NCBI GenBank assembly: GCA_002329465.1
Contig: DCTW01000005.1
Location: 4,131-68,130 of the forward strand
From: Candidatus Woesebacteria bacterium UBA1430
Lineage (GTDB): Bacteria > Patescibacteriota > Microgenomatia > UBA8517
DNA: 64,000 bases
Direction of reading: 5' to 3'
Below the pieces are notes generated by a model. The model searched no databases and was not told the DNA's origin. It saw only the letters and a program-made list of their open reading frames with translations. Position numbers and translations under genes: made by a program. Position 1 is the stretch's first letter; every line of letters starts with the position of its first letter. Shown piece after piece: positions 1 through 64,000 of the stretch.

Positions 1-1375
1 TAATTCTTTCTTGATATACCCGATCATTTAATAGCTCTAGGGCAAAGGTAATTAGGCCCGGTAGATATTGCATAATTTCCGGATCATCAGTATATTCCTC
101 CAGATGCCGGAGTTTATTGTCAATAGCTTCACAAAGCAACAAAAACGGTGAACGAGCACAGCCCTGAGGCCTGATTTGGCTTCGAATTTTTTCTAAATCT
201 AGCCCAGATTGTTTATTCACACGAATCCATAAGGGGTCAAAAATTTGGTAAAAATCAAACAAAGATAGCATAGCGGCCCCCCAAACCTCTTTTGCTTGAG
301 AAGTCTTTGCATATTTTATAAAGATCTTAATATGCTGATCTACAACCTCATCGATAATCTTTAGCGTCTGGTTTTCTATTTCTGCCACTTCTTTCGTGGG
401 TAATTCAAGTAACCTTATGTGTCCATTTGCGAATGAGTATTGAACTTGCTTCAAGTCTCTGGAGAAATCAGCAGCCGCTAAGGCTGTTGCATTAAGATGA
501 ATAGAATTTTCGCGTAAAGTATCTATATATCTGTTAAACGGATTGTATATTTCTACAATTTCCTTTTCATAAGACGATAAATGAGAAGTATCGATTGTTA
601 GAGGTTGTGCCTCAAATACCTCTCGAGTCACAGCGGAAGCAGTACTTTTTGCGGTCGTTCCCAGTATAAACCCCGTACCTACTACTCCAAGTTTGAGAAA
701 TGATCGGCGAGAAAATCCCCTTTTTTTGTTTAGCGTTTTATTGTAACCCAATTTTCTGTCTAGATACGAAGTAACGAATTCCGAAGCTATGCTCGAACTA
801 AAAAATGTAATCTGTCCAGATATTTGGGCTAGAACCTGTGTATCTCTCATATAATCCAAAAAATTTCTTGTGCTCATACGTGTATCACAAATTCCTATTA
901 TCGCGGATTTCTGATACTTTTTTCGTTCCTCTGATACGCTCTCTTTAGATACGAACTCGATGCCTGAAGGGCCATATTTTGTTTTTTCAGGAAATACATT
1001 TATTGGATCCTCCTCTGATATTTGAAACCAGGGAAATTCTCCAACAAGCAAAGTTTTATCCGCCTTATCTTTTGGCACCGAAACACTATGTCCGCCTTTT
1101 TCCCAGATATCAATTATTGGAGTAAGCCCGTATAAGTCTTTTAGATGCTGCTTCGTTTTGATTAGCTCTCTAAAATATCTTGCCTCTATTGATAAATCAG
1201 GCCCCAACAATATGCCGGACATTGGCGCAACCATACCCGCTATTGTTAAAACTGGTGCATTTTTAACGACATCCCTGCGTGTTAATCCTTTTCCTGTCGG
1301 TGAGTGTTCCATGGATATTTCATGGTTAGGCTCGCTCATTTGTTTCTGTGTCCCTAGGAAGAATCGAACTTCCAT
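1..1375 (-). CDS. Partial hypothetical protein with two twin-arginine-like motifs. The 3' end runs off the window, so it is missing from the ORF track.
   Basis: An uninterrupted minus-strand reading frame runs from an ATG at 1373-1375 to position 1 with no stop. The translation contains 'TRRDVVKNAPVLTIAGMVAPMSG' and 'SRRSFLKLGVVGTGFILGTTAKSTASAV', both resembling an RRxFLK motif followed by a hydrophobic stretch. The true start is uncertain; an internal ATG at 848-850 is an alternative. Confidence 0.4.
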   Translation of the reverse strand, partial: MEVRFFLGTQKQMSEPNHEISMEHSPTGKGLTRRDVVKNAPVLTIAGMVAPMSGILLGPDLSIEARYFRELIKTKQHLKDLYGLTPIIDIWEKGGHSVSVPKDKADKTLLVGEFPWFQISEEDPINVFPEKTKYGPSGIEFVSKESVSEERKKYQKSAIIGICDTRMSTRNFLDYMRDTQVLAQISGQITFFSSSIASEFVTSYLDRKLGYNKTLNKKRGFSRRSFLKLGVVGTGFILGTTAKSTASAVTREVFEAQPLTIDTSHLSSYEKEIVEIYNPFNRYIDTLRENSIHLNATALAAADFSRDLKQVQYSFANGHIRLLELPTKEVAEIENQTLKIIDEVVDQHIKIFIKYAKTSQAKEVWGAAMLSLFDFYQIFDPLWIRVNKQSGLDLEKIRSQIRPQGCARSPFLLLCEAIDNKLRHLEEYTDDPEIMQYLPGLITFALELLNDRVYQERI

Positions 1376-1435
1376 TTCAGGTTTAGGAAACCCGCGTTCT
1401 ATCCGTTGAACTATAGGGACTTGTTATTATACAAT

Positions 1436-2605
1436 CTACTTCAAACTCAGCCAATAAAGATTTGGCACGCTTTCGCCCCCAAAATTGGTAAGAAGAAGTA
1501 TCCTATTGCTGCTTGTTGAAGGATAGGCGTGGGGGTATTCGTAATTTCCGGTAAAAACAACCTGCCTGTTCGTCCCGTCATAGTCAAGTATAGAAATCTT
1601 ATCCTCGCTCGGTAAAAGAATATTAAGGGAATTTGAAAGCCAGGAAAGGTTTTCATTAGGATCACCAACCAAGAAATTTTTATCTTCCTTTATGTCATAA
1701 ACATAGCTTGCACCCTCCTTCAAGTTTCTGGACTCAGCTTGAGTGGAGGAGCCGGGAAGCGGCTTGACAAGTCCGGTTGGGATGCTCGTCTGAGACTCTG
1801 CGGTATATAAGATACGGTTTTCATCGGGTGAAAATTTAATATTAGTTGCGTGCTGCTTAAATACTTTTTCTATCTCATCAGGAAGCTGGGAAAGCTTGGA
1901 TGTTTCGCGCTTGGCAAGTTCTGCATTCCATTCCGTTCTAATTTCCTCAACACGGCTTGCTACATTCACCATTTGTGTCTGGGGTGTAAAAACGGACGTA
2001 TCAAGCAGGAACACCCCATTTTTTGTGGTAAGGAGTATTTCGCGTCCATCAGGCGACCATTCCCAGCTTGATTCTAAAAGATTACCATCGGTAATCCTTC
2101 TTGCATCTCTGTTAAATCCCAAAGGCAAGTTTACGGTTTCAAGCACCCAAAGCCCGGCTTTTTCCTCATTGTCCGAATTTGTAGGTACACCGTATGAAAT
2201 TTTTGAAAAATCAGGGCTAAGTGTTGGATTAAAAGCGCCCGAAAAAGTAAGTGCGGTTAATGAAGGCGCAAGCTGTACCAAAAAAGCATCAATTTGGGTA
2301 ACCGTTTCCTTTTCTATAGTAATGCGCTTCTCCCAGGGAAGAAATCCCTCCTTTTTAACCTGGATATTATAAGTTCCGGGTATTAACGAAATAGTGTTGT
2401 TGGTAGCGGTCTTAAGCTCATTATCTACAAAAACTTGTGCACCTGTTGGATCCGAATTGGCAACCAAAAGCCCCCTTGTGCTTATTGAAATTTTTTCCTC
2501 TCTAAGCCCAAGCCGATACCCGCGGGCATAAAGTATTGCTATACTTCCAAAAATAATGAGTATCACTACGGTGAGCAAAAAAACGGCAATTCTTGCCTTT
2601 GTCAT
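1436..2605 (-). CDS. Membrane-anchored PEGA-domain protein with a TolB/WD40-like beta-propeller region.
   Basis: There is an N-terminal transmembrane helix. The PEGA-like block is 'PGTYNIQVKKEGFLPWEKRITIEKE'. The propeller-like motif is 'WSPDGREILL'. Confidence 0.55.
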   Translation of the reverse strand: MTKARIAVFLLTVVILIIFGSIAILYARGYRLGLREEKISISTRGLLVANSDPTGAQVFVDNELKTATNNTISLIPGTYNIQVKKEGFLPWEKRITIEKETVTQIDAFLVQLAPSLTALTFSGAFNPTLSPDFSKISYGVPTNSDNEEKAGLWVLETVNLPLGFNRDARRITDGNLLESSWEWSPDGREILLTTKNGVFLLDTSVFTPQTQMVNVASRVEEIRTEWNAELAKRETSKLSQLPDEIEKVFKQHATNIKFSPDENRILYTAESQTSIPTGLVKPLPGSSTQAESRNLKEGASYVYDIKEDKNFLVGDPNENLSWLSNSLNILLPSEDKISILDYDGTNRQVVFTGNYEYPHAYPSTSSNRILLLTNFGGESVPNLYWLSLK

Positions 2606-2732
2606 AGCTAATTATACCACTTGTTGAAGTGGGATTTCATTAATATACTTACAATAGTCAATTTTAATCAAATATATCTTAATACAATGATAATAGATCA
2701 AAATGTATACAATATTCATTAATCATTAATCT

Positions 2733-3740
2733 ATGTTGCGCAAACGTTTAGCCATAGATTTAGGTACAGCCAATACTCTTGTCTGGATAGCTGGTGAGGG
2801 AATAGTCGCAAACGAGCCAAGTGTAGTAGCGATTTCTGCTGAGGACAATAAAGTCGTGGCCGTTGGCGAAGACGCCAAAAGAATGCTGGGCCGCACTCCC
2901 GAAACATTAGTCGCAAGTAGGCCAATGAGAGAGGGAGTAATTGCCGATTATCAAGTAACAAAAGCAATGCTTCGCTATTTTATCAACAAGGTGGCTTCAA
3001 AATCTTTCGTCTTAAGGCCGGATGTGATGGTTTGCGTACCAGCGGGGTGCACACAAGTCGAGAGACGTGCGGCACTTGATGCCACTTTGGAAGCCGGAGC
3101 CGCCCATGCATATCTTATAGATGAGCCATTGGCTGCTGCAATCGGGGCAAATATACCGGTATCCGCTCCAAGCGGACACATGATAATCGATATTGGAGGA
3201 GGAGCGGCTGAAGCAGCGGTTCTAAGCCTTGGGGGAGTCGTTGTTCACAAAAGCGTACGGGTCGCAGGAAATAAAATAGACGAAGCAATTCAAAATTACC
3301 TCAAAAAAAAACACAACTTAATAATAGGAGATCAAACTGCAGAGGATATAAAAATTAAAATAGGCTCCGCAGTAAAACTGGAAAAAGAAGAAAAAATACA
3401 GATTTCAGGAAGGGATGTGGTATTCGGCCTGCCAAGAAGTGTGGTGGTAACGTCAACTGAAGTAACAGACGCAATTTATCCGCCCCTATCCCAAATTATA
3501 GGCGCAGTTAAAGCAGTTCTTGAAGAAACGCCCCCCGAGCTTGCTTCCGATATTATAGATAAGGGAATTGTTATGAGCGGAGGCACAAGCCTTCTTAGAA
3601 ATTTTGATAAATTATTAACAGAAGAAACGGGTGTTCCAAGCCATGTTGCAGAAGAGGCTTTGTACTGTGTCGTGCGCGGAACAGGAATAGTGCTTGAAAA
3701 CATAGAACTCTGGAAGAGAAGCGTTACAACGAAAAGATAA
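2733..3740 (+). CDS. mreB: Rod shape-determining protein MreB (paralog 1).
   Basis: The actin-fold N-terminus 'LAIDLGTANTLVWIAGEGIVANEPSVVAI' and the full-length MreB signature are present. Confidence 0.9.
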   Translation: MLRKRLAIDLGTANTLVWIAGEGIVANEPSVVAISAEDNKVVAVGEDAKRMLGRTPETLVASRPMREGVIADYQVTKAMLRYFINKVASKSFVLRPDVMVCVPAGCTQVERRAALDATLEAGAAHAYLIDEPLAAAIGANIPVSAPSGHMIIDIGGGAAEAAVLSLGGVVVHKSVRVAGNKIDEAIQNYLKKKHNLIIGDQTAEDIKIKIGSAVKLEKEEKIQISGRDVVFGLPRSVVVTSTEVTDAIYPPLSQIIGAVKAVLEETPPELASDIIDKGIVMSGGTSLLRNFDKLLTEETGVPSHVAEEALYCVVRGTGIVLENIELWKRSVTTKR

Positions 3741-4158
3741 AACTATAAGTTTTTAAGAGATAACAAATTTCTTAAAAAAACAAAAAAAATAAAAGTTTTA
3801 AAATTAAAAAAACAGTAAAATTAAAAAAATTCGAACAATAAAATAAAGTATATAGTATAAACTAATTAATATTTTAGAGATTGTTGACAAAATGAGGATA
3901 ACATTAAAAAATTTAAGTCAAAAAAATGAATAAAAAATTTCAACAGAATTGTTAATTTTTAAAACGGTATAATTTAATTATTATAACTTATAGTAAAAGT
4001 GACAAAAAAATAAAAAAATCGGTATTACAAAAAGTCATAAAAACCAAACCAAATTTAGCTATAGGTTATTAATAAGAAAGCATTTTTATAATCCAAACAA
4101 AAATTGGTTATAAAAAGGCTCTAAAAAATATCAAAAAACCAAGTAATAAAGACAAAAA

Positions 4159-4932
4159 ATGACTCGCAAACACGGAAAAATAATGGGAATTAGCATTTCT
4201 AGCACTCAAGTGAGCAAAGTGCTAAAATTTATAGACTTTAGCCTCAAAAAAAAGCACAAATTTTTTATTGCTACACCAAATCCTGAAATTTTAGTTGAGG
4301 CTAGCAAAAACAATAGTCTTCAAAAAGCGCTTAGATCCGCAGACATCTTGCTTCCGGATGGCGCCGGTCTTATTTTAGCCTCAAAATTTTTAGGCTTTAA
4401 GCTTAATCGGATAACAGGAAGAAAAATGTTTGAAAAAATCCTAAAGTTTGCAGATCAAAAAAATTTAAAAATTTTTCTCTTGGGCTCCTCAGGAAAAGTT
4501 ATATCGCTTTGCCTCAAGCGCTTGAAAGGTGAATATAGCACCATAAAGGCATCAGGCTTTGAAGGGCCTTTTTTAGATAAAGAGGGTAGCCCTATTACCA
4601 ATAAAGACTTGGAAGCAGAAAAAAGGGCTTTGAGAATGATAAACACCTTTAAGCCTGATATTCTATTTGTAGCCTTCGGGGCGCCAAAGCAAGAAATCTG
4701 GCTTAACAACAACTTACATAAGCTCAAAATAGGTGGGGGTATGGTTGTTGGTGGTACATTTGATTATTTTTCAGGGGTAAAGCCGCTGCCGCCGCGCTTT
4801 CTCTCCAAAATAGGCCTCGAGTGGCTCTGGCGCCTAATTTACGACCCAAAAAGATTAAAAAGGATCTTTAATGCACTTGTCGTTTTCCCATTTTTGGTAC
4901 TGTTCAAAAAACAAAATGAAAGAAAAAATTAA
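4159..4932 (+). CDS. WecB/TagA/CpsF-family glycosyltransferase.
   Basis: The motifs 'FIATPNPEIL', 'LLPDGAGL' and 'FGAPKQE' are typical of N-acetylmannosaminyltransferase-family enzymes. Confidence 0.7.
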   Translation: MTRKHGKIMGISISSTQVSKVLKFIDFSLKKKHKFFIATPNPEILVEASKNNSLQKALRSADILLPDGAGLILASKFLGFKLNRITGRKMFEKILKFADQKNLKIFLLGSSGKVISLCLKRLKGEYSTIKASGFEGPFLDKEGSPITNKDLEAEKRALRMINTFKPDILFVAFGAPKQEIWLNNNLHKLKIGGGMVVGGTFDYFSGVKPLPPRFLSKIGLEWLWRLIYDPKRLKRIFNALVVFPFLVLFKKQNERKN

Positions 4933-5335
4933 CGTTTTCGGACTTAAAGGATGTATGCTTCCAAACGGTAATCTGTGCGAGGTTTGTTGCAAACTTTTTG
5001 AGCATCCCATACACGAATCATTTGGAGAAGTTACAGTTAAAAAAGCATTGTCTCCATGCCCTTATCTTAAAAGCTTAAGAGGAGAGGGTAGAGGTTGCTT
5101 ATTGCATAAAACTTCTGAACAAACAGATGTTTGTGCAAATTTCCACTGCAGTCAATATCCGGATCCTGAATACATCATTGCCGGGGCAATAGCTTTTGGT
5201 GAAATAACTTGCGAAGAAGCAGCCTCCATAGTAGATGAAGAAGCGCTTGAAAGAATAATCGAAAGGTCAGAACAAATAAGATTGAAATATAATAATAGAG
5301 CTCAAGTAGAATACTTTGAATTTGAACAGCCATGA
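4916..5335 (+). CDS. Cys-rich hypothetical protein. It overlaps the end of the glycosyltransferase gene and directly precedes the mevalonate-pathway gene.
   Basis: An ORF of 140-154 aa carries several CxxC/CC motifs ('CEVCCKLF', 'CPYLK', 'CANFHCSQ'). I recognise no family. Confidence 0.35.
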   Translation: MKEKINVFGLKGCMLPNGNLCEVCCKLFEHPIHESFGEVTVKKALSPCPYLKSLRGEGRGCLLHKTSEQTDVCANFHCSQYPDPEYIIAGAIAFGEITCEEAASIVDEEALERIIERSEQIRLKYNNRAQVEYFEFEQP

Positions 5336-6297
5336 AAGCCGCAGCAAAAGCAACCTCAAATATAGCATTCATAAAATATTGGGGCAAAAAAGATGAAGCT
5401 TTAAGAATTCCTGCGAATTCATCAATCTCAATGAATCTTTCAAACGCTTACTCAATTACCTCTGTGGAATTAAGTAAAAACCTGAAAAAAGATCAAGTTT
5501 ACCTAAATTCTAAAAAAGCCGAGGAAGATGAATACACCCGTATAGTAAAGCATCTTGATTTAATTAGAGCTCTGGCAAAATCAAATCTTTTTGCCAAAGT
5601 TAAAAGCAGAAATAGTTTTCCAAAAGGCACTGGTATTGCTTCATCGGCTTCGGGATTCGCCGCACTTACTCTTGCTGCTACTAAAGCTTTTAAGCTAAAT
5701 CTGTCTCAAAAAAAGCTCTCAATCTTAGCGCGCCTTGGATCAGGCTCGGCATGCAGGTCAATTCCGCCCGGGTTCGTTGAGTGGGTTAAGGGGGCAGATT
5801 CGAAAACCTCATACGCAAAAACGCTTTATCCTCCAAGCTATTGGGATATACTCGATATCGTAGCAATAGTGGGGGAATCCAAAAAAGAAATTTCTTCTAC
5901 AAAAGGGCATTCCCTAACCGGCACAAGCCCATTTTTTAATAAAAGAATTGCCGATTTGCCTCAAAAAATAAAAGATATTAAAAAAGCTCTTAAATTCAAA
6001 GATTTCACTAAATTAGGGACCATCATCGAAGAAGAAGCTCTAAATATGCATGCGGTAATGCTCACCCAGCGCCCGCCGCTTATCTATTTCAACTCAAGCT
6101 CACTTTCGATAATTCGCGAAATTTACGAGATGAGAAAAAAGGGGATAGAAGCATACTTTACACTCGACGCAGGCCCCAACGTTCATATTATCTGTAAGGC
6201 GCCAGACGCGCCAAAAATCAAAAAAATTCTCAAAAACCAAAAGATTGTCAAAAAAATTTTGGTTAACAAACCTGGAAACGGCACTGAAATAATTTAG
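5332..6297 (+). CDS. mvaD: Diphosphomevalonate decarboxylase (GHMP kinase family).
   Basis: The MVD signature 'NIAFIKYWGKKD' is present, along with the GHMP ATP-binding motif 'PKGTGIASSASGFAAL'. Confidence 0.8.
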   Translation: MKAAAKATSNIAFIKYWGKKDEALRIPANSSISMNLSNAYSITSVELSKNLKKDQVYLNSKKAEEDEYTRIVKHLDLIRALAKSNLFAKVKSRNSFPKGTGIASSASGFAALTLAATKAFKLNLSQKKLSILARLGSGSACRSIPPGFVEWVKGADSKTSYAKTLYPPSYWDILDIVAIVGESKKEISSTKGHSLTGTSPFFNKRIADLPQKIKDIKKALKFKDFTKLGTIIEEEALNMHAVMLTQRPPLIYFNSSSLSIIREIYEMRKKGIEAYFTLDAGPNVHIICKAPDAPKIKKILKNQKIVKKILVNKPGNGTEII

Positions 6298-6327
6298 CGA
6301 AAAATACATATGCTATAATCCATCATT

Positions 6328-6834
6328 ATGGAGCGACGCTTTGAAATAGAAAAGATAGAAATAAGCAATTTATATAGCTTGATTACTAACCCCTTGAGAA
6401 GAGACACGTTGGCAAGAAAACAGCAAGGTGTTGGTGTGGTTATTATTTCAGATAGAAAAATTTTGATGGTTCAGGAAAATAGAAAAGATAAAAAGTATGG
6501 CACAGAAGTTGATATGTGGTCTTTTCCGGCAGGTACTATGGAAAAGGAAGAATCTCCAGCCGATACTGCAATGAGAGAAGTTTTAGAAGAGACAAATAGT
6601 CGGATAACCTCACTAGAGTACTTTGGGTCTTATTTTTATACCAACCAAGCAATAGGCCACATTTATCTGGGAAATATAGATCCTGAACCTGATGGTCTTA
6701 AATCAAACGATAGTGACATTAAAAACGTCAAGTGGATCCCAATAGAACGCATGTTAAATGGTGAAATGAATCTAAGACCTTTTGTAAAAGAGATAGTCAT
6801 GGATGTTACTCTTAATGGTCACGATTCAAAATAA
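6328..6834 (+). CDS. NUDIX hydrolase.
   Basis: The Nudix box is 'GTMEKEESPADTAMREVLEETN'. The IDI-1 catalytic Cys motif is absent, so this is not a type-1 isopentenyl-diphosphate isomerase. Confidence 0.7.
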   Translation: MERRFEIEKIEISNLYSLITNPLRRDTLARKQQGVGVVIISDRKILMVQENRKDKKYGTEVDMWSFPAGTMEKEESPADTAMREVLEETNSRITSLEYFGSYFYTNQAIGHIYLGNIDPEPDGLKSNDSDIKNVKWIPIERMLNGEMNLRPFVKEIVMDVTLNGHDSK

Positions 6835-7903
6835 AATCAATTAAAAGCTTGATACTACTCCTTTGAGGCTCTTTTTTAAGAAATCCTAGCCGCGCTTCAA
6901 ACAACCGGTTAGATTTGTCCTTCAAATGTCTGGCCGCGCTCCGTGCATAATCAATACTTCCGTGCTTGTTCATCATATTTAAAATCCACTTTATTTCCTT
7001 TTTGGTTTTTTGCTCTCTTTTTTTGCCGAGGATCACCCCAAGCTTTTCAAAATCCGATTTGTTTAAATTTCTTGCAAGATGTCCGAGAATAAGCGTTCTT
7101 TTCCCCTCATATATATCATTGGCCATCTCTTTTTTCCCGCCGAAATCGCCGGTTAGATCCAAAATATCATCAACAAGCTGAAAGCATCGCCCAAGATAAA
7201 CCCCAAACTCAGTTATAGCCTGAAGCTCATCCTCACTCGCACCTGCGATAATTGCTCCGAGCCTCATTGGACCGGCGATTGTGTAGTAAGAAGTTTTTCC
7301 GTCAACTATAAAAAAATAGTCTTCATCACTGATCGTTTTCCGATTATTTTCTGTCCAGATGGCTTCAACAGATTGTCCCATATAAGTTCTAACAAGAATT
7401 TTGTACATTTCTTCGTATATCGCCTCGGATTTTTCTCGCCCCAGAAGTTTGTAATTTTTGGATAACAATTGCCATATTGCGCTTTGGAGATGGTCCCCTG
7501 CGTTGATAGAAACATTTACTCCGTATATCCTGTGAAGCGCTTTTTTGCCGCGTCTTTTGGTTGATCCATCCATAATATCATCATGTACAAGAAGAAAGTC
7601 CTCGGATAGCTGCATAGCAGTAGCGGTAGGCAAAATTTTCTTGCGGCTAGCTCCCATTGCTTCTGCCGTAAGCATTAGAAGTGCCGGCCTTAAATATTTA
7701 CCCTTGCGCCTTGGATATTCGCGAACGGCATGAGAGTGAATATTGGTATAATTTTGATACTTTTTAGGTATTCTAAATTTTTCTGGGAATAAGGGATCGT
7801 CAAGCGCTCTGTCAATAAGAGGCCAAATTATTTTTCTATAATCCTCTAAAATTTTATAGGCTTCGTGTTTTTTAGCTGTCATTCCAGGTAGATTATATTT
7901 CAA
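6812..7903 (-). CDS. Polyprenyl (geranylgeranyl/farnesyl) diphosphate synthase.
   Basis: Both aspartate-rich motifs are present: 'LVHDDIMDG' (FARM) and 'QLVDDILDLTGD' (SARM). Confidence 0.85.
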   Translation of the reverse strand: MKYNLPGMTAKKHEAYKILEDYRKIIWPLIDRALDDPLFPEKFRIPKKYQNYTNIHSHAVREYPRRKGKYLRPALLMLTAEAMGASRKKILPTATAMQLSEDFLLVHDDIMDGSTKRRGKKALHRIYGVNVSINAGDHLQSAIWQLLSKNYKLLGREKSEAIYEEMYKILVRTYMGQSVEAIWTENNRKTISDEDYFFIVDGKTSYYTIAGPMRLGAIIAGASEDELQAITEFGVYLGRCFQLVDDILDLTGDFGGKKEMANDIYEGKRTLILGHLARNLNKSDFEKLGVILGKKREQKTKKEIKWILNMMNKHGSIDYARSAARHLKDKSNRLFEARLGFLKKEPQRSSIKLLIDFILNRDH

Positions 7904-7941
7904 ATGATATCACAAACCAAATATGTGATATAATCTTTACT

Positions 7942-9222
7942 ATGCCGGAAAAGTTGGCAACTCTTCCCAAAGGCACAAAAATTCCAAACCATATAGCAAT
8001 TATCCCGGACGGCAACAGGCGCTGGGCTAGGGCAAGAGGATTGGATCCTTCGGATGGGCATAAAATAGGAGCGGAAAGGGTACACGAGATTGTCTGTACC
8101 GCACGCGATTGGGGAGTACATACAGTTACCTTTTGGGGGCTTTCTACCGAAAACTGGCGTGAAAGAAGCCCCAAAGAAGTAAAAATTTTATACCAAACAA
8201 TAAATAAATTTATAGATAAGCATCTTGTTGAAGCAAAAAAAGACGGAGCGAGAATAATCCATCTTGGCAGAAAAGATCGCCTTCCTCGCTGGCTAATTAA
8301 AAAAATTAGCAAAGCGGAAAAAGAAACCATTAACAATACAAAATATGTTTTCAATATAGCCTTGGATTATGGCGGCCAGGACGAAATAATTCGTGCAGTT
8401 CAAAAAATAGTCAAAGACAAAGTCAAGCCTGAAGAAATAACGGTAAAATTAATAGATAGCTATATGGATACAAAAGACCAGCCATATCCGTATCCGGATC
8501 TTTTAATTAGAACATCAGGTGAGCAACGAACAAGCGGTCTTCTTCTCTGGCAATCCGATTACACAGAAATGTACTGGGAAACAGATCATCTTCCGGCATT
8601 TACCCCGGAAAAGCTAAAAGATGCAATCCTTGATTATTCAAGACGAAGAAGGCGTTTTGGCGGAAACGATAGCGAAAAGCACTTTGCCTTTAAACCTGCT
8701 GTCGCGGCCAAATTGGAGCTTGATTGGTGGAGATTGGCAAATATTCCCGAGGACAAGTCTTTCGGAGAATATACAAAGGAGCATCTTGTTGAGCAGTGGG
8801 GATTATCAAAAAGTTTGGCCGGAAAAGGCGCAAAGCTTATGGCAGAGGCCTTGGTTCATGGAAAAAGAGAAAAATGGGTTAAGTCCAAAAAATACCTAAA
8901 AGAATTTTATAAACTCATTAAAGACGAGGTTAAGCTGGCTTTCGAGCCTTCGCTTGCTGCATCATTCGAGATAAACATACTCCAGCAGATAAACGGCGGA
9001 TCAAAAGAGATAGAAACAGAAAAAATAGAATACGAATCAAGAAGGTTATTATCCGAAGTCTATAGAATAAGCGATCTGCAGGCCAGGAAAGCAGCCCACC
9101 TAAGAGCACTTGCAACCCTGGAAAGAAACAGGGCGGAGCGTGGAGAAGGGGATGACCATTGGGTTAAAGCTGGTACTTATCTTGAACTATATTACGAAGC
9201 CCTCAAGGACCGCATTGCCTAA
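7942..9222 (+). CDS. uppS: Undecaprenyl-diphosphate synthase (cis-prenyltransferase) with an unusual C-terminal extension of about 185 aa.
   Basis: The UppS core carries 'HIAIIPDGNRRWA' and 'LLIRTSGEQRTSGLLLWQ'. The enzyme is 426 aa against roughly 250 aa for typical UppS proteins; the extra C-terminal region is charged and helical. Confidence 0.8.
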   Translation: MPEKLATLPKGTKIPNHIAIIPDGNRRWARARGLDPSDGHKIGAERVHEIVCTARDWGVHTVTFWGLSTENWRERSPKEVKILYQTINKFIDKHLVEAKKDGARIIHLGRKDRLPRWLIKKISKAEKETINNTKYVFNIALDYGGQDEIIRAVQKIVKDKVKPEEITVKLIDSYMDTKDQPYPYPDLLIRTSGEQRTSGLLLWQSDYTEMYWETDHLPAFTPEKLKDAILDYSRRRRRFGGNDSEKHFAFKPAVAAKLELDWWRLANIPEDKSFGEYTKEHLVEQWGLSKSLAGKGAKLMAEALVHGKREKWVKSKKYLKEFYKLIKDEVKLAFEPSLAASFEINILQQINGGSKEIETEKIEYESRRLLSEVYRISDLQARKAAHLRALATLERNRAERGEGDDHWVKAGTYLELYYEALKDRIA

Positions 9223-10187
9223 ATATATTTCAATACGATTTTTTTTGCTTTCTTAATAAAAACAGAATCTTCCATAGCAACGCTTAGGCTATTTGTTCCT
9301 TTAGTTTTACATCCGCCAAAAATATAGACATTACCTCCGGTTCCAAGCTCAAAATAAGCATGCTGAACATTTGTAATAAAGTTTTCCTCAAAAAACTTTT
9401 CAGCTTCGGCCTTAAATTTAGGCCATGAATTTTTCTTTCCGGACTCATGCTCAATTAAAAGTCTCCCCAATCCTTGAAGAGCACGAGCCGTTCTCATAAA
9501 CTCTGAAATTCCTTGGGTATAAAAGACTCTAAATTCGGTAGCGACATTATCTATGCACTTTGAATTTTTTAGTTTGATAAAGTTTTGTTGATTCATAACT
9601 CCTCCCGCCCCTTTTTCATAAGGGCCGCCTTCTCTAAGCCTTCCCGAATCAGAGCTCCACCCGCACGCGGCAACAGCGCTCATAATAAGGTGCGCTTCGT
9701 CTGAAACATTAATTCCGCCTAAAGTAAAATGTGTTTCATATTTAAATCTCGGATCAAGAAACCCGCGAAGATATAAATAATAAACCTCACGCGACAAAGT
9801 CAGATAACTATTTGCAGGATTTAGAGAAAACTCATAAATTCCATCTTTACCTTGAGGAATCCCCATGCCTTCCGCTGCCAATTGATAGCATTCCGATACA
9901 CTAAGATGGGGATAATCCTCACGGCATATATATATTTCCCGACTAGTCCTTGGAATTTTATGCTCAAACACCTCAATTTCAGCGCCAATTGTCGGTGTAA
10001 AAGGTAATGGGTTTCTCTCCCTTTCTTCCCAGTGAAGTTTCCTGTGGAGTGGATTTAGCAAAAACCTATACAAAGAAAGCATTTCGTCATTTACAGTAAT
10101 AGGGGGCATGTCGTCATCTTGCTGATAATGTGACACAGCCATTCTGTCAACCGAGACAAGCCTCTTTTCTATTTCATTTAAAGCCAT
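9219..10187 (-). CDS. Hypothetical protein.
   Basis: A 322-aa ORF with no recognised motifs. Confidence 0.35.
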   Translation of the reverse strand: MALNEIEKRLVSVDRMAVSHYQQDDDMPPITVNDEMLSLYRFLLNPLHRKLHWEERERNPLPFTPTIGAEIEVFEHKIPRTSREIYICREDYPHLSVSECYQLAAEGMGIPQGKDGIYEFSLNPANSYLTLSREVYYLYLRGFLDPRFKYETHFTLGGINVSDEAHLIMSAVAACGWSSDSGRLREGGPYEKGAGGVMNQQNFIKLKNSKCIDNVATEFRVFYTQGISEFMRTARALQGLGRLLIEHESGKKNSWPKFKAEAEKFFEENFITNVQHAYFELGTGGNVYIFGGCKTKGTNSLSVAMEDSVFIKKAKKIVLKYI

Positions 10188-10286
10188 GGGAAGTGTATTT
10201 TACCAAATTGCTTATTGACATAGGAAGTTTATTTTTGATACCTTGTGATTAAGAAAGATATTAGATAAGTTCAAAACTATATCAAA

Positions 10287-10511
10287 ATGACAAAAGATAC
10301 ATCAAAAACTAAAAACATTGACATAAATAATCTCCCTGATTTATTAACAGTTAGGGAAGTAGCCCAGCTTCTAAGAGTCTCTCCCTTGACTATAAAAAGA
10401 TGGGGTAAAAGAGGAAAGCTACCACCCATACGAATAAACTCCCGAGGCGACCGCCGCTACAAAAAAGAAGCGGTTCTCTACCTTCTCGGCATGCAGTCCC
10501 CGAACGAATAA
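10287..10511 (+). CDS. Small helix-turn-helix DNA-binding protein of the excisionase/AlpA-like family.
   Basis: The sequence 'LLTVREVAQLLRVSPLTIKRWGKRGKLPPIRINSRGDRRYKKEAV' matches the excisionase-family HTH pattern. Confidence 0.6.
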   Translation: MTKDTSKTKNIDINNLPDLLTVREVAQLLRVSPLTIKRWGKRGKLPPIRINSRGDRRYKKEAVLYLLGMQSPNE

Positions 10512-10588
10512 CTTACTTTTCATACTATATATACACGAAATACGTTTTTTGCTAAACTCATCTTAGATATAAAAAAATAAATCTGCCC

Positions 10589-13500
10589 ATGCTAAAGACT
10601 AAGTTCAAACTCGGTCAAAAAATTGTATTTAAAATAGCTAAAAAAATTTTCTTGCTTTTTTTAATATTTTTATTTGCTTTCCCCTTTAATATTATTGTGC
10701 CGAAAACAAATAGCGTTTTTGCCTCGACATCCCATGTAATTACTACGCGCGAAGATTGGGATAGCGGCGAATTCAATTTCGTTGAATCCGAGACTGAAAA
10801 CGGATCTATAAAACTCAGAGCAGATGGTGAATGGGAGCCAAGAAGCTTTGAAACACCAAATCTTACGTTGTCATACGGCGCGTCTTTTGTCTCTGACGGT
10901 ACTTATATTTATGTGTTAAGAGGATACGGGGACGATGCTTTTTGGAAATATAATCCGAATGATGATAAATGGGAAGACCTTGCAAGCCCTGATCTTGGGG
11001 CTTATCACGGAGCAGATCTTGTAATTATAGGCAACTACATATATGCAATTTTCGGCGGCAATCAGCCTAACTTCGCCAGGTACGACAAGGAATCCGACGC
11101 ATGGACCAATCTTGAATCACTTCCTGCTTTGGTAAATACGGGGGGATCACTGGCAACGGACGGTACGGATATCTATGCTATGAGAGGCGGATCAACCACA
11201 GTATATTTTTATGATGTAAGCGAAGACGATTGGTTGGAAAAACCCGAATTTCCCTCATCCGTATCTTATGGAGACTTGGTTTATCACAATGGCTATCTAT
11301 ATAATGTTGATAACAGCAATCCAAACAGATTTTTCAAATATTCTGTGGCGGACGGTTCTTATGAACAGCTTGAAAGCCCGCCCCAAAGAATAACAAACGA
11401 AACAGACGCGACCATTCACGATGGCTACATCTATTACATGCGCTCCTCAAATACTACGGATTTTTATAGATACAACCTGTCCGGTGGAACCTGGGAAACA
11501 TTAACATCAACGCCCCAAAATAGCCGAGGAGGCGTAGTCTATCACTCCGCTGATAACTATATTTACGTTTTTCGAGGCAATTCAAGCTACGATTTTTGGA
11601 AATACGATATTTCTAACGATTCATTCCTTGGCCCTACCGACTCTCCGGTAACACTCTATAGGGGAAGCGATATGCTCTACTACAATTCGAATTTTTATAT
11701 TCTAAGAGGATACAATACCCCGACATTTTATGAGTATGATATTTCGGAAGCAACTTGGACCCAAAAAGCTGACGCACCGGGTAACATTTATTACTACACT
11801 CGGGGAACAGCCGCCGGGCAGTATCTTTATTTTTTCCAAGGAAACAGCACAAGCTTTTATAGCTATGATCCTCTGGAAAATTTATGGACGACGCTAACGC
11901 CGGCTCCACTTTCAACTAGCGAAGGAGCACTTGCTTATCCGGGGAGCGGGGACTATATCTACGCAATCCGTGGAGGTGGAACATCAACATTCTGGCGCTA
12001 TAGCATTTCACAAAACGAGTGGCAAGATAACGAAGCAGAGGATCTGCCCTCGGGAATAGCAGCGGGAAGCGGATCGGCTTTAATCAGCGTTGAAGGAGAT
12101 CTGTTTTTGCTTTTAGGTTCAGGAACGCCTGGATTTTATAAGTACGATGTATCTGAAAATTCCTGGTCGGCATTGCTTGAGGCTCCTTTTGCGCCTTCAA
12201 ACAGCTCGGACATTGCTTACGATAACTCAAATAAAATACTGGCGATTGCATCCAACTACGATGACGATCTTTATGAATACAATATTTCCTCAAATACATG
12301 GAGGCGTCTTGCCAACATGTCTGAATACTATGGATACAAACTTGGCACTGCCAATGGAAGCTCAATTGAATACGACGGCTTAGGAAGCTTCTATATAGTA
12401 AGGGGACAGACAACAATTAATCTTCTTAAATATAACCCAAGCAATTACAATTATCCGGTTTCCGGTACTTGGATAAGCGATGCCTTAGATTTATCCTATG
12501 TATCAAGCTGGGTTTCGCTTTCGGCAAGCACAACCACACCTTCCGATTCCTCTATAAACCTTGAAACAAGAACCAGCAGCGATTTATCTAACTGGTCATC
12601 ATGGGAAAGCGTATCAGAAGGCACTATCTTCTCGCCGGCCAACCGCTATATCCAAATAAAAGCAACGCTCTACGCATCAACAGATAGAACTGAAACTCCA
12701 AAACTTAATGACATAACTGTTGCTTATACCGGAGACGAGGTAGATCCACTAAATCCAAGTAGCGTAACGGCTTTGTCGCAGCAGGTAGGAGGAAGCAGCT
12801 TAACAAGCGGGGAGACATATTCTCACGCTCATCCTTACTTCTATTGGTCTGGTTCGGATGAGCATACTTCGGTAGCAGGATATTATGTTTATTTCGGCGC
12901 TTCAAGTGACGCAAATCCTAAAACACAAGGGAATTGGCAAACATCAGGTATTTTTACCGTTACAACACCACTATCCCAAGGAAGCTATTACTTAAGGATA
13001 ATTACCAAAGATCAAGTAGGAAACGAGTCGGATCCGGTAACACTTTTTACATACGTTTACAGCGGTGTGGGGGCGGATCAGTCATTTACGGCGGACGAAA
13101 CATCCGAGTTTCTTGGTACAACATCAAATGTAGATGTTTCAAACGACCAGATTACCCTTGCTTCGGTAGACGGCTTTTGGCTCGAAGAAAGATTTAGCCT
13201 TGCTCCGGCGGGCCTTCAATATGCAGCGCACACTCCGGCTTACGTCAGCTCTACAAATAAACTTTATATCCTTCGTGGAGCAAACGACAATGTTTTTTTA
13301 GAGTACGATCTAACAACAGATACATGGACCACGCTTTCTCCGGCTCCCGATGCGGCAAGAATGGGTGGAGGAGTAATCGAAGGTCCGGCGGGATATCTAT
13401 TTGCGCTTCAGGGAAACAATACCAACAAGTTCTGGCGCTACAGCATAGCTACAGATGAATGGAGCGATGAAGAAGCATCCGATGCTCCAAGCAACGTTTA

Positions 13501-16500
13501 CTACGGAGGAAGCATGGTTTACGACCAATCCCGCTATATTTATGCAACCCGTGGGGACAATACCGATTCGTTCTGGCGCTACGACACTATTGATAACACA
13601 TGGAGCAGCTCGGCAGTAGCTTCTCTAAATTTCGGGGCACCCACAAACGTAGGCACAAACAATGCATATACCGGAGCAGACCTTGTATTTGATGGAGATG
13701 ATACAATCTATGCAATACAGGGCAATTATCAGGCCGGTTTTTCCGCTTACAGTATAAGCAGTAACGAGTGGACACCCCTTTTAAATCTGCCGATTCTTCC
13801 CAGTTCCGGTGCTTCAATCGAAATCTCAAGCGACAATTCTTCAATCTACTACGCCCCCGGAGATAACCAAACGGATTTATTTAAATACAGTATTGCAAGC
13901 AATACCTGGTCCCAAATGTCCGATGCTCCGGCAAGTATAAGTTATGGCGGATCAATAAGAAGAATTGGCGAAAAGCTTTACGTAATAAGAGGAGGAAACC
14001 AGACACAAATTTATACATACAACACGGAAACCGATATGTGGAAAGTTCCTGTGCGAGGTTTATTTGGCCCCGTTTTTCAAGGGACTTCCCTTGATTCCCT
14101 TAATTACAGCAGCGCTATAGCCAAAGGCGTTGGGTCAAATTTTTACATGATACGCGGCAATTACGCAAACGACTTTATAAGCTACAATTCTCAAACAGGC
14201 GAGGTAACAAGGTTAAAAGACTTGCCCTCCGGTTCTTATTTGGGTGCCAGTTTAGTTTACGACAGTGTAAACGCCAAAATATATTATCATCCGGGTGTAT
14301 ATTGGAACCATTTTTATGTATATGACACCTCAAGCGACACATGGAGCGAAGAAACAAGCGACCCCCCGCCAGCCGCTCCCAACGCAGGATCAAGCATGGT
14401 ATATGACGGATCAAGATATATCTATCTATCTCGAGGTGGATGGACAAATTCGTTTTATCGCTTTGATACAGAAAACCAATCGGCAGGAACTAAGTGGGAA
14501 ACTTTAAACAACACCCCCGCTTCTTTAAGCTATGGATCAGAACTGGTTTATAAAGATAGCTATATCTATACTCTGCGGGGTGCAAATGAAGCCAATAATC
14601 CCTTTTATCGGTACGATACGGTGGAAGGCACCTGGGACGATGCGGCGGTGGCGGATCTTGATATAGATGTTTATTACGAAGGCTTTTTGGTGGATGGCCA
14701 CGATGGCTATCTTTATGCGGCAAGAGGCGATAACGCAAATGAATTCTATCGTTACTCAATAAGTGAAAACAGTTGGGAAAGTTTGGCCAGTGTACCCGGT
14801 CAGGTTTACAGAGGAGGCGCGGCTATATCAGACGAAGCAGGCAAAATCTTGGTTTTCGCAGGAGCGGGGACAAATACATTTAACGACGCTCTTTATACCT
14901 ATGTCCAAAACACAAGCTCTTCAGGTTTTCAAGAGAGTGGTACATACACCTCACAAGCACACGACCTTACAAGCGTTTACAAATGGGGTAATATTACCCT
15001 TACTTATCAATCTGCTTCGGATACAACGCTTCAAGTAGAAACGCGCACTTCAAGCGACGGATCGGACTGGTCCGGATGGCAGGAATCAACTAAATTAAAA
15101 ACAATCGCCACAAGCTATGAATATTTGATCAATTCGCCGGCGAATCGCTATATTCAGGTGCGTTTTAGCCTAGATTCTACAAACGGAATTTATTCAGGTG
15201 TTATTTCAGACTATACAATCAATTATTATCAGGATTTAACAGCACCTTCTAACCCCGCTGCGATAACGACATATAGCAGTAGTAATAAAACTATCGAGTT
15301 GACAGAATCCGATGCTTGGTATTCATACACCTCTCCTTATTTTGATTGGCCGGATGAGGAAACAGCGGGAGGTGCTACAGACAGCTCAACCGGCTCCGGA
15401 GTAGTGGGTTATTATGTTTATTTTGGTACAAATGAAAGCGCAGACCCAGCAGTCTCAGGTGAATTAACCTCAGATACATATTATCAGGCACAAAATTTGG
15501 TAACAGGCCAGACATACTATCTGAGAATAAAAACGGCTGACGATGCAGGCAACACACAGGAAGAAATTTGGCAGCCTTTTATCTATAAATTTGACAGCAC
15601 CAACCCCTCAATACCAACAGGTCTGGAAGCGGACCCTTCCGGATATTCGGCTGTTGACAGCTTTAGCTTTGGCTGGAATGCCTCAAGCGATCCCGAGTCG
15701 TTAATAACATCTTACTGCTACAAAACAGGTGCCGAAAGTGGTGCCTGGTCCTCCGATCAATGCGCCGACGCATTGACGGTGTCAAGCGTACCGTCGTATA
15801 AGACGGGAGCAAATGTTTTTTATGTAAGAAGCAAAGATTCGGCCGGAAATTATTCGGATTATGCAACTGTTACTTATTATTTTAATACAGGCGCTCCTTC
15901 TGCGCCTCAGAACCTAAGCGTAACACCCTCTGTTAATACGCTAAATTCGTTTTCGTTCTCATGGTCTGCCCCCGCAGTCTATCTCGGCAGCGAATCAAAC
16001 ATCAAGTATTACTACAGCATCAACGCCCTCCCCACAGCTCAAAGCGTAACCGAAACGCTAACGTCAATGCTTTCGGCAGGTGCGTATGCAACTCTGCCTG
16101 GAGAGAATACATTCTATGTAGTAGCAAAAGACGAAGCAGGAAACATGGATTACAATAATTATGCTTCAATCACATTTACCGCAAATACCACAGCACCGGG
16201 TATCCCGACAAGCGTTGATATAGCGGATGTTTCCGTAAAAGCGACAAGCAGTTGGAAACTTGCAGTTTCTTGGGAAGAGCCTAGCCTTACCGGAGCGGGT
16301 ATAGCAACATATAAAATTTATAGATCAATAGACGGCATTGCCTACACTTACAGAGCATCCACAAGCGGAATTTCCTATGTTGACACAGGATTAACACAGC
16401 AAACCTATTACTACAAAATCAATGCATGCGATAGCGCCAATAATTGTGGTGAATTTTCAAGCACGGTATCAATGTATCCGGACGGCAAATTTACAGAAGC

Positions 16501-17725
16501 GGCGCCTTTGATAAGCGATCCTTCTGTAAGTAATATAACGACCCGTAAGGCTGTTGTTTCTTGGACGACTTCAAGAACAAGCGATTCCAAGGTGGCTTAC
16601 GGCACCTCATCCGGAAGCTATTTTACAGAAGAAGTAAGTAACTCGGATCACGTAACAAGCCACACAATTACACTGACAAATCTTGAGCCTGGAACTACAT
16701 ATTATTACATAGCAAAATGGACCGATGAGGACGGGAACACAGGCACAAGCTCGGAAAATACTTTTGAGACAAGCCCCGCTCCCTCGGTAAAAGACGTATC
16801 CGTTTCTGAAATAGGTATAGAATCGGCGCTGATAACATTTACCGTAACAGGAGCTTCCAAAATAAAAATATACTATGGCGAATCTACATCCTTCGGAGGT
16901 ATAAAAGAAATAAGTACCTCCGCCTCTGAATCAACATATACGGCGCAATTGACAGGTCTGCTTGACGGAACAAAATATTACTATAAAATTAACGCCTTTG
17001 ATAGCGAAGAATATGAATACGCAGGTACAACACTTGATTTTGAAACACTTCCGAGGCCGCAAATAAGCGAAGTCACCGTCCAACAAGTCAAAGGAACCGC
17101 TCAACCAACCCTACTTGTCACCTGGGAAACAAACACCGAAGTGTCAAGCATTGTTTCTTACTATCCTTTGGAAAATCCTCTTCAGGCAAGAGACGAAATA
17201 AACGCAGATCTTACAAAAGGGGAGCACAAAATGATCGTCCGCGGCCTGATGCCCGAAACGGTTTATGCGCTTGTTATAAAAGGAAGAGATAAAGTAGGAA
17301 ACGAAGCCGTCTCTGATGTAATTAACTTAACAACTTCTTCCGATACACGCCCTCCACAGATAACAAATCTAAAAGTTGAAGGTAGCCTTATGCCGAATAT
17401 ATCGGATCAGGGCGAATCGGTAACCCAGCTGGTAGTTTCCTGGGATACGGACGAGCCCTCATCGGCACAAGTTGAATTCGGAGAGGGCACGGCAGATACT
17501 TACGCTCAAAAAACCCAAGAAGACTCAAATCTTACATATAATCATCTTGTAGTTATATCCGGACTTTCTCCAAGCAAAGTTTATCATCTTAGAGCGGTTT
17601 CAAAAGACAAAGCCGGAAACGAGGGTAAATCAGTTGATACCGTAACTATCACCCCCAAGGCCACAAAAAGCGCTCTTGATCTTGTAATTACAAATCTTTC
17701 CGAAGCATTCGGGTTTCTTAAATAA
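10589..17725 (+). CDS. Giant (2378 aa) secreted or surface protein made of Kelch-type beta-propeller repeat arrays and fibronectin-III-like domains.
   Basis: It has a signal peptide or N-terminal anchor. There are at least 25 repeats of about 47 aa with the pattern 'IYxxRGxxxxxFxxYxxxxxxWxxLxxxP'. Domains containing 'SPANRYIQ' and 'YYVYFG' are duplicated. The C-terminal Fn3-like modules include 'GTTYYYIAKWTDEDGNTG' and 'KVYHLRAVSKDKAGNEG'. Confidence 0.8.
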   Translation: MLKTKFKLGQKIVFKIAKKIFLLFLIFLFAFPFNIIVPKTNSVFASTSHVITTREDWDSGEFNFVESETENGSIKLRADGEWEPRSFETPNLTLSYGASFVSDGTYIYVLRGYGDDAFWKYNPNDDKWEDLASPDLGAYHGADLVIIGNYIYAIFGGNQPNFARYDKESDAWTNLESLPALVNTGGSLATDGTDIYAMRGGSTTVYFYDVSEDDWLEKPEFPSSVSYGDLVYHNGYLYNVDNSNPNRFFKYSVADGSYEQLESPPQRITNETDATIHDGYIYYMRSSNTTDFYRYNLSGGTWETLTSTPQNSRGGVVYHSADNYIYVFRGNSSYDFWKYDISNDSFLGPTDSPVTLYRGSDMLYYNSNFYILRGYNTPTFYEYDISEATWTQKADAPGNIYYYTRGTAAGQYLYFFQGNSTSFYSYDPLENLWTTLTPAPLSTSEGALAYPGSGDYIYAIRGGGTSTFWRYSISQNEWQDNEAEDLPSGIAAGSGSALISVEGDLFLLLGSGTPGFYKYDVSENSWSALLEAPFAPSNSSDIAYDNSNKILAIASNYDDDLYEYNISSNTWRRLANMSEYYGYKLGTANGSSIEYDGLGSFYIVRGQTTINLLKYNPSNYNYPVSGTWISDALDLSYVSSWVSLSASTTTPSDSSINLETRTSSDLSNWSSWESVSEGTIFSPANRYIQIKATLYASTDRTETPKLNDITVAYTGDEVDPLNPSSVTALSQQVGGSSLTSGETYSHAHPYFYWSGSDEHTSVAGYYVYFGASSDANPKTQGNWQTSGIFTVTTPLSQGSYYLRIITKDQVGNESDPVTLFTYVYSGVGADQSFTADETSEFLGTTSNVDVSNDQITLASVDGFWLEERFSLAPAGLQYAAHTPAYVSSTNKLYILRGANDNVFLEYDLTTDTWTTLSPAPDAARMGGGVIEGPAGYLFALQGNNTNKFWRYSIATDEWSDEEASDAPSNVYYGGSMVYDQSRYIYATRGDNTDSFWRYDTIDNTWSSSAVASLNFGAPTNVGTNNAYTGADLVFDGDDTIYAIQGNYQAGFSAYSISSNEWTPLLNLPILPSSGASIEISSDNSSIYYAPGDNQTDLFKYSIASNTWSQMSDAPASISYGGSIRRIGEKLYVIRGGNQTQIYTYNTETDMWKVPVRGLFGPVFQGTSLDSLNYSSAIAKGVGSNFYMIRGNYANDFISYNSQTGEVTRLKDLPSGSYLGASLVYDSVNAKIYYHPGVYWNHFYVYDTSSDTWSEETSDPPPAAPNAGSSMVYDGSRYIYLSRGGWTNSFYRFDTENQSAGTKWETLNNTPASLSYGSELVYKDSYIYTLRGANEANNPFYRYDTVEGTWDDAAVADLDIDVYYEGFLVDGHDGYLYAARGDNANEFYRYSISENSWESLASVPGQVYRGGAAISDEAGKILVFAGAGTNTFNDALYTYVQNTSSSGFQESGTYTSQAHDLTSVYKWGNITLTYQSASDTTLQVETRTSSDGSDWSGWQESTKLKTIATSYEYLINSPANRYIQVRFSLDSTNGIYSGVISDYTINYYQDLTAPSNPAAITTYSSSNKTIELTESDAWYSYTSPYFDWPDEETAGGATDSSTGSGVVGYYVYFGTNESADPAVSGELTSDTYYQAQNLVTGQTYYLRIKTADDAGNTQEEIWQPFIYKFDSTNPSIPTGLEADPSGYSAVDSFSFGWNASSDPESLITSYCYKTGAESGAWSSDQCADALTVSSVPSYKTGANVFYVRSKDSAGNYSDYATVTYYFNTGAPSAPQNLSVTPSVNTLNSFSFSWSAPAVYLGSESNIKYYYSINALPTAQSVTETLTSMLSAGAYATLPGENTFYVVAKDEAGNMDYNNYASITFTANTTAPGIPTSVDIADVSVKATSSWKLAVSWEEPSLTGAGIATYKIYRSIDGIAYTYRASTSGISYVDTGLTQQTYYYKINACDSANNCGEFSSTVSMYPDGKFTEAAPLISDPSVSNITTRKAVVSWTTSRTSDSKVAYGTSSGSYFTEEVSNSDHVTSHTITLTNLEPGTTYYYIAKWTDEDGNTGTSSENTFETSPAPSVKDVSVSEIGIESALITFTVTGASKIKIYYGESTSFGGIKEISTSASESTYTAQLTGLLDGTKYYYKINAFDSEEYEYAGTTLDFETLPRPQISEVTVQQVKGTAQPTLLVTWETNTEVSSIVSYYPLENPLQARDEINADLTKGEHKMIVRGLMPETVYALVIKGRDKVGNEAVSDVINLTTSSDTRPPQITNLKVEGSLMPNISDQGESVTQLVVSWDTDEPSSAQVEFGEGTADTYAQKTQEDSNLTYNHLVVISGLSPSKVYHLRAVSKDKAGNEGKSVDTVTITPKATKSALDLVITNLSEAFGFLK

Positions 17726-17745
17726 ATTTGATAAACTAAAATAAG

Positions 17746-18258
17746 ATGCAGGACGATTTAATCAGATTTTTTTCAACAACAGAAATATCGGTTTTCAAGG
17801 GATTGTTTTTTATTACAACAGCCTTTTTTTTAATCTCAATATTTATAGTAATTCTTCTTTCGGCGCTTTCTACAACCACTTTTATTAAAAAAAGAGATAA
17901 AAAAAATAGAAATAAGCTGATAATGGTACTAATTATCCTTCTGGCACTTCCGGTCGGCGTTTCAACAATGGCTCTACAAAAAAGTCTTGGAAAAAGTTCC
18001 AAGGCATATTCTATTGGTATTGTTTTTAAAGAATCTGTACCCCTTGATGATTCAAGCTATCTTGTTAATATAGAAACAAAATCTCCACACATTCTCTATC
18101 TTAAAGCAAAGCTTCCTACTGGCGATTTTGAAACAATAATGCCCACTTATTCGCTTGAGAAAAGGAAACTCCACTCGTTTATTATCCCGCGGGAACATCT
18201 CGACGATCTTTATATAGTGGCAGAGGATTTGGAAATGCCTTTTGATATTTCCGATTAA
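17746..18258 (+). CDS. Hypothetical membrane protein.
   Basis: A 170-aa protein with two transmembrane segments, lying directly upstream of the ABC transporter genes. Confidence 0.4.
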   Translation: MQDDLIRFFSTTEISVFKGLFFITTAFFLISIFIVILLSALSTTTFIKKRDKKNRNKLIMVLIILLALPVGVSTMALQKSLGKSSKAYSIGIVFKESVPLDDSSYLVNIETKSPHILYLKAKLPTGDFETIMPTYSLEKRKLHSFIIPREHLDDLYIVAEDLEMPFDISD

Positions 18259-18263
18259 CCAAA

Positions 18264-19043
18264 ATGGAATATACAAAGATCGTCCAAATAAATAATCTAA
18301 CTAAATCTTTTAGAGTAGGCAGTCAAGATATCAACGTACTCAAAAATATTTCATTTTCGATTTCGAATGGAGATTTTGTAATAATAGTTGGCCCTTCCGG
18401 GTGTGGTAAATCAACACTTCTTCATACAATCCTAGGTCTTGAGCCTCCGACAAGCGGGGATGTAATTTTCCTTGGCAGAAACGTCTATCGTGAATTGGCA
18501 ACCGAGGACGAGCGGTCTGATTTTCGGAAAAAACATATAGGCATGGTTTACCAGCAATCAAATTGGGTAAAAGCGCTTACTTCTATAGAGAATGTTTTTT
18601 TTCCGCTGATGCTTATGGGCTACGACGAGGAGCTCTGCAGACAAAAAGCCGAGGACATGCTCAAAAAAGTAAACATGCTTGAGTGGAAGGATTTCATTCC
18701 CACAGAACTCTCCGGTGGACAGCAGCAAAAAGTCGCTCTCGCAAGAGCACTGATTAATAATCCCGATGTAATTATCGGAGACGAGCCTACGGGAAATCTG
18801 GATTATGCGTCCGGCGAAGAGATTATGAATCTTTTTATAGAGCTTAACAGCAAAGAAAAAAAGACCGTAATAATGGTTACTCACAACCTTGATTATTTAA
18901 ACTACGCAAAAACGACAATAAGGTTGTTTGATGGACAGCTTGTCGGTATATATAAAGAAAAAGATAGGAAGCAACTTGCAAAAGATATAGAAAAATTTAA
19001 GCTTGGAAACAAATCTCAAAACAAAAATGAAAAAAGCATTTGA
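18264..19043 (+). CDS. ABC transporter ATP-binding protein (MacB/LolD/FtsE-like).
   Basis: Walker A 'GPSGCGKST', the ABC signature 'LSGGQQQK' and Walker B 'IIGDEPTGNLD' are all present. Confidence 0.9.
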   Translation: MEYTKIVQINNLTKSFRVGSQDINVLKNISFSISNGDFVIIVGPSGCGKSTLLHTILGLEPPTSGDVIFLGRNVYRELATEDERSDFRKKHIGMVYQQSNWVKALTSIENVFFPLMLMGYDEELCRQKAEDMLKKVNMLEWKDFIPTELSGGQQQKVALARALINNPDVIIGDEPTGNLDYASGEEIMNLFIELNSKEKKTVIMVTHNLDYLNYAKTTIRLFDGQLVGIYKEKDRKQLAKDIEKFKLGNKSQNKNEKSI

Positions 19044-20997
19044 CAAGGTAAAAAATTTCCCAAAAATTAGTTTTGGAAAAATTGTTCTTTCATCTTTAAA
19101 AGAATTTGTATCAATATTTTTTTTTAACATCGTTTTGATCGTTTATCTTTTGGAAATTTTTTTCGTATGGATATCTAAAAGAAAATTTTTTCCCAAAATA
19201 ATTTCGAGAAAAATTAGTCCACCGGTTCGCAAAGTTACTAATAAAATATACTCTCTATCTAAAAGATCCGAAGGCAGTATAAATACAATTAGTTTGATCA
19301 ATCTTGCCTTAAGAAGCATGAGAACCAAAAGATCCAGGACTTTTGTTACAATCGGTGGAATGTCCGTAGGTATCGGTGCGATAGTTTTTCTTGTATCGAT
19401 AGGTTATGGCCTTCAAAGGGTAGTGGTTAGCCGCGTTGCGAGACTCGAAGAGCTTAAACAGTATGAGGTAAGCACCCAAATCGGTTCGCAGGTTAAAATT
19501 ACAGATTCGTCAATGGCTGATATCTCAAACATAGACGGTGTAGTAGAAACTCTGCCGCTTATTGCAGTAGTAGGAAGGGTAAACTACCAAAACTCTGTTA
19601 CGGACCTTGCAGTATATGGAGTAACTTCAAAATTTCTAGTTCACTCTGCTATAAAACCCATTAAAGGCGACACCTTCCGGACAGAAGAAGTTGTCGTTAC
19701 TAAAAATATTCAAGAAGAAGTTTCAGGTGTTTCAGACACGAGGATTGATCAAAATATTGGAGATGAAATCGGAAAAGTGCATTTTTTAATACCCGAGGGT
19801 GAGCAGATAAAAGTAAGAAGCGAACCGTCAAAATCATCGTCACTAGTTGGCTATGCCAAAGGCACGGGTAATGCTCTTTTGGGCACTGAAGTATGGGGAA
19901 GTTATTATGATTCTGCTAACCCCGAAGACCAAGCAGAAAACACAAACGGGCAAAAAATGAGCAAATGGATAAAAGCAAGCCTGCAGGTCTGGGAAAAAGA
20001 AGGAAACGGCTTTACTGTAAAGGGGTTTATTTCAAAAGAGCAAATTAGGGTGTCAGGTGTTTTAGGCACTACAGATGAAATCGATGTTTCGGAGTTGGCA
20101 GAACTTATCGAATCAACAGGCTCGGCAGAAATCGAACTTCTCGAACTTGCTTCCGAATCGGCAGGGCTAAAGAATAATGAAATAAAAAAAGTTGATCTTG
20201 CTGAAAATACGCTTAAAGAAGCGGTTGTCAACAGATCCTTCTTAACTCTTTTAGGTATTGAAGAATCTCAAGCAGTAGGAAAAACTTTTGATATATCTTT
20301 TGTGATAGTCGGAGACCTTTTGTCAAATACGGAGGAAAAAATAGAGTCCATACCGGCTTCTTACAAAATAATCGGAGTTATCCCGGATGAAGATTCTGCC
20401 TATATCTACGTTCCTTTTTCAGATCTTAAAAGCCTTGGTATTAAAAATTATACACAACTTAAATTAGTAGTCGAAGACGATAAAAAACTTGAGCATGCCC
20501 GTAGGCAAGTAGAAGCTATGGGTTTTACAACATCCTCTGTAATAGATACGGTAAATCAAATAGATCAGCTGTTTGCCACCCTAAGATTTGCCCTTGCTTC
20601 GGTTGGAATGATAGCGCTGGCAGTTGCCGCCCTTGGTATGTTCAATACAATGACGGTATCTCTACTTGAAAGAACAAGGGAAGTAGGATTAATGAAAGCA
20701 ATGGGAATGAGATCCGGCGAGGTAAAAGATCTTTTTTTGACCGAGTCAATGACAATGGGCTTTCTGGGAGGTCTTTTTGGATTGGGCATAGGCTTTATTG
20801 CTGGAAAATTAGTAAGCGTACTTATATCCATATTGGCATTAAGTAAAGGCTTAGGCTTTATAGATATAAGCTATATTCCACCTATGTTTATACTAGTAAT
20901 AATTATTATGTCCACTCTCGTCGGTCTTTTTACAGGTATTTATCCTGCCCGCCGTGCCAAAAACATCTCTGCACTCAACGCATTGCGCTACGAATAA
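19027..20997 (+). CDS. ABC transporter permease (MacB/FtsX-like) with a large extracytoplasmic domain.
   Basis: The N-terminal transmembrane segment is 'FVTIGGMSVGIGAIVFLVSIGYG'. The C-terminal FtsX-type four-helix bundle is 'LKAMGMRSGEVKDLF…'. The track start at 19003 overlaps the ATPase gene, so I used the ATG at 19027. Confidence 0.75.
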   Translation: MKKAFDKVKNFPKISFGKIVLSSLKEFVSIFFFNIVLIVYLLEIFFVWISKRKFFPKIISRKISPPVRKVTNKIYSLSKRSEGSINTISLINLALRSMRTKRSRTFVTIGGMSVGIGAIVFLVSIGYGLQRVVVSRVARLEELKQYEVSTQIGSQVKITDSSMADISNIDGVVETLPLIAVVGRVNYQNSVTDLAVYGVTSKFLVHSAIKPIKGDTFRTEEVVVTKNIQEEVSGVSDTRIDQNIGDEIGKVHFLIPEGEQIKVRSEPSKSSSLVGYAKGTGNALLGTEVWGSYYDSANPEDQAENTNGQKMSKWIKASLQVWEKEGNGFTVKGFISKEQIRVSGVLGTTDEIDVSELAELIESTGSAEIELLELASESAGLKNNEIKKVDLAENTLKEAVVNRSFLTLLGIEESQAVGKTFDISFVIVGDLLSNTEEKIESIPASYKIIGVIPDEDSAYIYVPFSDLKSLGIKNYTQLKLVVEDDKKLEHARRQVEAMGFTTSSVIDTVNQIDQLFATLRFALASVGMIALAVAALGMFNTMTVSLLERTREVGLMKAMGMRSGEVKDLFLTESMTMGFLGGLFGLGIGFIAGKLVSVLISILALSKGLGFIDISYIPPMFILVIIIMSTLVGLFTGIYPARRAKNISALNALRYE

Positions 20998-21039
20998 TAT
21001 TGCTCCTTAAAGCAAGTAGAATGATATAATACGAATTAT

Positions 21040-21939
21040 ATGAAAAAGATTTTACCCTTACTATTAATAGTATATTTTTTTGTCTTTTCCGAGAAATCTG
21101 TTTGTGCTCAAATAAAGACGGAAGTCCCAAGCCCTACCGCGACTTTCGAGTCTGAACCAACAGCCTCGCCGGATCCGACTCCGGAGCCAACCCCAAGGGT
21201 TGACATTACCCAAAAAAGCGAAGAATCAATAGGCCCTCTCGAAAAGCTTTTAAACGATCAGGTGTTAGGGCCTGTTTTTCCCGCAAACCCACTTAAATAT
21301 GCAATTCGTGCTTCAGTCAAAGCGGGAGTGCCGCCTAACACTATAGTACTTCTAATTCTCTTGCCGTTAATAGCCGCAGTTATAGCAGCGGCACGCCACA
21401 TAATAGGCTTAAGAGGATTTGGTATTTTTCTGCCGGCTGCTTTATCAATAGTATTTGTTGCGATAGGCCCTGTAGTCGGGCTTTTGTTGTTTTTAGTTAT
21501 AGTATCCGCCTCGACATTTTTTAGAATGCTTTTAAGAAAAATAAAAATCAAGCTTCAATATTTACCAAGGATGTCTTTGATTCTCTGGTTTGTTGTCTGC
21601 GGAGTTCTTTTGGTGTTGTTTCTCGCACCGCTTATCAAAATACCCGGGCTTACCAATGTTTCGATTTTCCCGGTTTTGCTTTTGGTTCTTCTTGCGGAAG
21701 ATTTTACCAAACTCCAGCTTGGAAAAAGCGCACGTACAGCGGTAAGCTTTATAACGGAAACAATTATTTTGTCTTTGATATCATATATGTTTCTTACCAT
21801 GCAGTCGCTTCAGCGTTATGCTTTGCTCAATCCGGAGATTACGCTTCTATCGGTTGCGGTTTTTGATCTCATATTAGGAAAATATACAGGCCTTCGCGTA
21901 TTGGAATACTGGAGATTCAGAAAACTAATTAAAGGCTAA
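21040..21939 (+). CDS. Signal peptide plus a seven-helix polytopic membrane protein.
   Basis: A cleavable-looking signal ('…FVFSEKSVCAQ') is followed by a Pro/Thr-rich linker and then seven hydrophobic helices. The gene sits directly upstream of the ATP-grasp genes. Confidence 0.55.
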   Translation: MKKILPLLLIVYFFVFSEKSVCAQIKTEVPSPTATFESEPTASPDPTPEPTPRVDITQKSEESIGPLEKLLNDQVLGPVFPANPLKYAIRASVKAGVPPNTIVLLILLPLIAAVIAAARHIIGLRGFGIFLPAALSIVFVAIGPVVGLLLFLVIVSASTFFRMLLRKIKIKLQYLPRMSLILWFVVCGVLLVLFLAPLIKIPGLTNVSIFPVLLLVLLAEDFTKLQLGKSARTAVSFITETIILSLISYMFLTMQSLQRYALLNPEITLLSVAVFDLILGKYTGLRVLEYWRFRKLIKG

Positions 21940-21943
21940 ATCT

Positions 21944-23269
21944 ATGAAAGCTCAAAACATCTTGGGTCTTAACGCAAGAACTCAACTTTTTTCATATCAA
22001 TACAATAAACCAAAGTCAAAACGCATTGCCTCATCAAAACTGTTAACTGAAAAGGTGCTTAAAAAGGCCGGTATTCCAACTCCGCTAATATATAAAAAAT
22101 TTATAAAGCCGAAAGATATTCTTAATTTTGACTGGAACGGCCTGCCTGAAGCTTTCGTAGTTAAACCAAGCAGGGGACTGGGAGGAAATGGGATCATAGT
22201 CATTAAAAAAAGATCTAAAGACAAAACAGGTTGGATCACAACAAGTAGGAAAAAATTACTCGAAGAAGATTTAAAACTCCATGTTTTAGATATTTTAGAA
22301 GGCGCTTTTAGCATGCACAACTCACCGGACGCAGCCTTTATTCAGGAATACGTACCTCGCCATAAAGCTTTTAGAAAGTACGCATATCGCGGCACGCCTG
22401 ATATAAGAATTATTGTTTTTAACAAAGTGCCGGTAATGGCGATGATGCGTCTTCCCACAAAAGATTCCGGCGGCCGAGCAAATCTCCATCAGGGCGCAAT
22501 AGGTGTGGGAGTTGATATAGCAACAGGTATAACAACAAAGTCTATTTGGTATGGCAATCAGATCCGCTATAAACCGGGCACAAAAAGAAAGCTTCATGGT
22601 ATTAAAATCCCTCACTGGACGGATATATTAAAAATTGCGGTCTTGAGCCAAGAAGCATCAGGGCTTGGACTTTTAGGGGTTGATATTGTTCTTCATCCTA
22701 CCAAAGGGCCAATGGTTCTCGAGTTAAACTATCAGCCGGGTACGCAGATACAGCTTGCAAACATGGCAGGTCTTAGAAAAAGGCTTGAGAGAGTTGAAGA
22801 TCTTAAAGTAAGAGATGCAGAGCATGGTGTTAAAATTGCAAAAGCACTTTTTATGTCTGACTTCTCAGATAGAGTAAAAGCAGATGAAGGGGTAAAAACA
22901 ATTTCGTCATTAGAAGAGATAAAAATAAAAGGCGCTCAAAAAGGGCTCAGAAAAAAGGTTTACGCAAAAGTCGATACGGGTGCCTGGAGAACGTCAATTA
23001 GTAAAAAATTAGCCGAAGAATTAGGACTTCTTAATCAGAATAACATCCTTTGGACTAAAGAATTCAAAAGTTCTCTTGGTAAAGAAGAAAGGCCCGTTAT
23101 AAGCCTTACATTTTGGCTTGCGGGTAGAAAAATCACAACTCCAGCTTCAGTCGCGAAAAGAATGACACTTAAATATCCAATAATAATAGGAAGAAAAAAT
23201 CTTAAAGGTTTCTTGGTAGATCCGCACATTCCCATAGATAAAGTAAAGGAGGCAAGAGAAAAAAAATGA
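21944..23269 (+). CDS. RimK-like ATP-grasp ligase fused to a C-terminal retropepsin-like (clan AA) aspartic protease domain.
   Basis: The ATP-grasp core carries 'VVKPSRGLGGNGIIVI' and 'ELNYQPG'. The C-terminal domain carries the active-site motif 'AKVDTGAWRTS' (D-T-G-A) and 'PIIIGRKNL'. Confidence 0.7.
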   Translation: MKAQNILGLNARTQLFSYQYNKPKSKRIASSKLLTEKVLKKAGIPTPLIYKKFIKPKDILNFDWNGLPEAFVVKPSRGLGGNGIIVIKKRSKDKTGWITTSRKKLLEEDLKLHVLDILEGAFSMHNSPDAAFIQEYVPRHKAFRKYAYRGTPDIRIIVFNKVPVMAMMRLPTKDSGGRANLHQGAIGVGVDIATGITTKSIWYGNQIRYKPGTKRKLHGIKIPHWTDILKIAVLSQEASGLGLLGVDIVLHPTKGPMVLELNYQPGTQIQLANMAGLRKRLERVEDLKVRDAEHGVKIAKALFMSDFSDRVKADEGVKTISSLEEIKIKGAQKGLRKKVYAKVDTGAWRTSISKKLAEELGLLNQNNILWTKEFKSSLGKEERPVISLTFWLAGRKITTPASVAKRMTLKYPIIIGRKNLKGFLVDPHIPIDKVKEAREKK

Positions 23270-24138
23270 AAGTAGCTTTAGTTACCACACTTCCTTCACT
23301 TATTGAAAATAGCCGCATTAAAGAAGAAATAAAAGCCCTAAACTACAGCTTCACACTAATAGATTTAAGCAATTTTTCCTTCAGCGTAGTTGGAGGAAAT
23401 TTAAGCGTAAAAGGCCTTACGGATCAAGAATTCGATATAATAATTTCAAGAGGAATATTTAGCTCAATAAAACCAATTATAGCCGTTCTTCAGGGATTAA
23501 GAAAAAAGGGAATTAAAATATTTGACAACAATTTTCTTCACGATCAATACCTTATAAACAAAACTTCCGATTTGGCAAAGCTGGCTTTAAATAATATCCC
23601 GGTTCCAAACACCGCTCAATCAAGAAATTTTTCCGACTACAAAAATTTATCAAGTAATTTAGGCTTCCCGTTGGTAATCAAATCTACACGCATGGGAAAA
23701 GGAGCAAATGTGTTCAAAATTTCTAATTTAAATGGTCTTTATAGATTTATCGAAGATGAAGAAAATCGAGGTCGTGAAGCTAAAAACTTTATTCTCCAAG
23801 AATTTATTCCTTATAAATACGACCTTCGTGTCTTAATTATCGGAGACAGGGTTTTTACGATGAGAAGAATACCGGCAAAAGGTGAGTTCAGAGCAAATTT
23901 TTCTTTAGGTGGGCATGTCGAAAAATTTGATTTGGATGAAGATGGCCTAAATTTGGCAAAATCTGCCCTTAAGGCAGTTGGTCTCGAAATTGGCGGAGTA
24001 GATTTGCTCATAACTAAAGACAACAAAAAATATGTTCTAGAAGTAAACCATACGGCTGGGTTTGTAGGCATGGAAAAAGCATATAATGAAAATATCGGAA
24101 AAGTATTTGTTGAATACGCCATAGCAAACGCAAGATGA
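23266..24138 (+). CDS. RimK/LysX-like ATP-grasp ligase.
   Basis: The motifs 'PLVIKSTRMGKGANV', 'QEFIPYKYDLRVLIIGDRV' and 'LEVNHTAGF' are present. The gene is translationally coupled to its neighbours. Confidence 0.75.
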   Translation: MKVALVTTLPSLIENSRIKEEIKALNYSFTLIDLSNFSFSVVGGNLSVKGLTDQEFDIIISRGIFSSIKPIIAVLQGLRKKGIKIFDNNFLHDQYLINKTSDLAKLALNNIPVPNTAQSRNFSDYKNLSSNLGFPLVIKSTRMGKGANVFKISNLNGLYRFIEDEENRGREAKNFILQEFIPYKYDLRVLIIGDRVFTMRRIPAKGEFRANFSLGGHVEKFDLDEDGLNLAKSALKAVGLEIGGVDLLITKDNKKYVLEVNHTAGFVGMEKAYNENIGKVFVEYAIANAR

Positions 24139-25037
24139 AAATTTTAATAGTTGGTTTAGTCAAAAATAGCCAGATCGTTCGCCTTCAAGAAGAAGGAGAA
24201 AAACGAGGCCACAAAGTAGAAGGCTGCTACACAAACGAGCTTGTAATAGAAACTGGGTCAGATTTTTTTAACCCGACGCTTAGAGGAAAATCCCTGAAGA
24301 ATTATGATCTAATTTACCTCTGGTCAGCAGGAAAACGCAGATGGGAATGGTACACAGCCTGTCTTTATCTTTGGGAAAAATTTGGAAGCATAATAATTAA
24401 CAAAAAGTGCATCTCCCCCGAGTACAATTTTTACTTAACTCCTGCAATTGATTACTATCTTCAGGTAAAAAATAAACTTCCATTTCCACGCTCCGCAATA
24501 ATATTTTCAACCAAATCAATTGACTCGGTTATCAAGGACTTTAACTTCCCGCTTATTCTTAAAACCTCAGGAGGAAGGCAGGGCAAGGGAGTATTCAAAA
24601 TAGAAGATAAAGATGCCCTAAAAAATAAAAGCGATGAGCTTTTCAAAGTTTCACCGAGCCTGGTTATAAGAGAGTTTATTCCAAACGACGGAGATATTAG
24701 AATTTTTACCGTCGGCTACAAGACAATTGCGGCAATGAAACGAATCCCCACACAAAAAGGCGAATTTAGAAGCAACATAAGTCAAGGAGGTAGGGGTGAA
24801 AATTTTAACCTCGATGATTATCCTAAAATTCGCGATATTGCCGAAAAAGCAAGTAAAATTATGGAAACAGAAATAGCGGGTGTGGACATTATAATTGATA
24901 AAAAGACACGCATGCCGTATATTTTGGAAATTAATCCCGGCCCGCAATTTACAGGGCTTGAAAAGTACACCAAGGTAAACGCCGCTAAAAAAATAATAGA
25001 ATATTTCGAAGAAGTTAAACATGCTATAATTCCATAA
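24135..25037 (+). CDS. RimK-like ATP-grasp ligase (third paralog).
   Basis: The motifs 'PLILKTSGGRQGKGVF', 'REFIPNDGDIRIFTVG' and 'LEINPGP' are present. Confidence 0.7.
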   Translation: MKILIVGLVKNSQIVRLQEEGEKRGHKVEGCYTNELVIETGSDFFNPTLRGKSLKNYDLIYLWSAGKRRWEWYTACLYLWEKFGSIIINKKCISPEYNFYLTPAIDYYLQVKNKLPFPRSAIIFSTKSIDSVIKDFNFPLILKTSGGRQGKGVFKIEDKDALKNKSDELFKVSPSLVIREFIPNDGDIRIFTVGYKTIAAMKRIPTQKGEFRSNISQGGRGENFNLDDYPKIRDIAEKASKIMETEIAGVDIIIDKKTRMPYILEINPGPQFTGLEKYTKVNAAKKIIEYFEEVKHAIIP

Positions 25038-25038
25038 A

Positions 25039-25518
25039 ATGTGCATAGAAGCAGGGGAAAACTGCCTGCTCAAAAGCTTTTGTGATTTTTTGGATTTTAA
25101 CCAACTATCAGAACTTCTTGTTGAGAGGATTATTCTGATACACGAAAACACAATACCTTCCTCGGATATATTTCCTCAGTGCCAAGGTGATTTATACCTT
25201 CGTCTTAAAGAGTTGATAAATGAAACTTTTAAAAACACTGATATTATAAAAAAATGTCACGATTTGATAAATGAAAGTGGGATAACCGGAAATGCTGATA
25301 GGGAACTTTTATGTATGGATATCTTTGGAAAAGACAATAATCTTAATAACCCCTCACAAATATATCTTGCCACCCTTTTTATTTCTTCACCCTTTCTTAA
25401 TCCTACCGAATTTGGGCAACATCTAATTGAAGGGCCAAAACAAATTTTGGGATACACCTATCAATTGTCCGCAAAAGACATTAAAACAGTATTTTCGGAA
25501 TTAAATGAATTACTTTAA
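25039..25518 (+). CDS. Hypothetical protein that starts one nucleotide after the stop of the third ATP-grasp gene.
   Basis: A 159-aa ORF with no recognised domain. Confidence 0.4.
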   Translation: MCIEAGENCLLKSFCDFLDFNQLSELLVERIILIHENTIPSSDIFPQCQGDLYLRLKELINETFKNTDIIKKCHDLINESGITGNADRELLCMDIFGKDNNLNNPSQIYLATLFISSPFLNPTEFGQHLIEGPKQILGYTYQLSAKDIKTVFSELNELL

Positions 25519-25539
25519 AAGCCTTTAGCTAAAAAAATT

Positions 25540-25974
25540 TTACTTAAGCTCTACGCTTGCGCCTGCCGCTTTAAGCTTTTCGGCCGCCTCTTTTGCCTCC
25601 TCGGCCTTGGCGTCTTTTAGAATCTCGGCGGGGACAGCCTCTGTCATATCTTTAGCTTCCTTAAGACCAAGATTTTGATTGATCTCACGGATTGCTTTTA
25701 TGACAGCTATTTTATTTGCACCGGAATCGGTAAGAACAACTGTTTTATTTCCGCCTTCATCAGCCGCAGAATCAGCCGAAGCATCACCGGCGGAAGCCGC
25801 AGGAGCTGCAGCCGGAGCAGCCATAGCAATAGGTGAAACACCGAGTTTGTCCTGCAATTCATTAACAAGATCAGATAGCTCAAGCACGGAAAGCTTGCTA
25901 ATTTCATCGACAATTTTTCCAACCTTCACGCTTACTTTTTTGTTGTCTTTATCTTCTGCTGCCATAATTTTCAC
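25540..25974 (-). CDS. rplL: Ribosomal protein L7/L12.
   Basis: An Ala-rich hinge is followed by the C-terminal 'KEAKDMTEAVP…LKAAGASVELK'. Confidence 0.9.
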   Translation of the reverse strand: MKIMAAEDKDNKKVSVKVGKIVDEISKLSVLELSDLVNELQDKLGVSPIAMAAPAAAPAASAGDASADSAADEGGNKTVVLTDSGANKIAVIKAIREINQNLGLKEAKDMTEAVPAEILKDAKAEEAKEAAEKLKAAGASVELK

Positions 25975-26501
25975 CCCCTTGCCTCAGTTAAAATCAAAAC
26001 AAGTTTTTGCATGTTTGCATTTAAAATTCCTGTTATTCCATACAAAGGTGAAGACACTGCTCCGACAACTCTTGCCAAAAGCTCGTCTTTTCCGGGAAGC
26101 TTTGAAATTCTTATCAATCCCTCTTTATCTTGAAAAACACCTTCAATAACCCCGGCTTTAAAATCCGTAATTTCTGCTTCAAGCTGGAACTTACCAAGTA
26201 TCTGAATGGGGGAAACAGGGTCATCATTCGAAAAAACCAAAGCGGTTTGGTTGGTTAAAGCATTTTCATTATCTGAGATTTCCTTGAATCCGGCATTAAT
26301 AGCAGCAATCTTAAGAAGCGTATTTTTTGCAACAAGCATATTTGCTCCTTGTTCCTTTAGCCTTTTTTTAAGCTCCTGCTGAGACTTTACGTCAAGGCGG
26401 CTATAATCTATTAAAGCAAAGCCCTTAGCAGACTTCATAATAGCCGAAAGCTCTTCTACCTTTTCCTTCTTTTCTGGTTTAATTTTGGTATCTGATTTCA
26501 T
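25971..26501 (-). CDS. rplJ: Ribosomal protein L10.
   Basis: The L10 N-terminal pattern 'EKKEKVEELSAIMKSAKGFALIDYSRL' is present. Confidence 0.9.
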   Translation of the reverse strand: MKSDTKIKPEKKEKVEELSAIMKSAKGFALIDYSRLDVKSQQELKKRLKEQGANMLVAKNTLLKIAAINAGFKEISDNENALTNQTALVFSNDDPVSPIQILGKFQLEAEITDFKAGVIEGVFQDKEGLIRISKLPGKDELLARVVGAVSSPLYGITGILNANMQKLVLILTEARG

Positions 26502-26504
26502 ATC

Positions 26505-26528
26505 AATAAAAAACGCGCCCGAAGCGCG
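26505..26528 (-). terminator. GC hairpin plus U-tract located in the short rplJ leader, directly 5' of the start codon. Likely an attenuator.
   Basis: On the minus strand the RNA reads 'cgcgc-uucgg-gcgcg' followed by 'uuuuuuauu', ending a few nucleotides before the rplJ AUG. Confidence 0.4.
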
Positions 26529-26581
26529 AATTTACTCCTCGGGGTGGCTTACTTATCTGCACCCTGTCTTCGGATAAAGTT

Positions 26582-26611
26582 ATTATATAGCTTACTGCTT
26601 CCAAAAGTCAA
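26582..26611 (-). promoter_or_regulatory. Sigma-70-like promoter for rplJ-rplL.
   Basis: On the minus strand: TTGACT, an 18-nt spacer, then TATAAT. Confidence 0.45.
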
Positions 26612-26629
26612 AATATGATAAATATTTTA

Positions 26630-26659
26630 TTGACTCAACTTATAATATTAAGTACTATA
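26630..26659 (+). promoter_or_regulatory. Promoter for the 26667 gene. It implies a leaderless or very short-leader mRNA.
   Basis: TTGACT, an 18-nt spacer, then TACTAT. The -10 element ends 7 nt before the ATG. Confidence 0.35.
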
Positions 26660-26666
26660 GGGAAAA

Positions 26667-27242
26667 ATGACCCAGATTGAAATTTCGATAGGTAAGCGCG
26701 ATTCTGTCCCCGCAACTCTTACAGACATAATAAACAGAAGATATCCCTTACTAACATTGGGAAATAGCGCTTCGTTATTAGAGGATTACCGCAACTGGAA
26801 AATTGATGGCTGTTGCATAAGAGTAGAGGATGTCTATTCTCCTTTCGGAAGAAATTTCCTTGACTATGCAATTTCCAGATGCCGCAAAGCAAAGAAAGGA
26901 GAACCTGCTTACTGTGAACATGGAATCAGGGAACACAATAATTTTTTTGAGGTTCTTAAGATTCTCCAAGCCAGAATTCGTAGCGGAGAATTCTTACTTC
27001 AAAGCCAGGACACGGGGAACAAAAAAGGACTTCCAGAACAAAGATTTATACTAACACCCAACAATTATTTTTCCGATAGAAATATCCCTTATGTTGTTTT
27101 TGAAGGGCTTTCAACAATTGCAAATATTGAAATGCAACAACTTGTATTACCAACACCTTCCGATAAAAGACGCTTTTTTGGCTTAATAACAACTAAAATA
27201 ATAACAGCTAAGCGATCAAATAGAGCTATACTCTTCTCTTAG
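26667..27242 (+). CDS. Hypothetical protein inserted in the ribosomal L1-L10 interval.
   Basis: A 191-aa ORF with no recognised motif, convergent with the two hypotheticals downstream of rplA. Confidence 0.45.
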   Translation: MTQIEISIGKRDSVPATLTDIINRRYPLLTLGNSASLLEDYRNWKIDGCCIRVEDVYSPFGRNFLDYAISRCRKAKKGEPAYCEHGIREHNNFFEVLKILQARIRSGEFLLQSQDTGNKKGLPEQRFILTPNNYFSDRNIPYVVFEGLSTIANIEMQQLVLPTPSDKRRFFGLITTKIITAKRSNRAILFS

Positions 27243-27477
27243 GTTTTTCTGGCAAAGGGAAATCTGGAATATGATTTGAATAGTTCTGAAGCGCCAGCGC
27301 GAATCCGGAATTTTTATTTGCCTCCTCGACCAATTTATTTATGATGGGATCAAAAAAATCAGATAAGTAGCGAGCCTCATCCGAATCATCTATGGGAACT
27401 AAATAGCAAAAAATTGACCCACCATCATTATAATCAACCTGCCCGATGTGAGAATTTCTATTATCGTCAAATGTCAT
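27226..27477 (-). CDS. Hypothetical small protein (83 aa).
   Basis: Its start overlaps the stop of the 180-aa gene ('ATGA'). Confidence 0.4.
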   Translation of the reverse strand: MTFDDNRNSHIGQVDYNDGGSIFCYLVPIDDSDEARYLSDFFDPIINKLVEEANKNSGFALALQNYSNHIPDFPLPEKPKRRV

Positions 27478-28016
27478 TCTAAGAGTCCTTTTTTTAAGCC
27501 CTTTCCTAGAACTATCGACGCTTGATCTTCTTTTAGACGGATCGCCCCACAGGGCTTAGATAATTTGTGAGAATCAAAAAGCGAAGCCTTAAATCTCAAT
27601 AAGTCTCGCAACCGTCCCGTTTCCACTTTAGGTATTTTCTTTTTTTCAGGCCATGCGTCAAGATATTCAGAAACTGGTTCTTTATCCATAAAGCTTTCTC
27701 TATGACTTAGATCCGGGATGCCAATTTGTAATAAACAAAATCTATTGGGATGCATTATCAAATATCGATGGTCAACATTATATCGATCTCGCTCAAGATT
27801 AACCCTTATGGGTTTAAGAATTACAACTCCTCCATCATTAATTTGGGCAGCAATAGGAAGATCGGTCAAATTTTGAATATCGGAAATTCTTTGTATGATA
27901 CTGACACGTCTCTCATAAGCACTAATTGCTGCAAGTTCATTTTGAGCGACGGCTTCCTCAAGGTCACTCAGTATATCAGCAGAGGGGACAGGTATATTAT
28001 CATATCTCTCAATCAT
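27474..28016 (-). CDS. Hypothetical protein (180 aa) coupled to the 3' end of rplA.
   Basis: Its start codon lies 8 nt inside the end of rplA. No family recognised. Confidence 0.45.
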   Translation of the reverse strand: MIERYDNIPVPSADILSDLEEAVAQNELAAISAYERRVSIIQRISDIQNLTDLPIAAQINDGGVVILKPIRVNLERDRYNVDHRYLIMHPNRFCLLQIGIPDLSHRESFMDKEPVSEYLDAWPEKKKIPKVETGRLRDLLRFKASLFDSHKLSKPCGAIRLKEDQASIVLGKGLKKGLLE

Positions 28017-28719
28017 TTAAATCAATCTTCACAGAAGGGGACATACTGGCGCAAACATGCGCGCGATCTACGTTTTTGAGGCCAATAGCGTCAAATATTG
28101 CCTTTATATTTTCAGCAATTTTAGAAGGATCCATTGAAAGCTTGCCGACTGTGGTGTGGATAACAGGCTGCTTTTTCTCCGTCTTTATCGTCACGCTTTT
28201 TGCGGAAAAAAACTCAGCTTCCTTTTCGGATTTTATTAGGGTTTTGTTTTTTGGATTAGGCATAAGTCCGCGTGGACCCAAAATTTTTGCAAAAGGTACC
28301 AATTTGGGCATAAATTCGGCAGTTGCTAGAAGTACATCAAAATCTATTTTTCCCGATTCAAGTTTTTTTATTGTTGCTTCACTTGCTAATTCAATGCGTT
28401 TTTCTTTTCCTGTGGAATGCGGTAATTCAAGATTAATTTGAATATCGTCTTTTTTTGTTTTTATATGAAGCTCTACTGTACCGTCAAACTTTGCAAGATG
28501 TGTTTCCTTAATAAGCTTTAGAGCATCTTTAATTGAATAAAGCTTGTTTTTATCTATTTTGGATTTCATTTCTTTATATCTTTTTCCTCGCTCCTTTTTG
28601 GCTCTTTTGGATGATTTTTTGGTTTCTTCTGCCTCTGGTTTTTCAAAAACCGGTTCAGCATTTTTAAGATCTGAAGCTTTTCCTGTTTCTCCGACTATTG
28701 CCGTTTTAGTTTTTCCCAT
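28009..28719 (-). CDS. rplA: Ribosomal protein L1.
   Basis: The motif 'LVPFAKILGPRGLMPNPKNKT' is present. Confidence 0.9.
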   Translation of the reverse strand: MGKTKTAIVGETGKASDLKNAEPVFEKPEAEETKKSSKRAKKERGKRYKEMKSKIDKNKLYSIKDALKLIKETHLAKFDGTVELHIKTKKDDIQINLELPHSTGKEKRIELASEATIKKLESGKIDFDVLLATAEFMPKLVPFAKILGPRGLMPNPKNKTLIKSEKEAEFFSAKSVTIKTEKKQPVIHTTVGKLSMDPSKIAENIKAIFDAIGLKNVDRAHVCASMSPSVKIDLND

Positions 28720-29140
28720 TGATTTTTACCCCCATGCTCCGTGCAGTTCCGGCGACAATTCGCTTCGCCGCTTCAACATCATCGGTATTCAAATCCGCCA
28801 TTTTTTCCCTTGCTATTTCATTAACTTGCGAATCATTTAAAGTACCTACAATATCCCTGGGCGTTGCCCCGGACCCCTTTTCAATTTTTAATGCCTTTTT
28901 AATCATCTCGGAAACAGGAGCAAGCCTAAGCTCGAAATCAAAGCTTCTATCCTCATAAATAGTAATAACAGCCGGGACAACCTGGCCCTTTTTTTCCGCT
29001 GTTTTGTCATTATAAGCCTTGACAAAGTCCATAATAGCTACACCGTGTTGTCCCAAAATAGGCCCGAGCGGAGCAGCGGGCGTTGCTTCCCCGGCTTTCA
29101 GATTTACCTTAACTGTAGTTAAAACTTTCTTTGCAGCCAT
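28706..29140 (-). CDS. rplK: Ribosomal protein L11.
   Basis: The motif 'PAAPLGPILGQHGVAIMDFVKAYN' is present. Confidence 0.9.
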   Translation of the reverse strand: MAAKKVLTTVKVNLKAGEATPAAPLGPILGQHGVAIMDFVKAYNDKTAEKKGQVVPAVITIYEDRSFDFELRLAPVSEMIKKALKIEKGSGATPRDIVGTLNDSQVNEIAREKMADLNTDDVEAAKRIVAGTARSMGVKINGKN

Positions 29141-29244
29141 ATTTAACCATTAACAATCAATCATTATCCATCAAATAGAGGTATTCATATTCTACTATTT
29201 ATTTGCCAAAAGTAAAGATTAGTATTATAAGATAAATATTAGAT

Positions 29245-29487
29245 ATGCCCGAACGAAGATGCATTCATGCTTGCGTTGCAAAAGGCGAGTGTAATCTAGC
29301 AGACGGTTGTGGATGTAATCTAAGGAGGTTGGTACAGGAGTATCCCGAAAACCAACTTGCCTACATACTGTCTGTTTTGGATAAGTACGCGCAAGGCTGC
29401 GAAGAAATTGACGAGCTTCGTCTGGACATTGAAAGGAGGCTTGACTATTTAAACGGCTCCGCCCCACCGGAAATATTTATTGGATAG
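29245..29487 (+). CDS. Small Cys-rich hypothetical protein.
   Basis: An 80-aa ORF containing 'CIHACVAKGECNLADGCGCN'. Confidence 0.3.
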   Translation: MPERRCIHACVAKGECNLADGCGCNLRRLVQEYPENQLAYILSVLDKYAQGCEEIDELRLDIERRLDYLNGSAPPEIFIG

Positions 29488-29496
29488 GCGTGTTTT

Positions 29497-30126
29497 TTAG
29501 TTACTTTCTTCAAAAGATTTCAAAATAGCAACAAGGTCTTGGGTCAGCGACTCTACCACATTTCTTCTTTCTGTTTTACTTAATTTTTTCCACCTCGAAT
29601 GAGAAGATGTCTTGTTTCCGGCATATCTGTCAATTCCAAAAAAATTTTCCTTGATTATATTTAAAGCATTATCTAGATGCGTAAAAACATCACTTTGTAC
29701 ATCGAAAGTAGGAGCAATCTCATGAAATAGTTTCAGAGCTGGATAAACTACAGCAATGCTGTTTCCTGTTAATTTATTTCTATTTAAGAAATTATTAACC
29801 CTCTCACTTGCGCCAGAACCATAAGTATTTTTCACCTCATCCAAAAGGTTTTGTTTTCTTATAGCCCTTTTGGCATGGCTTTTATATGAATCTTCAATTA
29901 TTGGTAAATTAACATATTCTTCCATGGCCGAGAGTATGTTGCCAACAAATTCTCGATCTTTCTCGTTGGTCACGGCAGATAAGTCATACTCCTCCGTTAA
30001 GCCATAATCTTTTGGCGGAATTATTTTTATCGAATATCCGGACTTTTCGATTATTCCCAAAATATCAGAATCGCTTAACTCTAGGCCTTCTCTTGGGTTA
30101 AATCCCTCAATATCTTCATAATTCAT
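29497..30126 (-). CDS. Hypothetical protein.
   Basis: A 209-aa ORF with no recognised motif. Confidence 0.4.
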   Translation of the reverse strand: MNYEDIEGFNPREGLELSDSDILGIIEKSGYSIKIIPPKDYGLTEEYDLSAVTNEKDREFVGNILSAMEEYVNLPIIEDSYKSHAKRAIRKQNLLDEVKNTYGSGASERVNNFLNRNKLTGNSIAVVYPALKLFHEIAPTFDVQSDVFTHLDNALNIIKENFFGIDRYAGNKTSSHSRWKKLSKTERRNVVESLTQDLVAILKSFEESN

Positions 30127-30159
30127 AAATGGATAAATTTATTATATAATAAATTTTCT

Positions 30160-30933
30160 ATGACCGAAGAGAGCGGTGAGCATCAAGATCCATATGATAT
30201 TAATCGTTTTCTTGATACATTTCTCACAGTTTATGAAGGACATCAAAACGAGCAGGGAACTTTATCTAGAGAAGATAGACCCAGGGAAGTAGCAGCAAAA
30301 GTTAGTTCGGTTGGTACAAAAGCCTACTCTTTAATAAATAGAGATCATGCGCCGGAAGAAATAATTCGCGACTTTGCAGACAAAGCACTGGGTAGAATAA
30401 TTGCAAAATATCCACAGGAAGCAGACCGGATTGCAAAAGCAGTAGGCGAAAATAAATATATTAGTCCTTATTCAAATGAAATTAATAAATATGCAGTAGA
30501 TGTAATAAATAGCCTGACCAGAAAGCAACTTGAAGATTTTACAGACGTTGAACTTGTAAATCTGGTCAGAATTGGTGGCGACAGAAATTCTGTTGTTGAA
30601 AAAATGAGAAAACTTCCTTACAAGGAAGGCTTCAGGCTTCGACTGGCTCAATCTTTGGTTTTTGGCGCGGGAGAAGTAGAGGATTTTCAAAAAATGTCTC
30701 ATGTTATAGGCACAACCTGGGCTGGCATTATTCAACGTCTTGATTATCCGTCTAAACAGGAAGAAAAAATAAAATTAGATGAAGCAAGGTCTCTTATGGA
30801 TCAATCTGTCGTTTTCATAAAAGAAAATTTGCCCGGAATAAGCGAAGAAGACTTAAGAGAATATTTTTATTCTGATCGCACACCCGATGCTATCCAAAAG
30901 CTTATTGAACACACCGGCTTCTCACTGGAATAA
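30160..30933 (+). CDS. Hypothetical protein.
   Basis: A 257-aa ORF with no recognised motif. Confidence 0.4.
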   Translation: MTEESGEHQDPYDINRFLDTFLTVYEGHQNEQGTLSREDRPREVAAKVSSVGTKAYSLINRDHAPEEIIRDFADKALGRIIAKYPQEADRIAKAVGENKYISPYSNEINKYAVDVINSLTRKQLEDFTDVELVNLVRIGGDRNSVVEKMRKLPYKEGFRLRLAQSLVFGAGEVEDFQKMSHVIGTTWAGIIQRLDYPSKQEEKIKLDEARSLMDQSVVFIKENLPGISEEDLREYFYSDRTPDAIQKLIEHTGFSLE

Positions 30934-30962
30934 TTTGCCTTTCCAAGTAGATTTGTAAGTTT

Positions 30963-31586
30963 TTAAACCTTCGTCACCTGAAGAAAATCAAGTTCAACCG
31001 GGGTCTCTCTTCCAAAAATAGAAACAAGCACTTTTACCTTTCCTTTTTCCTCATCAACCTCGTTTATTGTTCCAAGAAAATCGCTAAAAGGCCCATCCGT
31101 AATTTTAACGGCTTCTCCGACGGATAGCTTTGTCTTAAACCTGGGAGCAGGAGATGAAATAAACTTTTGGATATTTGAAACCTCGCTTTCCGAAAGGGGA
31201 GTCGGCTGGTTTCCGATTCCCACAAATCCCGTTATTCCGGGAGTTGTCCTCACGGCAAGCCAGCTATTATCATCCAATATCATTTTTACAAGCAAATACC
31301 CCGGGAAAATTTTTTCCTTAATATTTGCCTTTTTGCCTCCCCTTACTATCACCCTGTCTTGAGTAGGCACAAGAAGTTCAAAAATCCGCTCTTTTAAATT
31401 CATAGACTCAACTCTCTGCCTCAAAGTTTCGGCAACTCTTACTTCATGTCCGCTTGCGGTGTGAACAACATACCACTTGGCATTTTCGTCCGAAGTTTTG
31501 CTAACTACAATATGCCCGGGAATTTTTTTCTTTCCCGTGCCTTTTTCGTAAACGCTTTCTTCTTTTTTATTCTGATCTGTATCCAT
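30963..31586 (-). CDS. nusG: Transcription antiterminator NusG.
   Basis: The NGN domain '[11 protein letters not shown]' and a C-terminal KOW domain are present. Confidence 0.9.
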
Positions 31587-31591
31587 GTATC

Positions 31592-31777
31592 TTATTTTGC
31601 AATTATTAGCTCAACCAATTTTGTAAAGGCTATATCAAGCCCGCCAAGATATGCGCCCACAATAGCTGAAATCAAAAAAACTACAGCAGTAAGCCTAACC
31701 ACCTCATCCTTTTTTGGCCAATCAACTCTGTCAAGCTCACCCTTAACTTCCTTTAAATAGCCAATTACTGCTTTCAC
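31592..31777 (-). CDS. secE: Preprotein translocase subunit SecE.
   Basis: A 61-aa single-transmembrane protein immediately upstream of nusG. Confidence 0.75.
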
Positions 31778-31855
31778 AGTTAGCTATTTTATAACATTTA
31801 AGTAAAAATCACAACAAAAAGGGCGTAGAACAAATAAGGTATAATATATCAAAAT

Positions 31856-32275
31856 ATGTCTAGTAAAGCAGAGAGGCTGCGTCGAGCAAAGTCTGCTGTT
31901 AGCCAGGCAGAAAGAAAAAGGAAAGCAAATTCAATCGACACAAATAGCGATGAGTATAAAAAAATATATACTCATTTTATTCCTATTGTCTTTAATTTAG
32001 ACGTAAGCTCTGCGGATCAGGCAGATTATTGGACAAATCTTGAGCCCGATAACCCCATGACGCTTCAGACCGCTTGTTTGCGAATGAAGATTAATGGAGT
32101 AACACACGAAGATTTAGCAAGACACATTGTTTTGACAAACCCAAAAATAATGGCAGCTTTAGCTTTAGGCGGTTTAACAGATCCTCAAGTAAGAAGCGTA
32201 ATAGAAACACTTGCTAACGCAATTTTTGAGCATTATCCTCAAAACTACAAGGATGGATGGGAAAAGAAAGGGTAA
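31856..32275 (+). CDS. Hypothetical protein.
   Basis: A 139-aa ORF. Confidence 0.35.
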   Translation: MSSKAERLRRAKSAVSQAERKRKANSIDTNSDEYKKIYTHFIPIVFNLDVSSADQADYWTNLEPDNPMTLQTACLRMKINGVTHEDLARHIVLTNPKIMAALALGGLTDPQVRSVIETLANAIFEHYPQNYKDGWEKKG

Positions 32276-32915
32276 AGGCCTGCCCGACTTTAGCTACGAA
32301 TCAAAATTTTGGGAAAAAGGGCTTTTAGTTGGGGGAGCGGATGAGGTAGGTAGAGGCGCTCTCGCAGGCCCTGTAATGGCAGGATTTGTAGTATTTAAGC
32401 CAAAAACAAAGCTCGAAGTGGAAATTAACGACTCAAAGCTTCTTTCTCCGCGAAAAAGGGAAGAAGCAAGTCTCTGGATAAAACAAAACGCTCTTTTGTG
32501 GGCGATAGGAGAGTCCGATGTTAATACAATAAACCAAAAAGGCATTGTAAAAGCCACCCAAAAAGCTTTTCGCCGCGCCATTAGCCATCAATCATCAATC
32601 ATTAACCATTTACTTCTTGATGCCTTTTATGTTCCTTATATCAATGGAATAGGCAAAAAAAATCAAACCCCAATCGTTAAAGGGGATCAAAAGGCTATTT
32701 CAATCGCCGCCGCATCAATAATTGCAAAAGTTGAAAGGGATGCAATAATGACATTTCTTTCAAAACAAAAAACGCTAAAAATCTATGCATGGGACAAAAA
32801 TAAAGGCTACGGCACCAAAGCCCACAAAGAAGCAATCATTCGCTTTGGTCCATCAAAAGAGCATAGAAAACTCTTTATCAGTTCTTTCTTTTCTCAAGCT
32901 CAATCTGAAATCTGA
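32253..32915 (+). CDS. rnhB: Ribonuclease HII.
   Basis: The motifs 'VGGADEVGRGALAGPV' and 'DSKLLS' are present. I took the start at the internal ATG 'MDGKRKG' rather than the track start at 32211. Confidence 0.8.
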   Translation: MDGKRKGKGLPDFSYESKFWEKGLLVGGADEVGRGALAGPVMAGFVVFKPKTKLEVEINDSKLLSPRKREEASLWIKQNALLWAIGESDVNTINQKGIVKATQKAFRRAISHQSSIINHLLLDAFYVPYINGIGKKNQTPIVKGDQKAISIAAASIIAKVERDAIMTFLSKQKTLKIYAWDKNKGYGTKAHKEAIIRFGPSKEHRKLFISSFFSQAQSEI

Positions 32916-33069
32916 CTCTCTTTTTTCTTTCGGCACGCTCCTCGGATTTTTTCTTGTATCTTTCCCGGTCTCTAAACTCTGGGATAATCCCGGAAGATAT
33001 TACCTTTTTTCGAAACCTCGCAATTAATTTTTCGTCTGATTCCCCCTTTTTCTTTTTGACGACGACCAT
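32878..33069 (-). CDS. rpsU: Ribosomal protein S21.
   Basis: The motif 'LIARFRKKVISSGIIPEFRDRERYKKKSEERAERKK' is present. Confidence 0.75.
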   Translation of the reverse strand: MVVVKKKKGESDEKLIARFRKKVISSGIIPEFRDRERYKKKSEERAERKKRVRFQIELEKRKN

Positions 33070-33229
33070 TTATAATTTCGCCTCCTTTCATCAAAGCAAT
33101 AAAATTATCTTTCATAAAGCCATCACCTAAAGCCAATTTTAGCAAATTATACTTCAAAAATCATTCCCTAAATTAATTTTCTTGCTTTCCAAAATTATTT
33201 TGGTATATGATTAATCTAGTCCTATATGT

Positions 33230-33943
33230 ATGGCAAATTTTAAAAAGATTAAGCCGCATTATCTTCTGGGTGTATTTTTAATTTTCTTTTTTGTCATTTC
33301 TTTAGCTATAGCCTTAGTTTTAGTACAAAAATCAAAAGAAACATCTGAATCAAAAGCGGCTGCAACAGCAACTCTAAGTATTGCTCCACAAACATCTGTG
33401 CTTTCTCAAAATCAAAACCAGGAATATAAAATAATGCTTAATTCCTCGGTCCAAAACGAAAAAATATTTTTTGTGCGTGTTGACATCGAATTTGATAAAA
33501 ACGCACTCAATTTAGTTAGTATAACTCCTTCGGAAAATTTTGTAATTCCTCAAAAAACCAGCGGAGAAAGCCTGGTTAGTACTCCGGCAGAAGCCAACTC
33601 AAGTGGCAAGTTTTATGCCGTTTTTGTTGTGCCTTCTGATAAATTCTCAAGCGCTCCATTGGGGAATTTCGAAGTGGCAAGCTTTACACTTAAAGGCGTT
33701 GCTTCTACTAATTCAAGCAGCATTTCATTCATCACAAATTCTATGCAGGTAGTAAGCCTTAATAGCGACCCAAATCAAAGAAATCTTATTATCTCACCTC
33801 AAAACGCTTCGGTTACCGTAGGCTCGGGAGCCTCGAGTAGTCCGTCGCCCGATGATGCCAGAGCGGATATTAACAGCGACGGTATAGTAAATTTACTTGA
33901 TTATATAATCCTTTTGGAAAATTTTGGGAAACGTTTTAACTAA
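33230..33943 (+). CDS. Secreted or anchored protein with a cohesin-like domain and a C-terminal dockerin-like repeat.
   Basis: There is an N-terminal transmembrane/signal segment. The C-terminal motif 'DINSDGIVNLLDYIILLENFG' has the dockerin calcium-binding repeat pattern. Confidence 0.5.
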   Translation: MANFKKIKPHYLLGVFLIFFFVISLAIALVLVQKSKETSESKAAATATLSIAPQTSVLSQNQNQEYKIMLNSSVQNEKIFFVRVDIEFDKNALNLVSITPSENFVIPQKTSGESLVSTPAEANSSGKFYAVFVVPSDKFSSAPLGNFEVASFTLKGVASTNSSSISFITNSMQVVSLNSDPNQRNLIISPQNASVTVGSGASSSPSPDDARADINSDGIVNLLDYIILLENFGKRFN

Positions 33944-35123
33944 TATGAAAATTGGAAATAAAGCTCTTTTCATAATTTTTACTCTATTTATTCTTTTAGG
34001 AATTGCCTCAGCGGTTTTCTTAAGTCAAAAAACCCAAATAACCACCAAAAAAACCGCCCCTGCAACACAGCTTTCTTTGGTAGGTGACAAAGCAGCCAGG
34101 CTAAGCGAAGAATATAATCTCTCCGTAAATATGGAAACAGGCGAAAACAATGTAGTGGGAGCCGAGCTATATATTGATTATGACCCGGAATTTCTTGAGC
34201 CTACTGCGGTTTCAAAAGGAGCTTTTATGCAGTCCGCCGATGTAATAGGCCCAAGAATCGAATCGGGGGAGATCTTTTATACACTTATAGTAAAGCCAAA
34301 CGACACACCTGTTACTGGAAGTGGAACTATAGCCCAAATTACTTTTAAGACCCTAAAAACCGGAAACACAAATATTAGTCTAAACGAAGGGAAAACACTG
34401 GCAGTAGCAGTAGGGGAAGGAAGTGTTAATGTAATCACAAAATATTCACCTTTAAGCCTAAATATTTATAACACGTTTGTATCTTTGCGCTTAAGCCCCG
34501 ATAAATCCGGATACAATGTAGGTGACGAAGTTATAATTTATGCCTGGGTAAATAGTGGAGGAGTAGATTTGGTGGGGATCGAAATGTTTATAAAGTACGA
34601 TTCCAATATGCTTCGCTTTGAAAAAGCAGACGCGCTTGATTATTTCCAAAATCCGGATATTGTAGGTCCCAATGTTAACACTGAAGCGGGCACAATCCAC
34701 TATACACAAATTCTTCCTCCCGAAAATCACAACACAAAAGAGCAGGGGAACATTGCTGCCTTCACCTTCACGGCTCTAAAAAGCGGCCAGTCAAGCTTGT
34801 CGTTTATAAATCAGCAGACAATCGCAGTAGCCTATGGCCAAGGCCAGCAAAACGTGCTGAAAGAAGCCTTTCCGGCTGAAGTTTTCGTATCGGGCGCTAC
34901 GGCCTCGCCCGGTCCTTCATTGAGCCCGAGCCCGACTCCGGGCGGAGTTATTCCGGGCGATATAAATAGGGACGGCAAAGTAGATATCCTGGACTACACA
35001 CTTCTTCTTGAGTATTTTAGTAAAGAATCGTCAGCCTATCCCAATGCGGATCTGAATGCAGATGGCAAGATCAACCTTTTGGATTATATAGTACTTTTCG
35101 AAAATTTCGGCGCTTCTTCATAA
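33924..35123 (+). CDS. Secreted protein with two cohesin-like domains and a C-terminal double dockerin-like repeat.
   Basis: The cohesin-like blocks are 'IDYDPEFLEPTAVSKGAF…IAQITFKTLKTGNTNISL' and 'IKYDSNMLRFEKADALDYF…AAFTFTALKSGQSSLSF'. The dockerin-like repeats are 'GDINRDGKVDILDYTLLLEYF' and 'DLNADGKINLLDYIVLFENFG'. Confidence 0.55.
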   Translation: MGNVLTNMKIGNKALFIIFTLFILLGIASAVFLSQKTQITTKKTAPATQLSLVGDKAARLSEEYNLSVNMETGENNVVGAELYIDYDPEFLEPTAVSKGAFMQSADVIGPRIESGEIFYTLIVKPNDTPVTGSGTIAQITFKTLKTGNTNISLNEGKTLAVAVGEGSVNVITKYSPLSLNIYNTFVSLRLSPDKSGYNVGDEVIIYAWVNSGGVDLVGIEMFIKYDSNMLRFEKADALDYFQNPDIVGPNVNTEAGTIHYTQILPPENHNTKEQGNIAAFTFTALKSGQSSLSFINQQTIAVAYGQGQQNVLKEAFPAEVFVSGATASPGPSLSPSPTPGGVIPGDINRDGKVDILDYTLLLEYFSKESSAYPNADLNADGKINLLDYIVLFENFGASS

Positions 35124-35654
35124 ATGCCAAAAATTCGGATAAAAATTTTTTTGATTGGAATAGCGATTATCGCATTGTCGATTTTTGTTTATTTTACTTT
35201 TTCTTCAAAAAACAATGATTCAGAAGATGGCTTTGATGCAGTTTTTAGCGGGCACGAAAAAGCTTGGCAAAAAGGGGAGATCAATTCGCTTACAATATCG
35301 CTCAAAGAGGGAGTCGGAAAAGACTCCTTTCTTCACGCAGTAGCATTTACCATAAGTTTTGATCCAGAAACGCTCGAGCCGATATCTGTCCATGAAGGCA
35401 CAATCTGGAGCAAAACAAACAAACTCGAAGAAAAGATAGATCATTCCCTCGGATTAATCAAAGTAAGCTACGGAATGGCTTTTGATGGAGAGATTGTTGA
35501 AGGTGCAAAAACGCTCGCTTCGTTCGAATTTAAAGTAATTGGTGATAAGAATGAAGTCGAGATAATTCCACTTGCAAAAAGTGCAGCGCGCATGGGCGAG
35601 CGCGATTACCTTTGGATAAATCTAAAACCGGCTATCCTAAAGATAAAACAATAA
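35124..35654 (+). CDS. Small cohesin-like secreted protein.
   Basis: An N-terminal transmembrane/signal segment is followed by 'TISFDPETLEPISVHEGTIW…ASFEFKVIGDKNEVEI'. Confidence 0.45.
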   Translation: MPKIRIKIFLIGIAIIALSIFVYFTFSSKNNDSEDGFDAVFSGHEKAWQKGEINSLTISLKEGVGKDSFLHAVAFTISFDPETLEPISVHEGTIWSKTNKLEEKIDHSLGLIKVSYGMAFDGEIVEGAKTLASFEFKVIGDKNEVEIIPLAKSAARMGERDYLWINLKPAILKIKQ

Positions 35655-35794
35655 CACCAAAAAGCATCACTAATGCACCTACAATCCTTTCTTTTAATTC
35701 TCGCTCTCCCAAAAATACGCTACCCATAATTATCGTAAATATCATACTTAGCTTAAAAACAGCTGTTGCATTGAAGTGTTATAATATTTCCATT

Positions 35795-36838
35795 ATGGGC
35801 GAAGATCCAGGAAGTCCCCGTGATCCGGAACGCCGATATGCGCGCGTCGATGCTACTCTAAATTACAGAAAAGAACTGGAAGAGAATCTAAACGTGGCTT
35901 ATCCGGAAATAACATGGGAAAATATTGACGATTTTAGAAACGGCAAGATCCCCTTCGGTTCAATTAATCTGAAAGAAAAAGATATAAAATTAATAGGCAA
36001 TGTTTTAACATCTGCACTAGAAAGAGCTTCAGATCCACAAGATGTCGCACACAGCACCCACGGTGCAGAGCACGATGTCTATCAAGAAACTTTATCTGTT
36101 TTAGCAGAACATATTGAAGAAGGACAATATTCGATTAGAAGGTCTCGCTCCTACATTAAAATAACCACAGATGCCGGAATCGAAAGAATTCCGATTGAAA
36201 GATTTGTTCTCGAGGGACAACAATTTTTAAGAACCACTTATCGTCCCGAAGCTATTGAAGAGGCGGAATCCTTAAAAAAAGAAAACGACCTTAAAAAAGT
36301 AAATAAAGAGCTAAGAAGAATATGTTTGAGCCGTGGCGTGCCTTACGGCATTCTCGTAGCTACTTATTTTGGATTTAGCCATGACAATATTTTCTCGTTT
36401 TTTGCTGAACCAAACTTTCAAAAAAGCTTAAAAGATGAACTTGGAGATAAAATCAAAATTCCTACACGCAATCGAAAACAAGATGCAAATATGCTTCGTC
36501 AGCTGTCAAACAATATAGTTGTTAGGACAGCAAGTGGCGAAATTTATCCCCAAAGATCAGCCGATGCGCACCAAAAAGGCCTAGAAACTCTTCTCCATTT
36601 CGGGTGGATAGAAAAAGATCAAGTTAGGAAACCGCCGTTATTAATGAAAGAAGTTGAAGACCTGGCTACCCCCAAGGCAATTCTCGTTGGGATGACAGAG
36701 GCGGCACAAAGAAGAGCCTCGAAATCGTATAAAGATCCAGACAAATCCGAATACATATTAGACGAATATTCTAATGTTTCGACAACGATGGTTGTCACGG
36801 CTTATCTGGAAATCCAACCGGTGGACAGTAACGCCTAG
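35795..36838 (+). CDS. Hypothetical protein.
   Basis: A 347-aa ORF taken from the ATG at 35795. The track start at 35612 overlaps the previous gene. Confidence 0.4.
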   Translation: MGEDPGSPRDPERRYARVDATLNYRKELEENLNVAYPEITWENIDDFRNGKIPFGSINLKEKDIKLIGNVLTSALERASDPQDVAHSTHGAEHDVYQETLSVLAEHIEEGQYSIRRSRSYIKITTDAGIERIPIERFVLEGQQFLRTTYRPEAIEEAESLKKENDLKKVNKELRRICLSRGVPYGILVATYFGFSHDNIFSFFAEPNFQKSLKDELGDKIKIPTRNRKQDANMLRQLSNNIVVRTASGEIYPQRSADAHQKGLETLLHFGWIEKDQVRKPPLLMKEVEDLATPKAILVGMTEAAQRRASKSYKDPDKSEYILDEYSNVSTTMVVTAYLEIQPVDSNA

Positions 36839-37233
36839 TTAATTCCCTTAAACGCCTGTCGGGCAAGCCAGTTTGAAAAAGATATTGCAAAACCGCAAGC
36901 CAAAGCCCAAGTAAAACGAGAAACTCCAAATCCGCTTACATCAGCCGCTCTTGCGGTAAGCCAAACCCCGGCACCGGCCGCCAGCCAATAATAAAGAAAC
37001 ATCGCGTATCTGCCTTTTTTATTTAAATTAAAAGTCTTTGCCAACCCCTTTGCCATAAATAGAAGCACAGTTAAAAAAAATCCCGAAAATATTGCAGCGG
37101 ATGGGGTAGTAATATATTCATTCCCAAGCTCAAACATATCAGGAAACAGCGAGTCAGCAAGCGACAAAACAAGGGCATTAAGAGTCCAGTATCCGATAAA
37201 CTTTATACAAAATTTTTTATCCACTTTCCTCAC
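36835..37233 (-). CDS. Hypothetical membrane protein.
   Basis: A 132-aa ORF with four hydrophobic helices. Confidence 0.4.
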   Translation of the reverse strand: MRKVDKKFCIKFIGYWTLNALVLSLADSLFPDMFELGNEYITTPSAAIFSGFFLTVLLFMAKGLAKTFNLNKKGRYAMFLYYWLAAGAGVWLTARAADVSGFGVSRFTWALACGFAISFSNWLARQAFKGIN

Positions 37234-37352
37234 CCCCTTGCTTAAAAAAACATTCCTACATTCAGAATAGAATTATCACAAGATTCCTGTCAAATTAGAA
37301 ACAATCTGGCACGAAACCAGCTCATTTGATGTTGAAAGATTGGGGTAATTTC

Positions 37353-37919
37353 TCAATCCACTTTCTTCAATAAATTTAGCGTATTGATGAAAATTTCATC
37401 ACCATAAGCTATATCCTGAAATATCTCTGGATGAAATTGAAACCCGTATATTGATTTTGTTTTATGTTTTATCACTTCATAACCTGTTTCAGATTTAGCT
37501 AAACCATGAAGTTCTTCAGATAAAGTCTCTATTGCTATTTTATGGTTTTCATACGCGGTGAAAATTTTTGTTTCTCCAAAAATACCATCAGCATTAACAA
37601 CTTCTACATTGACAAGGCCTTTTTGTTTATCTGGTAAAGTTGAGAGTTTTGCCCCGAAGGCGTAGGAGACAATCTCAGCACCGAGGCAAACTCCTAAAAC
37701 TGGTTTGTTTGTTTTTTTAACCAGTTCTATTTCTTTCTGATAATCTTCTGGGTGTTCAGTAATGTAAGTATGATGACCCCCTGACAGGACTACTAAGTTG
37801 TAGTCGTCTTCGTTGAAATCGTATTTTGAACTTATCACTTTTACTTGCCCGAACTTAGTTAATAAAGATTCTAGATGGGGGAGATACGAAGTCTTATTGT
37901 CTATAAGAAGTATGTTCAT
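37353..37919 (-). CDS. Class I glutamine amidotransferase-like protein.
   Basis: The nucleophile elbow 'GVCLGAEIV' and the motif 'YGFQFHPE' are present. Confidence 0.7.
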   Translation of the reverse strand: MNILLIDNKTSYLPHLESLLTKFGQVKVISSKYDFNEDDYNLVVLSGGHHTYITEHPEDYQKEIELVKKTNKPVLGVCLGAEIVSYAFGAKLSTLPDKQKGLVNVEVVNADGIFGETKIFTAYENHKIAIETLSEELHGLAKSETGYEVIKHKTKSIYGFQFHPEIFQDIAYGDEIFINTLNLLKKVD

Positions 37920-37954
37920 AAAATTAACTATATCAATTTAAGACTTAAAGCGAA

Positions 37955-38030
37955 ATGCGATTTAGGGAAAGTGACTTCAAAATTCAATCCTCCTCAGGGC
38001 TGAGGACAGTTTGATATAGTTTTGTGAGGC
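37955..38030. repeat. Direct repeat B1, about 70 bp and about 80% identical to B2 at 40612-40680.
   Basis: The motif '…ttcaatcctcctcagggctgaggacagtttgatatagttttgtgaggctacaaaaaatgcagg' matches the sequence abutting the tRNA-Trp 3' end. It contains the palindrome 'cctcagggctgagg'. Confidence 0.6.
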
Positions 38031-38093
38031 TACAAAAAATGCAGGGGTTAGTAAACTTAGTCAGGAACTTCTATGTTAGTATAAATTATCTAA

Positions 38094-38414
38094 ATGTTAC
38101 TAAAGATAATTATTATCATAAATTTAGTTTGGCAGTCAGTTTTTCTAATAGGAGCAGTTGAGTCAATTAGTAAACTAAGCAAACTAGTGACTGGACACAC
38201 ATTCACTTTTGGTTATCTTTGGCTCACCTTGCTTTGGGGTTTTGGAGTGTCTGCAAACTTGCTTCTCTTAATTTATTTGCTGAAAACTAAGAAAAATATT
38301 GAGATAAAAAAACAAGTTATTATTGGTTTACTATTGGTAATGATACCAATCACTATTTCTTACATTATTGGGGGCTACTATCAACTAAACCTCATCAATA
38401 TTGTTTCGCAATAG
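38094..38414 (+). CDS. Small hypothetical membrane protein.
   Basis: A 106-aa ORF with three hydrophobic helices. Confidence 0.35.
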   Translation: MLLKIIIIINLVWQSVFLIGAVESISKLSKLVTGHTFTFGYLWLTLLWGFGVSANLLLLIYLLKTKKNIEIKKQVIIGLLLVMIPITISYIIGGYYQLNLINIVSQ

Positions 38415-38424
38415 CCTAGGCTCT

Positions 38425-38545
38425 AATCGAGGTTAAAGTGCAGGCTTTGGTTGCCAGACTTCGAACAATTTGGTGTGAATTAAACACTTTTGAGATTGGG
38501 AAAATAGGCCAGTTTGTCAATCCAGAACCAGCTTTTAGTTTTAGT
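38425..38545. repeat. Direct repeat A1, about 115 bp and about 88% identical to A2 at 39785-39905.
   Basis: 'ggctttggttgccagacttcgaacaatttggtgtgaatt…aaaataggccagtttgtcaatccagaaccagctttt' is repeated upstream of both the 38570 and 39918 genes. Confidence 0.65.
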
Positions 38546-38569
38546 TGATTTCAAGTAAAATATCAGCAG

Positions 38570-39184
38570 ATGGATATGACAAAACTGATTTTGGTTAGAC
38601 ATGGTGAAACAGAAGTTAATGTTAAGGGTAAAATTCACAAATACGGGGACTCTGAACAGTTAACAAAAAAAGGGATTTCGCAGATTGGTAAAACCTCGCA
38701 GGCACTAAAGAAATATCAACCATCCGTTGTATATTGTTCTAAAGAAGAGCGTGCCAAACAGTCAGCAAAAATAATTTCGGATAAGTTGGGCATCCCCTTA
38801 GTTGAAGTAGAAGGACTTGAAGAAAGGAACTGGGGAGACTTTGCTGGTTTATCTTTTCAGGAAATAAAAGAAAAGGCTGGTATGGATAAAATGAGCTTTG
38901 AGGAAAGATACACTTTTCATCCTCCTAATGGAGAGTCGTGGCAGGAAACAGAAGATAGATTGTTAAAAACACTAAATGAAATCCTTTCTAAAAATCAAGG
39001 TAAAAATATAGTGTTAGTTACTCATGGCGGGTCTATTAGAATTTACATGCCCACTCTTTTAGGGGTTAATAAGGAAGAAAGTTACAAATACGACCCTGAC
39101 AATGCCTCAATTTCTGTATTTAGTTATCAAGATGACAAATTTTTCAAAATTATTTACAACGACACATCTCACTTAAATGATTAA
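38570..39184 (+). CDS. Histidine phosphatase (phosphoglycerate-mutase superfamily).
   Basis: The catalytic His motif is 'LILVRHGETEVN'. The C-terminal motif is 'LVTHGGSIR'. Confidence 0.75.
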   Translation: MDMTKLILVRHGETEVNVKGKIHKYGDSEQLTKKGISQIGKTSQALKKYQPSVVYCSKEERAKQSAKIISDKLGIPLVEVEGLEERNWGDFAGLSFQEIKEKAGMDKMSFEERYTFHPPNGESWQETEDRLLKTLNEILSKNQGKNIVLVTHGGSIRIYMPTLLGVNKEESYKYDPDNASISVFSYQDDKFFKIIYNDTSHLND

Positions 39185-39641
39185 GGCTCTATTATTTGAC
39201 TTTTCAAGAACAATTTTATTTCCCAAAGATAGGAGTTATCAGGGTGGATTAAACTCCTTACATAAAGAGATGTCATTGCGAGAAGGATATAACTTTCTTG
39301 ACCATTTTGAATTGGACGAACACTTGCTAGGTTATCTCAAAAGTGTAAAAAGTAAATACAAACTGTATATTTTTACTTCTGGTTCAGTTCAAAATGCTCC
39401 TGAAATTAAACCGCGACTTGATGAAATTTTTGACAAGATTTTTTCAGCTGAAGAAATTGGTTTAGCCAAGAACGACCCAAAAGCCTACGAGTATATTGCA
39501 GAAGCCATAGGATTAACTCCTGATGAAGTTCTCTTTACTGATGACACTGAAGAAAACATTAAGGCCGCTAAGTCTATTGGAATGAACACTACGCTTTACA
39601 AAGAGCTTGAGGAATTAAGACGGAAGATTAGTGAGGTATAG
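39177..39641 (+). CDS. HAD-superfamily hydrolase.
   Basis: Motif I is 'ALLFDFSRT'. The C-terminal motif is 'LFTDDTEENIKAAKSIGM'. Confidence 0.65.
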   Translation: MIKALLFDFSRTILFPKDRSYQGGLNSLHKEMSLREGYNFLDHFELDEHLLGYLKSVKSKYKLYIFTSGSVQNAPEIKPRLDEIFDKIFSAEEIGLAKNDPKAYEYIAEAIGLTPDEVLFTDDTEENIKAAKSIGMNTTLYKELEELRRKISEV

Positions 39642-39784
39642 AATAGAGAATAACACTGACATGGTGAAACTAAGACTAATTTCGCTGGTAAATTACACAA
39701 AGGTGATGATCCAAAAGAATTGACTGAATTAGGCAAAAAGCAAACAAGAATAATGGCAATGACTATTAAAAATTAACAAACCCG

Positions 39785-39905
39785 ATCTAGCCCAGAGTAG
39801 GCTTTGGTTGCCAGACTTCGAACAATTTAGTGTGAATTGAATAGCTTTGAGATTGAGAAAATAGGCCAATTCGTTAATCCAGAACCTGCTTTTAAGTTTG
39901 TTTAG
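39785..39905. repeat. Direct repeat A2, the partner of A1.
   Basis: See A1. Confidence 0.65.
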
Positions 39906-39917
39906 TTTTTGATATAG

Positions 39918-40607
39918 TTGTGGCTGATGAAGAAGTTGGCATTGTTTGATTTCGATAATGTTATATACAGGGGTCATTCTGTTTTTGATATTATTCAACT
40001 CATGGAAAAAGATGGTTTCATTCAACCAGTTATGTGGAAAGTGGTTGAAGAACAGTTGCATAAGTATAAAAGTAATGAGATTTCATATAAAGATGCTGCT
40101 GATAAAATGCTATTTTCTTGGGCAAAAGCCTTGGAATTTAGAAGTTATCAGTCAGCTTTAGATTATGTTCAAAATTACTTTACAAATAATCCGGACAAGT
40201 TTTTTGGCTGGTTTGAAACTATTAACCAGGTACTTAGCAAGAGTTATAATATTTTTATTATTAGTACTAACTATCAGTTTATTGCAGAAGCAGTCGTTAG
40301 CAGATTTGGATTGCGTGGTTATGTTTCATCTGTGGCGGGAGTAGAAAACGGTTTATTCACTGGTCAATTACAAAAATCGTTAGCTGGAAATAAAGGAGAG
40401 GTTGCATCAATTCTTAAATCCTATCCCAGAGATGATTCTGTTGCAGTTGGAGATTCAGAAAATGATATTGATGTGTTAGAGCGTGTTGATTATCCGATAT
40501 GTTTCCAACCTGATGAAAAACTCAAAATGGTTGCACAGCAAGAAGGCTGGAAATTGGCTGACGAAAATAGTATCCTACAGGTTTTTGATGAGATTTTAAA
40601 AGACTGA
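39918..40607 (+). CDS. HAD-superfamily phosphatase (phosphoserine-phosphatase-like).
   Basis: Motif I is 'LALFDFDNVIY'. Motif IV is 'VAVGDSENDIDVL'. Confidence 0.7.
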   Translation: MWLMKKLALFDFDNVIYRGHSVFDIIQLMEKDGFIQPVMWKVVEEQLHKYKSNEISYKDAADKMLFSWAKALEFRSYQSALDYVQNYFTNNPDKFFGWFETINQVLSKSYNIFIISTNYQFIAEAVVSRFGLRGYVSSVAGVENGLFTGQLQKSLAGNKGEVASILKSYPRDDSVAVGDSENDIDVLERVDYPICFQPDEKLKMVAQQEGWKLADENSILQVFDEILKD

Positions 40608-40611
40608 CTTA

Positions 40612-40680
40612 GCTTTAAAGTTCAATTCTCTTCAGGGTTAGGAATAGTTTGATGTAGTTATGTGAAGCAAAAGAAAATGC
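40612..40680. repeat. Direct repeat B2, immediately 3' of tRNA-Trp.
   Basis: See B1. The repeat ends at the tRNA discriminator base. Confidence 0.6.
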
Positions 40681-40750
40681 AGGCCTGGAGGGAATCGAAC
40701 CCCCGTCACGGGTTTTGGAGACCCGGGTCCTACCACTGAACGACAGGCCT
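40680..40750 (-). tRNA. tRNA-Trp (anticodon CCA).
   Basis: The reverse complement folds as a cloverleaf: acceptor AGGCCTG/CAGGCCT, anticodon stem CGGGT/ACCCG with loop CTCCAAA, and a T-arm GGTTCGATTCC. Confidence 0.85.
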
Positions 40751-40858
40751 AAGCACACATATTTTATCCCGAATCTCTCAGTCAGTCTAGTTTTCACCGC
40801 ATCCCCTCATCAAGTAGGCTTTTAAGATTATTAATACCGGAAGAACCATAAAGACATT

Positions 40859-41004
40859 GAAAAAAAGTAGGGGTAACTGCAAGTACTGGAGTGGTGCCTT
40901 CTTCCTTGAAATATAGTGCGAAGCCGGTTAAAGGTGAGCTACTTTGTCTTGCGAACGAGCCATTCGTGCGTAAAGGCTTGTCTTGGCAGGAGGGTGCTTA
41001 CCCC
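40859..41004 (-). ncRNA. Candidate structured small RNA (family unknown; 6S- or SRP-like architecture) with an enclosing helix and a 3' U-tract.
   Basis: On the minus strand, 5' 'GGGGUAA' pairs with 3' 'UUACCCC', followed by U7. Internally there is an extended imperfect helix (purine-rich 'CUUGGCAGGAGGGUG' against pyrimidine-rich 'GCCUUCUUCCUUG') and a local ACGA/UCGU hairpin. No ORF is present. Confidence 0.25.
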
Positions 41005-41025
41005 AAAAATTATTATAGCAATTAA

Positions 41026-41325
41026 ATGCAGCTTGCAAGAAGTAAAAAATTTTTTCTAATTTTAATTAAAAGGAGGTGTGTGATATTGAGCATAGAAAAT
41101 TTAGGAGAAAGAATAAATAGTCAAGCGCAATTAACCGTCAACGGAATAGAGCTTGACCCCGGCCAAAGATTTAATGCCGTAATTTTGGGAGTCGAGATAG
41201 CAGATTTAAATGTGCCACCGGCTGAAGTGGACAAAGAAGAACTTAGCGAAAGATTAACAACGATCGCAAGGCAAACGGGCGATCCCTTAACGGCGATTCT
41301 TGCCGCACAAATAGTAGAGGACTAA
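41026..41325 (+). CDS. Hypothetical small protein. The true start is probably the internal TTG or GTG after the strong SD 'AAAGGAGG', giving about 80 aa.
   Basis: The ORF translates as '…SIENLGERINSQAQLTVNGIELDPGQRF…'. An AGGAGG sits 9 nt before the internal TTG. Confidence 0.4.
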   Translation: MQLARSKKFFLILIKRRCVILSIENLGERINSQAQLTVNGIELDPGQRFNAVILGVEIADLNVPPAEVDKEELSERLTTIARQTGDPLTAILAAQIVED

Positions 41326-41816
41326 TAGGAGCCTTTGTTAAGAAGCCAATTGATAATATCGTCCTCCGGCGCATCAGAAAGGTCATCCTGGACTTCCGGA
41401 TTAGGACTATTTTCCCCGAACCGATTAAGGATTGAGTTATATTGCTCAACTGTTATCTCGCCATTATGAAGTGCAGCTGTTGCAGACATGGCAATTCTTT
41501 GAAATGCGGCGTTTCTTATTTTGGGATCGGGGCTCGTGGCTAGTTTATAGATATCCGAAGAGCAGTGATACGCTCCGCAAATAAAAGGCCTCCCACTCGC
41601 GTTTTCCAATACAAACCTACATCCCTGTCCATACAATTGATACTCACACGGCTCTCCTGCATTCTTTTTAAAATCAGAGTTTGCATCTCTTACCTCTAGA
41701 GCATAGCAGCAGCCGGTGCATAAACTACCATTTCCGGTTTCACAGATTGGCTCACCGCCCACTCCCACCATTCCGTGGATATTGGCATTCGGGTGATTGG
41801 GGTTGTATTCCACCAT
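41322..41816 (-). CDS. Cys-rich hypothetical protein translationally coupled to rpmG.
   Basis: A 164-aa ORF containing 'CETGNGSLCTGCCYALE', 'CEYQLYGQGCRF' and 'ICGAYHCSS'. Its start lies 2 nt after the L33 stop codon. Confidence 0.45.
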   Translation of the reverse strand: MVEYNPNHPNANIHGMVGVGGEPICETGNGSLCTGCCYALEVRDANSDFKKNAGEPCEYQLYGQGCRFVLENASGRPFICGAYHCSSDIYKLATSPDPKIRNAAFQRIAMSATAALHNGEITVEQYNSILNRFGENSPNPEVQDDLSDAPEDDIINWLLNKGSY

Positions 41817-41818
41817 TT

Positions 41819-41992
41819 TTATTTAAGCTTCGAAGATTCCTTGTGCTCAGTTATCTTTTTACAGAATTTGCAGTACTTTTTAAGCACAAGCTTCCCCTCC
41901 ATATTCACCTTATTTCGGGTGGTGATATAGTTTTGTCTCTTGCACTCGCTACAAACAAGCGCAACTATTTTATCTGTCCTCTTCTGAGCCAT
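41819..41992 (-). CDS. rpmG: Ribosomal protein L33 (zinc-ribbon type). It is 57 aa and so below the ORF-track length cutoff.
   Basis: The minus-strand translation is 'MAQKRTDKIVALVCSECKRQNYITTRNKVNMEGKLVLKKYCKFCKKITEHKESSKLK', carrying CxxC…CxxC. Confidence 0.8.
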   Translation of the reverse strand: MAQKRTDKIVALVCSECKRQNYITTRNKVNMEGKLVLKKYCKFCKKITEHKESSKLK

Positions 41993-42020
41993 GAATTAAC
42001 TGATAACTGATAACTTAATA

Positions 42021-42239
42021 CTATTTGTTGATTTTTCTTCTAAAACCATATAACTTTTTAAGTAACATCTCGCACTTGAGCGTGTACGCTTTATGCTTCG
42101 TCGATGAAATATACCTTAAATCATAACAAATATCCAGTACCGCTACAATTTCACCCAGTGATCCAATAGATATCATGAGATATCTAGAAAACTCCTTATC
42201 GGATTTCTTTATCAATCCCTCGGCAAGATTTAAAATCAC
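42021..42239 (-). pseudogene. Truncated four-helix-bundle protein of the 23S rRNA intervening-sequence family. Only the C-terminal half is present.
   Basis: 'NLAEGLIKKSDKEFSRYLMISIGSLGEIVAVLDICYDLRYIS…LLKKLYGF' matches the second half of the roughly 115-aa family. Upstream in frame there is a stop codon and no N-terminal half. Confidence 0.45.
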
Positions 42240-42283
42240 CGAAGTGCTCGCCCTTATATATAGGAAACTCCTGAAACCTCAAC

Positions 42284-42341
42284 ATCAGCAATCAGTTATT
42301 AGTAATAAGTAATAAGTCATCAGTCATTAGTCATCAGTCAT
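42284..42341. repeat. Tandem heptamer repeat, about 8 copies of AT(C/T/A)AGT(A/C/T) on the plus strand.
   Basis: The repeat reads 'atcagca atcagtt attagta ataagta ataagtc atcagtc attagtc atcagtc' and lies between tRNA-Thr and the truncated four-helix-bundle gene. Confidence 0.7.
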
Positions 42342-42344
42342 TTG

Positions 42345-42416
42345 AGCCTGAGGCGGGATTTGAACCCGCGACCCCTTTCTTACCAAGAAAGTGCTCTACC
42401 CCTGAGCTACCCAGGC
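42345..42416 (-). tRNA. tRNA-Thr (anticodon GGU).
   Basis: The reverse complement is 'GCCTGGGTAGCTCAGGGGTAGAGCACTTTCTTGGTAAGAAAGGGGTCGCGGGTTCAAATCCCGCCTCAGGCT'. The anticodon loop is TTGGTAA. Confidence 0.85.
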
Positions 42417-42468
42417 GATATAACACAAATTATACCTGCTCTTTCAAAATATAGTTTATACTAAGAAA

Positions 42469-43401
42469 ATGAAAATAGCAGCTTCAATTTTAGCATTTTT
42501 TATTTTTGTATTGGCAATTTCATCCTTGTTTCTTAATAAAAATATACCTAAGAGAACCCCTTCGCCCGAGTCCAAATCTCAGCAGGAATCAAAAGCTACA
42601 ATTCTTCTCGGAGGTGACGTAATGCTCGCTAGATCCGTAATGACAAAAAGTATTAAGGCAGGAGACTATGCTTATCCGTTTAGTAAAATCGCGGATTTTA
42701 CAAAAGACGCTGACATTTTTTTTGTTAATCTTGAAAACCCCATTGTATCCGGCTGTCCAAAAACAGATAGTGGATTTAAATTCTGCGCGGATCCAAAAAT
42801 GATCGAAGGTCTGTTATTCGCTGGAGTTGACGTTGTAACTCTTGCCAACAATCACGCGGGTAATTACGGGCAAGAAGGGATAGAAGAAACAAAAAAATTT
42901 TTGGACCAATCAGGCATAAAATTTGTCGGCTTTGATAATCTTGAAACAATAAAAGTAGGGGATATAAAAATAGGCCTTCTCGGATTAGATTTTTTAACAA
43001 ACACTCCTAAAGATTCGGATTTCAAGCTGATTTCAGAATCAAAAAAAGAAGTTGACTTTCTTGTTGTCGGTATCCACTGGGGAGTGGAGTATAGGTATGA
43101 GCCTGAAAGTTATCAAAAAGAGTTGGCTAAAAAAATAATCGAGAGCGGGGCGGACGCAATTGCTGGCCATCACCCGCACTGGGTACAAAAGATAGAGTAT
43201 ATAGAGGGAAAACCAATTTACTACTCGCTTGGTAATTTGGTTTTTGATCAAATGTGGAGCGAAGAAACAAAAAAAGGATTGTTAGTAAAACTTACAGTAA
43301 ACAAAAACGGTAAAATTGTAAACGAAGAATTCATAAAAACCTACATGAGCGCCTTCGCTCAACCGGAACTTGTGCCAAGGCCAGGATTCGAACCTGGGTA
43401 G
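42469..43401 (+). CDS. CapA/PgsA-family metallophosphatase-like protein (poly-gamma-glutamate capsule synthesis family).
   Basis: An N-terminal transmembrane segment and the motifs 'GGDVMLARS', 'LANNHAGNYG' and 'GHHPHWVQ' are present. The last ~29 nt of the ORF (about 10 codons) read through tRNA-Tyr, so the true stop or C-terminus is uncertain. Confidence 0.7.
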   Translation: MKIAASILAFFIFVLAISSLFLNKNIPKRTPSPESKSQQESKATILLGGDVMLARSVMTKSIKAGDYAYPFSKIADFTKDADIFFVNLENPIVSGCPKTDSGFKFCADPKMIEGLLFAGVDVVTLANNHAGNYGQEGIEETKKFLDQSGIKFVGFDNLETIKVGDIKIGLLGLDFLTNTPKDSDFKLISESKKEVDFLVVGIHWGVEYRYEPESYQKELAKKIIESGADAIAGHHPHWVQKIEYIEGKPIYYSLGNLVFDQMWSEETKKGLLVKLTVNKNGKIVNEEFIKTYMSAFAQPELVPRPGFEPG

Positions 43402-43457
43402 GCCTTTCGGCCGGCAGTTTTACAGACTGCTACGTTTGTCCACTCCGTCACCTTGGC
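43373..43457 (-). tRNA. tRNA-Tyr (anticodon GUA) with a long variable arm.
   Basis: The reverse complement is 'GCCAAGGTGACGGAGTGGACAAACGTAGCAGTCTGTAAAACTGCCGGCCGAAAGGCCTACCCAGGTTCGAATCCTGGCCTTGGCA'. Confidence 0.85.
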
Positions 43458-43477
43458 AAATCTTTATTTTTAACTTG

Positions 43478-43550
43478 AGCCTAGGGTGGGATTCGAACCC
43501 ACGACCCCATGTTTACAAAACATGTGCTCTAACCACTGAGCTACCCAGGC
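43478..43550 (-). tRNA. tRNA-Thr (anticodon UGU).
   Basis: The reverse complement is 'GCCTGGGTAGCTCAGTGGTTAGAGCACATGTTTTGTAAACATGGGGTCGTGGGTTCGAATCCCACCCTAGGCT'. Confidence 0.85.
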
Positions 43551-43627
43551 ACCTCAAAGCAATTTATGTGAATATTATATCAGCAAAGAAGATAATTTTT
43601 AATTTTGATTTTTAAACTTAACGGTAT

Positions 43628-43812
43628 GACCCCGCCGCGGGAACTAGGCGATTTCCTGGTACTAGACCAGGTGGGCTAGACTGGTCCGTCTCCCTCGGGA
43701 AATCGGACACCCGTCTGCTTCGAATTTCTTCGAAGCGCTCCGCCCTGAGCGGGGCTCCCGGAGTAATTTTTAGTCAGGAAATGTGCCTAGCTATCCTCCC
43801 TTTAGCAGGGTC
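43628..43812. ncRNA. Candidate structured non-coding RNA of about 185 nt, GC-rich. Family and strand unresolved; it lies between the M50 protease gene and the tRNA cluster.
   Basis: There is no ORF. Long-range pairs include 'gaccc…gggtc' at the termini and 'ctaggcgatttcctg' against 'caggaaatgtgcctag'. Local hairpins include 'gcttcgaa-tttc-ttcgaagc', 'gaccagg…ctggtc' and 'gccc-tgagc-gggc'. On the minus strand one hairpin has a GAAA tetraloop followed by 'GCAGAC'. Confidence 0.3.
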
Positions 43813-43834
43813 ATTATTATTATAACACGAAAAA

Positions 43835-44473
43835 TCAAAATGCCATTACACCGGGCAAGTATATAGAAAGAAGAAAATTAATTATTGGAGATAGTATCGT
43901 AAAAACAGGAGACACTCCGCTCCAAATGGGAAAAATGAGCAAAATTAGTATAAAAATTCCATACTGTTTTAAAAAAATATCTACCGTATGCGCGTCCTTT
44001 TCTGGCAAAAATCCGACAAGTATTTTCCCGCCGTCAAGGGGGTGAATGGGCAGTAGATTAAAAACGGCAAGGATAATATTCAAAAAAATAAAAGGTGTAA
44101 GTATTGTAGCAACTAGCGAAAAAGGCGTAACAACAAAATGAATTATTATAGATAAAATTGCGGCAAAAAAAAGATTGCTAAATGGCCCTGCCAGAGAAAT
44201 AATAGCCGCATCGCGCCTGGGGTTGGCCAAATTATACGGATCAAATTGCACAGGCTTTCCCCATCCGAAACGCACAATAAGAAGCATTAATGTCCCTAGC
44301 GGATCAAGGTGCGCCAGCGGATTTAATGTAAGCCTGCCCTGGATCTTCGGAGTAGGGTCTCCAAGCTTAACGGCAGTCCAAGCATGGGCAAACTCATGAA
44401 CCGTAATAGCCGAAACAAGGGCGGCTATCCATATTAAAAACGAGGCTGGATTGGATAAAAGTGTATCAAACAT
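43835..44473 (-). CDS. M50-family (site-2 protease-like) membrane zinc metalloprotease.
   Basis: The HExxH motif is 'HEFAHAWTA'. There are several transmembrane helices and the motif 'PLDGGKILVG'. Confidence 0.7.
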   Translation of the reverse strand: MFDTLLSNPASFLIWIAALVSAITVHEFAHAWTAVKLGDPTPKIQGRLTLNPLAHLDPLGTLMLLIVRFGWGKPVQFDPYNLANPRRDAAIISLAGPFSNLFFAAILSIIIHFVVTPFSLVATILTPFIFLNIILAVFNLLPIHPLDGGKILVGFLPEKDAHTVDIFLKQYGIFILILLIFPIWSGVSPVFTILSPIINFLLSIYLPGVMAF

Positions 44474-44533
44474 TTGTGAATCTTTAACTTTACTATTATA
44501 ATATGAACTTGTCTATTATCTAAAGGAGTTTAT

Positions 44534-44773
44534 ATGGCAAGCATTTGCTTTATTTGTCACAAAAGTTCGGTCGTAGGAAAAAGCCAAAAGCACCGAAGAG
44601 GTGTGGCGGGTAAGCGTTGGAAAAATAAAGTTACGCCCACAAAACGTGTTTTCAAACCAAATCTTCAACCCATTACGCTCAAAGTAAACGGAATAAACAA
44701 AAAAGTTTACCTATGCACAAGGTGCATCAAGAGACTTAAAAAAGACAAAAAAGAAGCTATTTTTCAAATCTAG
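44534..44773 (+). CDS. rpmB: Ribosomal protein L28.
   Basis: The motifs 'CFICHKSSVVGKSQKHRRG…KRVFKPNLQ' are present. Confidence 0.75.
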   Translation: MASICFICHKSSVVGKSQKHRRGVAGKRWKNKVTPTKRVFKPNLQPITLKVNGINKKVYLCTRCIKRLKKDKKEAIFQI

Positions 44774-45701
44774 CTTCAGGATACCCCTCAATAAACTGTT
44801 TGTAGCTAACTGTGTTTTTACCCTCCAGCTGAACACGCTCCAAAATTAACTTTTTGTTCTCAAGTCTGGCTGAAAATATTTTTAGTCTCTTTTTTATTTT
44901 TCCTGGTAAGCTAATCTCGCTATAAGTTGTCGGCCAGGGATTTGTTGCCCTGATAAATCTTTCGATAGTTATTGGATTTGCTTTTTGAGTATAATTTTTC
45001 AAAAAAGCTATCTCCCAATCTCTGGACGACTCTTTTCCCTCCAAAGCATTCTTAATAAATTCCGGTAAAATAAAGCCATGTTCCCTTTTTATCGGAGTAG
45101 TAAAGCTTGCAGAGGATTCGTCCTGAACTTTAAGGTTAATTTTTCCGCTGATATAGCTCGGGATAAGCCGCAAAATAAACTCTCCGGATCTTTCAAACAA
45201 TCTTTCCGTTAAAGACCCCTGTGTATCATCCGGCTTTATCTCCTCTTTAAAGCTGGAAACAATCGGCCCATGGTCAAGCTTCTCATCCATCTTAATTACG
45301 CTAACTCCACTAAAGCGCTCCCCGGCGGCGATTGCTGCTTGGACAGGAGAGGCACCTCTATATTTTGGCAAAAGCGAGGGATGGATATTTAATATCCCGT
45401 ACTTAAATTTCCCCAAAACCTTCTTGGGTACAATGTTTCCATAAGCAGCTAAAATACCCAAATCTGCTTTTGGTATATCGGTAAGATTTCTAAATATTGG
45501 TATTTTTCTTTTATGGGCAAAGTTGTCAACAGGGCTGTATTCAAGAAACTGTTTTCTGCCTACCGGTTTGGGCGGCTGTGTAACAACTCCGATAATTCCA
45601 CCGTTCCTATTATATCTTTTATAAAGAAGCTTCAAAATATTTGCCGAATAGTAAGGTGTGCCGAAAAATACGATTTTCATGTCAGCTCTACTTCTTCCCA
45701 C
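44757..45701 (-). CDS. fmt: Methionyl-tRNA formyltransferase.
   Basis: The motifs 'KIVFFGTP', 'ILNIHPSLLPKYRGASPVQAAI' and 'SGVSVIKMDEKLDHGPI' are present. Confidence 0.9.
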   Translation of the reverse strand: MGRSRADMKIVFFGTPYYSANILKLLYKRYNRNGGIIGVVTQPPKPVGRKQFLEYSPVDNFAHKRKIPIFRNLTDIPKADLGILAAYGNIVPKKVLGKFKYGILNIHPSLLPKYRGASPVQAAIAAGERFSGVSVIKMDEKLDHGPIVSSFKEEIKPDDTQGSLTERLFERSGEFILRLIPSYISGKINLKVQDESSASFTTPIKREHGFILPEFIKNALEGKESSRDWEIAFLKNYTQKANPITIERFIRATNPWPTTYSEISLPGKIKKRLKIFSARLENKKLILERVQLEGKNTVSYKQFIEGYPEARFEK

Positions 45702-46243
45702 TCATCGCCTTTAATATGATAAAGCGGAGATTTGTTTTTAAGTATGTGGTCAACAAACATCACGCCTATAAGATGATCCATTTCATGCTGTACAATTTGT
45801 GCAGGAAAACCGCTAAACTGCTCTTTAATCCTTTTTCCTTTAATGTTTTGATATTCAATAGCAATTTTAGATGCGCGCTCGATAGGTCCATAAAAATGGG
45901 GGATTGATAAACAGCCCTCAAGTATGTTTTCGTTCTTTTTGTTTTTAGGTTTTATTCTTTTTTTAGATATGCTAATAACTTTTGGGTTTATAACCTCTTT
46001 TGTAGTAATTCCCGCTTCTGGATAGTGCATAATAAATATTTTCAAATTTTTCCCTACTTGGGGAGCTGCAAGCCCAACGCCCTCAGGGTCTTTCTGAGAA
46101 AGCAGAGTCTCTTTCATATCCGAAACAAGAGATTTTATCTTTTTATCGATTTTTACCACCTCTTTGGATTTTTTTCGAAGAGCAGGATGTTTTATATCAA
46201 CAATTTTAAGTATCATATAAGTATAAATTATATCACTCTTCAA
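45677..46243 (-). CDS. def: Peptide deformylase.
   Basis: The motifs 'GVGLAAPQVG', 'EGCLSIP' and 'HEMDHL' are present. Confidence 0.9.
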   Translation of the reverse strand: MKSDIIYTYMILKIVDIKHPALRKKSKEVVKIDKKIKSLVSDMKETLLSQKDPEGVGLAAPQVGKNLKIFIMHYPEAGITTKEVINPKVISISKKRIKPKNKKNENILEGCLSIPHFYGPIERASKIAIEYQNIKGKRIKEQFSGFPAQIVQHEMDHLIGVMFVDHILKNKSPLYHIKGDEWEEVELT

Positions 46244-48102
46244 TGACCATCCCGCTGGGCGTACAAAACCGACAGAAGGACAAATGCCTTTTCATAATCG
46301 GGCTTAAGAAGGCAGGCTTTTTTAAGGTGCTCTATTGCTTTTTCAAAGTTTCCGGTTCTTGCGTAGCTAAGCGCTAAAACATAGTAATTTCTTGGGTCGG
46401 TGGGGGACAAATCTATCATTCTTTCGAGTATTTCAATGGATTTTAATAAATATTCGCCGTCAATCTGGGACATATCTGCATAAGAATTTGATATTATCTG
46501 AAGAATTTTTATATTTCTGGGTGACTGCGAAAACGCTTTTTCGGAAGCGTATTCGGCATTAGCTGCACTTTCTTGATAATCAATACCGCTCAAAAATTCA
46601 TCCAGAGCTTTTGCTGACGAGGCCGATGAAAAGTGTGCCCAGTAAAGAGGCTCGTTGTTTAAACCTAAAGCCTTATTAAAAAAATATTCCGATTCAGCGT
46701 AATTTTTACGCGATAAGCTCTTTGTAGCCTTTGCATAATAGATATCCGCAGCAAAATATCTAGCAATTAAAACCAATCCAAATATATAAGCAATTGTCAA
46801 AAAACTCATACCGAAGGCTATTGATCCTTTTTTAATTTTTAGCACTTTATCTTTTGAGTTATCGTTTTTTTTACATAAAGCGGGATATAGAAAAAAGGTT
46901 ACCGAAGTGGAAACCACGCTGAATCCGAAAAAGTTCGTTATTAAAAGCCCCAGATATCCGGCCAAAAGTGCATTTTTATAATCGGACTTGGAAACAACAA
47001 TCATTTTGATCGAAGCGGCAACGATTAACATATACGCCAAAAAGCCGAAAATACCGGTTGTGGCAAGATAATTTAGATATTCATTGTGCGCTTTGTTATA
47101 AATGTAATTCCACTCGCTGGTTAAGTTGTGCTCAACAGGCCTGTATTTGTAATATGAAAACGCAAAAGTCTCAACCCCCGAGCCGAATAGGGGGTAGTCT
47201 CTAAAAATATCAAAAGCCCCCCTCCAAATTATTTTTCTTATGTCGCTACTTTCTGTTATTAAAACATCTGCACTCGGCTTTTTATAGGCACGGTCCTTAG
47301 TTATTACGGAATTTGTCCAAGGTGTTCCAAAAACCGCTGAAATTATTGCAATTATAAATATTCCAAGAAAAGCTACCCGCTTTCTTGTAAGAAAAAGATA
47401 AACTAGATAGGCGATCAAAAATCCCAAAACTCCGGATCTTGATTTAGTGAACAAAACCGCACTGTAAATTAACCCAAAAATTAAGATACTAAGCTTTCCC
47501 TTAAACATCAAAAAGCTTAGAGCAGTAATTGTTACAAGCCAAGCAGCAAGCCAATTGGGCTGCCCAAAACTTGCAAAAGCTCTGTGAGTAACGTCTTGTA
47601 CCCAGCAGTCGGCGCCAAATTCTCCCTTTAAAATAAAACAGCTGGGGCTTTTGCCGAAATGTTCAAATCCAGCCCAAAGCGATAGAATTAAACCCGAAAA
47701 TATAGCATTTCTTAACATAACACGGCTTTCTTTGTTTGCGACATTAGAAACATACCCCCAGTATAAAACTGAGTAGGCGGTACTGGACAAAAGACCGCCG
47801 TTGAACCGTGAATAATACCCAAAAATAGAAGTTCTTGTGTCTATTGAAAAATAAGTGGAAACGGCCTGGGATAAAATAAAAAAAAGTAAAGGTAAGTCTA
47901 ATATTGTGCGACTAAAAATAATTTTTCTTTCAGTTAAAGACCTTAAAATCCACAAAAATAAAATTGTCAAAGCTGAAAAATAGATAAAAACTAATTTATT
48001 AAACTCAAAAACCTCGCTTGTAAAAGGCAAAAAAATTAAAGGCGTTAAGAAAAAAAGTAATTTGTAAAAAAAAGATATTATTTTTTTATAAATTTTAGAC
48101 AT
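46240..48102 (-). CDS. O-antigen-ligase (Wzy_C)-family polytopic membrane protein with C-terminal TPR repeats.
   Basis: There are at least ten transmembrane helices. The family motif is 'KAHNEYLNYLATTGIFG'. The C-terminal TPR-like motif is 'YVLALSYARTGNFEKAIEHLKKA'. Confidence 0.65.
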   Translation of the reverse strand: MSKIYKKIISFFYKLLFFLTPLIFLPFTSEVFEFNKLVFIYFSALTILFLWILRSLTERKIIFSRTILDLPLLFFILSQAVSTYFSIDTRTSIFGYYSRFNGGLLSSTAYSVLYWGYVSNVANKESRVMLRNAIFSGLILSLWAGFEHFGKSPSCFILKGEFGADCWVQDVTHRAFASFGQPNWLAAWLVTITALSFLMFKGKLSILIFGLIYSAVLFTKSRSGVLGFLIAYLVYLFLTRKRVAFLGIFIIAIISAVFGTPWTNSVITKDRAYKKPSADVLITESSDIRKIIWRGAFDIFRDYPLFGSGVETFAFSYYKYRPVEHNLTSEWNYIYNKAHNEYLNYLATTGIFGFLAYMLIVAASIKMIVVSKSDYKNALLAGYLGLLITNFFGFSVVSTSVTFFLYPALCKKNDNSKDKVLKIKKGSIAFGMSFLTIAYIFGLVLIARYFAADIYYAKATKSLSRKNYAESEYFFNKALGLNNEPLYWAHFSSASSAKALDEFLSGIDYQESAANAEYASEKAFSQSPRNIKILQIISNSYADMSQIDGEYLLKSIEILERMIDLSPTDPRNYYVLALSYARTGNFEKAIEHLKKACLLKPDYEKAFVLLSVLYAQRDGH

Positions 48103-48155
48103 TTTACTAGTGTTATAATGCGTAAAACATTATACATAGTATAATTCAATCTGTT

Positions 48156-49190
48156 ATGATCAATAGACTCTTTGGATTGTTCAGTCACGATATAGGAATA
48201 GATCTTGGTACAGCAAATACTCTTGTGTTCGTTGCAGAAAAAGGCATCGTAATACGAGAGCCCTCGGTAGTAGCTCGACATAAAAAAACAAAAGAAATCC
48301 TTAGCATTGGCTCCTCTGCAAAAAAGATGGTGGGCAGAACTCCCGCCTCAATAGAAGCAATAAGGCCGCTAAAAGACGGAGTAATAGCGGATTTTGATGC
48401 GACTTCGGCAATGCTCTCTTACTATATCAAAAAAGTCCACGAATCTGGTTCAACCATACCCAAAATACCCCGACCGAGAGTGGTAGTCGGAATCCCCTCG
48501 GGTGTAACTGAAGTAGAGCGAAGAGCTGTGGTCGATGCAGCGCTTTCAGCAGGAGCAAGGCGCGCCTATCTGGTAGAAGAGCCTGTTGCCGCGGCAATTG
48601 GGGCGGATATTCCCATAGAAGATCCAAGCGGTGTTTTTATCGTAGATATCGGGGGTGGTACCACTGAAATTGCGCTAATTTCGCTCGGTGGAATAGTACT
48701 AGGCAGATCAATAAGAGTAGCGGGAGATGAAATGGACGAGGCAATTATAAACTATTTTAGGCTAAAATATTCTTTGCTTTTGGGTCAGCCGACAGCTGAA
48801 GAGATCAAAATAGGTATCGGCTCGGCAGCGGCTGCAAAAGAAAAATTTTTAGTAGTAAGAGGAAGGGATTTGGAAACAGGTCTCCCAAGATCGCAAAAAC
48901 TTTCAAGCGATGAAGTTCGCGAAGCCCTTGCGCCTATAATCCAAGAAATAGTAGGACACGTAAAAGATTCGCTTGAGGAAGCCCCTCCCGAGCTTTTATC
49001 GGATGTCTTAAAGTCAGGAATAGTTCTTGCCGGAGGTGGATCGCTGATTGAGGGTATCGACAAAGTTATTTCAGAAGCCACAAAAACAAAAGTAGAAGTT
49101 GCAAATGATCCAATCTCCTGTGTTGCTCGGGGATGTGGAAAACTGCTTCGCGACAATTCGCTGCTCAAAAAAATTAAAATTACAAGTTAG
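48156..49190 (+). CDS. mreB: Rod shape-determining protein MreB (paralog 2).
   Basis: 'IGIDLGTANTLVFVAEKGIVIREPSVVA' and the full-length MreB signature are present. Confidence 0.9.
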   Translation: MINRLFGLFSHDIGIDLGTANTLVFVAEKGIVIREPSVVARHKKTKEILSIGSSAKKMVGRTPASIEAIRPLKDGVIADFDATSAMLSYYIKKVHESGSTIPKIPRPRVVVGIPSGVTEVERRAVVDAALSAGARRAYLVEEPVAAAIGADIPIEDPSGVFIVDIGGGTTEIALISLGGIVLGRSIRVAGDEMDEAIINYFRLKYSLLLGQPTAEEIKIGIGSAAAAKEKFLVVRGRDLETGLPRSQKLSSDEVREALAPIIQEIVGHVKDSLEEAPPELLSDVLKSGIVLAGGGSLIEGIDKVISEATKTKVEVANDPISCVARGCGKLLRDNSLLKKIKITS

Positions 49191-49191
49191 T

Positions 49192-50814
49192 ATGGAGACT
49201 TTTTCAAGTGCCCAAAAAGAAAGCTGGCTTTCCTGGTTTTTAAAAGGAATATTGCTTCTTGGTTTTTTTATTCTTTTGGCAAGGGCAATAGAGCTTCAAA
49301 TAATAAAAGGCTCTTATTATAGAGACTTGGCCGAAGGAAATCGCCTTCGTACAATAGTTATACCTGCACCCAGAGGGAAAATACTCGATAGAAATGGCAA
49401 GGTCCTCGTAGATAACAAAATGGATTATTTTAACTTTACTCTTACGCCGGAGCTTAGCCTGGAGGCCAAAAAGGCAGACTCGCCGAATGAAGAGTCAATA
49501 GCTATCTGGACAAGGCATTACCCTCTGGGTGAAAAATTTGCCCATGTTAGCGGATATTTAGGAGAAGTAAACAGCAAGGAAGTCGGTAAAGTAAATCCCC
49601 TGTGTAAAGAAAAAGGGATTAGAAAATTAGGCTCAATGGTAGGAAGGGGTGGACTTGAAGAACACTACGACTGCCTTTTAAGAGGAATAGACGGTGAAGA
49701 ACTCTTGGAAGTTGATACTTTCGGTAAAAAAATAAGAACCTTCGCGCGAAAAAACCCCCAAAACGGCCAAGACCTAACAACAACTATAGATATAGGTCTT
49801 CAAAACGCAGTTTCCCTAAGGCTTACCGGAAAACGCGGAGCAATAGTGGCATCCGATCCGAACGGCGAAATTTTGGCAATCTATTCTTCTCCAAGCTACG
49901 ATCCAAACTTATTTGCAAGTAGCGAAAATCAAAATAAAAACAAGCTCCAATCAATACTGGATGATAAATCAATGCCGCTTTTTAATAGGGCAATATCCGG
50001 TCTTTATCATCCTGGCTCAATTTTTAAAATGGTGACGGCAACTGCGGCTTTGGAATCAAATGTAATAGACAAGGATTTTACATACGAGGACAAGGGGATA
50101 ATTATCGTAAATGACTTTAGCTACACAAACTGGTATTTTACCCAATATGGGCGTACAGAAGGAATAATCAATCTTCCCCGGGCAATTGCCCGCTCCACAG
50201 ATACCTTTTTTTATAATTTGGGAGAGCTAACAGGTATCGACGCCATAGTAGAATGGGCTAAAAATTTCGGTCTTAATGGGAAAACAGGAATAGATTTAGT
50301 TTCGGAATCAAAAAGCCTGGTTCCCTCGCCCGAATGGAAAAAGGCGGTAATTGGAGAGCGCTGGTTTCTGGGAAACACTTTTCATATAGCCATAGGTCAG
50401 GGCGATCTCTTAGTTACCCCACTTGCCGCGAACATGGCTGTCGCAGCACTTATTAAAGGCGAGCTTTGCGTACCCCATATAAATGCCGATATGGAAAAGT
50501 CGTGTAAAAGCCTAGCTATTTCAAAAGAAAATCTTGAAATCATAAAAGAAGGCATGAAGGGAGCTTGCTCCCAAGGAGGTACCGCGTATCCATTTTTTGA
50601 TTTTACTCCAGAAGTCGCATGCAAAACAGGTACTGCGGAAACTTCAAAAGAGGACACAACTCATGCTTGGTTTACGGTTTATGCTCCTATTGATAATCCA
50701 GAAATTGTATTGACAATCCTCGTCGAAGAAGGGGGAGAAGGCTCAAGCGAAGCAGCGCCTATAGCACGCGACATTCTTGAGTATTGGTTTCGAAGAAAGA
50801 GTAATGAAAATTAA
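49192..50814 (+). CDS. mrdA: Penicillin-binding protein 2 (elongation transpeptidase).
   Basis: There is an N-terminal transmembrane segment. The PBP motifs are SxxK 'GSIFK', SxN-like 'SYTNW' and KTG 'KTGTAE'. The gene sits directly after mreB. I took the start at the internal ATG 49192. Confidence 0.85.
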   Translation: METFSSAQKESWLSWFLKGILLLGFFILLARAIELQIIKGSYYRDLAEGNRLRTIVIPAPRGKILDRNGKVLVDNKMDYFNFTLTPELSLEAKKADSPNEESIAIWTRHYPLGEKFAHVSGYLGEVNSKEVGKVNPLCKEKGIRKLGSMVGRGGLEEHYDCLLRGIDGEELLEVDTFGKKIRTFARKNPQNGQDLTTTIDIGLQNAVSLRLTGKRGAIVASDPNGEILAIYSSPSYDPNLFASSENQNKNKLQSILDDKSMPLFNRAISGLYHPGSIFKMVTATAALESNVIDKDFTYEDKGIIIVNDFSYTNWYFTQYGRTEGIINLPRAIARSTDTFFYNLGELTGIDAIVEWAKNFGLNGKTGIDLVSESKSLVPSPEWKKAVIGERWFLGNTFHIAIGQGDLLVTPLAANMAVAALIKGELCVPHINADMEKSCKSLAISKENLEIIKEGMKGACSQGGTAYPFFDFTPEVACKTGTAETSKEDTTHAWFTVYAPIDNPEIVLTILVEEGGEGSSEAAPIARDILEYWFRRKSNEN

Positions 50815-51436
50815 GCTTCTTAATCTAGTCAACACGGATTTACCCCCAAAAATATTCTTTGCGGGGGAAATAAAACCAGAAGATCGTCGCGCCGTAGCTA
50901 TCGTCGGATCAAGATTGATGAGCTCTTATGGTAAAAAAATAGCGTCGGACTTCTCATTCTATTTATCTTCAAACGGAATAACAATTATTTCAGGACTAGC
51001 AAGGGGTATAGATACGGTGGTGCATGAAAGCGCTCTCAAAGCCAAAGGAAGAACAATAGCAGTTTTAGGTTCCGGGCTTGATATTGTCTATCCGCCGGAA
51101 AACGCGAAATTATTTGAAAGAATTGTTAAAAGAGGGGCGGTAATAAGCCAGTTTCCTCTCGGCACAAAGCCATATGGCAAGAACTTTTTGGCAAGAAATC
51201 GTACAATCGCGGCACTTTCGCTTGCGGTTGTAGTCGTTGAGGGAAAGAAAAAAAGCGGAACCCTCTCAACCGCTTCCCATGCTGCAGACTTGGGTAAAGA
51301 GGTTTTTGCAGTCCCGGGGCCAATTACGTCTCCGCTTGCAGAAGCGCCCAATTTCTTACTTGAAAACGGCGCAAGGATTGCCAAATCTCCGAAAGAAGTA
51401 TTAGAGTACGTTAAGAGCATAAATTTGACAAAATGA
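50777..51436 (+). CDS. dprA: DNA-processing protein DprA/Smf (short form).
   Basis: The motifs 'VAIVGSRLMSSYG', 'ISGLARGIDTVVH' and 'IAVLGSGLDIVYP' are present. Confidence 0.8.
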   Translation: MSIGFEERVMKIKLLNLVNTDLPPKIFFAGEIKPEDRRAVAIVGSRLMSSYGKKIASDFSFYLSSNGITIISGLARGIDTVVHESALKAKGRTIAVLGSGLDIVYPPENAKLFERIVKRGAVISQFPLGTKPYGKNFLARNRTIAALSLAVVVVEGKKKSGTLSTASHAADLGKEVFAVPGPITSPLAEAPNFLLENGARIAKSPKEVLEYVKSINLTK

Positions 51437-51462
51437 AAATTTTTAAATATTTTTAATTTCTT

Positions 51463-53409
51463 ATGAATCTTATTATTGTCGAATCGCCGACCAAAGCACG
51501 CACACTAAGCCGGTTTCTTGACAAAGACTATTCTGTTGAGGCAACTATGGGCCATATCAAGGATCTGCCGAAATCCAAGCTTGGTGTGGACATAGAAAAA
51601 GATTTCGAGCCGGACTACCTGTTGATCGAAAAGAGAAAAAAAGAAATTCAAAAAATTAAGTCGGCTTCCAAAAAAGCAAACCTAATTTTCCTAGCCTCCG
51701 ACCCGGATCGTGAAGGAGAAGCAATAGCAGCACATGTAAAAGAAGAAATTGGAAACGGAAAAACAAGAAGAATAGTATTTCACGAAATTTCAAAGGAAGC
51801 AGTCTTCGAAGCGATTAAAAACCCAAGGGATATAAATTCCGATCTCGTCAACGCCCAGATAGCAAGAAGAGTACTCGACAGGCTTGTAGGATATAAGCTT
51901 TCTCCGCTTCTTTGGAAAAAAGTTCGTCGTGGACTTTCAGCCGGAAGAGTCCAGTCCGTAGCAGTAAGGCTTATTGTCGAAAGGGAAAGGGAAATAGAAA
52001 ATTTTACCCCAGAGGAATATTGGGAAATAGCCGCAGAGCTGGCAAAATCCGGCGACAAAAAAACATTTATCGCCTCTTTGACAAAAATTAAAGACAAAAA
52101 AGCCGAGGTTAAAAATAAAAATGAGGCGGATGATATAGTCAAAGATCTTTCCGGTGCCGATTATAAAGTAGAAGACGTTTCTACGCGTGAAATCAGAAAT
52201 AATCCCTATCCTCCGTTTACCACTTCTACAATGACACAAAGCGCATCAAGGCTTTTCGGCTGGTCTTCAAAAAAAACAATGAGCGTCGCTCAGAAACTAT
52301 ATGAAGAAGGTTTAATAACATATCATAGAACAGATTCTACAAATCTATCTCGATCTGCAGTCCAAAAGGCACGCTCACTTATTCAAAAAGAGTTTGGAGC
52401 TAAATATTTGCCTCAAAAAGAAAGAGTCTATAAAACCAAAAGCAAAAGCGCCCAAGAAGCACACGAGGCAATAAGGGTGGTCGATCCTTTTCTTAAAGAG
52501 CCAGAAACAAAAGGGCGCTTTGCAAACGATTCCCTAAAGCTTTATAAACTTATCTGGAAAAGATTTTTAGCATGCCAAATGTCCGAAGCGCTCTATGATA
52601 GAAAAACGATTATTGTTTCGGCCTTTTCTAAATATACTCTTAAAGCCTCCGGTCAGACGATGAAATTCGACGGCTGGACTACGCTTTATGCAAGCATAAA
52701 GGATAGCTCCGAAAGTGTAATCTATCTCCCAGAGGTTAAAAAGGGAGAAATCCTGGATTTTATTAAAATTCACAAGGAGCAGCGTTTTACACAGCCGCCG
52801 CCAAGGTTTAACGAGGCTTCTTTAATAAAAACGCTTGAACAATTAGGAATAGGCCGACCTTCGACTTATGCCCCAACTATTTCAACAATTCTGTTTAGAA
52901 ATTATGTGGAAAAGGATGAGGGAAAGTTTGTCCCTACTGCAATTGGGACGGCGGTCAATGATTTTTTGGTCAAAAATTTTCCTGAAGTTTTTGATTACGG
53001 ATTTACCGCAGAAATGGAAGAAAATCTGGACAAAATAGCCGAAGGAAATTCACAGTGGAAAATAACAATTAAAAAATTTTGGGATCCTTTCGCAAACAAG
53101 CTGGAAGTAATTGAGCAAAAAGCAGAAAGGGTTAAAATAGAAACCGAAAAGCTTGGGAAGAAATGCCCCGAATGTAAAACGGGTGAGCTGGTAATACGAA
53201 CGGGAAGGTTTGGAAAATTTATTTCCTGCTCGCGTTTTCCCGATTGTAAATACACTGAAAAATATGAGCAAAAGCTAAAAATGAAATGTCCCGAATGCAA
53301 AAAAGGCGAAGTTGTGATTAAAAAGACCAAAAAGGGTAGAAAATTTTTTGGCTGCTCACGCTATCCCGATTGCACCTGGGCAAGTTGGACTGATCCGAGA
53401 AAAAAATAA
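51463..53409 (+). CDS. topA: DNA topoisomerase I.
   Basis: The TOPRIM motifs are 'LIIVESPTKARTL' and 'LASDPDREGEAIA'. There are two C-terminal C4 zinc ribbons. Confidence 0.9.
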   Translation: MNLIIVESPTKARTLSRFLDKDYSVEATMGHIKDLPKSKLGVDIEKDFEPDYLLIEKRKKEIQKIKSASKKANLIFLASDPDREGEAIAAHVKEEIGNGKTRRIVFHEISKEAVFEAIKNPRDINSDLVNAQIARRVLDRLVGYKLSPLLWKKVRRGLSAGRVQSVAVRLIVEREREIENFTPEEYWEIAAELAKSGDKKTFIASLTKIKDKKAEVKNKNEADDIVKDLSGADYKVEDVSTREIRNNPYPPFTTSTMTQSASRLFGWSSKKTMSVAQKLYEEGLITYHRTDSTNLSRSAVQKARSLIQKEFGAKYLPQKERVYKTKSKSAQEAHEAIRVVDPFLKEPETKGRFANDSLKLYKLIWKRFLACQMSEALYDRKTIIVSAFSKYTLKASGQTMKFDGWTTLYASIKDSSESVIYLPEVKKGEILDFIKIHKEQRFTQPPPRFNEASLIKTLEQLGIGRPSTYAPTISTILFRNYVEKDEGKFVPTAIGTAVNDFLVKNFPEVFDYGFTAEMEENLDKIAEGNSQWKITIKKFWDPFANKLEVIEQKAERVKIETEKLGKKCPECKTGELVIRTGRFGKFISCSRFPDCKYTEKYEQKLKMKCPECKKGEVVIKKTKKGRKFFGCSRYPDCTWASWTDPRKK

Positions 53410-53426
53410 AGCAAAAAATAAATTAG

Positions 53427-54026
53427 ATGGCAAAAATATTGGCTGTAAAAACAAATACTCTTTTCCCAAAAGAAATTCCAAATGGATTTCAAATGGCCAA
53501 ATGGGAAGATGTTGTTTCAATTATTAATAAGCACGCTGAATTTATTGAAAGAGATTTGCTCGAAGATGACTCTTCATATCAGCAGATTGTTGTTCAAATA
53601 GCATTGTCTTTTAAAAATAAGTTTTTCATCCATAAAATACCAAGTTCAGGTTCCGAATCCCGTCTGCACGACATGTGGCCAATACTTCTTGGCGGGCACG
53701 TAGAAGAATACGACGATTCTCTGGAAAAAGCAGCTGAGCGTGAATTCAACGAAGAAATAGACTATCAAGGCAAAATAGTTTCAAAAAATTTTCTGGGTTT
53801 AATAAAAATAAACAACGAAAAGCCAGTAAATCAAGTCCACACCGGCTTAGTCTGGATTTTCAAAGGAGACTCCGAAGACTTCAAATACACAGGAGACAAG
53901 GGAATAACCAAGGCAAAATTTCTTACCATTAGCGAGTTAAAGCCATTTAGAAAAAAGATGACTTGGTGGTCACAAGCGGTATTCGATCACCTTGCCCATG
54001 TTCGACATGCCGTCAGACTGTACTAA
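53427..54026 (+). CDS. Hypothetical protein, possibly a degenerate Nudix-like protein.
   Basis: 'LGGHVEEYDDSLEKAAEREFNEEIDYQG' loosely resembles a Nudix box. Confidence 0.35.
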   Translation: MAKILAVKTNTLFPKEIPNGFQMAKWEDVVSIINKHAEFIERDLLEDDSSYQQIVVQIALSFKNKFFIHKIPSSGSESRLHDMWPILLGGHVEEYDDSLEKAAEREFNEEIDYQGKIVSKNFLGLIKINNEKPVNQVHTGLVWIFKGDSEDFKYTGDKGITKAKFLTISELKPFRKKMTWWSQAVFDHLAHVRHAVRLY

Positions 54027-54531
54027 TTTGAAGTCCCATGCTCGGGCGTCGCTTTCTCTCCAAAACTACAAATTCAAAAGGCGGCATTTTTTCTTTGTGT
54101 GTTTCTTTTTCAGTCTCACTCCATTTATTAAAATCAATCTTGGGAAAATGCCGATCCCCACTGTATTCTTTAAGTATCCTCGTCAGATAAATTCTGTCAG
54201 ATTTTTCCAAAAAATATTTGTAAATCGACTCACCGCCGATAATCATAAGTTCGCGCTCCTTGCGCTTTTTAGCAAAAACAACCGCCTTTTCCGGATCGTC
54301 AAATACAAAAATCCCGTGTGCTTTAAATTTTTTGTCCGAAGTAATTACGATGTTTTGTCTTTTTGGCAGAGCTTTTCCTATGGATTCAAAAGTAGCTCTA
54401 CCCATTAGTACATGGTGTCCCGTGGTAATTTTTTTAAATCTTTCTAGATCTTCTTTTATATTCCAAGGAAGCTTTCCATTTTTTCCTATTGTGTTATTTA
54501 AACTTACTGCGGCAACAATTGATATTTTCAT
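54013..54531 (-). CDS. folA: Dihydrofolate reductase.
   Basis: The motifs 'ISIVAAVSLNNTIGKNGKLPW' and 'VLMGRATFESIG' are present. Confidence 0.85.
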   Translation of the reverse strand: MKISIVAAVSLNNTIGKNGKLPWNIKEDLERFKKITTGHHVLMGRATFESIGKALPKRQNIVITSDKKFKAHGIFVFDDPEKAVVFAKKRKERELMIIGGESIYKYFLEKSDRIYLTRILKEYSGDRHFPKIDFNKWSETEKETHKEKMPPFEFVVLERKRRPSMGLQISTV

Positions 54532-55460
54532 ACTGAAATAGGTGCTGCTATGGGCGGATGTGGATTATATCCTTCAATATCAATCCAATCAGTCTTAATA
54601 TTATCAATATCGCAAAGCTTTGGATTTAAAATAAGTTTTGGCAAAGCTTTGGGAGTACGGGATAATTGCTCTTTAGCTTGTTTTATATGATTTAAGTAAA
54701 GGTGGGTATCTACCAAAGCCATCGTTAATTCTCCGGGAACTTTGCCCGCAACCTTTGCAATTATATGGGTTAAAAGAGCATACGAAGCAATATTAAACGG
54801 AAGCCCGAGAAAAGTATCAACAGATCTCTGAAGCATAAAACAATTTAATTTATTGCCAATCACCTGAAATTGGTAATAAAGATGACAAGGTGGAAGTGCC
54901 ACTTGTTCCAAAGTGGAAGGATCCCAAGCGGTGACAATTATCCTCCTTGAGTGGGGATTATTTTTAATCAAGTCAATGGTTTTTTTTAACTGATCAACCT
55001 GTCCGCCCCTTCCTTTCCAGTGACGCCAGACGTATCCATAAACAGGCCCCAGATCTCCATATTTTTCTGCAAAGTTAGCATCTGACTTAATTTTGTCAAC
55101 AAACTCATCCATCTTCTTTTTCCATGAGGGAGAATATTTTGGATAGCGCTTGGCCAGACCTTTTGATTCAAGATATTTCTGAAAAGGCCATTCGTTCCAG
55201 ATATTTACACCACTAATTACAAGATTTCTAATATTTCGCTCTCCCTTTATAAACCAAAGAAGCTCCTCTTTCACTCCCTTAAACCACACCTTTTTTGTGG
55301 TTAGAAGGGGGAAGCCAAGTGACAAATCAAATTTAAGCATTCTCCCAAAAACTTTTTTAGTCCCGGTTCCCGTTCTATCATCGCCTTCGACGCCGTTTTG
55401 TAAAATATCATCAAGAAGTGCCAAATATTGCTCATCAACCCTGTTTTTAAAAGTTGACAT
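54528..55460 (-). CDS. thyA: Thymidylate synthase (ThyA type).
   Basis: The motifs 'DRTGTGT' and 'LPPCHLYYQFQV' are present. Confidence 0.9.
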   Translation of the reverse strand: MSTFKNRVDEQYLALLDDILQNGVEGDDRTGTGTKKVFGRMLKFDLSLGFPLLTTKKVWFKGVKEELLWFIKGERNIRNLVISGVNIWNEWPFQKYLESKGLAKRYPKYSPSWKKKMDEFVDKIKSDANFAEKYGDLGPVYGYVWRHWKGRGGQVDQLKKTIDLIKNNPHSRRIIVTAWDPSTLEQVALPPCHLYYQFQVIGNKLNCFMLQRSVDTFLGLPFNIASYALLTHIIAKVAGKVPGELTMALVDTHLYLNHIKQAKEQLSRTPKALPKLILNPKLCDIDNIKTDWIDIEGYNPHPPIAAPISV

Positions 55461-55552
55461 CAGCCCAATTTTAGATTAATAGTGGGAGGATGGAAAGAGG
55501 AAAGTATCAGACATTATTTTTAATCGGTAAAAACAGTATTTTTGTTTTATAG

Positions 55553-56164
55553 ATGACTGAAAGATTAACAGCAATATCCGGATCAATGTTTTCTGGCAAA
55601 ACCGAAGAATTAATAAGACTTATTGGGCGTAGCGAATACGCAGGAAAAAATACTCAAATTTTTAAACCAGTAATCGATGATCGTTGGGGAAAAACGAAAA
55701 GTATTAAATCTCATTCAGGCACAGAGCACGAAGCAATTCCAATTTCAGCATCAAAAGACATACTAGATAATTTAGATCCTGATACCAATCTAGTAGCAAT
55801 CGATGAAATACAATTCTTTGATGAAGATATAGTACCAGTTATTCGGGAATTGTTAGATAGAAATATTGAGGTAATCTTTGCGGGATTACCGACTGATTTT
55901 CGCGGGGAACCTTTTGGCCAGATGCCCATTCTACTATGCCTTGCTGACGAGACAGTTAGCCTTACAGCTATCTGCACTTATAGTGAGAACGGAGAAATAT
56001 GTGGAAAACCTGCTACTAAAACACAGCGTCTAATAAACGGCGAACCCGCAAATTATGACGATCCAATAATTTTAATCGGAGCAGAGGAAAGCTACGCGGC
56101 ACGATGTCCGAATCATTTTGTGGTTCCTGGCAAACCCGAAAACATTTTCAGCCGAAAGAGTTAA
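55553..56164 (+). CDS. tdk: Thymidine kinase.
   Basis: The P-loop 'GSMFSGKTEEL' and 'VAIDEIQFFD' are present, with C-terminal Cys zinc ligands. Confidence 0.85.
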   Translation: MTERLTAISGSMFSGKTEELIRLIGRSEYAGKNTQIFKPVIDDRWGKTKSIKSHSGTEHEAIPISASKDILDNLDPDTNLVAIDEIQFFDEDIVPVIRELLDRNIEVIFAGLPTDFRGEPFGQMPILLCLADETVSLTAICTYSENGEICGKPATKTQRLINGEPANYDDPIILIGAEESYAARCPNHFVVPGKPENIFSRKS

Positions 56165-56173
56165 ATCTATTTT

Positions 56174-57391
56174 ATGGTTATAAATTTACTTATAAAAAAA
56201 GAAGAAATGCGGCAGAAAGAAACCTTAATGCTTATTCCCTCTGAAAACTACGCACCAAAGGAAGTAAGGCAGGCTCTTTGCAGCATGCTTAACAACAAGT
56301 ACTCCGAAGGCTACCCGGGAAAGCGCTATTATCAAGGAAATAAATACATTGACGAAATTGAGCTTATAGCAATCGAATCCGCAAAAAAGCTTTTTGGTGT
56401 GCCTCACGTAAACGTACAAAGCTACTCAGGTTCACCTGCAAACTCGGCAGTTTACATGGCGCTTCTTAATCCGGGGGATAAAATCCTGGGTCTTGCATTA
56501 TCCTCAGGGGGGCATCTGACTCATGGCCACCCGAAAATTACCTTTTCGGGAAAATTTTTCCAAAGCTTTCAGTACGAAGTTGGCAAAGACGGTTTTATTG
56601 ATTACGACGCGCTCGAAAAATACGCCAAAAAAGTTAAACCCAAAATAGTTATCGCAGGCACCACATCATATCCGAGAAAACTCGAATGGCCCCGCTTTTC
56701 ACAAATTGCCGACAATATAGGAGCTATTCTACTTGCCGATATTTCCCATATTGCAGGTCTTGTGGTAGCCGGCGTGCATCCGTCGCCGGCAAGATATGCC
56801 CATGTTATTACAACTACGACCCACAAAACTCTAAGAGGTCCTCGTGGAGCACTAATAATGGTTACCAAAAAAGGTTTAAGAAAATACCCCGATCTTGGCA
56901 AAAAAATAGACCGCGCTGTATTCCCGGGACTTCAAGGAGGCCCCCATAATAGCCAAACCGCAGCAATAGCAATAAGCCTTCAAAAGGCTCTTACCCTAGA
57001 TTTCAAAAAATATGCCAAACAAATTGTTTTGAACTCAAAAGCCTTGGCAAAGGCACTCAAAAATTACGGATTCGATCTGGTTTCGGATGGCACTGATAAT
57101 CATTTAATTCTTATAGATCTCAGGTCAAAAGAAATTCTTGGTAAGGATTTTGCAATAAAGCTGGAAAAAGCAGGAATAATAGTAAATTACAACGCAATTC
57201 CAAAAGACCCAAACCCACCCGCAAACCCGTCCGGTATTAGAATTGGCACGCCTGCAATTACTACACGAGGAATGAAAGAGCCGGAAGCAAAAATCATCGC
57301 CGATTTTATTAATAGAGTACAAAAAGGCGATTCGTCAAATAATGTTAGAAGAGAAGTAAAAGCTCTTTGCAAAAAATTCCCCATCTCATAA
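56174..57391 (+). CDS. glyA: Serine hydroxymethyltransferase.
   Basis: 'LIPSENYAPKEV', 'VQSYSGSPANSAVY' and the PLP-lysine region 'TTTTHKTLRGPRG' are present. Confidence 0.9.
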   Translation: MVINLLIKKEEMRQKETLMLIPSENYAPKEVRQALCSMLNNKYSEGYPGKRYYQGNKYIDEIELIAIESAKKLFGVPHVNVQSYSGSPANSAVYMALLNPGDKILGLALSSGGHLTHGHPKITFSGKFFQSFQYEVGKDGFIDYDALEKYAKKVKPKIVIAGTTSYPRKLEWPRFSQIADNIGAILLADISHIAGLVVAGVHPSPARYAHVITTTTHKTLRGPRGALIMVTKKGLRKYPDLGKKIDRAVFPGLQGGPHNSQTAAIAISLQKALTLDFKKYAKQIVLNSKALAKALKNYGFDLVSDGTDNHLILIDLRSKEILGKDFAIKLEKAGIIVNYNAIPKDPNPPANPSGIRIGTPAITTRGMKEPEAKIIADFINRVQKGDSSNNVRREVKALCKKFPIS

Positions 57392-57397
57392 CAGGTC

Positions 57398-58324
57398 TTA
57401 TTTCAAAGAAATGTCTTTTTCTATCAACTCGATATCTTTGAGCAATTTTGTCATAAATGGTTTGGACATTGCAGCAGCAGACTTAGCGGCAACCTGGCTA
57501 ACAAGAAACTCAGTGCGCCGATCTGTCGTGCCATCGTAGAAATGCTTTGGTTTTAATTGATGTACATGGTGCCAAAGAATGCTGATGGTATCCATAATAA
57601 ATTGCCATTTTGAGGGATCTCGCTGCTTTATTTCTGCTAATACTCGTATAATCAAATTTCTGTGTTTTTGGTTAACTTCTGGGGGTATTGAAGGGGTCAA
57701 ATAAACTATCAAGTTACTTGCTAATTCATCAATGTCTTTACACTTAAAAAATCTTCGTGCATCATCTATATCGGCAAGCTCATCGATACAATATTCAGCA
57801 TTATAGTATTCACATGCATAAGTACTTATTCCATATTGCTCTGCTATATTTGGAATATCGCTTTCCATAGCCATTCTTGCTCGGGTTAAACTCTCTCTAA
57901 TTTCATCTGGGTCAATACTTTTCCTGGTAATAGTTATAATATCCACGTCAGGGGTGCCCGATCTCGCGGCCTCGCGCAGATTAGCACCTCCGTGAAGTCC
58001 GCTGCCTACAACTACTAAACCTGCTATTGTATCCATTTCAAGCATCAGAACTCTATTAGCCATATCCTCAGCCACGGCAAGAATCTTTGAGTTTGGGTTA
58101 AATTCATTTTGTGTAAACGCGACTAGCATCTGATCAATATTGACTCTTTCCTCTTGCGCTCTAACGGCAGACTTTACAGGCTCTGCGTCCGTATGATTAC
58201 CATACAAGAACTCTTGGTCAATTAGCACTCGTCGCACAGCTCTTTTTGTTTCTTTTATCCATTGCTCTTGTTCTACCATGGGGCAATATTTAATCATATT
58301 TTCTGTATTTTTGCTACTGGTCAC
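57398..58324 (-). CDS. Hypothetical protein with a Pol-beta-superfamily nucleotidyltransferase-like motif.
   Basis: 'VVVGSGLHGGANLREAARSGTPDVDIITI' fits the hG[GS]…DhD nucleotidyltransferase pattern. The rest is unrecognised. Confidence 0.4.
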   Translation of the reverse strand: MTSSKNTENMIKYCPMVEQEQWIKETKRAVRRVLIDQEFLYGNHTDAEPVKSAVRAQEERVNIDQMLVAFTQNEFNPNSKILAVAEDMANRVLMLEMDTIAGLVVVGSGLHGGANLREAARSGTPDVDIITITRKSIDPDEIRESLTRARMAMESDIPNIAEQYGISTYACEYYNAEYCIDELADIDDARRFFKCKDIDELASNLIVYLTPSIPPEVNQKHRNLIIRVLAEIKQRDPSKWQFIMDTISILWHHVHQLKPKHFYDGTTDRRTEFLVSQVAAKSAAAMSKPFMTKLLKDIELIEKDISLK

Positions 58325-58348
58325 TAATCATTTGCTAAAATAACGACT

Positions 58349-59167
58349 ATGACAGTGATTTTTAACGGCCGTCGATGGGCTGAACTAGAAGAATCAATAA
58401 TAAAAAATAAAGTCGAGGAATTAAAAAGAAACTACGGAATTTTTCCTCATCTTGTTGTGATTATGGTCGGAAACGATCCCGCAAGCGCTCTTTATGTCTC
58501 TCTTAAAATGAAAGCGGCGGCAAGAGTTGGTATTAAATTTACGGCCAAATTTTTCGAAGAGGAAACAAAAGCTTCAGAAATAATTAAGTACATTAAAAAG
58601 GTAAGAAAAGACAAAAATGTCCATGGTATTTTAGTCCAGCTTCCACTGCCGGCAAGGCTTAAAAAATACAAATCCAGAATAATCAAAACAATTCCAATAA
58701 AAAAAGATGTGGACGGTTTAAGGGGCGATTCATATATTCATCCCACTGCAAAGGCCGTCTTTGATATTCTTACTCAAGCTTCAAACATTGGTAAAAATTC
58801 ATCTATAGCGATCGTTGGAGCGAGAGGGATGGTAGGGAGCGCTTTGGTTAAATTGCTTGAAAAAGAAAAATTTACAATTGTTTTTAAATGCAACTCAAAA
58901 ACAAAAAATCTTGCCGAAATTACAAAATCGGCAGATGTAGTTATAAGCGCAACAGGAACTCCGAATCTAATCAACAAAGATATGATTAAAGAAGGTAGCG
59001 TCCTAATAGACGTAGGCTCCCCAAAGGGTGATATTGATTTTGAATCTGTTAAAAAAAAGGCATCGTTTGTCACCCCCGTACCGGGAGGAGTTGGACCTGT
59101 TACTATTTATAATCTGCTTTCAAATCTGTTATTGATAGCAGAGGGAACGATAACTAATCCGGTTTGA
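58349..59167 (+). CDS. folD: Bifunctional methylene-THF dehydrogenase/methenyl-THF cyclohydrolase.
   Basis: The motifs 'HGILVQLPLP' and 'TPVPGGVGPVT' are present. Confidence 0.9.
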   Translation: MTVIFNGRRWAELEESIIKNKVEELKRNYGIFPHLVVIMVGNDPASALYVSLKMKAAARVGIKFTAKFFEEETKASEIIKYIKKVRKDKNVHGILVQLPLPARLKKYKSRIIKTIPIKKDVDGLRGDSYIHPTAKAVFDILTQASNIGKNSSIAIVGARGMVGSALVKLLEKEKFTIVFKCNSKTKNLAEITKSADVVISATGTPNLINKDMIKEGSVLIDVGSPKGDIDFESVKKKASFVTPVPGGVGPVTIYNLLSNLLLIAEGTITNPV

Positions 59168-59269
59168 TTTTATATATAAAACTGCTATAATCATAAAAGT
59201 CAAAAACACACACTTGCCGGAAACCTCCTGAATTACTTCTGGCGAGTGGAGGACTAAGGAGGTAAATAT

Positions 59270-59986
59270 ATGGCAACCGAATTATCACTGGACAAACTGC
59301 TTGAAGTAGGTGCTCATTTTGGCCATCAATATAAGCGCTGGAATCCCAAAATGAAGCCCTTTATGTACACTGTCAAAGACGGAGTTTACGTGTTTGATTT
59401 AGTTAAAACACACGAGCTTCTTAAAGAGGCTTTAGAGGCAATTAAAGATTTTTCCTCACGCGGCAAAACAATTCTTTTTATTGGAACCAAAAAGCAAGCT
59501 AAAGACAAAATAAAAGAAATAGCCGAGAAAACTTCTTGTCCTTACATAAATGAAAGATGGCTTGGGGGCACGCTTACGAATTTTGATCAAATCGGCAAAT
59601 CAATCAAAAATTTAAACGAGCTTAAGGAAAAAGTAAAAGTTGCTAAAAAAGAAGGTTACACCAAAAAAGAAAGGCTTTTAATGGCTCGCCAAATTGAAAA
59701 GCTTAAAAAAAATTTTGGGGGAATAATCGGTCTCGAAGCCCTGCCTGATCTTATGGTAATTTTTGATACACACAAAGAAGCTATGGCAGTCAAAGAGGCT
59801 AACAAGCTTGGCATACCGATCGTCGGAGTTGTGGATTCAAACGCGGATCCGGAAGGCGTTAACTGGCCTGTTCCAATGAATGACGACGCGACAAAAGCGG
59901 TTGAATATGTACTTGATCTTTTCTGTCAAGCGGTTTTAGATGGAAAAGGAAAAGACAAGAAACTCAAAAAAAATGGCGATAAATAG
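59270..59986 (+). CDS. rpsB: Ribosomal protein S2.
   Basis: The motif 'LLEVGAHFGHQYKRWNPKM' is present. Confidence 0.9.
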   Translation: MATELSLDKLLEVGAHFGHQYKRWNPKMKPFMYTVKDGVYVFDLVKTHELLKEALEAIKDFSSRGKTILFIGTKKQAKDKIKEIAEKTSCPYINERWLGGTLTNFDQIGKSIKNLNELKEKVKVAKKEGYTKKERLLMARQIEKLKKNFGGIIGLEALPDLMVIFDTHKEAMAVKEANKLGIPIVGVVDSNADPEGVNWPVPMNDDATKAVEYVLDLFCQAVLDGKGKDKKLKKNGDK

Positions 59987-60431
59987 CGATCAGATACGAA
60001 AATTAAGAGACGAAACCGGTGCTCCCGTAATGCGGGTAAAACAGGTTTTGGAAAAAGTTGGCGGAAACGAGAAAAAAGCCTCAGAAATTCTCAAAAAAGA
60101 AGGATTTGAAAAGGTTTCAAAAAGAGCAGGTAGAGATACTACCCAGGGTTCTATCTTTGTTTACAGGCACCACACGGGCAAAGTGGCAAGCATGCTTGAG
60201 CTTCTTGTTGAAACGGATTTCGTCGCTAAAAACGAGCTTTTCCAAAACTTGGGGGGAGACCTCGCAATGCAGGTCGCATCCATGGACCCAAAAAATGAAA
60301 AAGAGCTCCTAAGCCAGGATTTTATTAAAGATCCCACAAAAAAGATCGAAGATCTAATAAAAGAAACAATCACAAAAACCGGCGAGAACATCCGCCTCGG
60401 CCGCTTTGAAAGAATTGAGATAGGTAAATAA
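59940..60431 (+). CDS. tsf: Elongation factor Ts (short form).
   Basis: The UBA-like N-terminus is 'IRKLRDETGAPVMRVKQVLEK'. Confidence 0.85.
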   Translation: MEKEKTRNSKKMAINSDQIRKLRDETGAPVMRVKQVLEKVGGNEKKASEILKKEGFEKVSKRAGRDTTQGSIFVYRHHTGKVASMLELLVETDFVAKNELFQNLGGDLAMQVASMDPKNEKELLSQDFIKDPTKKIEDLIKETITKTGENIRLGRFERIEIGK

Positions 60432-60466
60432 TTTTTTGAAATTGTTTCGTGCTATAATAACCAAAG

Positions 60467-61018
60467 ATGGATGAAGCCAAAATTAAGCGTAAGATGGATG
60501 AGGTCGTTAATCTTATTAAAACCGATATTGCGGGTATAAGAACAGGCCGCGCAACCCCTTCACTTGTAGAAAATATCACAATAGACGCTTATGGCGGCAC
60601 TCAGAAACTAAAAGTAATCGAGCTTTCTTCAATCACATCACCCGATCCGCAGACAATAGTTATCGACCCATGGGATAAATCAATAATCGGCGATATCAGA
60701 AAAGGAATTGTTGCTGCAAATATAGGCCTTAACCCCTCAATAGACGGCGATATTATCAGAATTTCAATCCCGCCTCTTACAACCGAGGATAGACAAAAAT
60801 TTGTTAAACTGCTAAATTCAAAGCTTGAACAGGGCAAAATAATGATAAGAAGAATAAGAGTTGAGGCAATAAACGCAGTTCGGGATAGCTTTGAAGAAAA
60901 ACGAATCTCAGAAGACGAAAGATTCCAGCACGAAAAAAGTGTCCAAAATTTGGTTGATGAATACAATAAATTACTAGACGAGCTGGGGGAGGCAAAAGAA
61001 AAAGAACTTCTAGGTTAA
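60467..61018 (+). CDS. frr: Ribosome recycling factor.
   Basis: It follows tsf directly. The motifs 'GIRTGRATPSLVENI' and 'ISIPPLTTEDRQ' are present. Confidence 0.9.
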   Translation: MDEAKIKRKMDEVVNLIKTDIAGIRTGRATPSLVENITIDAYGGTQKLKVIELSSITSPDPQTIVIDPWDKSIIGDIRKGIVAANIGLNPSIDGDIIRISIPPLTTEDRQKFVKLLNSKLEQGKIMIRRIRVEAINAVRDSFEEKRISEDERFQHEKSVQNLVDEYNKLLDELGEAKEKELLG

Positions 61019-61019
61019 T

Positions 61020-62123
61020 ATGATCTCTTTAATAATAATCGCAGTCATTTCTCTTTCCGTACTCATACTCATCCATGAGCTTGGCCATTATTTGGCCGCA
61101 AGGCTCTCTGGAGTGTGGGTTGAAGAATTTGGCATAGGTCTTCCTCCAAGGATTTGGGGAGTCAAGATAGGAAGCACGATTTATTCTCTAAACGCGCTTC
61201 CCATAGGAGGTTTTGTGAGGCTTCACGGCGAGTCCGGCGAAGACAGAGTAACTAAACCGAAAAAAGCCTTTGTCAATAAATCAAAGCTTGCAAGAATTTT
61301 TATCTCAATTGCAGGAATTTTAATGAATTTTCTTTTCGCAATAATTTGTTTTTCGATAATATACTGCTACACAGGCATTCCGCGCGGAGTACAAATTACC
61401 GATGTTTCAGTTACTTCACCCGCCGAAGTCGCAGGGCTTAAAAAAGGCGACACGATAGTAGAATTTAACGGCAAAAAAAATTTGGATTATGAATATTTTC
61501 CGGATCTGATAGCAAAAAACAAAGGAAAAGCAGTAATGCTAAAAGTAGAATCCCAAACGGATGGTATTACAAAGACCAAAGATGTGGAATTGGTTATAAG
61601 ATCAGAATCCCCAGAAGGTGAAGGGCTTCTTGGTGTTCAATTCATACCGGAGGAAATTTACTACCCCCCAATTATTAAAAGGCCTTTCGTTTACACAAAA
61701 TATGGAGTACAAAAGGCAGTATACGTTTCCGAAAAAACAATAGCCGGATTTGAGTTTATTTTTTCCGAACTTTTCAAAGGACAAAAGCCAAAGGGAGTAG
61801 CAGGCCCTCTTGGCGTAACGGTATTTATAGCAGAAGTAGCAAGCATAGGATTACTACCCCTTATCGAATTTGTCGGGATAATATCAATAAATTTAGCGCT
61901 TGTTAATCTAATTCCATTTCCCCCGCTGGACGGCGGGCGGGTGCTTTTGATATCAATCGAAGCAGCTCTCGGCAAAAAAATACTACCCAAAATTGAATCA
62001 TCAATTCATATAGCCGGCATGGTGGTTCTTCTTTTCTTAATGCTTTTGGTTACAGCGGGCGAAATTCCAAAACTTTTATCCGCGAATTCGCTTTCGGAAT
62101 TTGTGGACAGCCTGATAGAGTAA
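61020..62123 (+). CDS. rseP: RseP-like site-2 protease (M50 with PDZ domain).
   Basis: HExxH 'HELGHYLAA', a PDZ region and 'PLDGGRVL' are present. Confidence 0.8.
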   Translation: MISLIIIAVISLSVLILIHELGHYLAARLSGVWVEEFGIGLPPRIWGVKIGSTIYSLNALPIGGFVRLHGESGEDRVTKPKKAFVNKSKLARIFISIAGILMNFLFAIICFSIIYCYTGIPRGVQITDVSVTSPAEVAGLKKGDTIVEFNGKKNLDYEYFPDLIAKNKGKAVMLKVESQTDGITKTKDVELVIRSESPEGEGLLGVQFIPEEIYYPPIIKRPFVYTKYGVQKAVYVSEKTIAGFEFIFSELFKGQKPKGVAGPLGVTVFIAEVASIGLLPLIEFVGIISINLALVNLIPFPPLDGGRVLLISIEAALGKKILPKIESSIHIAGMVVLLFLMLLVTAGEIPKLLSANSLSEFVDSLIE

Positions 62124-62139
62124 ATATATACTATCTTAA

Positions 62140-63357
62140 ATGAGGCAAAGCGAGCTGTTTCCTAGAACCAAAAAAGAGTTTCCCAAAAAAGCAGAAAGTA
62201 TAAACCACCGCCTTCTTGTTCAAGCGGGCTTTATCGACCAGCTTATGACAGGCTCTTGGACGCTTCTTCCCTTGGGAAAAAGAGTTGTCTATAAAATTGA
62301 AAACATAATCCGGGAAGAATTAAATAAAATAGGCTGTCAAGAAATTCTTATGCCCCTTTTGCATCCAAAAGCGATCTGGAATGAAACAGGAAGATGGGAC
62401 AAGGCCGATGAAGTCATGTACAAGCTTAAAGATACTAGAAAAAAAGATTTTGCCCTTTCATTTACACACGAAGAAATTTTCCTGGATCTTGTCAGAAAGC
62501 ATATTTCAAGCTATCAAGACTTACCTCTAGCGCTTTATCATTTTTCAACGAAATTTAGAAACGAATTGCGCGCCCGTTCCGGGATATTGCGCGGCAGGGA
62601 ATTTTTGATGAAGGATCTTTACAGTATCCACGAAAGCGAAAAAGATTTAAACGGATTCTATGAAGAAGTCAAAAACGCTTATTTAAATATTTTTTCAAGA
62701 ATAGGTTTTAAAACATTAGTTACCGAAGCAGGTGGAGGAGTCTTTACAGATAATATAACTCACGAATTCCAAATTATTGCAGATTCCGGCGAGGACACAA
62801 TCTATTATTGTAAATCCTGCGGCTGGGCGCAAAATAAAGAGATTTTTAAAGGAGGAAATAAATGCCCCTCATGCAAAAAGGAAAGTATTTTAAAAGCAAA
62901 ATCAATAGAAGTTGGAAATATATTTCCCTTCGGCACTTACTATTCTGAAAGAATGAACGTTCACTTTACCGATAAAAACGGAAAAAGAAAACCCGTTTAT
63001 TTCGGAAGCTATGGCATAGGCACATCACGCGCCATAGGAGCCTGGGTCGAGGTGTCCCACGACGATTCCGGAATAATCTGGTCACCCCAGATAGCTCCTT
63101 TTGATGTTCATTTGGTCGAGCTCCCTGGGGCAAAGGAAACGGAAAAGCTTTACAAATCATTAATAGATCAAGGCATTGAAGTCCTTTGGGACGATAGAGA
63201 AGTAGGAGCCGGAGAAAAATTAAAAGACGCAGATTTGATAGGGATACCAATACGCCTTGTTGTGTCCGAAAAAAGAGGAAATAAAATTGAATTTAAAAAA
63301 CGCTCGCAGAATAAAATAGAAACTCTCTCGCTGGATGAGTTATTGAAAAAAATTTAA
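62140..63357 (+). CDS. proS: Prolyl-tRNA synthetase, compact form without the editing insertion.
   Basis: 'REFLMKDLYSIH' is class II motif 2-like. 'SYGIGTSRAIGA' is motif 3. The N-terminus resembles ProRS ('LLPLGKRVVYKIENIIREEL'). A Cys cluster 'CKSCGW…CPSCKK' is inserted. Confidence 0.75.
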   Translation: MRQSELFPRTKKEFPKKAESINHRLLVQAGFIDQLMTGSWTLLPLGKRVVYKIENIIREELNKIGCQEILMPLLHPKAIWNETGRWDKADEVMYKLKDTRKKDFALSFTHEEIFLDLVRKHISSYQDLPLALYHFSTKFRNELRARSGILRGREFLMKDLYSIHESEKDLNGFYEEVKNAYLNIFSRIGFKTLVTEAGGGVFTDNITHEFQIIADSGEDTIYYCKSCGWAQNKEIFKGGNKCPSCKKESILKAKSIEVGNIFPFGTYYSERMNVHFTDKNGKRKPVYFGSYGIGTSRAIGAWVEVSHDDSGIIWSPQIAPFDVHLVELPGAKETEKLYKSLIDQGIEVLWDDREVGAGEKLKDADLIGIPIRLVVSEKRGNKIEFKKRSQNKIETLSLDELLKKI

Positions 63358-63358
63358 A

Positions 63359-63682
63359 ATGATCAAAGACTGCATTTTTTGTAAAATCATAAACAAACAA
63401 ATTCCTGCTGATTTCGAATACGAAGATAACGATTTTGTGGTTTTTAAGGACATTCATCCAAGCGCTCCGATTCATTTTTTAATAGTCCCAAAAAAACATA
63501 TTAAAGACATTTCCGAATCAGATAGCGCTCTTTGGGACGAAATTAGAAAAATTGCACTTAGACTTAGTAAAAAGCTAAACACCTCAGGATTCAGATTGGC
63601 AACAAACGTAGGTGATGCCGCTTTAGTAGAACATCTACACGTCCATTTCCTTGCCGGAATAACAAAAGAAAGAAAACTATGA
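63359..63682 (+). CDS. HIT-family (histidine triad) protein.
   Basis: The motif 'HLHVHFLAG' is present. Confidence 0.8.
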   Translation: MIKDCIFCKIINKQIPADFEYEDNDFVVFKDIHPSAPIHFLIVPKKHIKDISESDSALWDEIRKIALRLSKKLNTSGFRLATNVGDAALVEHLHVHFLAGITKERKL

Positions 63683-64000
63683 TAATAGACAACATTCACC
63701 AAAGTATCGCAGAGGCTCTAAAATCCAAAGACAAAACTCGTCTTTCTACACTAAGGATGCTTTTATCCGCCATCAACTACCAAAAGATAGAAAAAGGAAA
63801 AGAATTATCACAAGAAGAGGAGTATGATGTGGTCCGAAAAGAAGTCAAAAAACGCCGCGATGCTATGGAGGCATATCAAAAAGGTTCGCGTAAAGATTTA
63901 TATGAAAACGAAAAAAACGAGCTTTCCATACTCTATGAATTTCTTCCTCCCGAGATTTCGGACGAAGAGCTCGATAGCCAGATTCAAAAAGAACTTGTTA
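63681..64000 (+). CDS. YqeY/GatB-domain protein. Partial; it runs off the window end.
   Basis: 'MIIDNIHQSIAEALKSKDKTRLSTLRMLLSAINYQKIEKGKELS…' resembles the YqeY family. There is no stop before position 64000. Confidence 0.55.

What the first reader, a model, noticed from the sequence alone, without database searches (positions are those of the whole stretch)
26667..28016. Three unknown genes inserted between rplA and rplJ, one overlapping the 3' end of rplA
The rplK-rplA-rplJ-rplL order is among the most conserved gene arrangements in bacteria, with only a regulatory leader between rplA and rplJ. Here a 1.5-kb segment is interposed. A 180-aa gene starts 8 nt inside the end of rplA. An 83-aa gene overlaps that one by an ATGA stop/start. 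A 191-aa gene runs convergently with its own promoter. None has a recognisable domain. The two small coupled genes riding on the L11-L1 transcript could be ribosome-associated factors, a toxin-antitoxin-like pair, or a novel accessory module exploiting a highly expressed operon.
Basis: seen in the sequence. Interest (0 to 1): 0.7.

Follow-up and report, generated by a model that had tools for sequence, protein, structure and literature searches.

The report
Strain-variable orphan genes between rplA and rplJ
The gap between two ribosomal-protein operons in this Woesebacteria (CPR) genome holds two lineage-restricted genes of unknown function, one broken in two by a single-base deletion, and every relative examined carries different cargo in the same gap, so this is accessory-gene turnover, not a new ribosome factor.

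Summary
The ORFs are real and sit at the stated coordinates, but there are two genes, not three. ORF180 and ORF83 are halves of one 263-aa gene. In the window a poly-A run has 7 A. Sister strains more than 99.7% identical have 8 A and an uninterrupted ORF.

ORF263 has no credible homologue outside its own species in 5.8 billion clustered or 1.84 billion representative proteins. It is absent from the sister genome Ch104b (L1 94% identical), where two unrelated opposite-strand ORFs fill exactly that slot.

ORF191 is shared with Ch104b (83% identity, dN/dS 0.32). It has a conserved promoter back-to-back with the rplJ promoter, which is followed by an L10-leader-like element.

All 10 Woesebacteria/Microgenomates loci examined carry ORFs between rplA and rplJ (459-4699 bp, mostly orphans). 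In a broad metagenome sample, 44 of 50 loci with L10 detected downstream have spacers of 700 bp or less.

No Pfam, NCBIfam, PHROG, PADLOC, PDB or phage match was found, and the AlphaFold models are unusable. Ribosome-factor and toxin-antitoxin readings are not supported. An in-frame A_AAA_AAA heptamer would, by a -1 slip, regenerate exactly the fused protein; this is a curiosity without supporting signals.

Function remains unknown. This is ordinary accessory-gene turnover at an operon boundary.

The parts
28009..28719 (-). rplA (ribosomal protein L1, 236 aa); its last codons overlap the ORF263 start
   Evidence: Pfam PF00687 E 4.8e-25. 94% identical to L1 of Ca. Woesebacteria Ch104b, CP055307.1.
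27226..28016 (-). ORF263, a single species-restricted orphan gene, split in this window into ORF180 (27474-28016) and ORF83 (27226-27477)
   Evidence: The fused 263-aa form P0001 occurs on 7 contigs and the split form on 13 contigs. No credible homologue in 5.8e9 clusters or 1.84e9 representatives. Absent from Ch104b.
27489..27495 (-). Poly-A run: 7 A here, 8 A in the fused allele. In frame it reads TTA AAA AAA GGA, an A_AAA_AAA heptamer
   Evidence: 7 A in the window and L001-L010, 8 A in L013-L016. The indel is perfectly linked to SNPs at 27909, 27917 and 27928. No stable structure lies downstream (z -0.23).
26667..27242 (+). ORF191, a basic (pI 9.5) Cys/His-containing orphan protein shared only with Ch104b (184 aa, 83% identity). 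Its last 7 codons lie in the swapped cassette
   Evidence: conservation. (dN/dS 0.32). (pI, host-like codon usage). (homology with Ch104b ends at codon 184).
26630..26658 (+). Promoter-like site for ORF191 (TTGACT-17-TACTAT), ending 8 nt before the ATG, so the mRNA would be nearly leaderless
   Evidence: Both hexamers are conserved in Ch104b while the spacer diverged.
26582..26611 (-). rplJ promoter-like site (TTGACT-18-TATAAT, 11 of 12), back-to-back with the ORF191 promoter
   Evidence: Conserved in Ch104b.
26499..26591 (-). L10-leader-like element with a terminator-like hairpin (26514-26528) directly before the rplJ ATG
   Evidence: Rfam RF00557 scores 27.4 bits, below the gathering score of 44, E 0.11, with the core CCGAAGACAG...CCGAGG...U-run. 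Hairpin. Nearly invariant between the two species.
25971..26501 (-). rplJ (L10), followed by rplL at 25540-25974
   Evidence: Pfam PF00466 E 2e-23; PF00542 and PF16320 for rplL.

Best explanation
The 1.5-kb spacer is an accessory-gene slot at the boundary between two separate transcription units, rplKA and rplJL. It holds two genes.

(1) ORF263 is a cytoplasmic orphan protein private to this species. It has no promoter or terminator of its own that I could find. Its ATG sits 5 nt upstream of the rplA stop, so it is most likely read from the rplKA transcript by termination-reinitiation (inferred). In the window's strain a 1-nt deletion (A8 to A7) splits it into a 180-aa and an 83-aa ORF with an ATGA junction. 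The direction of the change is not resolved.

(2) ORF191 is the resident gene of the slot in this genus. It is a basic protein with a Cys/His cluster and is under purifying selection. It is expressed from a conserved promoter divergent from the rplJ promoter.

Neither is a ribosome component. They are dispensable, fast-turnover cargo. Their function is unknown; my guess is a strain-specific intracellular accessory or conflict-type role, which is inference only.

Cargo in this slot is exchanged between lineages by recombination anchored in the conserved flanking ribosomal genes (inferred). The slot tolerates cargo because rplJL keeps its own promoter and L10-leader-like element.
For: Shown:
- One gene, not two: P0001 (263 aa) equals ORF180 plus ORF83, with 8 A against 7 A.
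- The 7-A allele is real and inherited. It occurs in 10 independently assembled loci and is perfectly linked to three SNPs.
- Orphan status is established.
- Ch104b has rplK, rplA, ORF184 and rplJ conserved. Exactly the ORF263 segment (window 28003-27219) is replaced by non-homologous ORF177 and ORF135 on the other strand, overlapping-coupled to ORF184.
- Two further non-homologous slots lie at the neighbouring operon boundaries.
- DNA identity steps from 91% to 85% across the slot, and rplJ dS is 0.74 against 0.18-0.38 for its neighbours. This fits a recombination breakpoint there.
- All 8 more distant Woesebacteria/Microgenomates contigs carry 1-8 unrelated ORFs between rplA and rplJ.
- In a broad metagenome sample, 44 of 50 loci with L10 found downstream have spacers of 700 bp or less.
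- ORF191 has dN/dS 0.32.
- The divergent promoters and the L10-leader-like element are conserved.
- GC, GC3 and codon usage of the inserts match host genes.
Against: - No direct evidence of expression, co-transcription or reinitiation.
- ORF263 has no outgroup. Within-species changes are 3 nonsynonymous to 2 synonymous plus the frameshift (codon effects from comparing P0001 with the window translation). Selective constraint on it is therefore unproven, and it could be decaying.
- No mobility genes, tRNA or flanking repeats mark the slot, so the exchange mechanism is inferred from the pattern only.
- None of 32 cargo proteins from relatives matches a PADLOC defence model. A 'conflict system' role has no positive support beyond one PIN-MazE pair in L018.
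- One Microgenomates-like locus, L029 (L1 55% identical), has an uninterrupted 59-bp spacer.
Confidence: 0.7

Rival explanations
1. ORF263 is a non-functional remnant. It would be a recently acquired or de novo ORF that is decaying, and the A7 frameshift is a pseudogenising mutation now common in the population.
For: - The frameshift allele is on 13 contigs against 7 for the intact one.
- No homologues exist anywhere.
- The gene is dispensable in the sister species.
- Within-species changes are 3 nonsynonymous to 2 synonymous.
- AlphaFold gives no confident fold, pLDDT 35.
Against: - Both halves stay open.
- The 0-frame stop falls on an ATG of the downstream frame (ATGA), so both parts can still be made.
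- Codon usage is host-like and frame-specific for ORF83, less clearly for ORF180.
- Strains are more than 99.7% identical, so there has been too little time for decay to show either way.
Confidence: 0.25
2. This is programmed recoding. On the 7-A allele, a -1 ribosomal slip on A_AAA_AAA, or RNA-polymerase slippage adding one A, yields both a 180-aa product and the full 263-aa product. This resembles dnaX or IS3-family OrfA/OrfAB.
For: - In frame the site reads TTA AAA AAA GGA. A -1 slip gives L-K-K-R-T-L-R-M..., identical to P0001.
- The 0-frame stops 4 codons later.
- The 7-A allele is widespread across samples.
Against: - There is no stimulatory downstream structure (z -0.23).
- The genome shows no Shine-Dalgarno usage that could act as an upstream stimulator: 6 of 56 genes against 7 of 56 in the control window.
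- The 8-A allele makes the fusion constitutively, so the arrangement is not conserved.
- The indel is SNP-linked like an ordinary mutation.
- No transposase-like features or terminal repeats were found.
Confidence: 0.08
3. ORF180 and ORF83 form a type II toxin-antitoxin-like pair carried on the L11-L1 transcript.
For: - Two small ORFs with an ATGA overlap.
- An acidic small partner: ORF83 has pI 4.6 against 6.9 for ORF180.
- A genuine PIN-MazE pair occupies the same slot in L018.
Against: - The two are one polypeptide in 4 of 14 loci.
- No toxin or antitoxin domain in Pfam, NCBIfam or PADLOC.
- No promoter of its own.
- No homologues elsewhere, whereas toxin-antitoxin families are typically widespread and mobile.
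Confidence: 0.04
4. ORF263 and/or ORF191 are lineage-specific ribosome-associated or r-protein-regulating factors. For example, ORF191 could be a divergently transcribed regulator of rplJL.
For: - Physical coupling of ORF263 to rplA.
- ORF191 is basic and has a Cys/His cluster. It is conserved with back-to-back promoters next to the rplJ leader in both species.
Against: - ORF263 is absent from the sister species and frameshifted here.
- ORF191 has no homologue beyond the two species, although all relatives have the same ribosomal proteins.
- No DNA- or RNA-binding domain was detected.
- Relatives carry unrelated cargo in the same place.
Confidence: 0.06
5. The split is a sequencing or assembly artefact at a homopolymer.
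For: Homopolymer indels are a classic error type.
Against: 7 A is found in 10 loci from at least 8 independent runs and assemblies. 8 A is found in 4 others. The indel is perfectly linked to three nearby SNPs.
Confidence: 0.01

Closest known systems
Known splits of the rplKAJL-rpoBC cluster between rplKA and rplJL
   Same: Genes are interposed exactly at the rplA|rplJ boundary, between two units that each have their own promoter. PMC4481853 reports that the splits in this most-conserved block fall mostly between rplKA and rplJL-rpoBC. bioRxiv 10.1101/2025.04.14.645983 notes that genes separate rplKA from rplJL in Bradyrhizobium diazoefficiens and Actinomyces israelii. From my own knowledge, M. 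tuberculosis has mmaA and other genes between rplA and rplJ.
   Different: Here the interruption is lineage-wide in Woesebacteria (10 of 10 loci). The cargo is almost entirely orphan genes, and it differs even between genomes whose L1 is 94% identical.
Integration or replacement hotspots ('islets') between core genes
   Same: Non-homologous gene content sits at the same position between conserved flanking core genes in close relatives. Sequence divergence steps across the junction. The comparison with the hotspot concept rests on my own knowledge of the pangenome literature.
   Different: No integrase, tRNA or att repeats. Cargo is 1-8 small orphan genes and no recognisable defence or mobility genes. 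One cargo gene is fused to the translation of a ribosomal-protein gene.
-1 frameshift or slippage genes (dnaX; IS3-family OrfA/OrfAB)
   Same: An in-frame A_AAA_AAA heptamer, a 0-frame stop a few codons downstream, and a -1 frame ORF whose use gives a fusion protein.
   Different: No stimulatory structure or SD. An in-frame 8-A allele coexists. No homology to DnaX or transposases.
Type II toxin-antitoxin pairs
   Same: Small overlapping ORFs with an ATGA junction in a variable region. A true PIN-MazE pair sits in the same slot in L018.
   Different: The two ORFs are one protein in sister strains. No toxin-antitoxin domains were found.
L10 leader (Rfam RF00557)
   Same: It lies immediately upstream of rplJ. 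It has the core motifs CCGAAGACAG and CCGAGG and a terminator-like hairpin followed by a U-run, and it is nearly invariant between species.
   Different: It scores 27.4 bits, below the gathering score of 44, and is shortened (93 nt against a 138-position model).

Membership tests
Type II toxin-antitoxin module | Two separate cognate proteins encoded by adjacent ORFs in all carriers | tested here: not met
   ORF180 and ORF83 are a single 263-aa ORF in L013-L016.
Type II toxin-antitoxin module | Recognisable toxin and/or antitoxin domain | tested here: not met
   No Pfam, NCBIfam or PADLOC hit at E<=1 of any relevance.
Type II toxin-antitoxin module | Toxicity of one partner neutralised by the other | not testable with these tools
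   Needs expression experiments.
Ribosomal protein or translation factor | Conserved presence across the lineage | tested here: not met
   ORF263 occurs in one species only. ORF191 occurs in two species. Both are absent from 8 other Woesebacteria loci.
Ribosomal protein or translation factor | Sequence or structure similarity to known ribosomal or translation families | tested here: not met
   The only PDB sequence 'hit' for ORF191 is L20 at E 0.39, which is noise.
Ribosomal protein or translation factor | Physical association with ribosomes | not testable with these tools
   Needs fractionation and proteomics.
Programmed -1 frameshift cassette (dnaX / IS3 type) | X_XXY_YYZ slippery heptamer in the 0 frame, with an overlapping -1 ORF | tested here: met
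   TTA AAA AAA GGA. The -1 reading reproduces the P0001 sequence.
Programmed -1 frameshift cassette (dnaX / IS3 type) | Stimulatory element (downstream hairpin or pseudoknot, or upstream SD) | tested here: not met
   Fold z-score -0.23. No SD usage in this genome.
Programmed -1 frameshift cassette (dnaX / IS3 type) | Frameshift arrangement conserved among homologues | tested here: not met
   The only other allele is in-frame with 8 A.
Replacement hotspot / genomic islet between core genes | Non-homologous content at the same site between conserved flanks in close relatives | tested here: met
   Window against Ch104b. Wider relatives.
Replacement hotspot / genomic islet between core genes | Mobility signatures (integrase, tRNA, flanking repeats). 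These are typical but not obligatory. | tested here: not met
   No tRNA nearby, no boundary repeats, no integrase domain.
L10 leader RF00557 | Covariance-model score at or above the gathering threshold | tested here: not met
   27.4 bits against 44.
L10 leader RF00557 | Position directly 5' of rplJ with conserved core motifs and an attenuator hairpin | tested here: met

The most novel reading that the evidence does not exclude
The A7 allele of ORF263 is a working recoding site. The gene is translationally chained to ribosomal protein L1. It would produce a 180-aa product, plus an 83-aa product by ATGA restart, or the 263-aa fusion by a -1 slip on A_AAA_AAA or by transcriptional slippage. The isoform ratio would then report on or respond to ribosome or RNA-polymerase fidelity. 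More broadly, the promoter divergent from rplJ in Woesebacteria may serve as a dedicated expression platform for swappable orphan cargo.
Probability: 0.07. Interest if true: 0.55.

Novelty: new member of a known kind. Interest (0 to 1): 0.3.

Why it matters
The result corrects an appealing but wrong reading. There is no new ribosome-linked module here, and the 'coupled gene pair' is one gene split by a homopolymer indel.

What remains of modest value:
- In Woesebacteria the rplA-rplJ adjacency, otherwise very stable, is routinely broken. The gap acts as a slot for fast-turnover orphan genes, mostly transcribed divergently from rplJ.
- Three adjacent operon boundaries have undergone non-homologous replacement between genomes about 90% identical.
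- This gives a compact, well-anchored locus for studying how CPR bacteria gain and lose 'dark matter' genes.
- It also gives a natural fused/split allele pair for testing whether gene fission by frameshift is tolerated.

Tried and rejected
- Domain searches for ORF180, ORF83, ORF191, ORF209 and ORF257 against Pfam, PHROGs, NCBIfam and PADLOC gave nothing credible.
- The word-indexed search of 5.8e9 proteins found only same-species clusters, plus Ch104b for ORF191.
- Exhaustive phmmer of the fused 263-aa protein against 1.84e9 representatives gave one extra hit, P0004. It is a translated tandem repeat and was rejected.
- AlphaFold2 gave pLDDT 35 for ORF263 (single sequence) and 48 for ORF191 (3-sequence alignment). 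Neither model is usable.
- Foldseek of the ORF191 model against PDB gave best E 0.1 and TM 0.2 or less, which is meaningless.
- PDB sequence searches gave only noise.
- Phage GenBank tblastn and IMG/VR scans gave no match, so there is no sign of phage origin.
- phmmer --max of the window and Ch104b cargo against all cargo proteins of 8 relatives found no relationship.
- PADLOC on 32 cargo proteins of relatives gave zero hits. A 'defence island' label is therefore not supported.
- The repeat search around the slot found only short matches consistent with chance, and no att-like boundaries.
- I first took AAGGA upstream of ORF83 as a Shine-Dalgarno site. I rejected this because the genome shows no SD enrichment.
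- Literature searches for Ch104b, or for rplA/rplJ in Patescibacteria, found nothing specific.
Full report
**1. What is in the sequence**

On the minus strand the window carries this order:
- secE (31592-31777) and nusG (30963-31586)
- a gap holding three unknown ORFs
- rplK (28706-29140) and rplA (28009-28719)
- the 1507-bp stretch in question
- rplJ (25971-26501) and rplL (25540-25974)

- ORF180 is 27474-28016(-), and its ATG lies 8 nt inside rplA.
- ORF83 is 27226-27477(-), with an ATGA overlap onto ORF180.
- ORF191 is 26667-27242(+), convergent, and overlaps ORF83 by 17 nt.

None has a Pfam, PHROG, NCBIfam or PADLOC match. The organism is a Candidatus Woesebacteria (CPR/Patescibacteria) bacterium. 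The only close genome in GTDB representatives is CP055307.1, 'Candidatus Woesebacteria bacterium isolate Ch104b', whose L1 is 94% identical.

**2. Three ORFs are two genes**

The only database relative of ORF180 is P0001, 263 aa and 97% identical. P0001 is ORF180 joined to ORF83 through '...GLKKRTLRMTFDD...'.

The DNA explains the difference. The window and ten independently assembled loci (L001-L010) have 7 A at 27489-27495. L013-L016 have 8 A and one continuous ORF. All these loci are 99.2-100% identical to the window across rplK-rplL.

The indel is perfectly linked to three SNPs about 400 bp away (27909, 27917, 27928). Other SNPs show all four gamete combinations. It is therefore an inherited polymorphism in a recombining population. 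It is not a sequencing error, and it is not rapid phase switching.

The split form is on 13 contigs and the fused form on 7. Without an outgroup I cannot say which is ancestral.

In the 7-A allele the upstream frame stops four codons later at a TGA that overlaps an ATG of the downstream frame. Both parts could therefore still be made.

The in-frame context TTA AAA AAA GGA is an A_AAA_AAA slippery heptamer. A -1 slip would read L-K-K-R-T-L-R-M, exactly the fused protein. Against a programmed event:
- There is no structure downstream (z -0.23).
- The genome shows no Shine-Dalgarno usage that could stimulate a slip.
- The in-frame 8-A allele coexists.

I rate programmed recoding as unlikely, about 8%.

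**3. Are they real genes?**

- A 263-codon open frame exceeds anything seen in shuffles of the window (mean longest 145, max 190 codons).
- GC, GC3 and codon usage are those of the host's genes.
- ORF191 is conserved in Ch104b (P0003, 184 aa, 83% identity). Its dN/dS is 0.32, against 0.07-0.11 for rplA, rplK and rplJ. It is a real protein under moderate constraint.
- For ORF263 the only variation is 3 nonsynonymous and 2 synonymous differences plus the frameshift. Constraint on it is unproven.

**4. What they are not**

- An exhaustive phmmer search of the fused protein against 1.84 billion representatives found only itself and a translated tandem repeat.
- There are no hits in phage GenBank, IMG/VR or PDB sequences.
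- AlphaFold2 models are of low confidence (pLDDT 35 and 48). Foldseek on the better model gave nothing.
- Both proteins are soluble and hydrophilic, with no hydrophobic stretch apparent on reading the sequences. ORF263 is mildly acidic (pI 5.9). ORF191 is basic (pI 9.5) and has an invariant C49-C50...C72...C83-x-H85...H90 cluster.

**5. Comparative anatomy of the slot**

Against Ch104b, the window aligns in four blocks:

| Window block | DNA identity |
|---|---|
| 34498-30967 | 91% |
| 29486-28004 | 91% |
| 27218-25537 | 85% |
| 25032-22629 | 83% |

Three segments between these blocks have no similarity:

| Window segment | Window content | Ch104b content |
|---|---|---|
| 30966-29487 | ORF257 + ORF209 | a methyltransferase-like 379-aa ORF + an 86-aa ORF |
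| 28003-27219 | ORF263 | ORF177 + ORF135 on the opposite strand |
| 25536-25033 | ORF159 | a 244-aa ORF |

The ORF263 swap has sharp boundaries:
- On one side homology ends at the last sense codon of rplA (AAT GAT TGA against AAT AGT TGA).
- On the other side it ends at codon 184 of ORF191. The last seven residues of ORF191 are therefore encoded by cassette DNA.

In Ch104b, ORF184, ORF135 and ORF177 overlap start-to-stop as one operon running towards rplA. Four further metagenomic contigs show the same arrangement.

Divergence steps from 91% to 85% across the slot, and rplJ dS is 0.74 against 0.18-0.38 for its neighbours. This is what a recombination breakpoint in the slot would produce. That reading is inference.

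No tRNA, integrase or boundary repeats are present.

**6. The wider lineage**

The next-nearest L1 proteins are 63% identical or less. I examined eight long contigs carrying them, L017-L024, which include named Woesebacteria genomes. All have ORFs between rplA and rplJ, and most also have ORFs between nusG and rplK:

| Locus | rplA-rplJ spacer (bp) |
|---|---|
| L023 | 459 |
| L019 | 550 |
| L020 | 2071 |
| L022 | 2144 |
| L017 | 2551 |
| L024 | 3420 |
| L021 | 3508 |
| L018 | 4699 |

- The cargo is mostly on the strand opposite the ribosomal genes and almost all lacks Pfam domains.
- Exceptions are a PIN-MazE pair in L018 and, in the nusG-rplK slot, glycosyltransferases, a PD-(D/E)xK protein, a nucleotidyltransferase and an ABC transporter.
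- Some cargo families recur: a roughly 280-aa family with a 57-85-aa partner in L021, L022 and L024, and a 446/475-aa family in L017 and L020.
- None is related to the window's ORFs.
- None of 32 cargo proteins matches a PADLOC defence model.

As a control I used a broad metagenome sample recovered with generic L1 motifs. Of 50 loci where L10 was detected downstream, 44 have a spacer of 700 bp or less and 6 have 1.5-6.9 kb. Another 12 loci have no detectable L10 within at least 2 kb.

The literature already identifies this boundary as the place where the cluster splits (PMC4481853; bioRxiv 10.1101/2025.04.14.645983).

**7. Why the slot tolerates cargo**

rplJL keeps its own regulatory unit:
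- a near-consensus promoter (TTGACT-18-TATAAT, 26582-26611)
- an L10-leader-like element (26499-26591; RF00557 at 27.4 bits, below threshold, but with the core motifs)
- a GC hairpin with a T-run immediately before the ATG

All of these are nearly invariant between the two species, while the DNA between the divergent promoters has drifted.

ORF191's promoter (TTGACT-17-TACTAT) ends 8 nt before its ATG, which suggests a nearly leaderless mRNA (inference).

ORF263 has no convincing promoter or terminator of its own and overlaps rplA. Read-through transcription and termination-reinitiation from L1 translation are therefore the most economical expression model. This is inferred, not shown.

**8. 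Verdict**

- The toxin-antitoxin and ribosome-factor interpretations are not supported.
- The best description is a strain- or species-variable accessory-gene slot at an operon boundary. It contains one genus-level orphan gene (ORF191) and one species-level orphan gene (ORF263) that is frameshift-split in this strain.
- Function remains unknown. I commit only to 'dispensable cytoplasmic accessory proteins, not ribosome components'.
- Interest is modest. It rests on the lineage-wide erosion of a famously stable gene junction, the clean cassette replacement, and the fused/split allele pair.

Noticed in passing
window 29487-30966: The nusG-rplK junction is also interrupted, by ORF257(+) and ORF209(-), both orphans. 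In Ch104b the same slot holds an unrelated methyltransferase-like 379-aa ORF plus an 86-aa ORF. Relatives carry glycosyltransferases, a PD-(D/E)xK protein with a nucleotidyltransferase, or an ABC transporter there.
   Followed up: partly
window 29245-29487 (+): An 80-aa Cys-rich acidic protein lies divergent from rplK. It is conserved in Ch104b (80% identity, dN/dS 0.28) and has a 44%-identical C-terminal match upstream of rplK in L023. No Pfam family.
   Followed up: partly
window 25033-25536: A third non-homologous slot lies just after rplL: ORF159 here against a 244-aa ORF in Ch104b. rpoBC does not follow rplL in this genome.
   Followed up: partly
window ~21040-25037 (+): A cluster of three ATP-grasp/RimK-like genes plus a 7TM-transglutaminase gene lies next to rplJL. 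The same association recurs in L019, L020, L022 and L023. It may be a conserved peptide- or ribosomal-protein-modification system linked to this operon.
   Followed up: no
whole window: There is no Shine-Dalgarno enrichment upstream of start codons: 6 of 56 genes against 7 of 56 in a control window. Many genes overlap by 4-14 nt. This suggests SD-independent initiation and coupling in this organism.
   Followed up: partly
window 27909-27928: Three nonsynonymous SNPs (A30E, Y33H, R35S in ORF263) fall within 20 bp and are perfectly linked to the A7/A8 indel. This could be a small gene-conversion tract or local selection.
   Followed up: no
L021 6111-8204; L022 5743-6917; L024 5718-7556: A recurring two-gene module, a 57-85-aa protein plus a roughly 280-aa protein, sometimes in tandem duplicate, occupies the rplA-rplJ slot of several Woesebacteria. 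It has no Pfam family.
   Followed up: partly
L018 7558-8226: A PIN-domain toxin with a MazE/AbrB antitoxin pair sits in the rplA-rplJ slot of another Microgenomates genome.
   Followed up: no
window 25537-27218 vs 28004-29486: Identity to Ch104b drops from 91% to 85% across the ORF263 slot. rplJ dS is 0.74, against 0.18-0.38 for neighbouring genes. This suggests a mosaic or recombinant history.
   Followed up: partly
window ~33945-35654: Cohesin- and dockerin-domain proteins are encoded a few kb upstream of secE, according to Pfam marks on the identical contig L001. A cellulosome-type scaffold module in a CPR bacterium is unusual.
   Followed up: no
window 27021-27038 / 27477-27494: An 18-nt inverted repeat (83% complementary) pairs the A-tract/ATGA junction of ORF263 with a site inside ORF191. 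It is probably chance in AT-rich DNA.
   Followed up: no

Follow-up and report, generated by a model that had tools for sequence, protein, structure and literature searches.

A stretch of 64,000 nucleotides from Candidatus Woesebacteria bacterium UBA1430 (GCA_002329465.1, DCTW01000005.1:4131-68130; the whole stretch is called the window here, and all positions are counted from its first letter) carries 1,822 bp (29141-30962) between rplK and nusG, which raises the question of what the genes in this interval are and how they came to stand there. According to a preliminary description of the window, three unrecognised genes, encoding proteins of 80 aa (plus strand), 209 aa (minus strand) and 257 aa (plus strand), split nusG from rplK. 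An ORF listing combined with Pfam searches confirmed these coordinates and yielded three ORFs only, named B80, B209 and B257 in the following.

Arrangement and reality of the nusG-rplK interval

The features of the region are listed here in the order of their positions; Ch104b is the nearest genome available for comparison.

25540-25974, minus strand: rplL, adjoining rplJ
25971-26501, minus strand: rplJ, separated from rplA by about 1.5 kb (the "first insertion")
28009-28719, minus strand: rplA, adjoining rplK
28706-29140, minus strand: rplK (ribosomal protein L11), Pfam Ribosomal_L11_N and Ribosomal_L11, conserved flank with 96% amino acid identity to Ch104b
29189-29216, minus strand: promoter-like site for rplK, TTTACT-16-TAGAAT, 9/12 consensus matches, in the 104-bp divergent spacer
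29245-29487, plus strand: B80, 80 aa, divergent from rplK
29256-29403: segment of B80 exchanged between alleles, delimited by nucleotide alignment and a megablast break at 29255/29404
29497-30126, minus strand: B209, 209 aa, co-oriented with nusG and rplK
30135-30156: perfect palindrome of 22 bp, AAATTTATTATATAATAAATTT, within the 33 bp that separate the start codons of B209 and B257
30160-30933, plus strand: B257, 257 aa, convergent with nusG, 29 nt between them
30963-31586, minus strand: nusG, Pfam NusG and KOW, conserved flank with 99% amino acid identity to Ch104b
31592-31777, minus strand: secE, adjoining nusG
40679-40750, minus strand: tRNA-Trp, in the minus-strand cluster between rpmG and about 8.9 kb of other genes
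41819-41992, minus strand: rpmG, a member of the window's minus-strand cluster

Little space is left in the interval, where rplK, B80, B209, B257 and nusG follow one another with spacers of 104, 9, 33 and 29 nt, respectively. Along the window the old cluster reads rpmG/tRNA-Trp, 8.9 kb, secE-nusG, 1.8 kb, rplKA, 1.5 kb and rplJL, and no rpoBC follows downstream of rplL in this window. To speak of two independent insertions, as had been done initially, therefore overstates the case: in this genome the old cluster is interrupted at all of its junctions.

One explanation would be an artefact: a chimeric assembly, or a spacer that codes for no protein and either has its ORFs by chance or forms a structured leader RNA of rplK. 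Contigs carrying the window's NusG or B257 in identical form were collected from JGI and ENA as well as from numerous SRA runs. The identical NusG was found on 24 independently assembled contigs and the 257-aa protein, identical residue for residue, on 21 contigs, with the same gene order and the same junctions. The objection of a chimeric assembly, which the preliminary description itself had put forward, thus fails on junctions that are repeated on 21 (B257) and 24 (NusG) contigs. With an expectation computed from the base composition of the window (stop-codon frequency about 0.065), about 3e-4 ORFs of at least 257 codons and about 8e-3 ORFs of at least 209 codons should occur in the window by chance. 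The codon-usage scores of B257 (0.312) and B209 (0.212) resemble those of the other window genes (0.265 ± 0.064; off-frame -0.02 ± 0.10), and the two long ORFs have a GC content of 0.346 and 0.380, as compared to 0.389 ± 0.030 for the window. B209 and B257 are genuine genes, with a length far beyond chance and a gene-like codon bias, and the compositional deviation that had been considered for them is absent: both are native in GC and codon usage.

What could be held in favour of an artefact concerns B80, whose length alone is not significant, which faces a rival 80-aa ORF on the opposite strand, and which has an atypical GC content (0.465; window mean 0.389) and a low codon score (0.051). However, the plus frame is the only one that is open in three diverged B80 alleles, whereas two of them interrupt the ORF on the opposite strand, and the differences between B80 and its orthologue in Ch104b are distributed over the codon positions as 8/5/18, i.e., they are enriched at the third. 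A structured RNA, a riboswitch or an rplK leader in place of B80 was rejected as well: Rfam gave no match at the gathering threshold, nor at E ≤ 5 except for a chance viral stem-loop, and in the B80 region the RNA fold of neither strand was better than that of shuffled sequences (z -0.58 and -0.94). For the assembly and for both long ORFs the artefact is effectively refuted, and as an explanation of the whole interval it is extremely improbable.

The interval in related genomes

The nearest genome, Candidatus Woesebacteria Ch104b (CP055307.1), is complete with 0.9 Mb (901,682 bp) and shares about 90% nucleotide identity with the window. Under the name Ch104b, PMC7509429 lists a MAG from a deep aquifer, a closed CPR genome of 0.85 Mb, which is linked to CP055307.1 by its name only. 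In blastn comparisons the window and Ch104b align in blocks of 85-91% nucleotide identity which break exactly at orphan genes. The blocks 28004-29486 (91.0%) and 30967-35675 (91.3%) border 1,480 unalignable bp within the interval. The segments of the window which do not align with Ch104b are:

25033-25536: 159-aa ORF
27219-28003: A83/A180 ORFs
29487-30966: cassette without nucleotide homology to Ch104b, delimited exactly by the stop codons of B80 and nusG
35676-36832: orphan gene(s)
37296-40677: break in the block alignment

In place of the cassette, Ch104b contains 1,486 unrelated bp which encode a 379-aa tandem methyltransferase-like protein, whose N- and C-terminal halves are 26% identical (tandem duplication), and an 86-aa ORF. 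B80 is retained in Ch104b with 80% amino acid identity; B209 and B257 are absent there, and a search of the window for the methyltransferase-like family of Ch104b was negative. Since B209 and B257 are predicted to be all-helical whereas the Ch104b protein shows Rossmann-type methyltransferase motifs, the two contents are related by replacement and not by divergence.

On a shorter time scale the picture differs between the genes. The strains are about 99.9% identical, and among the 10 strain loci compared by nucleotide alignment B209 and B257 are invariant, an invariance that for B257 is built into the look-up and for B209 is not. In two strains (L001 and L003) the B80 segment is swapped for a highly diverged version which stays in frame and gives a 92-aa protein, while the flanks are 100% identical; the swap can be read as a recombination with a diverged allele. 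An origin of this variable segment by a DGR-type mechanism was rejected, as the changes affect all four bases and not adenines only, and include indels. Other SNP clusters among the strains fall in neighbouring orphan genes.

For a wider comparison relatives were collected by a NusG-based scan with one genome per GTDB species, and the genes of the cluster were placed in 80 loci by tblastn. The scan returned Ch104b (99% identity), then other Woesebacteria, followed by Shapiro-, Davies- and Gottesmanbacteria. Order and orientation of secE-nusG and rplK-rplA are shared by 74 of the 75 loci which carry both genes, the remaining one (L026) being rearranged. With gaps taken from HSP ends, so that overestimates by a few tens of bp are possible, nusG and rplK lie 2-4,741 bp apart in the 74 collinear Microgenomates loci: 28 have a gap of at most 150 bp, 37 exceed 400 bp and 26 exceed 1 kb. 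Within the 16 relatives at the level of Woesebacteria (NusG at least 73% identical) the gap is above 400 bp in 13. Measured in the same way, rplA and rplJ are separated by 21-7,831 bp, and by more than 400 bp in 29 of 41 loci. The split between nusG and rplK, odd as it is in comparison with textbook bacteria, is the majority state in Woesebacteria. The arrangement had been called unusual, which is correct with respect to model bacteria but does not apply within the clade, where half of the Microgenomates loci share a gap of more than 400 bp.

The residents of this slot in other genomes are unrelated sets of ORFs, many of which match no family. A methyltransferase-like family, convergent to nusG, occupies the slot in Ch104b, L012 and L022, and a different methyltransferase (Pfam MTS) that of L017. 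L031 carries an IS200-like Y1 transposase and a beta-lactamase-like gene; both genes have BLAST relatives in the slots of L032 and L079, and in L067 only the transposase-like gene has one. Still other loci encode TAT-signal or secreted Cys-rich proteins in the slot. Methyltransferase-like, B209-like and B257-like residents are distributed patchily on the NusG tree. The synteny comparison across related genomes that the preliminary description had recommended hence showed kept flanks and changing slot content, and its idea of a hotspot of accessory genes gained support, as different genes fill the nusG-rplK slot in relatives and likewise the rplA-rplJ slot. A literature search found no prior description of the slot in CPR bacteria.

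The slot proteins and their homologues

All three slot proteins are acidic (pI 4.7-5.2) with a negative GRAVY value and no obvious signal peptide or transmembrane stretch. B80 (pI 4.7) contains six Cys residues and consists of a variable N-terminus with Cys and His residues and a conserved helical C-terminus. A C-x-H...C...C pattern forms invariant alignment columns in three alleles and may constitute a metal site. B209 (pI 5.2) and B257 (pI 5.1, 13 helices) are both predicted to be all-helical and cytoplasmic.

None of the three proteins matched a family in Pfam or NCBIfam, and no PDB sequence was matched with E < 0.2. AF2 models of B209 and B257 reached a pLDDT of 47 each, which is too poor for a fold assignment; Foldseek against the PDB gave nothing at E ≤ 1e-3, and its generic helical-repeat matches (E ≥ 0.046, TM about 0.25) were rejected as uninformative. 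A type II toxin-antitoxin pair was likewise rejected, B209 and B257 being divergent genes for proteins of 209 and 257 aa without family matches. Searches of a metagenome contig collection with the B209 and B80 alignments retrieved nothing, an uninformative result given that the window's own lineage was not recovered there either.

In word-indexed searches of 5.8 billion protein clusters both B209 and B257 retrieved only themselves. Each of the two families has nevertheless one remote homologue. The B209 homologue (P0003, 212 aa, 23% identity, E 6e-12 against the loci) is encoded in L013, where it lies in line between nusG and rplK with its ATG 6 nt after the nusG stop codon; a promoter-like sequence, TTGATT...TATAAT, follows P0003 ahead of rplK. 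Judged by this layout, P0003 is very probably the third gene of a secE-nusG unit in L013. When P0003 in turn was used as query against the 5.8 billion clusters, it found only itself. For comparison, NusG of L013 is 84% identical to that of the window, as against 23% for B209 and P0003.

When 1.84 billion representatives were searched in full with HMMER, B257 retrieved two sequences, P0005 and P0004; the latter, a short repeat-motif match, was set aside as uninformative. P0005 (123 aa, E 1.6e-4) is 29-30% identical to B257 over B257 residues 1-105 and is encoded on the 1.2-kb contig L091, convergent to nusG and with the rplK start about 107 nt upstream of it. P0005 therefore shares slot and orientation with B257, and the NusG of L091 groups with the same Woesebacteria. 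Profile searches among the 404 slot ORFs of related loci gave no further remote relatives of the slot genes. As remote homologues at 23-30% identity keep the same slot and the same relative orientation, the three ORFs of the window do not look like random recent arrivals; at least the B209 and B257 families would rather be old residents of the slot which diverge far faster than the flanking core genes.

These observations bear on the possibility that the interval is a recently acquired foreign islet, left by a mobile element, a prophage or an anti-phage defence system in a hotspot. Such an origin would suit the variable content between close genomes, the IS200-like transposases in the same slot of some Microgenomates, and the B80 allele swap together with the SNP clusters in neighbouring orphan genes. 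We consider it quite improbable, as the evidence from the slot itself points in another direction. Pfam searches on all slot ORFs detected no integrase, transposase or recombinase, flanking repeats are absent, and there is no tRNA at the slot, the nearest one being located about 10 kb away. B80, B209 and B257 gave no PHROG match below E 0.01, no PADLOC-DB match at E ≤ 0.1 and no tblastn match in 50,697 phage records, and IMG/VR was likewise negative. B209 and B257 have a native GC content and codon usage, the cassette is fixed in 24 of 24 contigs with identical NusG, and the same-slot remote homologues in other Woesebacteria indicate a long residence. Whereas the hotspot proposed initially is supported, the acquisition that went with it was not borne out by the native composition, the lack of mobility genes and the remote same-slot homologue of each long ORF. 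Acquisition is not shown, since a long stay in the slot, combined with rapid divergence and with loss or replacement in some lineages, fits at least as well.

Operon boundaries and the nature of the slot

In E. coli, separate promoters serve rplK and rplJ. In the window an SD-like motif precedes only 6 of 58 ORFs of at least 100 aa, and many start codons have a TATAAT box 6-12 nt ahead of them, which suggests that mRNAs of this genome are as a rule leaderless or short-leader. B209 and B257 conform to this layout, each with a TATAAT box close to its start codon. The palindrome in the B209/B257 spacer bears TATAAT on both strands, the plus-strand site (TTCATA-17-TATAAT) having 10/12 consensus matches. 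It is the sole perfect palindrome of at least 16 bp in the 64-kb window, and a length of 22 bp was reached in 2 of 30 Markov simulations. It may be read as a bidirectional promoter of leaderless or short-leader B209 and B257 mRNAs. Promoter-like sites thus occur before rplK and in the B209/B257 spacer, with the qualification that the scan was a pattern match whose total count in the region does not exceed that of shuffled sequences, and that the operon boundaries are taken from Proteobacteria.

In Proteobacteria secE-nusG is treated as an operon apart from rplKAJL-rpoBC, and insertions of several genes between operons of this kind have been recorded (PMC6735719). It had been argued that the mixed strands break the co-transcription of nusG with rplK; given these separate operons (PMC6735719) and the promoter-like site of rplK in the window, there would be no obligatory unit to be broken. 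Both inserts of the window, nusG-rplK and rplA-rplJ, lie exactly at the junctions secE-nusG | rplKA | rplJL, which bear promoters in E. coli.

On balance the nusG-rplK interval is probably a permissive slot between operons which holds native, fast-evolving and lineage-restricted genes and changes its content between species. It would be a long-lived variable slot in Woesebacteria and Microgenomates, filled in this genome by three separately transcribed protein genes with short-leader promoters typical of the genome, whose products are expected to be small, acidic, helical and cytoplasmic, and whose codon usage would be native. From species to species the content would be replaced or differentially lost, the breakpoints coinciding with gene borders, and the most likely route would be a homologous recombination that uses the strongly conserved flanks. 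The slot genes would be accessory and stand outside the ribosomal operons, and the ribosomal genes would keep promoters of their own. Promoters, recombination and the accessory, non-ribosomal role are inferred from the sequences, recombination from the sharp borders and the patchy distribution on the NusG tree; a larger ancestral slot that underwent differential loss accounts for them just as well.

The fidelity of the B209 and B257 families to the slot, seen in one remote homologue each, and the 6-nt coupling of P0003 to nusG may alternatively stem from a functional link with NusG or L11. In that case B209, B257, B80 and the methyltransferase-like genes of the relatives would act with NusG or the L11/L1 stalk as modifiers, assembly factors or regulators, and would be kept in place for co-regulation. 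L11 is the methylation target of PrmA in other bacteria, and methyltransferase-like genes recur beside nusG and rplK in relatives; moreover, the homologues of B209 and B257 were found in this slot only, and P0003 starts 6 nt past the nusG stop. We nevertheless regard such a partnership as unlikely. No slot protein resembles a ribosomal, NusG-partner or PrmA family in Pfam, NCBIfam or the PDB, and being acidic and fast-evolving the proteins are unlike typical ribosome-binding factors. At about 90% nucleotide identity the content already differs, Ch104b lacking B209 and B257 and the window lacking the methyltransferase; the slot is empty in 28 of 74 relatives, and low rearrangement rates alone can account for the kept position. 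The suggestion of lineage-specific ribosome-associated functions made in the preliminary description accordingly retains positional hints in its favour (slot fidelity, the coupling in L013, methyltransferase-like genes beside rplK in relatives) and finds no family match; a role linked to the ribosome or to NusG is a minority possibility to which position lends weak support.

With respect to PrmA the likeness consists in class-I SAM-methyltransferase-like domains encoded beside rplK in Ch104b, L012, L022 and L017. In contrast to PrmA, these genes give generic methyltransferase Pfam matches near or below threshold, PrmA is not among the families listed, and they are absent from the window. A bolder version of the partner reading takes B209, B257, B80 and the methyltransferase-like genes of the sister species for slot-specific partners of NusG or the L11/L1 stalk that evolve rapidly and can stand in for one another, and which would form a CPR-specific layer regulating or modifying transcription-translation coupling, the B209 family having originally been the third gene of secE-nusG as in L013. 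This is a speculation we would give little credence. Were the residents of the slot to act on NusG or L11, its importance would be much greater.

The permissive slot is a fresh case of known things, namely of inserts between translation operons and of orphan-rich CPR genomes, and its proteins are uncharacterised families. The proteobacterial inserts (PMC6735719) resemble it in standing at the same junctions of the same cluster, secE-nusG | rplKA | rplJL, with the operons left intact. They occur in some lineages only, and many Enterobacteriaceae keep the old order, whereas in Woesebacteria and Microgenomates the filled gap is the majority state and its content, mostly ORFs without a family, turns over between near-species. 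The rplA-rplJ split of the window, on the other hand, falls inside a single operon (rplKAJL-rpoBC) of the proteobacterial scheme (PMC6735719). One of the most conserved gene neighbourhoods of bacteria is thus routinely split in Woesebacteria and Microgenomates, at junctions of the old operons and by orphan genes of fast turnover, which is of use for the annotation of CPR genomes and for synteny-based binning.

Chromosomal hotspots and flexible islets have conserved syntenic core flanks, differing content in relatives and breakpoints at gene borders, and the slot shares all three properties. It differs from them by the absence of an integrase, a tRNA, att repeats, compositional deviation and recognisable defence or mobility cargo, and by two cargo families that have stayed faithful to the slot over a long divergence. 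Orphan genes of CPR bacteria (Patescibacteria) are small, have no detectable homologues among billions of metagenomic proteins and show native codon usage. B80, B209 and B257 are like them in size, isolation and codon usage; here, in addition, the position allows orthology to be traced at 23-30% identity, and the slot offers a tractable case of positional orthology of orphan genes, in which families can be followed only via their fixed place between nusG and rplK.

Methyltransferase-like genes in the nusG-rplK slot

In several Woesebacteria the variable interval between nusG and rplK holds methyltransferase-like genes, found at the following positions of the respective loci:

L011 (Ch104b, the nearest Woesebacteria genome), 10637-11776: methyltransferase-like gene
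L012, 10606-11220: methyltransferase-like gene
L022, 10632-11207: methyltransferase-like gene
L017, about 10580-11221: methyltransferase-like gene

The Ch104b gene represents a tandem duplication. Methylation of L11 is a conceivable, putative role of these genes in the relatives.

The rplA-rplJ insert and its orphan paralogue

The first insert, located between rplA and rplJ, and a gene outside of it comprise the following features:

26667-27242, plus strand: 191-aa ORF within the insert
27226-28016, minus strand: 83-aa and 180-aa ORFs of the insert, one frameshifted 263-aa gene
35612-36838, plus strand: orphan gene, paralogue of the 191-aa ORF

Comparison of the strains placed a 1-nt indel near 27489 in the split 263-aa gene, which is unbroken in L001, L003, L004, L005 and L007 and broken into the two shorter ORFs in the window, L002, L006 and L008-L010. 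The 191-aa ORF and the orphan gene are paralogues, 25% identical across 140 aa (E 1e-6), and Ch104b lacks the latter, having 25 bp there versus window positions 35676-36832. Members of one orphan family are thus dispersed among variable slots.

Variable sequences flanking secE

31856-32275, plus strand: 139-aa ORF, divergent from secE

This ORF is kept in several Woesebacteria (L011, L014, L018 and L029) and carries eight clustered SNPs (31957-32198) among strains which are 99.9% identical elsewhere. Within the stretch between tRNA-Trp/rpmG and secE, one segment also differs, both among strains (38045-40712) and among species (37296-40677); the GATase, His_Phos_1 and HAD hydrolase genes found there in the window are replaced by small orphan ORFs in other strains.

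Further genes and start-codon context

10589-17725, plus strand: single 2,378-aa ORF
21040-25037, plus strand: gene for a 7TM_transglut protein, clustered with three of ATP-grasp type (ATPgrasp_ST/RimK-like), adjoining rplL
33230-35654, plus strand: three consecutive genes, including cohesin- and dockerin-domain proteins

The 7TM_transglut/ATP-grasp cluster, a predicted peptide-ligase-type system, takes the place at rplL where rpoBC normally follows. The cohesin/dockerin genes are predicted to encode cell-surface machinery, unusual in a 0.9-Mb CPR genome.

Across the whole window, a Shine-Dalgarno-like motif precedes just six of the 58 ORFs of at least 100 aa, and many of the 58 have TATAAT 6-12 nt ahead of their start codon. 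This pattern suggests that the organism's mRNAs are mostly leaderless or short-leader.

Follow-up and report, generated by a model that had tools for sequence, protein, structure and literature searches.

A tRNA-Trp locus of Candidatus Woesebacteria with two alternative occupants, a phosphatase gene islet and an HNH/tRNA-Trp cassette

We found that what had appeared to be a decayed genomic island beside a tRNA-Trp gene of Candidatus Woesebacteria bacterium UBA1430 is direct evidence for one tRNA locus with two mutually exclusive alleles within one population, and that the two alleles of these small-genome uncultured bacteria carry different tRNA-Trp genes. In our reading the locus is a hot spot of tRNA-Trp replacement, with an islet of phosphatase genes as one occupant and a homing-type HNH/tRNA cassette as the other. 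The analysis covers a stretch of 64,000 nucleotides, here called the window, and the coordinates of its relevant features are collected in Table 1.

Two alleles in near-identical strains

Contigs L001 and L002 have flanks ~99% identical to the window and lack the whole phosphatase block. Mismatches in these flanks amount to 0 in 1660 nt on the side of the glutamine amidotransferase (GATase) gene, which is the first gene past the variable slot and is co-directional with the tRNA, and to 3 in the last 2.4 kb across the slot. By blastn the homology of L001 to the window ends at 40712, on the 3' side of the anticodon stem-loop of the resident tRNA-Trp (T1), and restarts at 38045, the outer edge of the repeat copy A1. 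In both contigs the allelic segment in between is swapped for 548 bp with a hairpin, a gene for a 149-aa HNH protein and another tRNA-Trp, T2, which is complete (70.7 bits in Rfam), differs from T1 and has its 3' end exactly on the short tRNA stub of A1. The A1 sequence and the GATase protein are identical in both alleles, and within the DNA examined each allele has exactly one intact tRNA-Trp. HNH or T2 sequences were not found elsewhere in the 64-kb window. The islet-less allele is represented by two assemblies (JGI 3300005254 and SRR5506739), which may be one sample; contig L005 begins exactly at CCTGC. Further metagenomes with this species include ERZ27247363, the DRR7716xx series and SRR350453xx. 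An EamA deletion was seen together with the islet allele. Among 31 related metagenome loci (L035-L065) the T1-type tRNA is intact in 30, and the cassette is accordingly patchy, with one of the 31 T1 loci invaded.

The original prediction had proposed a decayed genomic islet or a cassette moved in trans beside tRNA-Trp. This is supported in part, since the L001/L002 allele without the block and the breakpoint at 38045 show the islet to behave as a separate unit that varies among strains. The prediction had also asked whether the GATase gene abuts tRNA-Trp wherever the islet is absent, which is not simply the case, as the slot is then filled by the HNH gene and the complete T2.

Table 1. Features of the tRNA-Trp locus in the window
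Feature	Position	Strand	Basis or composition
Class-I glutamine amidotransferase (GATase)	37353..37919	-	Pfam PF00117, E 1e-24
A1	37975..38045	-	5-nt tRNA 3'-end stub and 66-nt trailer
Allelic segment	38046..40711		T1 3' half, A2 and whole islet
Protein, 106 aa	38094..38414	+	No family match; hydrophobic by eye
B1 repeat copy	38437..38551	+	115 nt, 84-85% to B2; upstream of His_Phos gene
Histidine phosphatase branch 1 (His_Phos_1), 204 aa	38570..39184	+	Pfam PF00300, E 1e-49
Short HAD-IA-like hydrolase, 154 aa	39177..39641	+	Pfam PF00702, PF13419; NCBIfam HAD-SF-IA
Second His_Phos gene fragment	39658..39780	+	~codons 9-46, 'HGETKTNFAGKLH...'; both ends truncated
B2 repeat copy	39794..39908	+	~115-nt conserved element directly upstream of HAD-IB gene
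HAD-IB phosphatase, 226 aa, SerB- or histidinol-phosphatase-like	39927..40607	+	Pfam PF12710, E 2.7e-12
A2	40613..40683	-	Last 5 nt of T1 and 66-nt trailer
T1, resident tRNA-Trp(CCA)	40679..40750	-	ARAGORN; Rfam tRNA, 61.2 bits

The direct repeat that flanks the islet

The repeat search returned A1 and A2 as a direct repeat of 71 nt with 79% identity and a spacing of 2638 nt, and a MAFFT alignment agrees with this call. In local blastn searches run per copy, each matched its partner alone in the 64-kb window (E ~2e-12); the pair is therefore neither a chance match nor a multi-copy repeat of the window. A direct repeat beside tRNA-Trp had been predicted and is indeed present, with the right copy placed essentially correctly and the left copy, given as 37955-38030, off by 15-20 nt. 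The convergent HAD-IB gene has its stop codon 5 nt before A2, and A1 lies 55 nt upstream of the GATase start. The A1 stub occupies 38041-38045 and reads CCTGC in the tRNA sense.

The decamer aaaatgcagg is identical in both copies (38036-38045 and 40674-40683), as predicted, and had been taken for the last bases of the tRNA. With the 3' boundary of T1 at 40679 in ARAGORN (40679-40750) and at 40680 in Rfam (40680-40750), just 4-5 of its bases lie inside the tRNA, the rest being trailer, so that repeat A consists of ~66 nt of 3' trailer and a 5-nt tRNA stub. Taken alone, the CCTGC stub could arise by chance at roughly the 1% level. A1 and A2 are 79-80% identical and trailers of different species 76-83%; the two copies are thus as diverged as the same trailer in different species. 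Within repeat A no intrinsic terminator was predicted, and a promoter scan did not rise above shuffled sequences.

Genes and internal repeats of the islet

All four islet genes lie on the plus strand, opposite to tRNA-Trp. This strand, the histidine phosphatase and the two HAD hydrolases are as originally predicted, and for the small protein, predicted to be a membrane protein, hydrophobicity was judged by eye alone. The HAD-IA-like gene starts 8 nt before the end of the His_Phos gene, overlapping its stop, and the HAD-IB protein matches NCBIfam HAD-SF-IB above the family cut-off. Three features are absent from the original prediction, namely the repeat B pair, the truncated second His_Phos gene and the mosaic make-up of the islet. 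The His_Phos fragment forms a direct repeat (D3) with 38598-38641 at 73% identity, as found by repeat search and reading of the sequence, and is a junction scar between two islet modules. At least two such modules make up the mosaic of the islet, one comprising the 106-aa protein gene (TM106), B1, His_Phos and HAD-IA and the other B2, HAD-IB and A2.

The identity of B1 and B2 varies with the aligner within the range given in Table 1. B2 ends in a TGATATAGT box ~10 nt before the HAD-IB ATG. As a small ORF, repeat B keeps a frame of ~36 codons in three species with weak codon-position bias (14/9/16); the short frame is open in B1, L067 and L068 and has an in-frame stop in B2. As a structured RNA it is unsupported, the alignment folding at -7.4 kcal/mol with an unfavourable covariation term. 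Neither repeat A nor repeat B matched an Rfam family, and tRNAs alone were matched in 36000-44000 at E up to 1. The GC content of the islet is 0.32-0.37 versus 0.39 for the window, and the neighbouring GATase region is equally low.

Trailers and tRNA stubs in related species

In a profile search with nhmmer over 76 fetched loci, A-type trailers were found solely directly after a tRNA-Trp end or stub reading ...CCTGC. In L068 the trailer separates tRNA-Trp from a HAD-IB gene, and in L066 and L067 it separates a tRNA stub from such a gene; in L067 the arrangement is AGGCCTGC followed by A, with a glycosylase-like gene and a different tRNA-Trp in front of it. In L070 GGCCTGC and a shortened A precede the GATase gene, and L071 shows a resemblance to a stub and trailer at the same place, by eye only. 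The stub-plus-trailer arrangement of A1 thus recurs independently, in L067 and L070. HAD-IB orthologues with 84% and 77% amino acid identity have both B-like and A-like flanks. Since the orders trailer-HAD-IB and stub-trailer-GATase are conserved in related species, the trailer is a feature of the locus and not the end of an element.

T1 is 67% identical to the tRNA of L068, whereas A2 is 83% identical to its trailer; the tRNA bodies differ more than the trailer, which argues that the tRNA has been exchanged while the trailer behind it was conserved. In other lineages of the clade the 3' end of tRNA-Trp occurs again 0.1-2 kb downstream of the gene, in copies of 17-27 nt (51 nt in one case), which marks the site as a recurrent insertion target. 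A search of the HAD-IB protein against GTDB species genomes gave distant matches alone and no usable locus. In L068 a 223-aa ORF overlaps the 5' end of tRNA-Trp; its assignment as a LAGLIDADG protein found no support in Pfam, PHROGs or PDB, and it yielded a weak HTH match alone.

The HNH/tRNA-Trp cassette

The 149-aa ORF of the sister allele matches PHROG 2255 'HNH endonuclease' (E 4.6e-29) and weakly the Pfam HNH family (E 0.11). Its homologues number roughly 3,200. The order HNH gene then tRNA-Trp was also found in three further Patescibacteria-like lineages, four in all, the label being taken from the source names of the homologues. In these, HNH homologues with 67%, 62% and 47% identity are followed by tRNA-Trp within a few to 16 nt or overlap it. 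Each homologue is preceded by a remnant of the tRNA-Trp anticodon loop, and these remnants form a conserved hairpin, CUCCA(AA)...(UU)UGGAG. The remnant of the tRNA 5' half looks intact in L001 and L015 and is decayed in L019 and L073. The sister allele combines an ORF of a homing endonuclease family with presence/absence polymorphism and a patchy distribution, and from its sequence we read the hairpin-HNH-T2 cassette as a putative homing-type selfish element.

A group I intron in the HNH allele was considered and rejected, as a ribozyme core was not detected and the ORF leads into a second tRNA that is complete in itself. With Rfam, intron families were absent from positions 9100-10100 of L001 at thresholds up to E 5, and from L015 and L019 at thresholds up to E 0.5. 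Viral contigs contained no match to the HNH protein or T2. The T1 3' end occurs in viral contigs solely in the tRNA array of a 153-kb phage contig, which is irrelevant to the locus. A PDB sequence search with the HNH protein returned no useful match, and no description of an HNH/tRNA-Trp cassette from Patescibacteria came up in a literature search.

Origin of the repeat and of the two alleles

As a whole the locus is best explained by replacement of the tRNA gene, with the slot filled by either the phosphatase islet or the HNH/T2 cassette, an explanation that we consider about evenly balanced between right and wrong. A1 and A2 would be two copies of a clade-specific tRNA-Trp trailer, A2 belonging to the resident T1 and A1 with its stub marking an older or alternative position of tRNA-Trp. 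Recombination that used the conserved tRNA gene as its anchor would have placed the 2.6-kb block, DNA from a related lineage, between tRNA-Trp and the trailer that this gene had at first. Because the new DNA would have come with a tRNA end and a trailer (A2) of its own, the repeat would be a side effect of replacing the tRNA gene and would not stem from duplication of an att core. The HNH cassette would interrupt T1 at the 3' side of the anticodon stem-loop, possibly after cleavage of T1 by the HNH protein, would be transcribed from the tRNA promoter and would supply the replacement tRNA-Trp. A clean empty allele with T1 directly on A1 (T1...CCAGGCCTGC joined to ATTTTTTGTAGCC, also ...GATTCCCTCCAGGCCTGC joined to ATTTTTTGTAGCCTCAC) was not seen in any of 21 contigs with the gene for the neighbouring 164-aa protein, and for this reason we infer the order of events.

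Tentatively, and with somewhat less than even confidence, these parts can be joined into one reading, in which a so far undescribed selfish element of Patescibacteria-like bacteria consists of an HNH gene and its own tRNA-Trp, and turnover in the slot left A1 as a scar. Such an element would invade the resident tRNA-Trp gene, possibly the sole copy, and would be hard to lose, since the host would then depend on the tRNA of the cassette. Repeated rounds of replacement, combined with further insertions where the tRNA ends, may have turned the trailer into a slot for small gene blocks without an integrase; blocks such as the phosphatase islet would be gained, stranded and lost there, the stub with A1 being the scar of one round. 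If a homing cassette does replace an essential tRNA gene, this would be a new strategy of a selfish gene, which destroys its target and supplies the substitute. It would also account for tRNA-Trp bodies that diverge more between species than the noncoding trailer behind them, and would offer an integrase-free route for gain and loss of accessory genes beside a tRNA.

The original prediction had instead regarded the repeat copies as attL and attR. Classical site-specific integration at the tRNA-Trp 3' end would use the 10-bp core (CCTGCATTTT), with A1 as attR, A2 as attL and an integrase that acted in trans or has since been lost, a course of events that we consider unlikely. The strain-variable block at tRNA-Trp agrees with it, as do the exact decamer identity with which both copies open, the allelic breakpoint on this core, the 17-27-nt tRNA-Trp 3'-end repeats that bracket inserts of 0.1-2 kb in L044, L045, L047 and L057, and a 63%-identical HAD-IB homologue located between large serine recombinase genes in L069. 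However, elements of this kind duplicate a near-identical tRNA 3' segment of typically at least 15 nt, whereas the copies here share 4-5 nt of tRNA at 79-80% overall identity, and 61 nt of similarity past any plausible core are left unexplained. The trailer-HAD-IB linkage kept in two other species suggests a native context and not the arm of an element, and the mosaic islet with its internal scars also speaks against it. In line with the original prediction, no integrase, recombinase or transposase was found in the islet and its neighbours, in the Pfam annotation of the stretch at about 30-50 kb or in 20 window ORFs scanned outside that stretch, and ~20 further ORFs at 2.7-29 kb were called housekeeping by eye only. 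Apart from the empty site, a circular junction (...TTTACTAACCCCTGC joined to ATTTTCTTTTGC, also ...AAGTTTACTAACCCCTGC joined to ATTTTCTTTTGCTTCAC) was likewise not seen. In three cases independent of each other, the window, L067 and L070, the right-hand junction coincides with the very 3' end of the tRNA, a recurrence that looks more site-specific than illegitimate recombination predicts and leaves room for a recombinase in trans.

Also improbable in our view is an old duplication in place, by which two trailers flanking the phosphatase genes were already present in an ancestor of the genus and were passed on vertically. The arrival of HNH/tRNA-Trp would then be the only recent event, its repair or recombination making use of A1 and so deleting the T1 3' half, A2 and the islet. 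The species-level divergence of A1 and A2 fits such a history, and so do the linkages A-HAD-IB and stub-A-GATase in relatives at 72-84% protein identity and the one extra substitution that the HNH allele carries in its T1 remnant, as would be expected of a recently inactivated gene. Yet the two linkages were not found together on any contig of a relative, the contigs being short, the gene order around both blocks varies between species, and the stub before A1 still requires an earlier event that destroyed a tRNA. In addition, HAD-IB and trailer share 87% DNA identity with L067 versus ~67% for the neighbouring L33 gene, which, for this one short gene, hints at exchange over vertical descent.

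Chance similarity, a MITE or a generic intergenic or promoter repeat, to which a TGATATAGT-like box in A1 and A2 that is also found upstream of other genes could point, is effectively refuted by the two copies in 64 kb, each with its partner as the only blastn match (E ~2e-12), and by the restriction of the 66-nt sequence to tRNA-Trp ends of other species in the 76-locus profile. The original prediction had named a generic intergenic repeat at many unrelated loci as a possible refutation.

Comparison with known systems

In tRNA-associated islands and integrative elements, attL and attR are formed by the 3' part of the tRNA gene. Work by Williams in 2002 reportedly distinguished integrase subfamilies with crossover sites in the anticodon loop, the T-loop or the 3' end. 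The locus resembles such islands in its accessory block directly 3' of a tRNA, in direct repeats that touch the tRNA 3' end, in the presence or absence of the block among close strains and in the 17-27-nt tRNA-end repeats of the clade. It differs in that the repeat in the window is mostly trailer and 79% instead of near-identical, an integrase was not found in the window ORFs checked, the 'empty' state holds another cassette and the trailer is conserved in other species.

Homology-facilitated illegitimate recombination in natural transformation is said to have been described by de Vries and Wackernagel and by Prudhomme et al., both in 2002. Similarly, the tRNA gene as anchor and a junction at CCTGC would allow DNA of a related lineage to be inserted without an integrase, and a DprA gene is present in the window (50777-51436). 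Unlike in illegitimate joins, the junction lies at the tRNA 3' end in three lineages and is more regular than expected.

Group I introns with homing endonuclease genes are known from anticodon loops of bacterial tRNAs (PMC3984707). The cassette is similar in that the interruption adjoins the anticodon loop, an endonuclease ORF lies inside and the 5' side of the cassette pairs with a downstream complement, like a P1 helix. In contrast to such introns, a ribozyme core was not found in Rfam, 38 nt alone separate the break from the ORF, and in place of a 3' exon the whole independent tRNA T2 follows; the T1 5' half and the T2 3' half pair poorly, by eye.

Free-standing homing endonuclease genes next to or between tRNA genes are found in phages, an example being SegB in the tRNA region of T4, and expression of mobE and segB is regulated by hairpins (PMC2988022). 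Like these genes, the HNH ORF of the sister allele is free-standing, lies in a tRNA locus, and is polymorphic between close genomes; its 5' leader contains a conserved hairpin, and neighbouring DNA moves together with it. SegB belongs to the GIY-YIG enzymes and cleaves at an intergenic site. Unlike SegB, the cassette is chromosomal, occurs in Patescibacteria-like bacteria, interrupts its target tRNA gene itself and brings along a complete replacement tRNA of the same specificity.

Repeat A and the genes of the islet

The original prediction had read the repeat flanking the 2.6-kb phosphatase islet at tRNA-Trp as a possible attL/attR pair, and the islet as possibly the remnant of a decayed integrated element or a cassette moved in trans. 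The direct repeat beside the resident tRNA-Trp (T1) is real: repeat search, MAFFT and blastn recover two copies (A1 and A2) with 79-80% identity, 2638 nt apart, the left one lying 15-20 nt off the position first assigned to it once its boundaries are aligned. By blastn each copy matches only its partner in the whole 64-kb window (E ~2e-12). That the repeat includes the end of the tRNA holds for the final 4-5 bases only (CCTGC in tRNA sense), the remaining 66 nt being trailer 3' of the tRNA. The expected islet genes, a small protein, a histidine phosphatase and two HAD proteins on one strand, were all found. The islet combines two or more modules in a mosaic, because it contains a second repeat pair (B1/B2) and part of another His_Phos gene. 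A B-like element 5' of the HAD-IB gene is kept in three species. This element retains an open frame of ~36 codons (…ALV..LRTIW..LN.F…P.P…), with an in-frame TAG in B2, and no support for an RNA structure was found in it; possible readings are a short ORF upstream of HAD-IB, the remaining tail of a gene since lost, and a regulatory region.

Features of the window and of contigs from relatives (L numbers)
Feature	Location	Strand	Remarks
tRNA-Trp(cca) T1	window 40679-40750	-	ARAGORN; Rfam 40680-40750, 61 bits
A1, distal copy	window 37975-38045		71 nt
A2, copy following T1	window 40613-40683		71 nt
106-aa protein	islet	+	no family match; hydrophobic by eye
His_Phos_1	islet	+	
Short HAD-IA-like protein	islet	+	
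HAD-IB protein	islet	+	
Class-I GATase	beyond A1	-	
B1	window 38437-38551		115 nt; 84-85% identity to B2, aligner-dependent
B2	window 39794-39908		115 nt; 84-85% identity to B1, aligner-dependent
B-like element	L067 1-135; L068 2170-2330		
Second His_Phos gene, fragment	window 39658-39780		
Slot, part 1	L001/L002		5' half of T1, ending ...CTCCAAAAC
Slot, part 2	L001/L002		38 nt, hairpin with anticodon-loop bases
Slot, part 3	L001/L002		149-aa ORF
Slot, part 4	L001/L002		complete tRNA-Trp T2, overlaps 149-aa ORF stop
Leader hairpin	L001 9317-9364; L015 3405-3454; L019 505-560; L073 2455-2500		
P0003	L015-L018		67% identity to 149-aa HNH protein
P0018	L019, L020		62% identity to 149-aa HNH protein
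P0059	L073-L075		47% identity to 149-aa HNH protein
223-aa ORF	L068 3138-3809	-	
Second strain difference	window ~35655-35790; L001 12151-12948		breakpoint 35770/35771
55-70 nt element	L070 193-262; L071 38-95		
HAD-IA/HAD-IB pair with large serine recombinase genes	L069 1-2116 and 9442-11088		
DprA (DNA_processg_A)	window 50777-51436		
2378-aa ORF	window 10589-17725		resembles by eye a repeat-rich secreted protein

Two alleles in near-identical strains

Same-species contigs were gathered through exact-protein look-ups. Most carry the islet (L003, L006-L014, L022, L024-L027); it is absent from two assemblies, which may be one single sample (L001, JGI 3300005254; L002, SRR5506739). Their 99% identity to the window ends at 40712, on the 3' side of the T1 anticodon stem-loop, and homology restarts at 38045, the exact outer edge of A1. 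Between the alleles the GATase-side flank shows 0 mismatches in 1660 nt and the other flank 3 in its last 2.4 kb, one of them within the tRNA remnant. The proposed comparison with relatives, which was to show whether the GATase gene abuts T1 where the islet is missing, gave a divided answer: islet-less relatives exist, but their GATase gene does not lie directly on T1, as the slot of 548 bp between the breakpoints is filled by a 149-aa ORF and a different tRNA-Trp (T2). Among the 21 contigs carrying the neighbouring 164-aa protein an empty T1-A1 junction was not seen.

T2 shares 69% identity with T1 and scores 70.7 bits in Rfam. Its end CCTGC sits directly on A1, and the 5-nt stub before A1 in the window therefore marks the site of a tRNA-Trp 3' end. 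A1 and A2 are thus trailers of two tRNA-Trp positions, and each allele holds one intact tRNA-Trp within the DNA compared. Contig breaks coincide with the allelic boundaries (L005 starts exactly at CCTGC, L028 stops one base short of the T1 substitution), which hints that some samples may hold the two alleles together.

The strains also differ at a site 2.3 kb away from the islet. Here a gene for a 291-aa EamA transporter is intact in the contigs of the HNH allele and absent from the window; all that was seen of it otherwise is a 45-aa remnant on same-species contig L041. Several contigs begin or stop at 35770, and in the contigs read the deletion accompanies the islet allele.

The HNH gene and its tRNA-Trp

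The 149-aa ORF matches PHROG 2255 'HNH endonuclease' (E 4.6e-29) and, weakly, the Pfam HNH model; its homologues number more than 3,200, the few named ones being from Patescibacteria. The DNA around the gene was read in three further lineages (homologues P0003, P0018 and P0059), and in each a same-strand tRNA-Trp follows the HNH gene after a few to 16 nt or overlaps it. The HNH gene lies just 3' of the ribosomal protein L33 gene in L019/L020 and L073/L074, and a fourth homologue, P0004, is likewise downstream of L33. The HNH leader of all four lineages read, that of L001/L002 included, retains an anticodon-loop remnant of tRNA-Trp, (GG)TCTCCA(AA), which pairs with a downstream (TT)TGGAG. The remnant loop CUCCA(AA) forms the 5' strand of this hairpin, while the 3' strand, (UU)UGGAG, includes the Trp codon UGG; the hairpin might serve to regulate translation of the HNH gene or processing of its transcript. 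The 5' half of the T1-type tRNA is still complete in L015, where it is cut at the same place as in L001, and has decayed in L019 and L073. A pattern search for T1 5'-half loci in JGI metagenomes yielded intact T1 in 30 of 31 and the cassette in one (the L015 contig). Rfam detected neither a group I intron nor another RNA family in the HNH-cassette regions searched (L001, L015 and L019). The simplest reading would be a mobile cassette of hairpin, HNH gene and tRNA-Trp that enters the resident tRNA-Trp gene and supplies a substitute tRNA; on this reading the HNH protein would cleave T1.

In L068 the 5' end of a divergent tRNA-Trp is overlapped by a 223-aa ORF whose N-terminus gives a weak HTH match, an overlap resembling that of the HNH ORF in the cassettes. 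A motif likeness to LAGLIDADG endonucleases is unsupported by Pfam, PHROGs and PDB searches.

A conserved trailer behind differing tRNAs

HAD-IB orthologues (84% in L066/L067, 77% in L068) remain flanked by a B-like element on the 5' side and an A-type trailer on the 3' side. In L068 the trailer is adjoined by a third kind of tRNA-Trp. In L067 it is preceded by an 8-nt stub with T1-type end, AGGCCTGC; a 177-aa deoxyinosine-glycosylase-like gene (just under the family cut-off) separates this stub and trailer from a tRNA-Trp whose acceptor stem differs from the stub. The trailer also remains upstream of GATase orthologues (75% in L070, 72% in L071), shortened and behind a clear stub GGCCTGC in L070, and in L071 as a likeness judged by eye only, apparently split by a 111-aa gene. 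A trailer profile (nhmmer) matched only directly after '...CCTGC' across the window and 76 fetched loci; being in addition a unique pair in the window, repeat A is no generic intergenic repeat, an outcome that the original prediction had named as refuting it. The tRNA was probably replaced repeatedly in front of a conserved trailer, as is indicated because tRNA bodies differ more (67% identity between T1 and the L068 tRNA) than the attached trailers (76-83% between species, 80% between A1 and A2), the reverse of what vertical descent leads one to expect.

Upstream of stub, trailer and GATase, L070 and L071 share a conserved element, GGAGGGATGAGAA…GAGCGCAGYCGAA…ATTCCYTCC, whose 3' end resembles the T-arm and acceptor of a tRNA-Trp in decay. 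This element gave neither an Rfam match nor an ARAGORN call; it may be an additional tRNA relic of greater age or a small RNA.

At other T1 loci (L044, L045, L047, L050 and L057) the 3' end of the tRNA recurs as a direct repeat 0.1-2 kb downstream, 51 nt long with 73% identity in L050 and 17-27 nt with 95-100% in the other four. These repeats enclose 0-3 unrelated ORFs, none of integrase size. Within the clade, the 3' end of tRNA-Trp is repeatedly targeted by insertions. Some of the enclosed ORFs resemble by eye a glycosyltransferase, methyltransferase or Fic protein. The whole stretch behind tRNA-Trp is plastic, since relatives carry different genes in that interval. At window 29500-43600 the usual bacterial order tRNA-Thr/Tyr/Thr, L33, tRNA-Trp, secE, nusG, L11, L1 is interrupted, with ~9 kb of accessory genes (islet, GATase, holin-like, cohesin/dockerin proteins, RNase HII and others) between tRNA-Trp and secE-nusG.

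Origin of the islet and comparison with known systems

In agreement with the first report of no integrase here, the window ORFs checked gave no domain of an integrase, a recombinase or a transposase; ~20 ORFs at 2.7-29 kb were classed as housekeeping by eye only. We prefer, at about an even chance, an insertion by tRNA-anchored recombination. With the conserved tRNA as anchor, recombination would have put the islet between the tRNA-Trp gene and A1, the trailer that this gene first had; the DNA coming in would stem from a related lineage and would have brought a tRNA end and a trailer (A2) of its own, and the HNH/T2 cassette would fill the same slot as the alternative. From the DprA gene in the window, the organism may be able to import DNA from outside and recombine it. 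Had the islet integrated in the classical way, across the 10-bp identity CCTGCATTTT and by an integrase acting in trans, the exact junction would be accounted for; this explanation leaves 61 nt of further similarity and the conserved linkage of trailer and HAD-IB unexplained, and we consider it improbable. An old in-place duplication followed by a recent deletion driven by the HNH cassette seems unlikely, too. Another organism has a HAD-IA/HAD-IB gene pair between large serine recombinase genes (L069; HAD-IB 63% identical to that of the window), so related phosphatase pairs can be cargo of recombinase-bearing elements. What persists of the integrated-element reading is a real, strain-variable islet bounded by the tRNA-Trp end, but not the attL/attR pair of a self-mobile element.

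Both tRNA-linked variable islets and free-standing homing endonucleases are systems of a known kind. Precedents for the latter lie in phage tRNA regions with expression under hairpin control (PMC2988022), and the HNH cassette shares with them both the tRNA setting and the hairpin. The combination seen here, in which a nuclease gene and the replacement tRNA coupled to it compete for one slot with a gene block that lacks an integrase, is new to our knowledge, and a literature search turned up no account of it.
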